Source of the DNA: Alphaproteobacteria bacterium
Lineage (GTDB): Bacteria; Pseudomonadota; Alphaproteobacteria; CALKHQ01
NCBI GenBank assembly: GCA_041396705.1
Contig: JAWKYB010000017.1
Location: forward strand, 53,865-117,864
DNA length: 64,000 nucleotides
Reading direction: 5' to 3'
Part shown: piece after piece, positions 1 to 64,000 of the stretch
Layout of the letters: each line of letters starts with the position of its first letter
Numbering within the stretch: position 1 is the stretch's first letter
Notes under the pieces: model-generated
What the model was told of the DNA's origin: nothing
What the model saw: the letters and a program-made list of their open reading frames with translations, nothing else
Database searches by the model: none
Made by a program: the position numbers and the translations under genes

Positions 1-220
1 ACCCGCCGCAATGCTCGGCGACGAAGCGGGTGAACCCCATCAGGTCGCGGCGATAGGCGGCAACGGTGTGGGCCGAGGCGCGCCGCTCCGCCGCGAGCCA
101 TTGCAGCCATGCGCCCAGCGCGTCGCGGACGTCGGCGGCCAGCCAGGGCACGAGGCTGGCGCCGACCGCGTCGCCGTCGGTTCCCTCCGTCGGGCATCTT
201 TCTGCCTTGTCGGCCTGCAA
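1..220 (-). CDS. xerC: tyrosine recombinase XerC-like, N-terminal fragment (gene continues beyond the left edge)
   Basis: Not in the ORF track because no stop lies in the window. My reverse-strand translation reads ...LVPWLAADVRDALGAWLQWLAAERRASAHTVAAYRRDLMGFTRFVAEHCGG. This matches the ER-x-S-x-x-T-x-x-AY-x-RDL-x-x-F N-domain signature of XerC/XerD. The start (TTG 220 or in-frame GTG 151) is unresolved. Confidence 0.55.
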   Translation of the reverse strand, partial: MQADKAERCPTEGTDGDAVGASLVPWLAADVRDALGAWLQWLAAERRASAHTVAAYRRDLMGFTRFVAEHCGG

Positions 221-389
221 GGGCGAACTCCCTGACGTTTCGCGTGGAAACTAAACCGCTAAAGTCCCCGGTGCGGCGGGCATTTCACGCGGCCGGACCG
301 GACCGTGCTATGCGCAGCGCGCATGGCTGCATTGCGTTGCGGGGGCGTGCAAATGTAACTCGCCGATGTCATTTATTGCATGCTTCGGT

Positions 390-507
390 TCGAAACGTTT
401 CCGACGTTTCGGGCAGATTGGGTCGATTTCGATCCATTCATGTCTCCCAGACGTGAAGCCTCCCTGTGACTTGGGCCGCCGGATCGAACGATTCCGGCGG
501 TTTTTTT
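390..507 (+). ncRNA. candidate trans-acting sRNA with anti-SD-like motifs (5' end unknown)
   Basis: An orphan intrinsic terminator at 476-507 has no credible CDS upstream. There is a hairpin CGAAACGT/ACGTTTCG at 391-411. Motifs CUCCCA (444-449) and CCUCCC (459-464) lie just before the terminator. The region is visibly AT-richer than its flanks. Confidence 0.3.
476..507 (+). terminator. rho-independent terminator
   Basis: An 8-bp GC stem CCGCCGGA (476-483) / TCCGGCGG (493-500) with a 9-nt loop is followed by a T7 run at 501-507. Confidence 0.6.
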
Positions 508-761
508 GTCAGCGGATCGGACTTTAGACACTTCGGTCGCGGGACGTTAGACCGTTTGCCGTTCGCGGCGCGTGCCCTTTGCGCGCCTGACCGTCTTGGC
601 CGCGGCCGCGGCCGAATGCGCGCGCGCATCGCGCCTCCCCTGTCCCTCTCGCAATCCACGCCGAGCCGCCGGGCGACGGCGCGGCCACCTCCGGATCGGT
701 GAACGCGAATTGCCGCATCGGCGTCCTATTCCGAGGGGCGAGACCTGCAATGGAGATTGCG

Positions 762-1607
762 ATGCCGGACTTCGACATTCTTCCGCTGCCTTACATGCCG
801 GGGCCGATAACGATCAGCCCGTTCACCTTCACCGGCACCGTAGGCAACGACACCCTGCACGGCACCAGCTGGCAGGACGTGATCTGGGCCAACGGCGGCA
901 ACGACACCGTCTTTGCCGGCGGCAATGCCGACCAGGTCCATGGCGGCATCGGCGACGACATACTGTTCGGCGAGGATGGCAACGATTCGCTGTGGGGCGA
1001 TGCCGGCAACGACATCCTGGCCGGCGGTGCCGGCGACGACTGGGCCTATGGCGGTTCGGGCGCCGACTGGATGCTCGGCCAGGAGGGCAACGACACCCTC
1101 AACGGCGGCGCCGACAACGATGCCATCTACGGCGGCACCGGCAACGACGTTCTGCTTGGCGGCACCGGCAACGACTATCTCGACGGTGGCGCCGGCAACG
1201 ATGTCATGAACGGCGGCGAAGGCGACGACAGGCTGTTCGGCGGCAGCGGCAACGACCTGCTGCGCACCAGCAACGGACTGGATACCCTGACCGGCGGCAC
1301 CGGTGCCGACGGCTTCGCCGTCATGACGGGCGACTACTGGCCCGACCTTGTCACCGACTACAATTTCTTCGAACGCGACTACATCGACCTCAGCGCGCTC
1401 GTCGCGGGCTGGACCGACGCGATGAAGGCGGCGCACCACTTCAACGCGTACGACCTGTGGTCCGACGGCGAGCAAGTCGTCCTGCGCCTGGGGACGCCGG
1501 CGCTCGCCGATACGGTTGCCCTGTTCCTCGTGCTCGGCAACCCGATCGGCGACCAGGTCCTCTACACCCTGGACGGCTCGACCATGCTGAGCACGACGAT
1601 CATCTGA
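762..1607 (+). CDS. RTX / hemolysin-type calcium-binding repeat protein
   Basis: ORF 699..1607 carries tandem GGxGxDxUx nonapeptides (GGNDTVFAG GNADQVHGG IGDDILFGE DGNDSLWGD AGNDILAGG ...). I prefer ATG 762 because GGAG lies 6 nt upstream; ATG 699 or 750 remain possible. Confidence 0.85.
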   Translation: MPDFDILPLPYMPGPITISPFTFTGTVGNDTLHGTSWQDVIWANGGNDTVFAGGNADQVHGGIGDDILFGEDGNDSLWGDAGNDILAGGAGDDWAYGGSGADWMLGQEGNDTLNGGADNDAIYGGTGNDVLLGGTGNDYLDGGAGNDVMNGGEGDDRLFGGSGNDLLRTSNGLDTLTGGTGADGFAVMTGDYWPDLVTDYNFFERDYIDLSALVAGWTDAMKAAHHFNAYDLWSDGEQVVLRLGTPALADTVALFLVLGNPIGDQVLYTLDGSTMLSTTII

Positions 1608-1839
1608 CCTGCCGCGCACCTTGCCCGGACCGGTTCCGGGCAAGGCCGGCGCGACACGGACCACGTCGCGCCCGCGCAGCCCCGGCCGCATCCGATCGAG
1701 CCGCGCCGACGGCGGAAACAACTGAAACAAGATTGCCGTCCGCCGGTGCTTGGACTGAAACATCCGGCCCCCATTTCCGCCGTCCCAACTGCTGCGGCCC
1801 GCCGGGCCGCGTCGGCGAAACCAAGGGGGACGACCGGCC

Positions 1840-2127
1840 ATGAAACCGAATTCGGCCTACGGCAAGGGCGGTGCCGCCGCGTTGCGGCCGCACCTGTCCG
1901 TCGACGGCGGCGCGCGGCGGGGCCCGGGCCTTTTCCGCCGGGCGATCGATGCGCTTGCAGCGCATCTCGAGCGGCGCCGGGCGGTGCGCCACCTGCGCAC
2001 GCTGCCGCCCTATCTGCAGCGCGACGTCGGCCTGACCGAGGACGACATCGAGCGGCTCGAGCGCGACTTCGGCCGGTCCGGCATCACCGCATCCGGAAAC
2101 ATCAGAAACACAACAGCGCCGCATTGA
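1840..2127 (+). CDS. DUF1127-like small protein
   Basis: The 95-aa ORF contains the segment RHLRTLPPYLQRDVGLTEDDIERL, which resembles the DUF1127 L-x-x-L-x-D-x-x-L-x-D-[IL]-G-L-x-x-x-D-I motif. Confidence 0.55.
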   Translation: MKPNSAYGKGGAAALRPHLSVDGGARRGPGLFRRAIDALAAHLERRRAVRHLRTLPPYLQRDVGLTEDDIERLERDFGRSGITASGNIRNTTAPH

Positions 2128-2197
2128 TGCGAACCTGAAATATGCGTCACTTAGCGTGATGGCCGTGTCGCGCACGGTGCCGCGCTGGGAGTGTCGC

Positions 2198-4859
2198 ATG
2201 GACGAAAGGGGTGTGGCTGGCGATCTGACCGGCCCACCCGGTCACCTGCACGAGAACCGGGTGCTGCGCATGATCCTGGATGCGGTACCCTCGCGGATCT
2301 GGTTCATGGACCGCGAGCACCGCACCCTGTTCGCCAATCGCGAGGCGGCGCGGCTGGTCGGCGAGGACGCCGACGCCCTGATCGGCCGCCCGACGGCCGA
2401 GGTGATCGGCGCGGAGAGCTTCAGGGCCGACCTGAAGATGCGCGAGACCGCGCTGGCCGGCGGCATCGCCCGCTGGGCCGGCTGGGCGGTCTATGCCGAC
2501 GGCGTGCGCCGCTTCACCGAGCGGGTGTTCCACCCGCACTACGGCCAGGACGGGACCGTCACCGGCTACTACGAGTTCGTGCGCGACACCACACAGGAGA
2601 TGGCGGCGCAGGACGAGGCCCGCCGCTGGGCGCAGCTGCTGCACGACGCGGTCGAGAACCTGCCCGACGCGATCAGCGTCGAGGAGCCCGACGGTACGCT
2701 GGCGATCTGCAACCGCGCCTATGCCGAGCTGTACGGCACCGAGGCGGCGGCCCTGCTGGGCCGCAGCTTCGAGGACCGCATTCCGATCCTGCTGCAGCGG
2801 GTGACCGCGATCGCCGGCGAGCCGTTCGACCCGGCGGTCGACGACGGGGTGGCGCGCTTCGTGTCGCTGCGCCGCGAGGTGGCCCGGCCGGTGGAGATCT
2901 CGCTGGACGACGGCACCGAGCTGTTCATCCAGCGCGCGCTGACCAGCGAGGGTGGGCGCGCAGTGCTGATGACCGACGTGACCGCGCTGCGCCAGGGCCA
3001 GCGCGAGGCGGAGCAGGCCCGCCAGCTGCTCGAGGACGCGATCGAGTGCGTGGCGCTGGGATTCGCCATATTCGATTCCGACGGCGGGCTGGTGGTCTGC
3101 AACACCCTGTTCCGCACCATGTGCTGCGCGCCGGCGCGGGCCGGGATCAGCTGGCGCGAAATCCTCCACGCCAGCGCCTGCGCCGGCTGGTTCGCCGGCG
3201 AGCAGGGCGACGCGGCGGCCTTCGCCGATGCGCACGAGCGCGCCCTGCACGACGGCAGCGCCGGGCCGGAGCTGGAGTTGACCGACGGGCGCCGGCTGCG
3301 GGTCTGGCGCCGCCGCACCCGGCTGGGCGGCAGCGTGCTGACGCTGACCGACGTGACCGAGCGCAGGCGGATGGAGCGCGAGCTGCGCCGGTCGGAGGAC
3401 CTGGTCCGCCGCGTGTTGGAGGCCTGCCCCGGTGCCGATCACCATGGTGCGGGCGATCGACGGCGCGATCATCTACGAGACCGAGGCGTCGCGGGCGATG
3501 ATGCTGTCCGAGGGACCGGGCGGCAGCACCCGCTCGCGCTGGCTGACGCCGGCGGCGCGCCAGGAATATGTCGAGCACCTGCGCCGGTTCGGCATGGTCG
3601 ACAACTGGGAGCGGCAGTTCCGCCGCGGCGACGGCACGCTGGTGTGGCTGGCGTTGTCGGCGCGGATGATCACCTATCGCGGCGAGGAGGTGATCGTCGC
3701 CACCGCCTACGACCTGACCGAGCGGCGCGCGGCCCAGGAGGAACTGGAGCGCCAGCGCGAGATCGCGCAGCAGGCCGAGAAGCTGGGCGCGCTGGGCGAG
3801 CTGCTGGCCGGGATCAGCCACGAGCTCAACAACCCGCTGTCGGTGCTGGTCGGCCAGGCCGCGATCCTGCGCGAGACCACCCGCGACGCCGCCGTCGGCC
3901 GCCGGGTGGAGAAGATCGCCGAGGCCGCCGACCGCTGCGCCCGCATCGTGCGCAGCTTCCTGGCGATGGCGCGCCAGGGCCCGGCCCTGCTCGACCGGGT
4001 CGACGTCAACGCGGTGGTGCACAGCGGGGCGGAGATCGCGCTGGCCCAGATCAACGAAAGCGGTGCCGCACTGGAGCTGCACCTGGCCCGCGGCCTGCCG
4101 ATGGCCTGGGCCGATGCCGACCAGATCCGGCAGGTGGTGGTCAACCTGCTGGTCAACGCCGCCCATGCGCTGCGCGACTTCGCGGGGCCGCGCCGGATCG
4201 AGATGGAGACGTCGGCGCAGGCCGACGGCACGCTGCTGCGCATCGACGTGGCCGACAGCGGGCCGGGGGTGCCGGCCAACATCCGTTCGCGCGTGTTCGA
4301 ACCGCTGTTCACCACCAAGCAGGTCGGCCAGGGCACCGGCATCGGCCTGACCCTGTGCCACCGCATCGTCAGCGCCCATGGCGGGCGGATCCAACTGCTG
4401 TCGCCGCCGGAGGGGGGTGCGCTTCTGCGGGTGGAACTGCCGGCCGCGCCGGCGGCCGCGGCCGTGGGCACCGACGTGGTGGAGGAAGAGGCGGTCGGCG
4501 CGCTGCGCATTCTGGTGGTGGACGACGACGTCGCCGTGTCGCAGACCACCTCGGAGGTGCTGGCGCTCGACGGCCACAGCGTCGACTGCGCGGCATCCGC
4601 CGAGGAGGCGATGGGCATGATCCGCCGCCGCCGCTACGACATCGTCATCACCGACGTGCGCATGCCCGGCACCGACGGCCTGCAGTTCCATGCCGCGCTT
4701 GCGCGGGATCGGCCCGATGTCGCCGACAGGCTGGTGTTCGCCACCGGCGACATGCTGAGCCCGCAACTGGCGCGGGCGCTGCGGGCGACCGGACGGCCGT
4801 GCCTGGAGAAACCGTTCCTGCCCAGCGATGTGCGCGCGATCCTCGACGCGCTGATGTAG
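2198..4859 (+). pseudogene. cytoplasmic multi-PAS hybrid sensor histidine kinase, interrupted by a +1 frameshift at ~3428-3432 (or an assembly error)
   Basis: Frame 2 (ATG 2198) gives PAS-like modules that end sensibly at ...RRVLEACP (3430), then becomes Arg/Gly/Pro-rich nonsense up to 4996. Frame 3 from GTG 3432 continues as PITMVRAIDGAIIYETEAS. It then shows an H-box SHELNNPL, an N-box NLLVNAAHAL, G-boxes DSGPGV and GTGIGL, and a receiver domain (LVVDDD, DIVITDVRMPGTDG, EKP). Confidence 0.8.
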
Positions 4860-4884
4860 TATCAGCGGATCGGAACGGACAGCG

Positions 4885-5622
4885 ATGGATGGAACCGTGG
4901 TCGCGACCGGACGACACCGGGTGGTCATCGTCGACGACGAGCCGGACGTGCGCGAGACGTTCGGCGACTACCTGGCCATGCACGACTTCGACGTGATGCT
5001 GTTCGACGGCGCCGCGGCGCTGCGCCGTTGGCTGGACGACGGCGGCAGCTTCGACGTGGCCCTGCTCGACATCTCGATGCCGGGCGAGGACGGGCTGTCG
5101 CTGGCGCGGCACCTGCGCGAGCGCACCAAGGCCGGCGTGGTGATGGTCAGCGCCCACGGCGACCCGATCGACCGCGTGGTCGGGCTGGAAATGGGCGCCG
5201 ACGACTATCTCGCCAAGCCGGTCGAGCTGCGCGAGCTCGTCGCCCGGGTGAAGGCTGTGCTGCGCCGCACCCACGTGCCGCCGGCGCCGGTCGACGCGCC
5301 GCCGCCGACCACGATCGCAGTCGGCCCGATGACGCTGGACCTCGACGCACGCCGCCTGATCGACGCCGCCGGCGGCGAGGTGCCGCTGACGGCGATGGAG
5401 TTCGATCTGCTGCGCGTGCTGGCCGAGCGGCCGAACCGCGTGCTGTCGCGCGAGCAGCTGCTGGACCTGTCGCACAAGCGCAGCGACGAGCCGTTCGACC
5501 GCTCGATCGACATCCGCATCGCCCGCATCCGGCGCAAGATCGAGCACGACCCCGGCCGGCCGCAGATCATCAAGACCGTGCGCGGCGCCGGCTACGTGTT
5601 CTCGCGGGGCGAAGGCCGGTAG
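4885..5622 (+). CDS. OmpR/PhoB-family response regulator
   Basis: The receiver domain shows VIVDDEPDV, LLDISMPGEDG and AKP. The C-terminal winged helix shows LTAMEFDLLRVLAERPNRVLSREQLL...IKTVRGAGYVF. Confidence 0.92.
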   Translation: MDGTVVATGRHRVVIVDDEPDVRETFGDYLAMHDFDVMLFDGAAALRRWLDDGGSFDVALLDISMPGEDGLSLARHLRERTKAGVVMVSAHGDPIDRVVGLEMGADDYLAKPVELRELVARVKAVLRRTHVPPAPVDAPPPTTIAVGPMTLDLDARRLIDAAGGEVPLTAMEFDLLRVLAERPNRVLSREQLLDLSHKRSDEPFDRSIDIRIARIRRKIEHDPGRPQIIKTVRGAGYVFSRGEGR

Positions 5623-5760
5623 CCAGGGCCTGTAGGTCGGCGCGCCGACATCGTGTGGACATTTGCGGCCGCCATATGCGGCGGCGTGGCGCTCCGCGTT
5701 GGCCCCGCTTGACCGACGGGGCCGGGGCGGGCGGCTTCGGCCCTGGTCTGCCGGCGCCGC

Positions 5761-7170
5761 TCAGATGTGGATGGCGCGCCCCTCGGCGGCCAGGGCCGCC
5801 TCCTTCACCGCCTCGTTCAGGGTCGGGTGGCCGTGGCAGGTACGGGCGATGTCCTCCGCGGCGGCGCCGAACTCCATGCCCACCACGATCTCGTGGATCA
5901 GCGTGCCGGCATCGGGCCCGATGATGTGAGCGCCCAGCACCTTGTCGGTCTCGGCATGGGCCAGGATCTTCACGGTGCCGTCGGTGTCGCCGCTGGCCTT
6001 GGCCCGGCTGTTGGCGGTGAACGGGAACTTGCCGACCTTGTAGGGGACGCCGGCCTCCTTCAGCTGTTCCTCGGTCTTGCCGACGCTGGCGACCTCCGGC
6101 CACGTGTAGACGATGCCGGGGATGACGTCGTAGTTCACGTGCGCCTTCTCGCCGCCCAGGATCTCGGCCACCGCGACGCCTTCCTCCTCCGCCTTGTGCG
6201 CCAGCATCGCGCCGGGAATGCAGTCGCCGATGGCATAGATGCCGGGTACGCTGGTCTGGAACGCCGCGTCGACGGTGATGAAGCCGCGCTTGTCGCGGGC
6301 GATGCCGAGCTCGTCGAGGCCGAGGTCCTCGACATAGGGCCGCCGGCCGATCGACAGCAGCACCACGTCGGCTTCCATGGTTTCGGCCGCGCCGCCGGCG
6401 GCCGGCTCCAGCGTCAGGGTGACCCCCTTCTTCGACGCCTTCGCAGCGGTGACCTTGGTGCCGAGCTTGAAGGTGAAGCCCTGCTTGCCGAGCACGCGCT
6501 GGAACAGCTTCGAGATCTCGCCGTCCATGCCGGGCGTGATGCGGTCGAGGAACTCCACCACCGTGACCTCCGCCCCCAGCCGCCGCCAGACCGAGCCCAT
6601 CTCCAGGCCGATATAGCCGCCGCCGATCACCACCAGGTGCTTCGGCACCGCCTGCAGCGTCAGTGCGCCGGTCGAGGTGACGATGCGCTGCTCGTCGACC
6701 TCGACGCCCGGCAGCGGCATGGACTCCGAGCCGGTGGCGATGACGATCGAGTCCGCCGTCAGCGTCGAGGTCTCGCCGTCGGCGTCGGTCACCTGCACCT
6801 TGCCGGGCGCCAGGATTCGGCCGGTGCCCTCGATCCACTCGATGTCGTTCTTGTCGAACAGGAAGGCGATGCCCTTGGTCAGGTCCTTCACCACCTTGTC
6901 CTTGCGCGCCAGCATGGCGGCGAGGTCGAGCCCGACGCCGCCGATCTTGATGCCGTGCGCCGCCAGGCCGTGCTGGGCCTCGGCGTAGAGCTCGGAGGAC
7001 TGCAGCAGCGCCTTGGACGGGATGCAGCCGACATTGAGGCAGGTGCCGCCCAGCGCGCCGCGCTTCTCGATCACGCCCACCTCCAGGCCGAGCTGGGCGG
7101 CGCGGATGGCCGAGACGTAGCCGCCGGGACCGGCGCCGATGTAGAGCACGTCGAAGTCTGTGTCGGCCAT
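5761..7170 (-). CDS. lpdA: dihydrolipoyl dehydrogenase
   Basis: The protein is 469 aa. It has the FAD fold YIGAGPGGY, the redox-active disulfide GGTCLNVGCIPSK, and a C-terminal HAHPTL-like motif (CHGHPTLNEA). Confidence 0.95.
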   Translation of the reverse strand: MADTDFDVLYIGAGPGGYVSAIRAAQLGLEVGVIEKRGALGGTCLNVGCIPSKALLQSSELYAEAQHGLAAHGIKIGGVGLDLAAMLARKDKVVKDLTKGIAFLFDKNDIEWIEGTGRILAPGKVQVTDADGETSTLTADSIVIATGSESMPLPGVEVDEQRIVTSTGALTLQAVPKHLVVIGGGYIGLEMGSVWRRLGAEVTVVEFLDRITPGMDGEISKLFQRVLGKQGFTFKLGTKVTAAKASKKGVTLTLEPAAGGAAETMEADVVLLSIGRRPYVEDLGLDELGIARDKRGFITVDAAFQTSVPGIYAIGDCIPGAMLAHKAEEEGVAVAEILGGEKAHVNYDVIPGIVYTWPEVASVGKTEEQLKEAGVPYKVGKFPFTANSRAKASGDTDGTVKILAHAETDKVLGAHIIGPDAGTLIHEIVVGMEFGAAAEDIARTCHGHPTLNEAVKEAALAAEGRAIHI

Positions 7171-7427
7171 GGGAGTTCCTGTCGAACGCTATGGGGCAGG
7201 GATGCTGACACCGAAAATGCCGCAACCGCCGCACCGCGGCAAGGCGGGTGCCCGCCCTGCCGCGCATGGCGGCCATGCGTGCCGCACCGGCGATCAATAT
7301 TGTGCGAGTGCGAACAAATCCATTGCGCACTGCAAAACGGCGCCTATATCATGGTCGCCGGATGCCCACGGATTGGGCCCGGACGGCCGCACATTTCGGC
7401 CGGATCGCTTCCAGATGAGGTAGTCAG

Positions 7428-7667
7428 ATGTTGCTCGAGGATTGCGGCGCCGTGGTCAGTGCGCTGCGGAGCCATGCGTTCATGACCCAGGCCGAGCTGG
7501 CCGAGATGATGTTGCGCTCGCCGGCCGAGGTCGCGGCGATCGAGGAGGGCCAGCAGCCGCTGGTCGAGGCCGACCTGCGTGCGCTTGCGCGCATCTTCGG
7601 GCTGAACGAGGCGCGCCTGATGCAGCTTGCCCGCCCCGCCAATATCGGCACCAAGGTCGCCGCCTGA
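7428..7667 (+). CDS. XRE-family helix-turn-helix protein
   Basis: The 79-aa ORF contains MTQAELAEMMLRSPAEVAAIEEG...LRALARIFGL, typical of an HTH_XRE domain. A GAGG lies upstream of the ATG. Confidence 0.6.
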   Translation: MLLEDCGAVVSALRSHAFMTQAELAEMMLRSPAEVAAIEEGQQPLVEADLRALARIFGLNEARLMQLARPANIGTKVAA

Positions 7668-7711
7668 CCGATTTGCGGACCCGCCGGCAGGCGCCGGCGG
7701 GCCCAACCTGC

Positions 7712-8098
7712 TCACGCCGGCCCGGTGCGGGTGAACAGCCCGATCGAATTGCCGTCCGGATCGCAGCAATAGGCGAACCGTCCCGCCGGGATCGCGATCG
7801 GCGGCGAGACCACCGTGCCGCCGGCCTGTTCCAGTCGCGCCACCGCATCCTCCAGCCTGTCGGGCACCAGCAGGTGCACCGTCGGCCCGGTGCCGTCGGC
7901 GGCCGGCTTGCCGGGATAGAGGTGGCCGGCGACGCCGCTGCCGTTCTCGGTCGGGAACACCGCCATCGGATTGGGGCCCATGTTGTCGACCCGGTTCAGC
8001 CGGGTGGCGAACACCGCCTCGTAGAAGCGGATCGCCTGGTCGAGGTCGCTGACCGGAATCTCGGCCCAGACCGTGAAGTTCGCCGGTGCACCACTCAT
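7712..8098 (-). CDS. VOC (glyoxalase/bleomycin-resistance) family protein
   Basis: The sequence runs FTVWAEIPVSDLDQAIRFYEAVF ... GRFAYCCDPDGNSIGLF. I chose ATG 8098 (MSGAPANF) because GGGAGAA lies upstream. Confidence 0.8.
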   Translation of the reverse strand: MSGAPANFTVWAEIPVSDLDQAIRFYEAVFATRLNRVDNMGPNPMAVFPTENGSGVAGHLYPGKPAADGTGPTVHLLVPDRLEDAVARLEQAGGTVVSPPIAIPAGRFAYCCDPDGNSIGLFTRTGPA

Positions 8099-8188
8099 TT
8101 CGCGTTCTCCCGTCGGATGGTTGACGGGACGAGTGTGCATGCCGTCTCCTGACAACATTTTGTCAGGAGACGGGGCGGCGACTGCGGT

Positions 8189-9022
8189 TCAGCCGTGCAG
8201 GCTCTGCACCCAGGTCCAGGCGCCGTCCAGCCAGCCGCGCGGCATCATGTGGCCGCCGTCGTGCAGGCACAGCTCGACCTGCTTGCCGCTGGCGCAGCTG
8301 GTCCATTCCTGGCATTCGAGCGAGCCCTCGACGACCACCCGGTCCGGTTCCGGGCGGCACTGGTCCTGCGCGCGCCACAGCGCGACGGCGCGCAGCACAT
8401 CGCCCTGGCGCCAGAGGCCGGCGATCGGCCGTCCCGCCATCGGCACCACCGTGTCGGCGGTGCCGTGCACGTGGCGCATGTTGACGGCGGCGGTCGGACA
8501 GCTGGTCGCCTGCGGCTCCCAGAACGCGCCGGCGATCGGCGCGAAGGCGGCATAGTCGTCGCCGCGGTAGCAGGCGATGTCCCACGCCATCGAGCCGCCC
8601 TGGCTGAAGCCGGTGACCCAGAACAGCGCCTCGTCGATCGGCCAGCGCGCCATCGCGTCGGCGCGAACCGCATCCATGAAGGCCAGCTCGTCGCGATCCT
8701 GCGACGGCGAGCCGACGTGCGACCAGGTCCTGTCGACGCCGTTCGGCACGATCAGCAGGATGCCGCGTTCGGAAAAGGCGCGGACCAGGCCGTCGTTGCC
8801 CATCACCCCGGCCGCCGACGAGCCGTAGCCGTGGAAGAACACCGCCGCCGGCAGGGTCGAGCGGCCGTCCCAGCCTTCTGGCACGGCGACCCGGTAGACC
8901 CCGCCGTCGACCGCGCAGTCGCTGTCGCGGCCGCACGCCGCGGCGGTGCCCGAGATTGCGGCCACTCCGGCGCCCAGCGCTATTGCCGCGAGCACCGCCC
9001 TGCGCATGCTCCCATCCGTCAT
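8189..9022 (-). CDS. secreted PHB-depolymerase-family esterase (LpqC-like)
   Basis: The N-terminus MTDGSMRRAVLAAIALGAGVAAISGTAAA looks like a signal peptide. FFHGYGSS and the nucleophile elbow GFSQGGSMA are present. Start ATG 9022 avoids overlap with glyQ. Confidence 0.75.
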   Translation of the reverse strand: MTDGSMRRAVLAAIALGAGVAAISGTAAACGRDSDCAVDGGVYRVAVPEGWDGRSTLPAAVFFHGYGSSAAGVMGNDGLVRAFSERGILLIVPNGVDRTWSHVGSPSQDRDELAFMDAVRADAMARWPIDEALFWVTGFSQGGSMAWDIACYRGDDYAAFAPIAGAFWEPQATSCPTAAVNMRHVHGTADTVVPMAGRPIAGLWRQGDVLRAVALWRAQDQCRPEPDRVVVEGSLECQEWTSCASGKQVELCLHDGGHMMPRGWLDGAWTWVQSLHG

Positions 9023-9228
9023 GCCCTCGCCTCCATGCCGCCTCGCCGGTGTGCCGGCGCGGAGGCACGCTAGCGTTGCCGGACGGGCCTGTCCGCTCAC
9101 AACTCGGCGACCGTGCGGCACCGGACGGGGCGCGCCACCGGTCGAGTTGACCCTGTCCGGAGCGGTGGATATGGTGCGCCGCACCATGGCCATGGCCGGC
9201 CATTTCAACACGTCTGGCAGAGCACCCG

Positions 9229-10098
9229 ATGGCCGCTCCATCCTTCCAGGACCTGATCCTGCGCCTGCAGCGCTTCTGGGCCGACCGCGGCTGCGTGATC
9301 CTGCAACCCTATGACGTCGAGATGGGCGCCGGCACCTTCCACCCGGCGACCACGCTGCGCGCGCTTGGGCCGGAGCCGTGGCGCGCCGCCTATGTCCAGC
9401 CGTCGCGCCGGCCCACCGACGGGCGCTATGGCGAGAATCCGAACCGGCTGCAGCACTACTACCAGTTCCAGGCGATCCTGAAGCCGGCGCCGGAGGACAG
9501 CCAGACGCTCTATCTCGACAGCCTGCGCGAGCTCGGCATCGACCCGCTGGCCCACGACATCCGCTTCGTCGAGGACGACTGGGAAAGCCCGACGCTGGGC
9601 GCCTGGGGCCTGGGCTGGGAGGTGTGGTGCGACGGCATGGAGGTGTCGCAATACACCTATTTCCAGCAGGTCGGCGGCATCGAGTGCGACCCGACCTCGA
9701 CCGAGCTGACCTACGGGCTGGAGCGGCTGGCGATGTACGTCCAGGGGGTCGACAACGTCTACGACCTCGACTTCAACGGCGCCGGCACGACCTATGGCGA
9801 CGTGTACAAGCAGAACGAGGTCGAGTTCTCCGGCTTCAACTTCGAGCACGCCAACACCGAGCGGCTGTTCCGCCACTTCGGCGACGCCGAGGCGGAATGC
9901 GCCGCCCTGCTGGCGGCGAAGCTGCCGCTGCCGGCCTACGACCAGTGCATCAAGGCCAGCCACCTGTTCAACCTGCTCGACGCCCGCGGCGTCATCTCGG
10001 TGACCGAGCGCCAGGCCTATATCGGCCGCGTCCGCGCGCTGGCCAAGGGCTGCGCCGAGGCCTGGCTCGCCAGCCGCGGCCACGCGGCAGCGGCGTGA
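9229..10098 (+). CDS. glyQ: glycine--tRNA ligase alpha subunit
   Basis: [46 protein letters not shown]...[21 protein letters not shown] is highly characteristic of GlyQ. Confidence 0.97.
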
Positions 10099-10221
10099 CG
10101 ATGGTCGCCATCGAGGCAACGCGCCTTCCTTCTCGCTCTCCCGGCATGGGCGAGGGCCGGGGAGGGGGCTTCGGCGCGGGCGGCGACCGGCATGCGGCCG
10201 TGCCGGCAAGAGGGCACTCGA

Positions 10222-31230: not shown

Positions 31231-31941
31231 TCAGGCGATCACCAGGTCGGAGTGGGCCACGGCGAGGTGCTCGTGGATCAGCTTGGTCGAGCCGTCGGAA
31301 TCGCGGTCGCGGATGCGTTCGTAGATGGCGCGGTGCTGCTCGTTGTAGACCGCCATGCGGTGGGCGGTCAGCACCTTGTCCTTGGCGGCTCGCCACTGGG
31401 CATGGCCGCGGACGTGGTTGATCTGGCGATAGATCAGCACCATCAGCGGGTTGTGGGTCGCCTCCGCGATCAGCAGGTGGAAGCGCTGGTCCCAGTGGGT
31501 GAAGGTGTCCGGGTCCATCGACTGCTCAAGCTGCTCCACCGCCGAGGCGATCAGCGCGATGTCGCGCATGGTGGCGTTGCGCACCGCCAGCTGGATCATC
31601 GCCGGCTCCACGGTCTGGCGCACCTGCACCAGCTCCATCGGGCTGGTGATCTCGGCGATGTCGGCGTCGGCCGGCTGGCCGGAGAAGGTGACGAAGGTGC
31701 CGCTGCCGACGCGCCGCTCGATGAACCCGTCCTCGCACAGGTCCTCCAGCGCCTTGCGCACTGTGCCGCGCGAGCTGGCGAAGGTCTGCGCCATCTGGCG
31801 CTCGGCCGGCAGCCGCTCGCCGAAGGCGTAGACCCCGTCGATGATCGACTGCCTGAGCTTCAGCTTGATCCAGGCGGCGCCCTTGCGCTCGATCGACTGG
31901 CCTGCGTTGGTGTCGCGCACCACGGCAACGGTCTCGTTCAT
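31231..31941 (-). CDS. GntR/FadR-family transcriptional regulator
   Basis: The wHTH is LPAERQMAQTFASSRGTVRKALEDLCEDGFIERRVGSGTFV. A helical FCD-type C-domain follows. The gene is divergent from the amine operon. Confidence 0.88.
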   Translation of the reverse strand: MNETVAVVRDTNAGQSIERKGAAWIKLKLRQSIIDGVYAFGERLPAERQMAQTFASSRGTVRKALEDLCEDGFIERRVGSGTFVTFSGQPADADIAEITSPMELVQVRQTVEPAMIQLAVRNATMRDIALIASAVEQLEQSMDPDTFTHWDQRFHLLIAEATHNPLMVLIYRQINHVRGHAQWRAAKDKVLTAHRMAVYNEQHRAIYERIRDRDSDGSTKLIHEHLAVAHSDLVIA

Positions 31942-32001
31942 CGGGCGTCATCCCTGTCCCGGCCACCGGGCACACCGCGCGTCGCCGCGCCCGCCGGCAA
32001 T

Positions 32002-32041
32002 TGACCAAAGTGGACCGAATTATGAACCAATTTGGACCGAA
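32002..32041 (+). promoter_or_regulatory. array of four direct TGRACCRAA repeats
   Basis: The repeats are TGACCAAA (32002), TGGACCGAA (32011), TGAACCAA (32023) and TGGACCGAA (32033). Spacing is 9-12 bp. The array lies between the GntR gene and the flavoprotein gene. Confidence 0.4.
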
Positions 32042-32148
32042 ATCAAGCTTCGGTACAGTATTGGCTATGCAGCCGGTCCGAACGGTCATAGTGTTCGGCC
32101 TGCAAGGCGTCGCGGGCAGCGGGCTGCCCGGCCTCACGGAGAGCATCC

Positions 32149-33492
32149 ATGGCGCTGCCATCCCACTGCCGTTACGTGATCATCGGGGCCGGCATCCACG
32201 GCCTCAGCACGGCCATGCATCTGGCCAAGGGGCTGAAGGCGCGCGGCAGCGGCGGCGGGGCCGACATCGTGGTTCTGGACAAGGCCGGCATCGCGGCCGG
32301 CGCGTCCGGCATCGCCTGCGGCGTGATCCGCAACAACTACTACCAGCCGGCGATGCGCGAGCTGATGGCCCATTCGGTCTCGGTGTGGGAGAGCGATCCG
32401 GAGGCCTATCACTATCACCCGGTCGGCTACATGCAGATCAGCCCGGAGGTGATGCACGCGCAGGTCGCCACCATCTTCGAGCAGCAGCGCGCGATCGGCT
32501 ACGACAGCGACTTCATCGAGGGCGACAAGGCCTGCACCGCCTACATGAAGGAGATTCTCAGCGACTGGCGCGCCCAGGGCATCACCAGCGTGCTGCACGA
32601 GAAGAAGGGCGGCTACGCCAACAACACCGCCTCGATGTACGGCCTGGCCAAGAAGGCCGAGGACGAGGGCGTGCGCATCGTCACCGGCGTCAAGGTGGTC
32701 GGCTTCAAGACCGGCAACGGCAGCGGCGCGGTGAGCGCGGTCGAGACCGACAAGGGCAGCATCGCCTGCGACCACGTGGTGATCGGCGCCGGCCCCTGGG
32801 TGAAGAGCCTGTGGGACATGCTGGAGCTGCCGAAGACGGTCGACATCAAGGGCCCCGACGGCCAGATGCTGCGCGACGTGCCGATGTGGAAATACTGGAG
32901 CCTGCAGGAGGGCACGCTGGGCGTCGACCCGGAGCTGCAGAAGACCAACGACGGCCGCATGCCGCCGGTGATCCACGTCGACACCGACGCGCCGCTCTAT
33001 TCCGACGTCGACGGCTCGCTGATCACCGACAAGCTGTGGGGCATCTACTACAAGCCCGACTTCAACTTCGGCGGCGTGCAGGGCGGCGCGATGCCGTTCC
33101 CGGTCGAGCGCCCGGCCGACGAGGTCGCGGTCGACCCCTACGGTCCGGATTCGCCGGAATTCATCGTCGACGACCACTTCGCGCACATGTGGTGCTCGGC
33201 GCTGGCCCACTGCCAGGAACGCTTCTCCGGCCAGATCGGCCGTTACAAGAAGGAGCCGTCCGGCGGCATCGGCTGCTTCACGCCCGACAGCTTCCCGGTG
33301 TTCGACGTGTTCCGCGAGAACGTCCACGTCATCGCCGACTCCAACCACGGCTACAAGATGATCGGCGTCGGCCAGCTGGTCGCCGACGAGATCCTGGGTG
33401 GGCCGAGCCGGCTGCTGGAACCGTTCCGTTTCAGCCGCTTCGCCGAAGGCAAGCTGCACCCGACCTCGAACAGTCCGTTCCCCTGGAGCTGA
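32149..33492 (+). CDS. DAO-family FAD-dependent oxidoreductase (sarcosine-oxidase-beta / MgdA-like)
   Basis: The protein is 447 aa with the N-terminal dinucleotide fold YVIIGAGIHGLSTAMHLA. GGAGAG lies 7 nt upstream of the ATG. Confidence 0.8.
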   Translation: MALPSHCRYVIIGAGIHGLSTAMHLAKGLKARGSGGGADIVVLDKAGIAAGASGIACGVIRNNYYQPAMRELMAHSVSVWESDPEAYHYHPVGYMQISPEVMHAQVATIFEQQRAIGYDSDFIEGDKACTAYMKEILSDWRAQGITSVLHEKKGGYANNTASMYGLAKKAEDEGVRIVTGVKVVGFKTGNGSGAVSAVETDKGSIACDHVVIGAGPWVKSLWDMLELPKTVDIKGPDGQMLRDVPMWKYWSLQEGTLGVDPELQKTNDGRMPPVIHVDTDAPLYSDVDGSLITDKLWGIYYKPDFNFGGVQGGAMPFPVERPADEVAVDPYGPDSPEFIVDDHFAHMWCSALAHCQERFSGQIGRYKKEPSGGIGCFTPDSFPVFDVFRENVHVIADSNHGYKMIGVGQLVADEILGGPSRLLEPFRFSRFAEGKLHPTSNSPFPWS

Positions 33493-33539
33493 TCCGGGGC
33501 GCCGGCGCCGCTGCGCGGGGGCTTGCAGGCGCGCCATGA

Positions 33540-33590
33540 TTGGTTAGACTGAGGTCCATACTGGTCCAGAATTGGGCCACACAATGGTCC
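33540..33590 (+). promoter_or_regulatory. array of inverted-orientation repeats (TTGGTTA, GGTCCA, TGGTCCA, TGGGCCA, TGGTCC)
   Basis: These are reverse complements of the TGRACCRAA motif. They sit at 33540, 33553, 33562, 33573 and 33585, upstream of the GS-like gene. Confidence 0.35.
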
Positions 33591-33685
33591 GGTCGTTCGC
33601 CGCACCGCGACGGGCGAAACCGGTCCGACAAGGCAAGAGCCGGCGGGCGCCGCGAGCGGCCGGTGAGGAGAGCAGGGGGCAGATC

Positions 33686-35155
33686 ATGATGGACATCGAG
33701 GCATTCGTCCAAGCCGAAGGGCGCGACGAGCAGGTCAGGCAGGTGCGCGAGAAGATCGACGCGCTCGGCATCGAGTATCTCTACCTGCAGTTCGTCTCGG
33801 TGACCGGCCGCATCGTCGGCAAGGGCATCCCGTCGGACCACTGGGAGTCGGTGGCCGAGAAGGGCTTCCAGCTGGTCTATGGCGCGACGGTCAACCTGTT
33901 CACCAACCGGCGCGGCGAGTACATCGGCTTCGGTCCGCAGGACAAGGAGCTGGTCGGCATCCCCGAGCCGGAGACGTTCTGCCAGCTGCCCTGGGACAAG
34001 CGGGTGGCGCGGCTGTTCTGCACCCTGTTCCGCAACCGCGAGGAGCGGCAGAACCCCGGCGCCTACCTCAGCGCCGACTGCCGCGGCAACCTGAAGCGCA
34101 TCCACGACCAGTTCCAGCGCGACCACGGCGGCCTGCACATGCGTCACGGCACCGAGCCGGAGATGATGTGGCTGAAGAAGGACGAGAACGGCCGGCCCAA
34201 CGGCGGCGTGACCAAGCCGCACTGCTATCACATCAACCAGTTCGAGCAGCTGCGCCCGGTCTACATGAAGGTGATCGAGTACTCCAAGGCGATGGGGCTC
34301 GACATGATCCAGGGCGACCACGAGGACGCCCCCGGCCAGCTCGAGCTCAATTTCACCTTCGACGACCCGCTGCGCACCGCCGACCGGCTGACCACCTACC
34401 GCCAGGTCTGCGCCCAGGTCGCGCGCGAGTTCAACCTGATCGCCTGCTTCATGACCAAGCCGTTCATGGGCGTGTCGGCCTCGGGCTGCCACCACAACAT
34501 CTCGTTCTGGCGCGGCGGCGAGGACAAGCTGAACAGCCTGCGCAACGACCCGCTGCCGGGCATGGAAGAGGTGTTCATGTACCGCCGCGGCGGCGAGAAC
34601 ACCTTCATGCCCGACACCGACGACCCGCAGATGCCGGGCAAGGTCGGCCTGCAGGTGGTCGGCGGCATCGTCGCCCACCTGGCCGCGCTGACCGCGATCG
34701 GGTGCTCGACGGTGAACAGCTATCGCCGCCTGTGGGACACCGGCTTCTGGGCGCCGGTGTTCGCCGATTGGGGCTACCAGAACCGCACCACCGGCCTGCG
34801 CATTTCGGCGCCGGGCCGGTTCGAGTACCGCGCGGTCGATTCCATGGTGAACCCGCACCTGATGGCGGCGGCGATCATCAAGGCGGCCGACGACGGCATC
34901 CGCAACGACATCGACCCGGGCCCGCCGGAGGACCGCAACATCTACCAGGCGATGGAGGCTGGCAAGCAGGTGCGCCGCCTGCCGATGAGCCTGGGCGATT
35001 CGCTGGCCGCGCTGGCCAAGGACGACGTCATCAAGTCGGCGATGCCGGGCGACATGTACCGCATCTACGACGAGTACAAGCGCGACGAGTGGGAGCGCTT
35101 CATGCACACCACCACCGAATGGGACATGAACACCTATCTGGACTGCCTGCCCTGA
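33686..35155 (+). CDS. glutamine-synthetase-family ligase (GmaS/GlnT-like gamma-glutamylamide synthetase candidate)
   Basis: GS catalytic motifs are present: GTEPEMMW, DHEDAPGQLELNF, GSGCHHNISFW, NSYRRL and NRTTGLRI. Start is ATG 33686. Confidence 0.8.
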   Translation: MMDIEAFVQAEGRDEQVRQVREKIDALGIEYLYLQFVSVTGRIVGKGIPSDHWESVAEKGFQLVYGATVNLFTNRRGEYIGFGPQDKELVGIPEPETFCQLPWDKRVARLFCTLFRNREERQNPGAYLSADCRGNLKRIHDQFQRDHGGLHMRHGTEPEMMWLKKDENGRPNGGVTKPHCYHINQFEQLRPVYMKVIEYSKAMGLDMIQGDHEDAPGQLELNFTFDDPLRTADRLTTYRQVCAQVAREFNLIACFMTKPFMGVSASGCHHNISFWRGGEDKLNSLRNDPLPGMEEVFMYRRGGENTFMPDTDDPQMPGKVGLQVVGGIVAHLAALTAIGCSTVNSYRRLWDTGFWAPVFADWGYQNRTTGLRISAPGRFEYRAVDSMVNPHLMAAAIIKAADDGIRNDIDPGPPEDRNIYQAMEAGKQVRRLPMSLGDSLAALAKDDVIKSAMPGDMYRIYDEYKRDEWERFMHTTTEWDMNTYLDCLP

Positions 35156-35203
35156 CCGCCGGACCGTCGGCGGAGGGGGCGTTGGCCTGAGGAGTAAGAG
35201 AGC

Positions 35204-36142
35204 ATGTGCGGCATTGCCGGACTGATCCATCGCAATGGCAAGAGCGCCGACATCGGCGCCGAGATGACGTCGATGCTGCAGGCGCTGAAGCATCGCGGGC
35301 CGGACAGCACCGGTTTTGCGGTCTACGGCGTGCCGGACGACGACTATCTGGTCATGCGCTTCAAGGTCGCCGAGCAGGAGGACCTGGTGAAGGGCCTGGC
35401 CATCCACGAGGAGGTCAAGCGCCGCCGCAAGGAGGTCGACCAGCGGCTGGAGGCCCTCGGCGTGGCGATCGCCTCGACCGACGACGCCACCGAATACGCC
35501 TTCCGCTACGTGATGAAGTACGACGGCGACCTGAAGAAGCTGGCCCAGCATGTCGAAGACGTGCCGGGGGCGGAGATCCTGTCGCTCGGCCGCGGGCTGG
35601 AGCTGATCAAGGATCTGGGCGACGCCGGCACGGTGGCGGGCCAGTACGGGCTCGGCAAGTTCCGTGGCACCCACGGCATCGGCCACACCCGGATGGCGAC
35701 CGAATCGGCGGTCGACATCCGCTCCGCCCATCCCTACTGGGCCTACCCCTATTCCGACATCTCGGTGGTCCACAACGGCCAGCTGACCAACTACTGGACC
35801 AAGCGCCGCGAGCTGGAGCGCAAGGGCCAGCGCTTCATGTCCAACTGCGATTCCGAGCTGCTGGCGGTCTACACCGCCGACAAGCTGGAGAACGGCTACA
35901 GCCTGGAGGACTCGCTGCGCCAGTCGGTCGAGGAGCTGGATGGCGTCTTCACCTATCTGGTCGCGACCGCGGACTCGCTGGGCATGGCCAAGGACGTGAT
36001 GGCCGCGAAGCCGATGGTGCTCTACGAGAGCGACGATGCAGTGGCGCTGGCCTCGGAGGAGATCGCGATCCGCCGCATCTTTCCGCAGGAAATCGACACC
36101 TTCGACCCATATGACGGGGAGGTCCGGGTATGGCAGGCCTGA
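35204..36142 (+). CDS. class-II glutamine amidotransferase (MgsA/GlxB-like)
   Basis: The N-terminus MCGIAGLI provides a Cys2 nucleophile. GIGHTRMATES and HNGQLTNY are present. Confidence 0.85.
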   Translation: MCGIAGLIHRNGKSADIGAEMTSMLQALKHRGPDSTGFAVYGVPDDDYLVMRFKVAEQEDLVKGLAIHEEVKRRRKEVDQRLEALGVAIASTDDATEYAFRYVMKYDGDLKKLAQHVEDVPGAEILSLGRGLELIKDLGDAGTVAGQYGLGKFRGTHGIGHTRMATESAVDIRSAHPYWAYPYSDISVVHNGQLTNYWTKRRELERKGQRFMSNCDSELLAVYTADKLENGYSLEDSLRQSVEELDGVFTYLVATADSLGMAKDVMAAKPMVLYESDDAVALASEEIAIRRIFPQEIDTFDPYDGEVRVWQA

Positions 36143-36978
36143 AGAGCCAGGTTGAGCGCAGCTATGACATGGGGCTGCATACCGAGCAGCTCCGCGGTCG
36201 CACGCAGCAGCGCTTTTTCGAGGCCGACGAGGCCGAGAACCTCACCTATCCCGATGCGCCGGACGTCGACTTCAACAAGCGCGCCGAGTTCGACGCCAAG
36301 GACATGTCGACCGCGGACGTCAATAGGAAGATCCGCGCGCTGATGCTGGAGGGGCACGGCACCATCGTGGTCAAGAACCCGATGGCGCGGCATTCGCTCG
36401 GCGTCGGCATCCTCAACCGGCTCAACCTCTATTTCGAGGGCAGCCTGGGCTATTTCGGCGTCGGCCTGATCGACGGTCCGAACGTGCGCATCTCCGGCCG
36501 GGTCGGCTGGTCCTGCGCCGAGAACATGATGGCCGGCACCGTCGTCATCGAGAAGAACGCCGGCTCGCAGTTCGGCGCCGCCCTGCGCGGCGGCGACCTG
36601 GTCTGCAAGGGCCAGGTCGGCGCGCGCACCGGCATCGACATGAAGGGCGGCACCATCATCGTCGGCAAGTCGACCGGCGCCTTCTCCGGCTTCATGATGC
36701 AGCGCGGGCGCATGGTGATCTGCGGCGACGCGGGCGCCAATCTGGGCGATTCGATGTACGACGGCACCATCTTCGTCGGCGGCAAGATCGCCTCGCTCGG
36801 CGTCGACGCGGTGCCGGCAGAGCTGACCGACCTCGACCGGTCGTGGCTGACCCGCAAGCTGAAGCAGTACGACATGGTTCCGGCGCAGGGCGTCGACCAT
36901 TTCCAGAAGGTCGTCGCCGGCAAGCAGCTGTGGAACTACGACAACCTCGAGCCGGCCGAGAAGAAGCTCATTCTCTAG
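36130..36978 (+). CDS. GXGXG-motif protein (glutamate synthase alpha C-terminal-domain-like; MgsB/GlxC-like)
   Basis: Beta-helix repeats are visible: GYFGVGLIDGPNVRISG..AGTVVIEKNAG..GGDLVCKGQVG..GGTIIVGKSTG..GRMVICGDAG. The start overlaps the previous gene by 13 nt. Confidence 0.85.
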   Translation: MAGLKSQVERSYDMGLHTEQLRGRTQQRFFEADEAENLTYPDAPDVDFNKRAEFDAKDMSTADVNRKIRALMLEGHGTIVVKNPMARHSLGVGILNRLNLYFEGSLGYFGVGLIDGPNVRISGRVGWSCAENMMAGTVVIEKNAGSQFGAALRGGDLVCKGQVGARTGIDMKGGTIIVGKSTGAFSGFMMQRGRMVICGDAGANLGDSMYDGTIFVGGKIASLGVDAVPAELTDLDRSWLTRKLKQYDMVPAQGVDHFQKVVAGKQLWNYDNLEPAEKKLIL

Positions 36979-36994
36979 GCCGCCAAACCGGAAC

Positions 36995-37094
36995 GTCATT
37001 GCGAGGAGCGGAGCGACGCGGCAATCCAGGCCACCGCCCGATGCCCGCGCAGCCACCCTGGATCGCCACACCGCCTTCGGCGGCGCGCGATGAC
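36995..37094. repeat. REP/MITE-like imperfect inverted repeat inserted between two operon genes
   Basis: GTCATTGCGAGGAGCGGAGCGACGCGGCAATCCAGG is paired with CCTGGATCGCC...GCGCGATGAC. This is the classic alphaproteobacterial element that yields WIAASLRSSQ-type pseudo-peptides in ORF tracks. Confidence 0.65.
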
Positions 37095-37113
37095 GGAATG
37101 AGGAGTAGGAAGC

Positions 37114-38496
37114 ATGCCCGTTGAACAGCAGCCGGTGCCTGTCGAGCAGCCAGCGGCGAAGAAGACGAAGCGCAACGTCAATCTGCTTGGCCGCAGCTTC
37201 ATCTTCCCGCCGAACGTCATCGACGACATCCACATCAAGGCCGAGCTCGGCCGCTATCGCATGCGCGGCTTCAGCCTGTTCAAGAAGATCCCGAGCTGGG
37301 ACGACCTGACCTTCCTGCCGGGCACGCTGACCCGCTTCGTGATCGAGGGCTATCGCGAGAAGTGCGAGACCAAGACCGTGCTGGGCCCGCGCGCCAAGCG
37401 ACCGCTGGAGCTCGACATTCCGGTCTACATCACCGGCATGAGCTTCGGCGCGCTCAGCTACGAGGCCAAGACCGCGCTGGCCCGCGGCGCCACCATGGCC
37501 GGCACCGCCACCTGCTCCGGCGAGGGCGGCATGATCCCGGACGAGCGGCGCTATTCGTCGAAGTGGTACTACCAGTGCATCCAGTCGCGCTACGGCTTCA
37601 ACCCGCACCACCTGCGGCTGGCCGACGCGGTGGAGTTCTTCATCGGCCAGGGCTGCAAGGTCGGCCTCGGCGGCCACCTGATGGGCCAGAAGGTCACCGA
37701 CCAGGTCGCCGAGATGCGCTCGCTGCCCGCCGGCATCGACCAGCGCTCGCCGGCCCGCCATCCGGACTGGCTGGGCCCCGACGACTTGGCGCTGAAGATC
37801 GAGGAGATCCGCGAGGCGACCGACTGGCAGATCCCGATCCAGCTGAAGCTGGGCGCCGCCCGCGTCTATGACGACGTGCGCATGGCCGCCAAGTGCGACC
37901 CGGACATGATCTACATCGACGGCATGGAGGGCGGCACCGGCGCCGGCCCGCACCTGGCCACCGAGGAGACCGGTGTGCCGGGCATCGCCGCCATCCGCCA
38001 GGCGCGCCGCGCGCTCGACGACGTCGGCAAGTCCGGCGAGATCAGCCTGATCTACGCCGGCGGCATCCGCAACGGCGGCGACGTCGCCAAGGCGATCGCG
38101 CTCGGCGCCGACGCGGTGGCAATCGGCCACTCGGCCCTGATGGCGCTGAACTGCAACAAGGACATCCCAGAGGCCGACTACGAGAAGGAAGTCGGGGTCG
38201 AATCCGGCTATTGCTATCACTGTCACACCGGCCGCTGCCCGGTCGGCGTCGCCACGCAGGACCCGGCGCTGCGCGCGCGGCTCGACCCCGACGAGGCGGC
38301 GGAGCGCGTGTACAACTTCCTGCACACGCTGACCATCGAGTGCCAGATGCTGGCGCGGGCCTGCGGCAAGACCTACGTCCACAGCCTGGAGCCGGAGGAT
38401 CTGGCCGCGCTGACCATGGAGGCGTCGGCGATGGCCGGCGTGCCGCTGGCTGGCACCGACTACACCGTCGGCGTCGCCGACTATCACCACCTCTAG
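37114..38496 (+). CDS. FMN-binding glutamate-synthase-family protein (MgsC/GlxD-like)
   Basis: ITGMSFGALSYEAKTALARGA, DGMEGGTGAGP and GGIRNGGDVAKAIALGADAV are present, plus a Cys cluster CYHCHTGRCPVG. Confidence 0.88.
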   Translation: MPVEQQPVPVEQPAAKKTKRNVNLLGRSFIFPPNVIDDIHIKAELGRYRMRGFSLFKKIPSWDDLTFLPGTLTRFVIEGYREKCETKTVLGPRAKRPLELDIPVYITGMSFGALSYEAKTALARGATMAGTATCSGEGGMIPDERRYSSKWYYQCIQSRYGFNPHHLRLADAVEFFIGQGCKVGLGGHLMGQKVTDQVAEMRSLPAGIDQRSPARHPDWLGPDDLALKIEEIREATDWQIPIQLKLGAARVYDDVRMAAKCDPDMIYIDGMEGGTGAGPHLATEETGVPGIAAIRQARRALDDVGKSGEISLIYAGGIRNGGDVAKAIALGADAVAIGHSALMALNCNKDIPEADYEKEVGVESGYCYHCHTGRCPVGVATQDPALRARLDPDEAAERVYNFLHTLTIECQMLARACGKTYVHSLEPEDLAALTMEASAMAGVPLAGTDYTVGVADYHHL

Positions 38497-38592
38497 GCGC
38501 GTGCGCGCGGCAACGGCCGGCACGCTGACCGTCGTCGCGAGGCGCGCCGCCAGCCGGCGGCTCGCGACGGCGACGGATTAGGGAGACGACCA

Positions 38593-39009
38593 ATGGCAGG
38601 CAAGGGCGGTTACAAGGGCAGCGGCGAGGCCGGCGACGTCGATCGCTTCCTGAAGGGCGAGGGGCTGGATTCGACCCGCGAGCGCGAGATCGGCCAGCAC
38701 ATCGGCTATCGCTACGACGTCAACCTGCTGCCGGACTACGGCAAGATCACGCCGTTCCTGGCCAAGTACATGGAGACCATGGGCTGGGACGACCTCAACT
38801 GGCTCGAGGACGTGCACATGGGCTACGAGGACGGCCGCCCGGCGGTGTTCGACCGCAACATCAACGGCTGGGTGACCATTCCGGAGTCGGTCGACCTGCC
38901 CGACAATCAGCAGGACCGCGACATGCTGGCGCGCGAGATGCTGATCAAGTTCCAGATGTCGCCGAACCACCCGATGGTCACGCTGAACAAGGCCTATCGG
39001 AAATTCTGA
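38593..39009 (+). CDS. hypothetical 138-aa protein, last gene of the amine operon
   Basis: AGGGAG lies 7 nt before the ATG. The protein is acidic and Trp/Tyr-rich (MAGKGGYKGSGEAGDVDRFLKG...WDDLNWLEDVHMGYEDGRP...). It has no TM segment, no Cys, and no family I recognise. Confidence 0.6.
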   Translation: MAGKGGYKGSGEAGDVDRFLKGEGLDSTREREIGQHIGYRYDVNLLPDYGKITPFLAKYMETMGWDDLNWLEDVHMGYEDGRPAVFDRNINGWVTIPESVDLPDNQQDRDMLAREMLIKFQMSPNHPMVTLNKAYRKF

Positions 39010-39030
39010 CCGGCCCTGGCCGACCGCAGC

Positions 39031-39609
39031 TCAGAACAGGGCGACGCCCGCCGCCTCGAGGCAGACCAGGGCGCCCAGCGCCCCGAACAGCGCGGCGGCG
39101 GCCAGCCTGATCGTGCGCAGCGGCAGCCGGTCGGCGGCGAAGCCGCCCAGCGCGACCACCGGCGCGTTGGCCGCCATCATGCCGAGCGTTGTGCCGACCG
39201 TGACCATCGCGATGTCCTGGAAGCGGGCGGCCAGCGCCATGGTGGCGACCTGGGTCTTGTCGCCGATCTCGACCAGAAAGAACGCGACCAGGGTGGTCAG
39301 GAAGGCGCCGTAGCGGTCGGCCGGGCCTGCCGAGTCGCCGTCCAGCCGGTCGGGTTTCAGGGTCCACAGGCCCATCAGGACGAAACCGGCACCGAGCCCC
39401 CACTGCAACGCCTCGCTCTGCAGCCAGTCGCCGACGGCGGTGCCAAGCAGGGCAGCCAGCGCATGGTTGGCGACGGTGGCGATCAGGATGCCGGCGAGGA
39501 TCGGCAGCGGCGCGCGGAAGCGCGCGCACAGCAGCAGCGCCAGCAACTGGGTCTTGTCGCCGATCTCGGCCAGGGCGACGACGCCGGTCGAGACGAGCAG
39601 GCTTTCCAT
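39031..39609 (-). CDS. UPF0016 / GDT1 (TMEM165) family cation (Mn2+/Ca2+) transporter
   Basis: It has two E-x-G-D-K-T motifs (LAEIGDKTQ and LVEIGDKTQ) and about 6 TM helices. Start is ATG 39609. Confidence 0.85.
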   Translation of the reverse strand: MESLLVSTGVVALAEIGDKTQLLALLLCARFRAPLPILAGILIATVANHALAALLGTAVGDWLQSEALQWGLGAGFVLMGLWTLKPDRLDGDSAGPADRYGAFLTTLVAFFLVEIGDKTQVATMALAARFQDIAMVTVGTTLGMMAANAPVVALGGFAADRLPLRTIRLAAAALFGALGALVCLEAAGVALF

Positions 39610-39671
39610 CGGCACATTCCCGGGTCGGCGGCAGGCCAAGGCCCGGCGGCCGCCCGACCCCGCGGGGCGCC

Positions 39672-39792
39672 GGACCCATGGTCTCGCCAAGCGCGGTGCC
39701 GGACGCGCCACGGACCGGAACCGTAGCGGTCCGGGCCAAGCCTGTTGACGCGCCCCTTCCTGCGGCGGAAGCGGCTACTCCCCAAGGGATGC
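39672..39792 (-). promoter_or_regulatory. yybP-ykoY-like Mn2+ riboswitch
   Basis: The minus-strand RNA reads CCCUUGGGGAGUAGCCGC...GCGUCAACAGG...CUUGGCGAGACCAUGGG. The conserved GGGGAGUAG (39783-39775) and GC-AGACC (39687-39679) are present. P1 (CCCUUGG/CCAUGGG) pairs at 6 of 7 positions. The element lies ~65 nt upstream of the UPF0016 gene. Confidence 0.6.
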
Positions 39793-39848
39793 GTGATCTT
39801 ACGGGCCCGCGCCGCCCGCTGCAACCGCGGCACGGGCGCGTCTGCGCC

Positions 39849-40901
39849 TCACAGCTCGATGACGCAGTCCTCGGCCGGCTCGGCCGGCGGCTGGTCCCGC
39901 AGGTCGCGGAACTGCACCTGGGTGACGTGCTCGATGCCGCGCAGCATGTCGGACATCACGAAGGCGGCGATTCGCGGCGGGTGGTGCTTGCCCTTCAGCG
40001 CGAGCCAGCTGTTCAGCTTCACGGTCAGCGCGCAGACCGAGCCGCCGATGTCCTTCTGGTAGTGGCGGATGGTGTCTTCCATGCGCTGGAAGCTGGCGCT
40101 GGAGATGTCGGACCACATGTGCTGGGTCTCGACCCGGAAGATGTCGATGACCTGCGCGATGCCGAAGCGGGCGTTGGTCAGCCGGCGCTCGATCAGTTGG
40201 CAGGCGTGGGCGATCTCGCGGCTGCCGCGATAGCCGGGGGCTTCCGGCAGGGTGCGCAGCACGCCGAGGAAATCGGCGAGCGTCGGCTCGAGCTGGCTGA
40301 GGCAAAAGGCGTAGTAGGACAGCGACAGATAGACGTCGCCATAGCGCGCCAGGAACAGCGGGATGTCGAACAGCCCGATCTCCAGGCGCTCGGCCAGCCG
40401 CATCAGGTTGGTCTTCGCCGTTGCCACGTCCGGGCTCTGGAACAGCTTCAGGATGTCGGCGAAGCTTTTCTCGCCGTCGTCGGCATGGCCGTAGACCTGC
40501 GCCATCAGCGGCCTGATGAAGGCGGCCAGATGCGACGAGACCTGGCGCTCCATCTCCGGCGACAGCCGCAGGTGCTGGACGGTGTCGACGTCGAGGCCGA
40601 GGTCGCGCAGCGCGACGCGCACGCTGTAGACGTCGAAGCTGGCCAGCTCGCTCAGCTTCAGGATCAGCTCGTAGTCGTCGTGCCGGCCGTCGCCGAAGTC
40701 GAAATGCTGGCGCAGCTGCCGCGGCGGAATGTGCCCGCGGCCGGAGAACGGACCGGAGAACAGCTCGACCACGCTTTCCAGGTGCATGTTCTTGGTCAGC
40801 AGCGCGTCGCTCAGACTTCGCGTCTTGATCGGCATGGTCCGCAACGGCAGCACATGCACGGAATCCTTGGCCTCGCGGAACGCGGTCGGGTCGAGCGACA
40901 C
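39849..40901 (-). CDS. hypothetical 350-aa, apparently all-helical cytoplasmic protein
   Basis: The start is GTG, with GGAGA 7 nt upstream. Third-position GC bias fits this frame. I recognised no domain. Confidence 0.6.
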   Translation of the reverse strand: MSLDPTAFREAKDSVHVLPLRTMPIKTRSLSDALLTKNMHLESVVELFSGPFSGRGHIPPRQLRQHFDFGDGRHDDYELILKLSELASFDVYSVRVALRDLGLDVDTVQHLRLSPEMERQVSSHLAAFIRPLMAQVYGHADDGEKSFADILKLFQSPDVATAKTNLMRLAERLEIGLFDIPLFLARYGDVYLSLSYYAFCLSQLEPTLADFLGVLRTLPEAPGYRGSREIAHACQLIERRLTNARFGIAQVIDIFRVETQHMWSDISSASFQRMEDTIRHYQKDIGGSVCALTVKLNSWLALKGKHHPPRIAAFVMSDMLRGIEHVTQVQFRDLRDQPPAEPAEDCVIEL

Positions 40902-41254
40902 GGCAATGTCTCCATGGCTGAGGAACAGGAGAAAGGCCAGCTACACGCAGGAGTGCCTATTGTCCATTCGGAGATTGGGAATTAGTTAATTACGCACTGC
41001 GTCATGTAGTTGGGGCTCGGGCGTCGGGTCGGACGGAACCCGGGCGTTGCCTTCGTCTGGCGGCGTAAGCGCACCGCGGCTGCGCAGGCCCGGCACGACA
41101 CGGGTTTGCCAGGTGGGGCGGTGCACACAAGGGGCATTGCGCACGGCCTTCGCGGGCCGAACCGGGTTCAGCCGCGAAACGCACAACGATGCGCCGCATA
41201 ATTGTGCAGACGAGGCCGAATCCGGCCAAGTCGACAGCAGCGACGATTGACGGT

Positions 41255-41298
41255 TTGGTTCATGAACCGGTCTGCGCGGCCGTCGATTTCTGGTTCGA
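41255..41298. promoter_or_regulatory. palindrome GGTTCATGAACC plus a TGGTTCGA half-site in the Amt-paralogue upstream region
   Basis: The perfect 12-bp palindrome is at 41257-41268. TTGGTTCA (41255) is the reverse complement of the TGAACCAA seen at 32023. Confidence 0.35.
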
Positions 41299-41509
41299 TT
41301 CTTGCCAGCGGTCAGGTCGATCTTGCTTTTGGCGTTGCCGTAGCCGACGGATTTTGCAAACGTTTACGATCCGCGCGCGGCTTTCCTGCAATGCCGCAAG
41401 TCCGAACAAGGGACAGATAACATCGAGCCGGCGCGGCGGCCATGACGGAGGCTCCGCGGGCTGCGCAGCGTTGCGCCGGCCAGGCGGGCGAGAGGGGGAG
41501 AAGGACTGG

Positions 41510-42886
41510 ATGACTGACCCGAATAGCGCGCTATCGGTCATCTTCACCGAGTTCTACTACTGGGTGACCGTGGCGCTGATGTTCCTCATCCATGTGGGCT
41601 TCTGCATGTATGAGGTCGGTGCATCGCGCAACAAGAACAAGATGCACACGCTGATGAAGAACACGATGCTGATCCCGCTGGTCACCGTCACGTTCTATCT
41701 GTTCGGCTGGTGGATCTATTTCGCGTTTCCCAACGGCATTCCCGGCATCACCGGCGACCTGCCCGAGGCGGCGGCGACCTATCTGCCATGGTCGGAAAAC
41801 ATGGGCACGCACATGCAGGACCGCATCACCGGCGTGTTCTGGGCGGCGTTCCTGCTGTTCTCTTGGACGGCGGCCTCGATCGTCTCCGGCTCGGTGATCG
41901 AGCGCATCCGCTCCGGCGCCTTCTGGATCATGGCGGTGCTGATCGGCTCGGTCACCTGGATCATCGACGCGGCCTGGGGCTGGCACCCGGACGGCTGGAT
42001 GGTCACCGAGCTCGGCTATCACGACGCCTATGCCTCCGGCGTCATCCACGCCATCGCCGGCGGCGCCGCGTTGGGCGCGCTGATCGTGCTCGGCCCGCGT
42101 GTCGGCCGGTTCAAGCCGGACGGCACCGCGCGGGTGATCCCGCCGAACAATCCATGGCTGGTCACGGTCGGCATCTTCCTGATCTACACCGGCTTCTGGG
42201 GCTTCTATGTCGCCTGCAACGTGCCGATCATCGACAGCGACTTCATCGGCAGCACCGCAGAGGGCGGCGCCACCTTCTATACGGCGACCACGATCTATCT
42301 GACGCCCACCACCCTGTCGGCAATTACGTTCAACTTCCTGATGTCGCTGTCGGGCGGCCTGATGGTCGGCTATCTGGTGTCGAAGGGCGATGCCTTCTGG
42401 ACCTATTCGCTGGGTCTGGCCGGCATCATCACGGCGTCGGCCGGCAACGACCTCTACCATCCGATCGAATCGATGCTGGTCGGCGGCGTCGGCGCCTGGA
42501 TAGCCTACAAGCTGCACTACTGGGCCGAGCGCAAGTTCAAGTTCGACGACGCGGTCGGTGCGGTGGCGGTGCACGGCTATGCCGGTTTCGCCGGGCTGGT
42601 CATCGCCGGCTTCCTGCTGTGGGGCCATCCGGCGACGGCCGGCTACCACGGCGAGGCGACGCCGATCACGCCGTGGGGCAACACCATCGGCGCGATCATC
42701 ATGTTCTTCGTGCTGGGCTTCCTGCCGATGTTCATCCTGGCCAAGATCCTCAACGCCTTCGGGCTGTTGCGCGTCCCGCGCGACGTTGAGCTGGCGGGCC
42801 TCGATTTCGCGGCCAATCACACGGAAGCGCTGGACCAGGCCGAGATCGAAGAGGCGACGATGGCCGCCGTCCGGGCCAAGAACTGA
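41510..42886 (+). CDS. divergent Amt/MEP/Rh-family ammonium (methylammonium?) transporter
   Basis: The protein is 458 aa with about 11 TM helices. The twin histidines are conserved (SGVIHAIAGG and GAVAVHGYAGFAG), but the DFAGG motif is replaced by HDAYAS. GGGGGAG lies upstream of ATG 41510. Confidence 0.8.
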   Translation: MTDPNSALSVIFTEFYYWVTVALMFLIHVGFCMYEVGASRNKNKMHTLMKNTMLIPLVTVTFYLFGWWIYFAFPNGIPGITGDLPEAAATYLPWSENMGTHMQDRITGVFWAAFLLFSWTAASIVSGSVIERIRSGAFWIMAVLIGSVTWIIDAAWGWHPDGWMVTELGYHDAYASGVIHAIAGGAALGALIVLGPRVGRFKPDGTARVIPPNNPWLVTVGIFLIYTGFWGFYVACNVPIIDSDFIGSTAEGGATFYTATTIYLTPTTLSAITFNFLMSLSGGLMVGYLVSKGDAFWTYSLGLAGIITASAGNDLYHPIESMLVGGVGAWIAYKLHYWAERKFKFDDAVGAVAVHGYAGFAGLVIAGFLLWGHPATAGYHGEATPITPWGNTIGAIIMFFVLGFLPMFILAKILNAFGLLRVPRDVELAGLDFAANHTEALDQAEIEEATMAAVRAKN

Positions 42887-42900
42887 GGGAGGGCCGAACC

Positions 42901-43134
42901 ATGTCCACCACACCCGTCGAGACCTGGCAGAACGTGAACGGCGAGGAGATCGCTGCGATCTATCCCTTCGTCGGCATCGAAGTCTGGCTGGTCATCGCCT
43001 GCGTGATCTTCTGGGTGCTGTTCCACATCTGGCAGATCAAGCAGGAGAACAGGGAGATCCGCGAGGATCACGAGCTGCTCAAGAAGAACGGCAACCTGGA
43101 ACGCGTCGTGAAGGGCGACAACCTGTTGCTCTGA
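42901..43134 (+). CDS. 77-aa single-pass membrane protein coupled to the Amt paralogue
   Basis: GAGGGAGG lies 8 nt before the ATG, and the gene starts 14 nt after the Amt stop. It has one TM helix (IEVWLVIACVIFWVLFHIW) and a charged tail. It is AT-richer than its surroundings. Confidence 0.6.
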   Translation: MSTTPVETWQNVNGEEIAAIYPFVGIEVWLVIACVIFWVLFHIWQIKQENREIREDHELLKKNGNLERVVKGDNLLL

Positions 43135-43162
43135 GCGTTGCCAGGGCCGTGTCTGCCGCTCT

Positions 43163-43190
43163 GGGGCGCCGCATCGCGGCGCCCCTTTTT
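43163..43190 (+). terminator. rho-independent terminator
   Basis: A 10-bp stem GGGGCGCCGC (43163-72) / GCGGCGCCCC (43176-85) is followed by TTTTT (43186-90). Confidence 0.7.
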
Positions 43191-43202
43191 CGTGGCCGGC
43201 AC

Positions 43203-44501
43203 TCAGGCGGAGACGCGCAGGCCCTGCGGCGCCTGTGGCATCTCGTAGCGGGCGAAACGGCCGCCGATCATCACCGCACTCAGGCGGTCCGGATCCTGCA
43301 GGATGCGGATGTCGTCCAGCGGGTCGCCGTCGACGACCAGCAGGTCGGCATGGGCGCCCGGCGCGAGCCGGCCGATCCGCTCCGGCTCGCCCATCAGCTC
43401 GCCGCCCAGTCGGGTGGCGGCGACGAGCGCCTCCATCGGCGTGAAGCCGAGCAGGCCGACGAAGTGCTCCAGGTCGCGGGCGTTGGTACCGATCGGGTTG
43501 GTGATGCCGGCGCCGTAGTCGCCGCCGGGCAGGATGCGCACGCCGCGCTTGCGCAGGTCGCTCATGCAGTCGATCAACGTTGCAAGCTCCTCCTGCAGCA
43601 GCGCGAGCTTGCGCGGCGGCATCGGCAGGCCGAATTCCCGGTGCCGGTTGATCTGCGACCATGGGAAGCCGATGGTCGGCGCGACGAACACCCGGTCCTT
43701 CGCCGCCTCCAGCATGTCGCGCGCCTCCGCGTCGGCGAACACGGCGTGGTAGATCACGTCGACGCCGTGGCGGATGCACATCTTGACGCCGTCGGAACTG
43801 GTGCAGTGCGCCGCCACCATCATGTTGCGCGGCTTGGCCACCGCGACCAGCGCCGCAAGCTCGGCGTCGGTGATCACGGTGACCGTGCTGTAGGCGTGCA
43901 TACGGCCATAGTCGCGGTCGCCGGAGACGTTGACCTTCAGCGTGTCGACGCCGTCGCGCGCCGCCAGCCGCCCGGCCTCGGTGAAGGCGTCCGCGCCGTC
44001 GGCGATCACGGTGAAGGCGATCGCGCGCGGCAGCGTCAGGTAGTTGGTATTGGCGTCGCCCAGGTTGCCGGAGGGCGTGATCTCCTGGCTGCAGGCGCGG
44101 ATGCGCGGGCCGACGAAATGGCCGGCCTCGATCGCGTCGCGCACGGCGACGTCGAGCCGCGGCTTGGCCGCCGCGGCGCTGAACAGGCTGGTGAAGCCGC
44201 GCTGCAGCAGCAATTGCGCGTTCTTCAGCGAGACCAGCGCCTGGTCCTCGACCGGGGTCATGATCGTGCCCTCGAACGAGGTGATGTTGTCGAACGAGAT
44301 GTGGCAGTGCGCCTCGACCATGCCCGGCATCACGGTGCGGCCGCCGCAGTCGACCCGCGCCAGCCGGTCGCCGCCGATCGCGGCGACGTTGGCCGGGCGC
44401 ACCTGGGCGATCGTGCCGTCCTCGACCAGGATGTCGCCGTCGAAGGGCGCGCCGCCGGAGCCGTCGATGATGCGCGCGTTGGTCAGCAGCAGATCGTTCA
44501 T
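43203..44501 (-). CDS. amidohydrolase-superfamily metallohydrolase
   Basis: The N-terminus ARIIDGSGG...VMPGMVEAHCHISF carries the HxH metal site. Start is ATG 44501, with GGGGAGGAG upstream. Confidence 0.85.
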   Translation of the reverse strand: MNDLLLTNARIIDGSGGAPFDGDILVEDGTIAQVRPANVAAIGGDRLARVDCGGRTVMPGMVEAHCHISFDNITSFEGTIMTPVEDQALVSLKNAQLLLQRGFTSLFSAAAAKPRLDVAVRDAIEAGHFVGPRIRACSQEITPSGNLGDANTNYLTLPRAIAFTVIADGADAFTEAGRLAARDGVDTLKVNVSGDRDYGRMHAYSTVTVITDAELAALVAVAKPRNMMVAAHCTSSDGVKMCIRHGVDVIYHAVFADAEARDMLEAAKDRVFVAPTIGFPWSQINRHREFGLPMPPRKLALLQEELATLIDCMSDLRKRGVRILPGGDYGAGITNPIGTNARDLEHFVGLLGFTPMEALVAATRLGGELMGEPERIGRLAPGAHADLLVVDGDPLDDIRILQDPDRLSAVMIGGRFARYEMPQAPQGLRVSA

Positions 44502-44703
44502 GGTCTCCTCCCCTGGCATGTCCATCGTGCTGGCGAACGACGCCGTTCGGTCAAGTAAGACACCCGGCGACCGCCGCCGCAAGGCAGGCGGCCGCGCCGT
44601 CTTTGCCGCACCCGGCGGACCGCCGTTGCGCACGCCGGCCGCGGCCGGCTATCGAGAAGACGCAGAACCGGCCGCCGAGGGCCGGACAGGGAGTTAACCG
44701 CGC

Positions 44704-45897
44704 ATGTCGATCGACCCCGCCACGCTGAAGGCCAACTGGAACTACCCGACGACGATCCGCTTCGGTCCCGGCCGGATCGCGGAGATCGCCGCCGCCTGCC
44801 GCTACGCCGGCATCGCGCGGCCGCAGATCGTCACCGACCCCGGGCTCGCCGGCCTGCCGATGATCGCCGACGCGCAGGCGCGGCTGGCCGAGGCCGGCAT
44901 GCCGGCCGCGGTGTTCGCCGACGTGCAGGGCAACCCGGTCGGCGCCAATGTCGAGGCCGGGGTGGCGGCGTTCAAGGCCGGCGGCCATGACGGTGTGATC
45001 GCCTGGGGCGGCGGCAGCGCGCTGGACGCCGGCAAGGCGGTGGCGCTGATGGCCGGCCAGACGCGGTCGATGTGGGATTTCGAGGATGTCGGCGACAACT
45101 GGAAGCGGGTCGACGCGGACCGGGTGGCACCGGTGGTGGCGGTGCCGACCACGGCCGGCACCGGCTCCGAGACCGGCCGCGCCTCGGTGATCACCAATGT
45201 CGGGGCCGACCGCAAGATCGTCGTCTTCCACCCGGCGATGATGCCGAAATGCGTGGTCGCCGACCCCGAACTGACGGTCGGGCTGCCGCCGCACCTGACC
45301 GCGGCCACCGGCATGGACGCGTTCGCCCACTGCCTGGAGGCCTATTGCGCGCCGGGCTTCCACCCGATGGCCGACGGCATCGCGGTCGAAGGCGTGCGGC
45401 TGGTCAAGGACTGGCTGCCCGCGGCGGTCCGCGACGGCAAGGACATGGCCGCGCGCGCCCACATGATGGTCGCGGCCTCGATGGGCTCGACCGCGTTCCA
45501 GAAGGGCCTGGGCGCGATCCATTCGCTGTCCCACCCCTGCGGCTCGCTGTTCCACACCCACCACGGCCTGACCAATGCCGTGGTCATGCCCTATGTGCTG
45601 GCGTACAACCGGCCGGTCATCGAGCAGCGGATCGGGCGGCTGGCCCGCTATCTGGGTCTCGACGGCAGCTTCGACGGTTTCATGCGCTGGGTGCTCGACC
45701 TGCGCGCCGAGATCGCGATTCCGAACACGCTGGCCGCGCTCAAGGTCGACCCGGCCGCGGTCGACCGGATGGCGGAGTTGGCGGCGATCGACCCGTGCGC
45801 CGGTGGCAACCCGCGCCATGTCGGCGTCGCCGAGCACATCCACCTCTATCACGCCGCGCTCAACGGCGACCTGAAGAGCGCCGGCTGGCACGCCTGA
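44704..45897 (+). CDS. iron-containing (group III) alcohol dehydrogenase
   Basis: GGGSALDAGKAVA, VPTTAGTGSE and the His cluster HSLSHPCGSLFHTHHG are present. Confidence 0.9.
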   Translation: MSIDPATLKANWNYPTTIRFGPGRIAEIAAACRYAGIARPQIVTDPGLAGLPMIADAQARLAEAGMPAAVFADVQGNPVGANVEAGVAAFKAGGHDGVIAWGGGSALDAGKAVALMAGQTRSMWDFEDVGDNWKRVDADRVAPVVAVPTTAGTGSETGRASVITNVGADRKIVVFHPAMMPKCVVADPELTVGLPPHLTAATGMDAFAHCLEAYCAPGFHPMADGIAVEGVRLVKDWLPAAVRDGKDMAARAHMMVAASMGSTAFQKGLGAIHSLSHPCGSLFHTHHGLTNAVVMPYVLAYNRPVIEQRIGRLARYLGLDGSFDGFMRWVLDLRAEIAIPNTLAALKVDPAAVDRMAELAAIDPCAGGNPRHVGVAEHIHLYHAALNGDLKSAGWHA

Positions 45898-45906
45898 GGC
45901 CGGCGT

Positions 45907-47259
45907 CTACGCCGCCGCTTCGACCGCTTCGATCACCGCGTCGCCGGCCGGCTCCGGCGCCTCGTCGCCGATGACGACGGCGGCGGCGACCTGGATCGCC
46001 GCCAGCCGCCAGCCGTCCTCGCCGGCCGCGTGGATCGTCGCCAGCGGCTGGCCGCGGTCGACGCGGTCGCCGGGTGCCACCACGTCGGTCAGCCCGACCC
46101 GCGGGTCGATCGGCGCGTTCGGCCTGGTGCGGCCGCCGCCGAGGCCGACGATGGCCATGCCGAGCGCCTGCAGGTCGATCGAGCGCACATGGCCCGCGCG
46201 GGCGGCCACCGCGGGCCGCACCACCGGAGCGCGCGGCAGGAAGGCGTCCGGGTCCTCCACCAGGTCGGCCGAGCCGCCGAGGGCGGCGACCATGCGGCCG
46301 AAGCGCTCGGCCGCGAGCCCGTCGGTGATCGCCCGCTCGATCCGCGCCGCACCCTCGTCGGCGCTGTCGGCGACCCCGACCCTGGCCAGCACCGCGCCGC
46401 CCAGCGCCGAGGTCACGCGCATCAGCCGCTCGTCGCCGGGCTCGCCGCGCATCATCGCGATGCACTCGCCCACCTCCAGCGCGTTGCCGGCGGTGCGGCC
46501 GAGCACCTGGTTCATGTCGGTGACCCGCGCCATGGTCGGCAGGCCGGCACCGTTGGCGACCGCGACCAGCGCCTCGGCCAGCTCCAGCGCCGCGGCGCGG
46601 CCGACCATGAACGCGCCGGACCCGGTCTTGACGTCCAGCACCAGCGCGTCGAGGCCCTCGGCCAGCTTCTTCGACAGGATCGACGAGACGATCAGCGGCA
46701 GCGATGCGACGGTAGCGGTGACGTCGCGGATGGCATAGAGCCGCCGGTCGGCCGGTACCAGGTCGGCGGACGCCCCGACGATGGCGCAGCCGACCTCCAT
46801 GCAGATGCGCTGCAGCTGGTCGGTCGGCACGTCGCAGCGATAGCCGGGGATCGATTCCAGCTTGTCGAGCGTGCCGCCGGTATGGCCGAGCCCGCGGCCG
46901 GACAGCATCGGCACCACGCAGCCGCAGGCCGCCAGCGCCGGCGCCAGGATCAGGCTGACCTTGTCGCCGATACCGCCGGTCGAATGCTTGTCGACGATCG
47001 GCCGGCCGTCGCGCAGGTCGGTCCAGTCCAGCGCGGCGCCGCTGGCGGTCATCGCCCGGGTCAGCGCCACCTGCTCGCCGCGGTCGAGCCCGCGCAGGAA
47101 CACGGCCATGGCGAATGCGGCGACCTGCGCCTCCGACCAGGACTCGCTGGCGATGCCCTGCGCGATCGCCTCGATCTCGGCGACGGACAGCGTGCCGCCG
47201 TCGCGCTTCGCAGCGATCAGCGTCTGCGGCGGGGTCGCGCTCATCGCGCGCTCAGTCAT
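45907..47259 (-). CDS. deoA: thymidine phosphorylase
   Basis: IIAAKRDGG-type N-terminus, DKHSTGGIGDK and SGRGLGHTGGTLDKLESIPG are present. Confidence 0.95.
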   Translation of the reverse strand: MTERAMSATPPQTLIAAKRDGGTLSVAEIEAIAQGIASESWSEAQVAAFAMAVFLRGLDRGEQVALTRAMTASGAALDWTDLRDGRPIVDKHSTGGIGDKVSLILAPALAACGCVVPMLSGRGLGHTGGTLDKLESIPGYRCDVPTDQLQRICMEVGCAIVGASADLVPADRRLYAIRDVTATVASLPLIVSSILSKKLAEGLDALVLDVKTGSGAFMVGRAAALELAEALVAVANGAGLPTMARVTDMNQVLGRTAGNALEVGECIAMMRGEPGDERLMRVTSALGGAVLARVGVADSADEGAARIERAITDGLAAERFGRMVAALGGSADLVEDPDAFLPRAPVVRPAVAARAGHVRSIDLQALGMAIVGLGGGRTRPNAPIDPRVGLTDVVAPGDRVDRGQPLATIHAAGEDGWRLAAIQVAAAVVIGDEAPEPAGDAVIEAVEAAA

Positions 47260-47674
47260 CGAGGTTGTGCGGGCCGAAGCCGTGCGGCAGCAGGTCCCGC
47301 AGCGTGAATGTGCGGCGCAGGCCCTCGGGCCCGCAGATGTGGATCGGCATGGTCCAGTCGGCGAACTCGGCCAGCCGCTGGCGGCAGCCGCCGCAGGGCG
47401 TGCACAGCGCCTCGCCCTGGCCGATCACCACCGCTTCGACGATGCGCAGGCCGCCGGCCGTCACCATCGCGCCGATGGCGGAGGCCTCGGCGCACTGGCC
47501 GACCGGATAGGCCGCGTTCTCGACGTTGCAGCCGGCATAGAGCCCGCCGTCGTCGCAGCGCAGGCAGGCGCCGACCGGGAAGCGCGAGTAGGGCGCATAG
47601 GCGTTGGCCATCGCCGCCTTCGCCCGCGCGAACAGCGGCGCGAGCCCGTCCGGCAGCGTCGCCGGCGCGCTCAT
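47252..47674 (-). CDS. cdd: cytidine deaminase
   Basis: The protein is 140 aa with Zn motifs CAEASAI and PCGGCRQ. The ATG overlaps the upstream permease stop (ATGA). Confidence 0.93.
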   Translation of the reverse strand: MSAPATLPDGLAPLFARAKAAMANAYAPYSRFPVGACLRCDDGGLYAGCNVENAAYPVGQCAEASAIGAMVTAGGLRIVEAVVIGQGEALCTPCGGCRQRLAEFADWTMPIHICGPEGLRRTFTLRDLLPHGFGPHNLDD

Positions 47675-48642
47675 CGCTCTTTCACATAGGGCCGGCCGAT
47701 CGCCTTCGGCGCGACCGCCTTGCCGATGAAGCCGGCCAGCAGCACCACCGTCAGCACATAGGGCAGCGCCTGGAACACCTGCACCGGCACCTCGCCGATG
47801 CCGGGCACCTGCCAGCCCTGCAGCCGCGCCTCCAGCGACTGCAGCAGGCCGAACAGGAAGCAGGCGCCGAGCACCGGCACCGGCCGCCACTTGGCGAAGA
47901 TCAGCGCGGCCAGCGCCAGATAGCCGCGGCCGGCGGTCATGTCGCGGCCGAAGAAGGCGCCGTCGGCGATCGACAGATAGGCGCCGGCAATGCCGCAAAG
48001 CGCGCCGGAGACGATCAGCGCCAGATAGCGCATCCGCACCACCGAGATGCCGGCGGTGTCGACGGCGGCCGGGTTCTCGCCGACCGCGCGCAGCCGGAGC
48101 CCGAAGCGGGTGCGGTAGACCACCCACGAGACCAGCGGCACCAGCACGAACATCAGATAGACCAGCACGTTGTGGCCGCTGATCAGCTCCGACCACAGCT
48201 GGCCCAGCACCGGCACGTCGGCCACCGACTGCGCCAGCGGCAGGTCGACCGGTGCGAAGCGCTGGCCGATCTCCAGCGCCGGCGTCTTGCCGCCCTGGCC
48301 GAACCAGGCATGGCCCAGCGTGACGGTCAGGCCGGCGGCGACGAAGTTGATGGCCAGGCCGGAGATGACCTGGTCGCCGCGGAAGGTGACGCTGGCCACC
48401 GCGTGGACCAGCGCCAGCGCCATCGCGATGCCCATGGCCGCGAGCAGGCCCAGCCATGGGCTGCCGGTGGTGGCGGCGACCGCGCCGGCAAAGAAGGCGG
48501 CGAACAGCATCTTGCCTTCCAGCGCGATGTTGACCACGCCCGAGCGCTCGGCGAACAGGCCGGCCAGCGCTGCCAGCACCAGCGGGGTCGACACCCGGAT
48601 GGTGGCGTCGAGCAGCAGCACGATGAAGTTGATCGTGTCCAT
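47671..48642 (-). CDS. ABC transporter permease (BMP/nucleoside-type, YufQ-like)
   Basis: The 323-aa polytopic membrane protein lies within the BMP transporter operon. Confidence 0.88.
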   Translation of the reverse strand: MDTINFIVLLLDATIRVSTPLVLAALAGLFAERSGVVNIALEGKMLFAAFFAGAVAATTGSPWLGLLAAMGIAMALALVHAVASVTFRGDQVISGLAINFVAAGLTVTLGHAWFGQGGKTPALEIGQRFAPVDLPLAQSVADVPVLGQLWSELISGHNVLVYLMFVLVPLVSWVVYRTRFGLRLRAVGENPAAVDTAGISVVRMRYLALIVSGALCGIAGAYLSIADGAFFGRDMTAGRGYLALAALIFAKWRPVPVLGACFLFGLLQSLEARLQGWQVPGIGEVPVQVFQALPYVLTVVLLAGFIGKAVAPKAIGRPYVKER

Positions 48643-48660
48643 CCCCGCCTCCCGCCCGCG

Positions 48661-49773
48661 CTAGCGCGCGTCCTCGTCGTCGGCCAGGCGCCGGCGGAAC
48701 AGTGCCACGATCGGCTGGCGCACCATGTTGTCCATCGCCCCGGCGAACATGATCACCAGGCCCTGGATCGCGATCACCATCTCGCGGCTGATGTCCGGCA
48801 TCTCGAACTGCAGCTCGGTGCCGCCCTGGTACAACGCGCCGAACAGCAGTGCCGCCAGTACGATGCCGACCGGGTGGTTGCGGCCCATCAGCGCCACCGC
48901 GATTCCGACGAAGCCGGCGCCGTTGACATAGTCGTTGATCAGCCGGCCGCTGGCGCCCATCACCTCGTTCAGGGCGATGAAGCCGGCCAGAGCGCCGGAG
49001 ATCAGCATCGCCGTGATGATCACCTTGGTCCGCGAGATGCCGCCGTAGACCGCCGCCGTCTCGTTGGCGCCGACCGCACGCAGCCGATAGCCCCAGCGCG
49101 TGTGCCAGACGAACAGATAGACCAGCACGCAGCAGACCACGGCCCAGACGATGGCCATGTTGACCGGCGTGTTCTTGAACAGCGCGCCCAGCTCGCCCGG
49201 CAGCTCGCTCAGCTTCGGCATCCGCGCCTCGGGCGCGAAGGCGCGCGTCTCCGGGCTCATCTTGCCGGGCTCGCGGAACACGTTGACCAGCAGGTAGTTC
49301 ATCAGCGACCAGGCGATGAAGTTGAACATGATGGTCGTGATGACGATGTGGCTGCCGCGCTTGGCCTGGAACAGCGCCGGCAGGAAGGCCCAGCCGGCGC
49401 CGAACAGGGCGGCCGCGACGATCGCCGCCGGCAGGATCAGCACGAAGGGCAGGCCCTCCATGTGCAGGCAGACCAGCGCCACGCCCAGGCCGGCGACATA
49501 GGCTTGGCCCTCGCCGCCGATGTTGAACAGGCCGCAGTGGAACGCCACCGCGACCGCCAGCCCGGCGAAGATGAAGTTGGTGGTGTAGAACAGGGTGAAG
49601 CCCAGGTTGTAGCCGTCGCCGATGGCGCCGACGACGAGGTACTCCACCGCCTCCAGCGGATTCTGGCCGATCACCAGCACGATCACGCCGGAAATCAGGA
49701 AGGCGATCACCACGCTGAGCAGCGGCACCAGGCCGATGTCGACCCAGCGCGGCATGGCCCGGGCGGCGCTCAC
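48661..49773 (-). CDS. ABC transporter permease (BMP/nucleoside-type, YufP-like)
   Basis: The 370-aa polytopic membrane protein has a start that overlaps the ATPase stop. Confidence 0.88.
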   Translation of the reverse strand: MSAARAMPRWVDIGLVPLLSVVIAFLISGVIVLVIGQNPLEAVEYLVVGAIGDGYNLGFTLFYTTNFIFAGLAVAVAFHCGLFNIGGEGQAYVAGLGVALVCLHMEGLPFVLILPAAIVAAALFGAGWAFLPALFQAKRGSHIVITTIMFNFIAWSLMNYLLVNVFREPGKMSPETRAFAPEARMPKLSELPGELGALFKNTPVNMAIVWAVVCCVLVYLFVWHTRWGYRLRAVGANETAAVYGGISRTKVIITAMLISGALAGFIALNEVMGASGRLINDYVNGAGFVGIAVALMGRNHPVGIVLAALLFGALYQGGTELQFEMPDISREMVIAIQGLVIMFAGAMDNMVRQPIVALFRRRLADDEDAR

Positions 49774-51353
49774 GCGGCCTGCTCCTCGTTCGGGTTGATG
49801 CCGGCCATCATCAGGCCCAGCGTGCGCTCGTCGGCCGCGGCGCCGGCGACCTCGCCGACGATACGGCCGTCGAACATCACCAGGATGCGGTCGCTGAGGC
49901 TCATGATCTCGTCGAGCTCGACGGAGACCAGCAGCACCGCCGCGCCGGCATCGCGCATCGCGATCAGTTGCTTGTGGATGAACTCGATCGCGCCGATATC
50001 CACGCCGCGCGTCGGCTGGCCGACCAGCAGCAGCTCCGGGTTGCGGCTGATCTCGCGCGCCAGCACCAGCTTCTGCTGGTTGCCGCCGGAGAAGTTGGCC
50101 GCCTTCAGCCGCGGGTTCGGCGGGCGCACGTCGAACCGCTCCATCTGCTCGGCGCAGGTGGCGATGATCGCCTTCCAGTCCAGCAACGGGCCGCGGGCGT
50201 AGGCCGGGTTGTCGTCATAGCCCAGGATCGTGCACTCGTTGGCCTCGAACGCGGTCACCAGGCCTTCGCGGTGGCGGTCCTCCGGCACGTGGGCCATGCC
50301 CTTGTGCCGCATCGCGCGGGCATCGAGGTGCATCTGCGGCGTGACCGTGTCGTCCTTGATACGGAAGGCACCGGAGGTGAACGGCGACACGCCGGCCAGC
50401 GCCGACAGCAGCGCCGACTGGCCGTTGCCGGACACGCCGGCGATGCCGACGATCTCGCCCGCACGGACGTCGAAGCTGATGCTGCGCACGCGCTCGACGC
50501 CCAGGCCGTCGACCACGCGCAGATTCTCCACCGCCAGCACGACGTCGCCCGGGTTGGCCGGGCCTTTCTCCACCCGCAGCAGCACCTTGCGGCCGACCAT
50601 CAGTTCGGCCAGTTCCTCGCGATTGGTGTCGCCGGTGCGCCGGTCGGCGACCATCTCGCCGCGCCGCATCACCGAGACGTTGTCGGTGATCGCCATGATC
50701 TCGCGCAGCTTGTGGGTGATCAGGATGACGGTCTTGCCCTGCTCCTTCAGCGTGGCGAGGATGCGGAACAGGTGGTCGGCCTCCTGCGGCGTCAGCACGC
50801 CGGTCGGCTCGTCCAGGATCAGGATCTCGGCGCCGCGGTAGAGCGCCTTCAGGATCTCCACCCGCTGCTGCACGCCGACCGGCAGGTCGCCGACCACGGC
50901 GTCGGGGTCGACCTCCAGGCTGTATTCGCGCTCCAGCCGCTGCAGCTCGGCCCGGGTCTGCTCGACGCCCTTGCGCAGGACGGCGCCGCCCTCCGCGCCC
51001 AGCATGATGTTCTCCAGGACGGTGAACGGCTCGACCAGCATGAAGTGCTGGTGGACCATGCCGATGCCGGCGGCGATGGCATCGGACGACGCGTTGATCC
51101 TGACCGGCCGGCCGTCGATGCGGATCTCGCCCGCGTCGGCCTGGTAGAAGCCGTACAGGATGCTCATCAGCGTCGACTTGCCGGCGCCGTTCTCGCCGAT
51201 GATGCCGTGGATGGTGCCGCGCGGCACCGCCAGGTTGATGTCCTTGTTGGCGTGCACCGGCCCGAAGCGCTTGTCGATGCCGACAAGCTCGATGGCATAG
51301 GCGCCGCCGGCGGAGGCGTTTCCTCCGCCGGCGGACTCATGGGGCGCGGTCAT
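49770..51353 (-). CDS. ABC transporter ATP-binding protein, duplicated ATPase domains
   Basis: It has two Walker A sites (GENGAGKST and GVSGNGQS) and signature motifs (LSGGNQQK-like). Confidence 0.93.
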   Translation of the reverse strand: MTAPHESAGGGNASAGGAYAIELVGIDKRFGPVHANKDINLAVPRGTIHGIIGENGAGKSTLMSILYGFYQADAGEIRIDGRPVRINASSDAIAAGIGMVHQHFMLVEPFTVLENIMLGAEGGAVLRKGVEQTRAELQRLEREYSLEVDPDAVVGDLPVGVQQRVEILKALYRGAEILILDEPTGVLTPQEADHLFRILATLKEQGKTVILITHKLREIMAITDNVSVMRRGEMVADRRTGDTNREELAELMVGRKVLLRVEKGPANPGDVVLAVENLRVVDGLGVERVRSISFDVRAGEIVGIAGVSGNGQSALLSALAGVSPFTSGAFRIKDDTVTPQMHLDARAMRHKGMAHVPEDRHREGLVTAFEANECTILGYDDNPAYARGPLLDWKAIIATCAEQMERFDVRPPNPRLKAANFSGGNQQKLVLAREISRNPELLLVGQPTRGVDIGAIEFIHKQLIAMRDAGAAVLLVSVELDEIMSLSDRILVMFDGRIVGEVAGAAADERTLGLMMAGINPNEEQAA

Positions 51354-51385
51354 CGCTCAGGATGACGGTCGCGAAGCGCGGCCGC

Positions 51386-52381
51386 TCAATAGGTGCAGGT
51401 TTCGTCGGACATGTAGTCGTGGACGCTGAGCTCGCCGGAGATGATGGCCTCCGACGCGGCGTCGACCGCGGCGATCATGTCCTCGGTGATCATCGACTGG
51501 TTGTGCTCGTCCAGCGCCCAGCCCACGCCGTCCTCGGCCAGGCCGAGCACCTGGATGCCGGGCTGCCAGGTGCCTTCGTAGGCGCTCTTGAAGGCGTTGT
51601 AGGCGGCCACGTCGACCCGCTTCAGCATCGAGGTCAGCATGGTGCCCGGGTGCAGGTAGTTCTGGTTCGAATCGACGCCGATCGCCAGCTTGCCGGCTTC
51701 CTCGGCCGCCTGGTAGACGCCCAGGCCGGTGCCGCCCGCCGCGGCATAGACCACATCGGCGCCGCTGTCGAACTGGCTGCGGGCCAGCTCGCCGCCGCGG
51801 CCCGGGTCGTTCCACGCCGCCGGCGTGGTGCCGGTCATGTTCTGCAGCACGGTGATGTCCGGGTTGACGTACATGGCGCCCTGCTCGTAGCCGCACTCGA
51901 ACTTGCGGATCAGCGGGATGTCCATGCCGCCGACGAAGCCGACACTGCCGGTCTGGCTGGCCATCGCCGCCAGCATGCCGACCAGGAACGAGCCTTCCTG
52001 CTCCTTGAACACCACCGACTGCACGTTCGGCAGGTCGACAACCATGTCGATGATGGTGAACTTGGTGTCGGGGAACTCCTGCGCCACCACTTCCAGCGCC
52101 GGGGCCTGGGCGAAGCCGACCGCGATCACGATCTCGGCGCCGTCGCGTGCCATGCGCCGCAGCGCCTGCTCGCGCTGGGATTCGTTGGTGACCTCGAATT
52201 CCATGTATTCGATGCCGGTCTCGGCCTTGAACTGCTCGAGGCCGTTGTAGATGCCCTCGTTGAACGACCGGTCGAACTTGCCGCCCATGTCGAACACGAC
52301 CGCGGCCGAGAAGTCCTGCGCCACGGCCGGCGTGAACGACAATCCGGTGGCGGCGACCGCCGCCAACAGCATGTTTCGCAT
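51386..52381 (-). CDS. BMP-family (PnrA/Med-like) ABC substrate-binding protein
   Basis: The signal peptide is MRNMLLAAVAATGLSFTPAVAQD. FDRSFNEG and GFVGGMDIPLI are present. Start is ATG 52381. Confidence 0.9.
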   Translation of the reverse strand: MRNMLLAAVAATGLSFTPAVAQDFSAAVVFDMGGKFDRSFNEGIYNGLEQFKAETGIEYMEFEVTNESQREQALRRMARDGAEIVIAVGFAQAPALEVVAQEFPDTKFTIIDMVVDLPNVQSVVFKEQEGSFLVGMLAAMASQTGSVGFVGGMDIPLIRKFECGYEQGAMYVNPDITVLQNMTGTTPAAWNDPGRGGELARSQFDSGADVVYAAAGGTGLGVYQAAEEAGKLAIGVDSNQNYLHPGTMLTSMLKRVDVAAYNAFKSAYEGTWQPGIQVLGLAEDGVGWALDEHNQSMITEDMIAAVDAASEAIISGELSVHDYMSDETCTY

Positions 52382-52471
52382 CGAAGCACCCCCTGTATGA
52401 TGTTCGTGATCGCGCATCTTAAGCATATGCCGCTGCGCCGCGAAACGACGTTTGCGCGGCGCGGGCCGGGC

Positions 52472-52789
52472 TCAGTTGCAGGGACCGAACAGGATTCCGA
52501 AGCCGCGCAGCACCTGCAGCGCGCCGAGCGCGGCCACGACGATGCCCAGCCCGTAGCGCAGCACGGGCGCCGTCCGCACCTCGACCATGGGGCCGCGGCC
52601 CTGCAGCATCGCTGCCGGCGGCCAGGATCGCGATCGCGCCGCCGACCACGGCGGCGATGTCGAAATAGCTGCAGGTGGTGCCGCCGGGGCCGAGCTGGTG
52701 CTGAGGAACGAGATGTTGAAGACGAACGGGATCAGTCCCGCGACCAGCCCGACCTTCAGGCCGGTCGGTGTCTCCCGCCAGATGTTCAT
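52472..52789 (-). CDS. hypothetical small membrane protein
   Basis: From ATG 52789 the ORF gives two hydrophobic segments (GLKVGLVAGLIPFVFNISFL and YGLGIVVAALGALQVL) joined by an Ala/Pro/Ser linker. The linker reads more like a TM helix in another frame (see the rejected list). Confidence 0.35.
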   Translation of the reverse strand: MNIWRETPTGLKVGLVAGLIPFVFNISFLSTSSAPAAPPAAISTSPPWSAARSRSWPPAAMLQGRGPMVEVRTAPVLRYGLGIVVAALGALQVLRGFGILFGPCN

Positions 52790-52885
52790 GCTGCCCCCGC
52801 CGGTTCTTGTGCGGACGGCGTTGCGCCGCCCCATTGCGGCCGGACTATTTCAGATTCTGCAACAATCGGCCAGTCCGTCGCACGA

Positions 52886-53716
52886 TTATGCCTCGTCGAC
52901 GACCTCGACGCGCTCGATCCAACCGGGGTCGACGTCGGGCAGCGGGGCGGCGGCGAGCAGCCGGCGGGTATAGGGGTGCTGCGGGCGGGCGAATACGTCG
53001 GCGCAGCGCCCGTGCTCGACCACCACGCCGCGGTACAGCACCATCACCCGGTCGCACAGCACCCGCACCACCGAGAGGTCGTGGCTGATGAAGATCAGCG
53101 CCAGCCCCAGTTCCTGCCGCAGCCGGCGCAGCAGTGCCAGGATCTGCGCCTGGCTGGAAACGTCGAGGCCGGAGACGATCTCGTCGGCGACCACCAGTTC
53201 CGGTTCCAGAGCGATGGCGCGGGCGATGCCGACGCGCTGGCGCTGGCCGCCGGACAGCTCGTGCGGAAAGCGCGTGGCGAACGCGGCCGGCAGGCCGACC
53301 TGGGTCAGCAGCCGCGCCGCCGCCTCGCGCTTCGCCGCGCGCGACGGCAGCCGGCCGAAGGCGGCGAGCGGGCGGGTCACGATGCTGCCGATGCGCTGGC
53401 GCGGGTTCAGCGCCGACAGCGGATCCTGGAAGATGATCTGCATCCGCGCCCGCAGCGGCCGCAGCGCCTCCTCGTCGAGCCCGGTGATATCGATACCATC
53501 GAACAGGATACGCCCGGCGGTGGGGCGGTACAGCCGCAGCAGCGTACGGCCGAGCGAGGTCTTGCCTGAGCCGGATTCGCCGACCAGGCCCATCGTCTCG
53601 CCGCGGCCCAGGCTGAAGTCGACGTCGGTCAGGATGTCGAGCATCGGGCGCGGGCCGAAGCCGGCGCGCACCGTGCGGTCGGGCAGGGCGAGGCCCAGCC
53701 CTTCGACCCGCAGCAT
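52886..53716 (-). CDS. orphan ABC ATPase of the oligopeptide/dipeptide (OppF/DppF) type
   Basis: Walker A is GESGSGKTS, the signature is LSGGQRQRVGIARA, and Walker B is LVVADE. The C-terminal HPYTRRLL motif is present. Start is ATG 53716. Confidence 0.88.
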   Translation of the reverse strand: MLRVEGLGLALPDRTVRAGFGPRPMLDILTDVDFSLGRGETMGLVGESGSGKTSLGRTLLRLYRPTAGRILFDGIDITGLDEEALRPLRARMQIIFQDPLSALNPRQRIGSIVTRPLAAFGRLPSRAAKREAAARLLTQVGLPAAFATRFPHELSGGQRQRVGIARAIALEPELVVADEIVSGLDVSSQAQILALLRRLRQELGLALIFISHDLSVVRVLCDRVMVLYRGVVVEHGRCADVFARPQHPYTRRLLAAAPLPDVDPGWIERVEVVDEA

Positions 53717-54550
53717 GGCGTTGCCGCCGGTCGCCGCCGGCTGCGCTGCCGGGGCGGGCGCCACGATGGCGCGCAGGCCCGCCGCCGCCCGCTCAGCCGG
53801 CGGAGTCGCCGCCGGCCTGCTCCTCGGCCAATGCCGCGAGATAGGACGCCGCCGCCGACAGGGCCGCGTCGGCCTCGATCCCGGCCAGCAGTGCGTCGAG
53901 CTTGGCATCGTCCTCGGCCGCCAGCAGCGGGCTGTAGACCTCCAGCGCGCGCCACCAGGCGTCGAGGATCAGCATGTCCGGCTTGGATTCCGGCGTGCCG
54001 CCGATGCGGGCGGCCATCTCCTCCAGCGTCCGGTACAGCGCGCCGGCGCGCTCGATGTCGCCCTCGTCGCCATAGTCGGCGACCTGGTTGACCGCGGCCT
54101 TGGCGAAGCGCAGCCGCATCTCCGGCAGGGCGCCCGGCGAGGCGGCGAGCCGGCGCAGGTCGCCGAACACCTTGTCGGCATCGGCGGCCTTGCCGGCCTG
54201 CTGCAGCAGCACGAACAGGTTGAACGCCCCGCGCGACAGTTCCAGCTTGGTCTCCGGCAGCGCCTCCTGCGAGGTCGCGATCCGCATCAGCTCGTCATAG
54301 GCGGCCCTGGCGTCCGAGAACTGGTTGGCCTTGCCGTACTGCAGGATCTTGTCGACCTGCATCGTTGCCTTGTTCAGCATCGCATTCTTCTCCACGTCGG
54401 CGCCGACGGCCGGCGTATCCGGCCTGTCGAGCGGGCCGGCGGGGGTGGGTCCGGCAGCGGGGCCGCCCAGGCCGGCGACCATCCTGGTCACCGCATCCGC
54501 GATCTGGGCCGCCTTGCCTTCGCCGGACTCGGTAGCGGCGGCCGCCTCGG

Positions 54551-56044
<1,494 letters not shown>

Positions 56045-56206
56045 GGCCGACCCTTTCCCCCGCGCTTGGTTTGGCGACGGTGTAGCCGTTCGGCGCGAGC
56101 GCTGGCAAGGAATCCGCTTCGCCTTTACCCGGCGTTAGCATCTTGGCAAGCCGCGCCGATGCATGGTGTCCGCCTTCGCAACCGTTCGCCAGAAGGGAGG
56201 AACGGC

Positions 56207-57133
56207 ATGGGGCAGGCAGTCCGAACCGCCGTTGCGGCGGCGCTCGCGGCCTGGTGCGCCGCACCGGTGACGGCGGCGCTGGCCGAGGACGATTTCTGCG
56301 GCACGACGCAGCAACGCATCGCCGAGGGCGGCGCCACCATCCAGCTGCTGTTCGGCAACGACGACCGCGACACCCAGAACAGCAGCCGCTATCCATGGTC
56401 GGCGATCGGCCTGCTGGCCACACCGCTCAACAGCTGCTCCGGCACGTTGGTCGGCGACGCGGTGGTGCTGACCGCGGCCCATTGCGTGACCGATTATCTG
56501 CTCGGCGCCATTGCCGTCTCCGACATCCATTTCTACGCCGGCTATCAGGATCGCCACATGGTCGCCGACGCGGCGGCGCTGGACGTGGTGGTGGCGCCGG
56601 GCTACGTGCCCTCGCACGACGGGCCGATGAGTCCGCCGAGCACCGACTGGGCCTTCGTGCTGCTCGACCGCCCGATCGGCGAGCGGGCGGGCACGATACC
56701 GGTGCGCGACCTCGACGAGGACGCGCTCTACTATGCCGCGCGCGGTCGCTGGGGGCGGATCAGCCAGGGCGGCTACAGCATCGACCAGCCCGACCACCTC
56801 AGCGCCCATGTCGACTGCCGGGTGACGGGCTATCACGACGGCGGCTGGCTGGAGCATCGCTGCGACACGGTGCCGGGCGATTCGGGCTCGCCGCTGTTCG
56901 TCGAGCGCGATGGCGGCACCTTCGTGTTCGCCGTGGCCTCGGCGATGCACTGCGTGCGCGACGGCGAGGCGGTCTCGAACTCCGCCGCCGACGCACGCGC
57001 CTTTTTCGATACGTACCAGATGCTGGTCGCCGGCCGCAGCGGCACGGCGGCTGCGCCGCCGCCGGCGGTGGTGTCGCGCCCGACCGCGTCGGGCCCGCGC
57101 ATCGTGCGCATCTGCGAGAACGGTCCCTGCTGA
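56207..57133 (+). CDS. secreted trypsin-like (S1, V8/Glu-endopeptidase-type) serine protease
   Basis: The signal peptide is MGQAVRTAVAAALAAWCAAPVTAALA. The catalytic motifs TAAHC and GDSGSP are present. Start is ATG 56207, with GGGAGG upstream. Confidence 0.85.
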   Translation: MGQAVRTAVAAALAAWCAAPVTAALAEDDFCGTTQQRIAEGGATIQLLFGNDDRDTQNSSRYPWSAIGLLATPLNSCSGTLVGDAVVLTAAHCVTDYLLGAIAVSDIHFYAGYQDRHMVADAAALDVVVAPGYVPSHDGPMSPPSTDWAFVLLDRPIGERAGTIPVRDLDEDALYYAARGRWGRISQGGYSIDQPDHLSAHVDCRVTGYHDGGWLEHRCDTVPGDSGSPLFVERDGGTFVFAVASAMHCVRDGEAVSNSAADARAFFDTYQMLVAGRSGTAAAPPPAVVSRPTASGPRIVRICENGPC

Positions 57134-57228
57134 ACCGATCGGCCGGTCGCGCCGACGGGACTTGACTTTGTCCGGCGGCGGGCCACCCTCGGCGCCCCGG
57201 TCTTCACGCGCAAGTTGACGAGGGCAAG

Positions 57229-58149
57229 ATGCAGGCACTGATCGCGCGCGCCGCCGCACCAATCGCGGCCGCCGTCGCATTCGCCATGGCCGCCGCGGGC
57301 GCCATGGCCCAGGACACAATCGGCATCGTCGTCTACCAGACCGATTTCGGCCTGAAGGACGGCGCCGTCTCGGAAATGAAGGGGGTGGCCGTCGGCGTCG
57401 ACCCGACGCTGCGGCTGGAGGACCTGACCCACGAGATCCCGGCCTTCGACATCTGGGAGGCGGCCTATCGCCTGAACCAGACCGTGCCCTACTGGCCGGC
57501 CGGCACCGTGTTCGTCTCGGTGGTCGACCCCGGCGTCGGCACCGACCGCAAGTCGGTCGTCGCCCGCCTGGACAGCGGCCACTATGTGGTCACGCCCGAC
57601 AACGGCACGCTGACCCTGCTCGCCGACAGCCTGGGCCTGGCCGAGGTGCGCGAGATCGACGAGGCGAGCAACCGGCTGCCCGGCTCGGAGGATTCGTTCA
57701 CCTTCCACGGCCGCGACGTCTATTCCTACACCGCCGCGCGGCTGGCGTCGGGCACCATCGGCTTCGAGCAGGTAGGCCCGTCGCTGGGCACCGCGCACGA
57801 GGCGATCGCCTATCAGCAGCCGGCCTTCGCCGACGGCGTGCTCAGCGGCACCGTCCCGGTGCTCGACGTCCAGTACGGCAACGTCTGGACCAACATCGAC
57901 ATGGCCACCTTCGACCGGCTCGGCGCCGCGCTGGGCGACGTGCTCAACGTCGCCATCGCGCACGAGGGCACCCAGGTCTACCAGGGCGCGATTCCCTACG
58001 TGACCACGTTCGGCGACGTGCCCGAGGGCGACCCGCTGATCTATTTCAACAGCCTGGGCAACCTGTCATTCGCCCTCAACTACGACGATTTCGCCGGAAC
58101 CTTCGGCATCGAGTCCGGGCCGGCGTGGTCGGTGACGGTCTCGAAATAG
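57229..58149 (+). CDS. DUF62 / SAM hydroxide adenosyltransferase (chlorinase/fluorinase superfamily) with an N-terminal signal peptide
   Basis: YQTDFGLKDGAVSEMKGV, VVDPGVGT, TPDNGTL, TFHGRDV and YGNVWTNI are present. The N-terminus AAVAFAMAAAGAMA-QD looks like a cleavable signal. Confidence 0.8.
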   Translation: MQALIARAAAPIAAAVAFAMAAAGAMAQDTIGIVVYQTDFGLKDGAVSEMKGVAVGVDPTLRLEDLTHEIPAFDIWEAAYRLNQTVPYWPAGTVFVSVVDPGVGTDRKSVVARLDSGHYVVTPDNGTLTLLADSLGLAEVREIDEASNRLPGSEDSFTFHGRDVYSYTAARLASGTIGFEQVGPSLGTAHEAIAYQQPAFADGVLSGTVPVLDVQYGNVWTNIDMATFDRLGAALGDVLNVAIAHEGTQVYQGAIPYVTTFGDVPEGDPLIYFNSLGNLSFALNYDDFAGTFGIESGPAWSVTVSK

Positions 58150-58195
58150 GCGGCCGGGGGCGCGGTCGCGACGGTGCCGCCCGGGGCGCGCACTG

Positions 58196-59050
58196 ATGCG
58201 CGCCACCGGCTGGATGCCCTATGCCGCGGTCGCCCTGATCCTGGTGCTGTTCGCCGGCGACCTGGTGTTGATCCGCTCCGGCTATCAGCAATATCGCGAC
58301 GAGGCCGACCAGCCGCCCGACGAGCTGGTCTGCGGCATCAGCCAGCGCAGCCTGGCCGCGGGCGCCATCCCCGAGAATTTCCTCGGCGGCGAGGACGACC
58401 GGCGGCTGGTCGGCACGGTCGCCTATCCGTGGTCGGCGATCGGCGTGGTGTTTACCCCGGGCAGCCAGTGCAGCGGGGCACTGATCGGCGACGACCTGGT
58501 GCTGACCGCCGGCCACTGTTTCCCCGGCCTGGCCGAGGGCGCGATCGACGCGTCGGACGTCTGGTTCATCGCCGGCGTCACCTCCGCGGACGCGGTGGCC
58601 GAATCGCGGGCGGAGGCCGTCGCCATCAGCCCGACCTACAACCCGGCGCGCCATTGGCGCCCGTCGACCGACTGGGCGCTGGTCATGCTGGCCGACCCGA
58701 TCGGGCGCGAGGCCGGCTCGCTGCCCGTCGCTTCGCCGCTGCAGGCGGAGCGGGCGCTGGAGAACGGGCCGTTGACCCAGGCCGGCTACAGTACCGACAG
58801 GCCGCTGGACCTGACCGCGCACCAGGGCTGCGCCGCCGATTTCGTCGACCCTCAGGGCTGGTTCACCCACAGCTGCGACGTGCTGCCCGGCGATTCCGGC
58901 TCGCCGATCCTGGCCGAGGTCGACGGCGCGCCGACCATCGTCGGCGTCACCACCAACATCTACTGCCGCGGCGACCGCGGCGCCGACGGCGGTGCCGCGG
59001 CCAGCACCGCGGCGTTCTGGTCGGCCATCCAGGCGGCCGCCAGCCCCTAG
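58196..59050 (+). CDS. membrane-anchored trypsin-like (S1) serine protease, paralogue of 56207..57133
   Basis: The N-terminal TM segment is YAAVALILVLFAGDLVLI. TAGHC and GDSGSP are present, and YPWSAIG is shared with the first protease. Confidence 0.85.
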   Translation: MRATGWMPYAAVALILVLFAGDLVLIRSGYQQYRDEADQPPDELVCGISQRSLAAGAIPENFLGGEDDRRLVGTVAYPWSAIGVVFTPGSQCSGALIGDDLVLTAGHCFPGLAEGAIDASDVWFIAGVTSADAVAESRAEAVAISPTYNPARHWRPSTDWALVMLADPIGREAGSLPVASPLQAERALENGPLTQAGYSTDRPLDLTAHQGCAADFVDPQGWFTHSCDVLPGDSGSPILAEVDGAPTIVGVTTNIYCRGDRGADGGAAASTAAFWSAIQAAASP

Positions 59051-59057
59051 GCCGACT

Positions 59058-59798
59058 TCACGCCACCAGGCTGTAGATGCCGTAGGCCACCGCGGCCGCG
59101 GCGACGGCGAGGCCGGCGAGGATGACATAGGCGCCGCGGGTCATGCCGCGCAGCGCCTTCTTGATCTCGGCGCGGTCGTTGACGTTGGGGAAGGGCTCGT
59201 CGGGCACCGGCACGCCGAGGAATTCGCACAGCGGCGCCCAGCCCTGGTCGACGCTGAACACCAGCAGGCGGTCGGCGGGGACCGCGGCCTTCACCTCTTC
59301 GATGTGCCGGTTGTAGTGCGCGACCGCCGCCGCCCGGTCGGGCATGGTGCCGCGGTGCGAGCGCTGCCAGATCAGCTTGCGCGACATGTCGCCGAACTTG
59401 CGCCCGAACGGCGTGAACAGCGCCAGCACCTTGAACTGCCAGGCCGTCTCGGTGAAGTAGATCGTGTCGATCGTGCTTTCGAACCAGGCGTCGGCGCCGC
59501 GCGGGTGCAGCGTCAGCAGCACCTTGGCGTCGGGGTAGGCTTGCGCCAGTTCGCGCCAGACGCAGCAGGCCGGGTTGTCGATCGCGGCGGCATAGCCGGC
59601 GAACACCCGCTCCCAGTCGTGCTGCGCCCCGGCCGGGCCGTTGGCGACCCGGCGCCAGAAGTCGAGATGGTCCTTGTTGGCCTTGTTCCGCACCACCTCG
59701 ATCATGTGATAGCAGGGCAGGCCCAGCCGGTTGAGAGCGACGTAGGTCGACATCGTGCCGGTGCGGCCGAAGCCGGCGCCGATCAGTTGGAGAGCCAT
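59058..59798 (-). CDS. sulfotransferase-family protein with a C-terminal TM anchor
   Basis: The N-terminus IGAGFGRTGT is a PAPS 5'-phosphosulfate-binding-loop-like motif. The C-terminal segment YVILAGLAVAAAAVAYGIYSLVA is hydrophobic. Start is ATG 59798. Confidence 0.7.
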   Translation of the reverse strand: MALQLIGAGFGRTGTMSTYVALNRLGLPCYHMIEVVRNKANKDHLDFWRRVANGPAGAQHDWERVFAGYAAAIDNPACCVWRELAQAYPDAKVLLTLHPRGADAWFESTIDTIYFTETAWQFKVLALFTPFGRKFGDMSRKLIWQRSHRGTMPDRAAAVAHYNRHIEEVKAAVPADRLLVFSVDQGWAPLCEFLGVPVPDEPFPNVNDRAEIKKALRGMTRGAYVILAGLAVAAAAVAYGIYSLVA

Positions 59799-59910
59799 GA
59801 TTGCCGTCCGGTGACTGTGCCAGGGCGCCCGCTGCGCCACGTCCGGCCTTGACTCATAGCCGGTGCGCGGCCGTTGTCACGCCGCATCGCTGCGGCGGGC
59901 GTGACGGCCG

Positions 59911-61197
59911 TTACAGCCGCTTGCCGCGCACCAGCCGCGATTGGCCGCCGAGCACGCCCATGGCATGGCGCATCAGCACGCGTTTGACCGGCGGCAGGCG
60001 GTTGACGGCGGCGAGCCCCAGGTCGCGTGCGGCGCGTACCGGCCCGATGTCGTTGGAGAACAGGCGGTTGAGCGCGTCGGTGACCGTCGCCAGCACCAGG
60101 TTGTCGGCGCGCCGGCGGGCCTGGTAGGCGGCGAGCAGCTGCGGTCGGCCGACGTCGAGGCCGAGGCGGCGGGCATCGACGATCTCCTCAGCCAGCGCGG
60201 CGATGTCGCGCCAGCCCATGTTGAGGCCCTGGCCCGCGATCGGATGGATCGCGTGGGCCGCCTCGCCGACCAGCACGACCCGGCCGGTGCCGTAGCTGTG
60301 CGCCATGTGCAGCGCCAGCGGATAGGCGCCGCGCGGGCTGGCCAGGGCCAGATCGCCCATGAAGTCGGTGAAGCGCAGCCGAAGCGCCTCCAGGAAGGCG
60401 GCGTCGTCGAGCGCCGCGAAGCCGGCGGCCGCCTCGGCCGCCTCGCTCCACACCACCGACGACCGGTGCGGGAAGGCGGCCCGGGGATCGTCGGTCATCG
60501 GCAGGATGGCGAACGGGCCGCCGGGCAGGAACCGCTCGTGGGCGATGGCGCCGTGCGGGCGCTCGTGGGCGACGTTGCAGATGAGCGCGGTCTGGCCATA
60601 GCGGTGGCCGCTGACCTTGATGCCGGCCATCGTGCGCAGCGGCGAGGCGCTGCCGTCGGCGGCGGCGACCAGCTGGCACCGCACAATGCGGCCGTCGTCG
60701 AGCGCGAGGTCGGCGCCGTCGGCCCGGTTGTCGAGGCGCTCCACCACCGCCGGCGCCAGCACCCGCACCGACGGGCATTGGCGGATCCGTTGCATCAGCG
60801 CGCGGCGGATCAGGTGGTTCTCGGCGATGTGGCCGAGCGGGTCCGTGCCGACCTCGGCGTGGTCGTAGTGCAGGAACAGCGACGAGGTGAAGCCGCCGGG
60901 CCGGCCATCGGAGACGCGGATTTCGAGGATCGGCTGCGCGTCCGGCGCGAGCCGCGCCCAGACGCCGATGGCGTCCAGCGCGCGCTTCGACCCGAAGGCG
61001 ATCGCCGTGGTCCGGCTGTCATGGCGGGTGCCGTCGAGTCGGTCGAGCGGGCTGCGCTCCACCAGCACGGTCTCGACCCCTGCGCCGCCGAGCGCCGCGG
61101 CGAGCGTGAGCCCGCTGAGCCCCGCGCCGACGACAGCGACCTCTGTCGTCAGGGTGGCGATTGTTTGTGCATCCTGGGCTGCTTTCTTTTCGGGCAT
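59911..61197 (-). CDS. UbiH/UbiF/VisC/COQ6-family FAD-dependent monooxygenase
   Basis: VAVVGAGLSGLTLAAAL and VLVGEAAHAIHPIAGQGLNMGWRD are present. Start is ATG 61197. Confidence 0.88.
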   Translation of the reverse strand: MPEKKAAQDAQTIATLTTEVAVVGAGLSGLTLAAALGGAGVETVLVERSPLDRLDGTRHDSRTTAIAFGSKRALDAIGVWARLAPDAQPILEIRVSDGRPGGFTSSLFLHYDHAEVGTDPLGHIAENHLIRRALMQRIRQCPSVRVLAPAVVERLDNRADGADLALDDGRIVRCQLVAAADGSASPLRTMAGIKVSGHRYGQTALICNVAHERPHGAIAHERFLPGGPFAILPMTDDPRAAFPHRSSVVWSEAAEAAAGFAALDDAAFLEALRLRFTDFMGDLALASPRGAYPLALHMAHSYGTGRVVLVGEAAHAIHPIAGQGLNMGWRDIAALAEEIVDARRLGLDVGRPQLLAAYQARRRADNLVLATVTDALNRLFSNDIGPVRAARDLGLAAVNRLPPVKRVLMRHAMGVLGGQSRLVRGKRL

Positions 61198-61199
61198 AG

Positions 61200-63854
<2,655 letters not shown>

Positions 63855-63866
63855 GGGAAGAGAACG

Positions 63867-64000
63867 ATGACTTTGCATGGAACTCTTGTGAACCGGCTGG
63901 CGGCGCTGCTGCTGGTGCTGCTGGCCGCCTTCGCCTTCATCGAGCCGGGATTCGCCCAGGACACCACCGGAGTCGAGGGCGAGGCCACCGAGGAAGCGGC
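63867..64000 (+). CDS. amtB: ammonium transporter AmtB (copy 2, 5' fragment; continues beyond the right edge)
   Basis: [44 protein letters not shown] is near-identical to the copy 1 leader after the first 8 codons. The glnK-amtB spacer is identical to that of copy 1. Confidence 0.9.
   Translation, partial: MTLHGTLVNRLAALLLVLLAAFAFIEPGFAQDTTGVEGEATEEA

Follow-up and report, generated by a model that had tools for sequence, protein, structure and literature searches.

The window analysed here is a 64,000-nucleotide stretch of alphaproteobacterial DNA in which six genes follow a divergently transcribed GntR regulator (Table 1), as the original prediction had read them; one coding frame per gene was chosen by third-position GC, and the domains were checked with Pfam and NCBIfam. 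The GS2 reading frame opens with a TTG at 33572, while the ATG given in the table yields 489 residues (relatives have 489-493), and the GAT2 and GXG2 frames overlap by 13 nt. Between regulator and operon lies a near-palindrome that is a putative binding site of the GntR regulator, and of 101 related loci 58 carry the 8-mers AACCAATT/AAATTGGT in the corresponding spacer. The regulator itself shows only about 31% identity with the GntR adjoining tmm in loci without the module, and is therefore not of the TmoR type. Farther along, the Amt gene probably starts downstream of 41189, since its Pfam domain does not begin until residue 126 and its relatives have 457-478 residues; s75 apparently encodes a single-helix membrane protein, and a terminator-like hairpin closes this two-gene unit.

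Table 1. Features of the locus (positions in the window)
Feature	Position	Strand	Evidence or remark
GntR/FCD (FadR-type) regulator	31231..31941	-	Pfam GntR and FCD domains; divergent from operon
Operator-like near-palindrome GAACCAATTTGGACC (putative)	32024..32038	.	GntR-operon intergenic region
DAO447, DAO-family FAD flavoprotein, 447 aa	32149..33492	+	Pfam DAO 125 bits
GS2, GS-family ligase (GmaS type; putative gamma-glutamyl-amine ligase), 489 aa	33686..35155	+	Gln-synt_C 266 bits
GAT2, class-II (Ntn) amidotransferase, 312 aa	35204..36142	+	GATase_6/7; N-terminus MCGIAG (Ntn Cys2)
GXG2, GXGXG beta-helix subunit, 282 aa	36130..36978	+	PF01493
FMN2, Glu_synthase/FMN subunit, 460 aa	37114..38496	+	PF01645 310 bits
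FMN2 codons Cys347...Cys367-x2-Cys370-x4-Cys375, predicted Fe-S site	38152..38238	+	
U138, 138-aa ORF, last core gene	38593..39009	+	No Pfam or NCBIfam match
Divergent Amt-family channel	41189..42886	+	PF00909 179 bits
s75, small membrane protein gene 3' of Amt	42901..43125	+	tblastn
Intrinsic-terminator-like hairpin	43163..43185	+	10 G-C pairs then TTTTT
Amidohydrolase	43203-44633		
Fe-ADH	44704-45897		

Two sets of related loci were compared, 80 anchored on U138 (46 of them fully flanked) and 80 anchored on Tmm. Ligase, amidotransferase, GXGXG protein, FMN subunit and 138-aa gene keep this order in 45 of the 46 fully flanked loci, a divergent GntR gene is present in 44, and the recurrence of the same order in dozens of genomes at protein identities of 64-92% rules out a chance arrangement. 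Conservation had been expected of all six genes and holds for these five; the flavoprotein, taken to be a fixed member of the operon, directly precedes the ligase in just 16 of the 46 loci and is within 10 kb in 22; other genomes encode it elsewhere (0.5-0.7 Mb from the module in two complete chromosomes, L015 versus L081 and L036 versus L222). With about half of the loci showing no such linkage, DAO447 is not a required member of the operon. As anticipated, the appended 138-aa gene is genuine and conserved, with more than 8000 close homologues; the 120 matches listed are 76-89% identical, and each one bearing a name is called hypothetical. U138 contains no cysteines and has no match in Pfam, NCBIfam or PDB, its profile retrieved only its own family and fragments, and no fusions, from 1.84 billion representatives, and the core of its AF2 model is confident, with no Foldseek match better than E = 1. 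It forms an orphan family that does not occur apart from this module, and I propose a role in the synthase, either as an additional subunit or as an assembly factor.

The N-methylglutamate pathway of Methyloversatilis, Methylocella and Ruegeria pomeroyi consists of GmaS, MgsABC and MgdABCD, and shares with the module a GmaS-type ligase, a synthase built of Ntn amidotransferase, GXGXG and FMN subunits, a SoxB-family flavoprotein, and a setting in methylated-amine islands with an Amt-s75 pair. Identities to the counterparts are 26-30% for the ligase, 33-45% for the amidotransferase and 35-41% for the GXGXG subunit (the latter two pooling the subunits or domains of canonical and third-type mgs systems in the neighbourhood), about 50-55% for FMN2 against canonical MgsC (tblastn and global alignment) and 25% for the flavoprotein against MgdA-like proteins, whereas FMN2 orthologues are mutually 84-92% identical. 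Judged by these core identities of 26-55%, the module is a paralogue of gmaS-mgsABC in its own right and not a rearranged copy, and, together with the conserved five-gene core, this bears out the idea of a distinct module related to the gamma-glutamylmethylamide/N-methylglutamate pathway. It also differs in its extra orphan protein, in its GntR regulator (HTH-cupin or AraC type in the canonical pathway) and in having one flavoprotein, often unlinked, against the four-subunit, folate-coupled MgdABCD. Gene order, which had been offered as a distinguishing mark, is not diagnostic, the canonical operon of R. pomeroyi likewise being given as gmaS-mgs (PMC13390433).

The family scores of GS2 fall below the cut-offs of both TIGR03105 (295 against 469.6) and the gamma-glutamylputrescine synthetase (PuuA) family (216 against 650), and in a PDB sequence search archaeal glutamine synthetase and GmaS score equally well. 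Compared with RhGmaS as the reference (PMC7948447), however, GS2 has every pocket and catalytic residue (Y181, Q209, D211, E213, E220, N222, R372), as do 60 of 60 orthologues, and it carries the GmaS-specific Asp where glutamine synthetase has His. In the same 60 the ammonium-binding Asp50' is replaced by Tyr (Tyr65 in GS2) and the catalytic flap Glu by Trp (Trp355). The ligase is thus, as had been claimed, no ordinary glutamine synthetase, and by these residues its active site is of the GmaS type.

The closest relatives of the trio are MgsABC, with GAT2 being MgsA-like, GXG2 MgsB-like and FMN2 MgsC-like, and the most informative difference, absent from the original prediction, concerns the Fe-S ligand cysteines of the FMN subunit. 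Cys347, Cys370 and Cys375 of FMN2 align with the C-x5-C-x4-C-P cysteines of A. brasilense GltS alpha (1EA0/2VDC), which I take to be the 3Fe-4S ligands Cys1102/1108/1113. With a fourth cysteine, the pattern reads CCCC in 89 of 89 variants, whereas canonical MgsC has none of the four (DYWD in 7 of 7), and it predicts an Fe-S cluster in FMN2. Canonical N-methylglutamate synthase operates by internal redox exchange, which fits the absence of these residues from MgsC, while their retention in FMN2 suggests that electrons probably come from a partner, as in glutamate synthase. With the latter (GltB/GltS alpha; Fd- or NADPH-dependent) the module has in common the amidotransferase, FMN and GXGXG modules, the cluster-ligand positions and an implied chemistry in which 2-oxoglutarate would be reductively aminated with tunnelled amide nitrogen, but it consists of three separate polypeptides without a central domain or GltD subunit, its cluster loop has a 17-residue insertion as well as the fourth cysteine, and its partnership with a non-GS ligase makes glutamine an unlikely donor. 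Furthermore, a third paralogous system (L085, L089, L101, L216, L222) occupies the same methylated-amine islands, is linked to a GmaS-type ligase and combines an amidotransferase with a fused GXGXG::FMN protein (CCCC in 5 of 5) and a GltD-like 840-aa protein (Fer4_20 and Pyr_redox_2 domains). Unlike the module, it comes with a dedicated NAD(P)H-type reductase and with an HTH-cupin regulator, lacks U138 and DAO447, and is just 36-41% identical in its FMN domain; its cysteines and reductase together indicate that cysteine-bearing synthases of this family come with an external redox partner.

DAO447 scores 69.8 against TIGR01373 soxB (cut-off 529), its best PDB relatives are the beta subunits of heterotetrameric sarcosine oxidase and L-proline dehydrogenase, and among solved structures N-methyl amino-acid oxidases stand nearest to it. 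It occurs at 64-78% identity in at least 597 species genomes, and some IMG entries call it 'methylglutamate dehydrogenase subunit A'. By these matches it is a distant SoxB/MgdA relative, with no obvious Fe-S or docking motif, and, as first described, the sole candidate oxidase within the window. I propose it as the N-alkylglutamate oxidase/dehydrogenase and a possible electron partner.

Tdm, Tmm, TmoX, mgdA-like or canonical mgs genes lie within 10 kb of the module in 34 of the 46 fully flanked loci (74%), and this linkage recurs across classes. Among catabolic neighbours Tdm is the most frequent (17 of 46), and it sits directly 3' of U138, on the same strand, in L127 and L129; the module is co-oriented with tmm-tmoXWV-tdm in about 25 Tmm-anchored loci out of 80, most of them from Rhodobacterales. 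Canonical mgsABC-gmaS and mgdABCD frequently adjoin it, with complete sets in, for example, Virgifigura deserti (L133). Among the 80 U138-anchored loci at least 13 have the canonical pathway alongside, 7 of these belonging to the fully flanked 46. The module thus adds a paralogous system to the canonical one rather than replacing it, and 'one flavoprotein instead of mgdABCD' proved too simple. No Tmm, Tdm or canonical pathway gene was found in the 64 kb of the window, and no known methylated-amine gene within 10 kb in 12 of the 46 loci. The amidohydrolase and Fe-ADH once suggested to process the product have no counterpart adjoining the module in any of the 80 loci examined. An Amt channel is near the module in 16 of the 46 loci as well as the window (copies 59-76% identical beside the module in many loci); it keeps the twin His and the Asp160 equivalent, with TGFWGFYVA at the GWFGFNGG motif. 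It is accompanied by s75 in 15 loci (44% by tblastn between the window's s75 and the 75-aa ORF that follows Amt in L081), and the pair, common to module loci and canonical mgsABC-gmaS loci, stands directly 5' of the latter genes in L233/L234.

I therefore favour, at roughly even odds, a pathway under GntR control that captures a small methylated amine, most likely methylamine, at the expense of ATP and is paralogous to the N-methylglutamate pathway. A primary amine of unspecified identity had been proposed; the genomic context narrows this to methylated amines, and the 74% linkage with the recurrent Amt channel points to probably methylamine and possibly dimethylamine. The amine would enter through the Amt-type channel and be joined by GS2 to the gamma-carboxyl of glutamate; GAT2 would cut the amide and, with the GXGXG subunit, hand the amine to the FMN subunit, where condensation with 2-oxoglutarate and reduction would give N-alkylglutamate, FMN2 probably being fed electrons by a partner as in glutamate synthase. 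DAO447 would then oxidise N-alkylglutamate to glutamate and an aldehyde (formaldehyde) and may itself be that partner, and U138 would serve as a module-specific extra subunit. Speaking against this reading are the duplication of an adjoining canonical pathway that methylamine use would entail, the lack of Tmm, Tdm and canonical genes in the window, the frequent separation of DAO447 and its want of an obvious Fe-S or docking motif.

A tentative alternative, distinctly less probable, is a dimethylamine route in which GS2 makes gamma-glutamyl-dimethylamide, the synthase forms N,N-dimethylglutamate via an iminium and DAO447 demethylates this to N-methylglutamate and glutamate, bypassing DmmDABC. 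Such a route would account for coexistence with a complete canonical methylamine pathway (L133), and Tdm, whose product is dimethylamine, is the most frequent catabolic neighbour. In the trimethylamine islands genes for every other step stand beside the module, namely Tmm, TmoXWV, Tdm and a canonical GmaS accompanied by either mgsABC or a P450-like gene, and no dmm-like cluster was seen in the 10 kb on either side to which the search extended. Many marine bacteria with Tdm and GmaS are without dmmDABC (PMC5520151), and RhGmaS takes dimethylamine weakly (PMC7948447). However, the amine-pocket residues are the same as in GmaS and give no sign that a second methyl group would fit, ammonium and methylammonium are the known substrates of Amt channels, the regulator does not belong to the dimethylamine-sensing TmoR type, and metabolism of gamma-glutamyl-dimethylamide or N,N-dimethylglutamate was not found in the literature. 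Improbable is another small primary amine outside C1 metabolism (ethylamine, ethanolamine, isopropylamine), the version first left open: the 12 loci and the window without methylated-amine genes, the promiscuity of GmaS-type ligases (PMC7948447) and a lone oxidase without a folate-binding partner, as would be fitting if a non-C1 aldehyde were released, are set against the strong repeated linkage across classes, an Amt-type channel rather than an amino-alcohol or amine permease, and the fully conserved methylamine pocket.

Two further readings are very improbable. A self-contained GS-GOGAT for ammonium, with a split Fe-S glutamate synthase, its own glutamine synthetase and Amt, would agree with the GltS-like cysteines, the adjacent channel and the equal PDB scores of the ligase, but not with the Tyr, Trp and Asp replacements, a GntR/FCD regulator of a type typical of catabolic operons, or the catabolic surroundings. 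PuuABCD (putrescine) and IpuC-F (isopropylamine) also begin with an ATP-dependent GS-like ligase and use a DAO-family oxidase, and a similar logic, in which gamma-glutamylation protects the amine, DAO447 or another oxidase acts on the intermediate and a hydrolase frees the product, could draw on the PuuD-like class-I amidotransferase/Peptidase_C26 gene (11) and CN_hydrolase gene (20) beside the module in Tmm-anchored loci; those genes are missing from the window and many loci, DAO-family enzymes act on amines and not amide nitrogen, the ligase falls short of the PuuA cut-off, and the always-present GltS-like trio, which Puu and Ipu lack, would be left without a role.

The module is a real and strongly conserved sister version of the pathway through which bacteria trap small methylated amines on glutamate, apparently absent from earlier descriptions, and it is present in hundreds of species, mostly within trimethylamine/methylamine gene islands.

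The six genes and divergent GntR regulator of the original prediction were confirmed by coding-frame statistics and domain matches, the window having a G+C content of ~70% and third-position GC leaving one coding frame per gene. The arrangement also recurs in relatives: in 46 fully flanked loci, anchored on the orphan gene U138 with at least 9 kb on either side, the order GS2-GAT2-GXG2-FMN2-U138 is intact in 45 and the divergent GntR is present in 44, while the flavoprotein gene DAO447 is held more loosely. With one genome scanned for each species, at least 597 DAO447 loci and at least 584 U138 loci came up, protein searches gave at least 8000 close homologues of each, and orthologues in Alpha-, Beta- and Gammaproteobacteria share unusually high identity (FMN2 84-92%, U138 71-85%, GS2 66-85%, DAO447 64-78%). 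The module also occurs in a few bins placed in other phyla, and PLSDB, searched for an annotated plasmid-borne example, returned no U138 match. The module is strongly conserved and DAO447 is its loosest member, immediately preceding the ligase gene in 16 of the 46 loci, within 10 kb in 22, and 0.5-0.7 Mb from the rest in two complete chromosomes (L015 vs L081, OZ252006.1; L036 vs L222, CP070646.1).

Features of the module, its surroundings and related loci (window positions unless a locus is named)
Feature	Position	Strand	Description
GntR/FCD regulator and six co-oriented genes	31231-39009		regulator divergently transcribed
DAO447			DAO-family flavoprotein, 447 aa
GS2	ATG 33686		GS-family ligase, 489 aa counted from this ATG
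GAT2			class-II amidotransferase, N-terminus MCGIAG; 33-45% identity to mgs-type neighbours (range pools canonical and third-type)
GXG2			GXGXG protein; 35-41% identity to mgs-type neighbours (range pools canonical and third-type)
FMN2			Glu_synthase/FMN protein; ~50-55% identity to canonical MgsC
U138			138-aa ORF without family match
Candidate GntR site	regulator-operon intergenic region		AACCAATTTGG
Near-palindrome, window copy	32024-32038		
ECF-type sigma factor	29699-31012	+	DUF6596 and TPR tail; directly upstream of regulator
GDT1/TerC-like cation transporter gene with riboswitch match upstream	39031-39795	-	listed ORF start 39711
yybP-ykoY weak match	39689-39795		just upstream of the GDT1/TerC-like gene
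350-aa ORF	39849-40901	-	good coding statistics (GC3 0.93), no Pfam match; between GDT1 and Amt genes
Amt and 75-aa membrane-protein gene	41189-43125		strong terminator closes unit
Amt protein	41189-42886	+	
~200-aa conserved protein	L131 11074-11679; L149 11266-11856; L164 11443-12066		no Pfam match
CN_hydrolase	L149 10418-11269; L201 351-1070; many Tmm-anchored loci		nitrilase-superfamily amidase
PuuD-like class-I amidotransferase/Peptidase_C26	same loci as CN_hydrolase row		loci given jointly with CN_hydrolase
Amt-gmaS-P450-like	L201 17992-21357; also L203, L178, L165, L167, L179, L196		
PhyH ORFs near module	L081, L084, L091, L109, L158, L163		
Third-system loci	L085 425-3288; L089 14565-19977; L101; L216, L222 (~2.3-9 kb)		

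Within the GS fold, a GmaS is recognized by the loss of the ammonium-binding Asp50', the loss of the catalytic flap Glu, whose place Trp300 takes in RhGmaS, and the presence of the methylamine pocket and catalytic residues (PMC7948447). Aligned to solved GmaS and GS structures, Tyr65 of the ligase GS2 falls on Asp53' of Bacillus-type GS, which is the Asp50' position, and Trp355 on the flap Glu of GS and Trp300 of RhGmaS, a state kept in 60/60 GS2 orthologues. The counterparts of RhGmaS Tyr147, Gln175, Asp177, Glu179, Glu186, Asn188 and Arg312 are all present (Y181, Q209, D211, E213, E220, N222 and R372) and conserved in 60/60 orthologues, Lys30' being unalignable and thus outside the comparison, and a GmaS-specific Asp stands where GS has His, again in all 60. 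The Tyr and Trp substitutions, together with the conserved pocket, make GS2 a predicted gamma-glutamyl-amine ligase with a GmaS-like pocket and not a glutamine synthetase, as had been anticipated. GS2 shares the active-site type of canonical GmaS but not orthology at the level of NCBIfam TIGR03105 (GlnT/GmaS; 295 bits against a cut-off of 469.6); it is 26-30% identical to the canonical GmaS of neighbouring loci, carries an insertion of ~20 residues (282-302) and, by sequence, is placed in a clade separate from characterised GmaS/GlnT.

Encoded with this ligase, in conserved order, are three separate subunits: a class-II amidotransferase with an N-terminal Cys, a GXGXG protein and a protein with the FMN Glu_synthase domain. 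In the alpha chain of Azospirillum brasilense GltS, Cys1102, Cys1108 and Cys1113 are the 3Fe-4S ligands, and the canonical N-methylglutamate synthase reportedly, from early enzymology, swaps methylamine for the glutamate amino group via an internal FMN redox cycle. Cys347, Cys370 and Cys375 of FMN2 align on the three cysteines of the GltS motif C-x5-C-x4-C-P (1EA0/2VDC), the cluster loop of FMN2 containing a 17-residue insertion and an extra Cys367; the pattern CCCC occurs in 89/89 variant FMN subunits examined, whereas canonical MgsC adjoining canonical GmaS has Asp/Tyr/Trp/Asp (DYWD) at the same positions in 7/7. An MgsC lacking cluster ligands fits the internal FMN redox mechanism, and the cysteine-bearing synthases may work like glutamate synthase, with electrons from a partner. 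The sole redox protein associated with the module is DAO447, which may be the electron partner of FMN2.

The proteins nearest to DAO447 in sequence and fold searches are the beta subunits of heterotetrameric sarcosine oxidase and of L-proline dehydrogenase, L-amino-acid deaminase, monomeric sarcosine oxidase and dimethylglycine dehydrogenase; its AF2 model is poor (pLDDT 54.5), so the Foldseek ranking supports family-level placement only. It scores 69.8 against TIGR01373 (SoxB), below the cut-off of 529, and shares 25% identity with MgdA-like proteins, and the IMG name for some DAO447 proteins is 'methylglutamate dehydrogenase subunit A'. The original prediction, that one flavoprotein takes the place of mgdABCD, describes the window well, with its single SoxB-like protein and no SoxD-, SoxA- or SoxG-like ORFs in 64 kb, but does not extend to relatives, where the flavoprotein is often unlinked and where, in other genomes, a complete mgdABCD adjoins the module.

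By sequence comparison the module is a paralogue of the canonical system and no rearranged copy. In many genomes the 10 kb around the module contain the canonical genes, both mgsABC-gmaS, which comes with an HTH-cupin regulator, and the SoxB-, SoxD-, SoxA- and SoxG-like mgdABCD, and in Virgifigura deserti (L133) both systems are complete, side by side. The chemical strategy of the N-methylglutamate pathway is shared, but the module is a separate lineage for every protein, with different predicted redox wiring, another oxidase solution and an orphan subunit; these paralogous lineages, missing the NCBIfam GlnT/GmaS and SoxB cut-offs, bear out the proposal of a distinct module related to that pathway. 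Like MgsABC, the synthase has three subunits, but with Fe-S cysteines in FMN2 that canonical MgsC lacks, and where MgdABCD brings four subunits (SoxB-, SoxD-, SoxA/GCV_T- and SoxG-like) to folate-coupled demethylation, the module has one SoxB-like protein. With GltS, FMN2 shares the aligned cluster-ligand cysteines (and so a predicted cluster); however, GltS is a single alpha chain of ~1500 aa with a GltD/ferredoxin partner and glutamine as donor, whereas the module genes are split and without the central domain, their associated ligase is not a GS, and no GltD was found in the 64-kb window. As for the Puu pathway (PuuA ligase, PuuB oxidase, PuuC aldehyde dehydrogenase, PuuD hydrolase), GS2 scores 215.7 against the PuuA family NF045547, whose cut-off is 650, and the window operon contains neither an aldehyde dehydrogenase nor a class-I amidotransferase. 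In the full-text literature, most subscription journals being outside the search, there was no description of the module, the Fe-S feature or U138, and nothing relevant on a second gmaS/mgs system, gamma-glutamyl-dimethylamide or N,N-dimethylglutamate; given that scope, the module is probably, not certainly, undescribed.

The same methylated-amine islands contain a third glutamate-synthase-like system. Besides a regulator of the HTH-cupin type it comprises an amidotransferase, a GXGXG::FMN fusion bearing the four Fe-S cysteines and an 840-aa GltD-like protein (Fer4_20 + Pyr_redox_2), the C-terminal half of which is degenerate and FMN-like, and in L216 and L222 a GmaS-like ligase comes next; the system resembles a variant N-methylglutamate synthase driven by NAD(P)H.

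A primary amine of open identity had been proposed as substrate, and genomic context narrows the class to methylated amines: a known methylated-amine gene lies within 10 kb in 34 of the 46 fully flanked loci (Tdm 17, mgdA-like 10, Tmm 8, canonical mgs 7, TmoX 6) and an Amt channel is present in 16. About 25 of 80 Tmm-anchored loci, mostly Rhodobacterales, hold the module on one strand with tmm, tmoXWV and tdm, in the order GntR, [DAO447], GS2, GAT2, GXG2, FMN2, U138, CN-hydrolase, unknown 200-aa gene, [DUF1330], tmm, tmoXWV, tdm, and the pair of Amt and 75-aa genes seen in the window also lies directly upstream of canonical mgsABC-gmaS (L233, L234). This context and the Amt pair argue for a methylated amine entering as a small cation. 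The 64-kb window itself lacks Tmm, Tdm, the genes of the canonical pathway and the 200-aa neighbour. Methylamine is the parsimonious choice, because the pocket matches that of GmaS and the transporter is one that the canonical pathway also has. Dimethylamine has to be taken seriously as the alternative, since it would account both for the module standing beside a complete canonical methylamine pathway and for the tight linkage to Tdm, the enzyme that yields dimethylamine; the locus flanks showed no dmm-like cluster, many Tdm/GmaS carriers lack DmmDABC (PMC5520151), and the GS2 pocket has no feature separating the two amines.

Several neighbours deserve mention in their own right. The window Amt is very divergent (best PDB match the Kuenenia Amt5 sensor, only 84.7 bits), keeps the twin histidines and Asp, reads TGFWGFYVA where, close to the site of ammonium recruitment, GWFGFNGG is conserved, and as listed has an N-terminal extension of ~120 residues lacking in relatives. 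The conserved ~200-aa protein separates the module from tmm in 42 U138-anchored loci; in L164, the closest relative, its gene is instead flanked by those of DAO447 and the ligase. It is probably the gene of unknown function between tmoR and tmm (PMC13390433). A CN_hydrolase directly follows U138 in 20 loci and a PuuD-like protein lies upstream of the regulator in 11, both absent from the window and both candidate gamma-glutamylamide or 2-oxoglutaramate hydrolases. Tmm-anchored islands of Rhodobacterales type contain Amt, a canonical, RhGmaS-like gmaS and a 393-aa P450-like protein with no mgsABC after it; a P450 acting on gamma-glutamylmethylamide would yield glutamine and formaldehyde, perhaps another methylamine route. 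A PhyH-family Fe(II)/2-oxoglutarate dioxygenase (~280 aa) and an EamA transporter lie beside the module or tmm in ~10 loci, and as PhyH-type dioxygenases are able to N-demethylate, this is a further candidate for an unassigned step.

The appended gene of the original prediction, U138, is conserved, always last in the core and closing it in 45 of the 46 loci; among the matches listed, the best relatives of the window protein are 83-89% identical. It has no cysteines, found no match in Pfam, NCBIfam or PDB sequence searches, and, when 1.84 billion protein representatives were searched by profile, returned its own family and fragments only, with no fusions or remote relatives; its AF2 model has a confident core (residues 50-138), for which the best Foldseek match has E = 1. 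I infer that U138 is specific to the module, as a subunit or as an assembly factor. That it might be what is left of a SoxD/SoxG-like protein or of the GltS central domain was rejected, there being no sequence, profile or fold likeness.

In the regulator-operon intergenic region, a AACCAATT(T)GG-type near-palindrome occurs in 58/101 loci, and Rfam found no riboswitch at the operon. R. pomeroyi has a DMA-sensing regulator, TmoR, and since it and the GntR both neighbour tmm and a gene without known function, the two were suspected to be the same, but module-locus and tmm-adjacent module-less GntRs are ~31% identical, against 62-68% within groups, and this was rejected. That the module lies inside the R. 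pomeroyi TMA cluster SPO1554-1561 is unlikely, SPO1557 being fhs-1 and the other locus tags unmentioned in the literature searched. The amidohydrolase and Fe-ADH once suggested for the pathway must be dropped, as must the 350-aa ORF, none having a counterpart adjoining the module in 80 DAO-anchored loci. The sigma factor upstream is not conserved with the module, and the Mn2+ (yybP-ykoY) riboswitch match is weak (25.2 bits, gathering score 45, E = 0.0013); the listed GDT1/TerC-like start overlaps it, so translation probably begins at the internal MESLL, at ~39612.

To the joint reading of the module as a 'methylamine GOGAT', or its dimethylamine form, with U138 coupling or assembling the complex, I would give roughly one chance in five. 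The Fe-S synthase would reductively fix amine nitrogen onto 2-oxoglutarate using electrons from the SoxB-like flavoprotein as it oxidises the product's methyl group, so that amine nitrogen would reach glutamate without free ammonia and without NAD(P)H, with U138 as the subunit that would couple or assemble the complex; in the second form, the same machinery would take dimethylamine and supply the missing dimethylamine step in the numerous Tdm/GmaS-bearing bacteria without DmmDABC.

Methylated amines make up a large share of the nitrogen pool in the sea and in soils and are precursors of climate-active aerosols, and surveys of their degraders count markers such as gmaS. Automated annotation already calls some DAO447 proteins canonical mgdA. 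With at least 584 species-level genomes and thousands of metagenome clusters carrying it, the module amounts to a widespread second system. For the dimethylamine 'bottleneck', which has lacked an explanation (PMC5520151), it provides a concrete candidate, and it is a natural test of a glutamate-synthase scaffold switching between internal and external electron supply; if the proposed working is true, models of which organisms use methylamine or dimethylamine, and how, would need revising.
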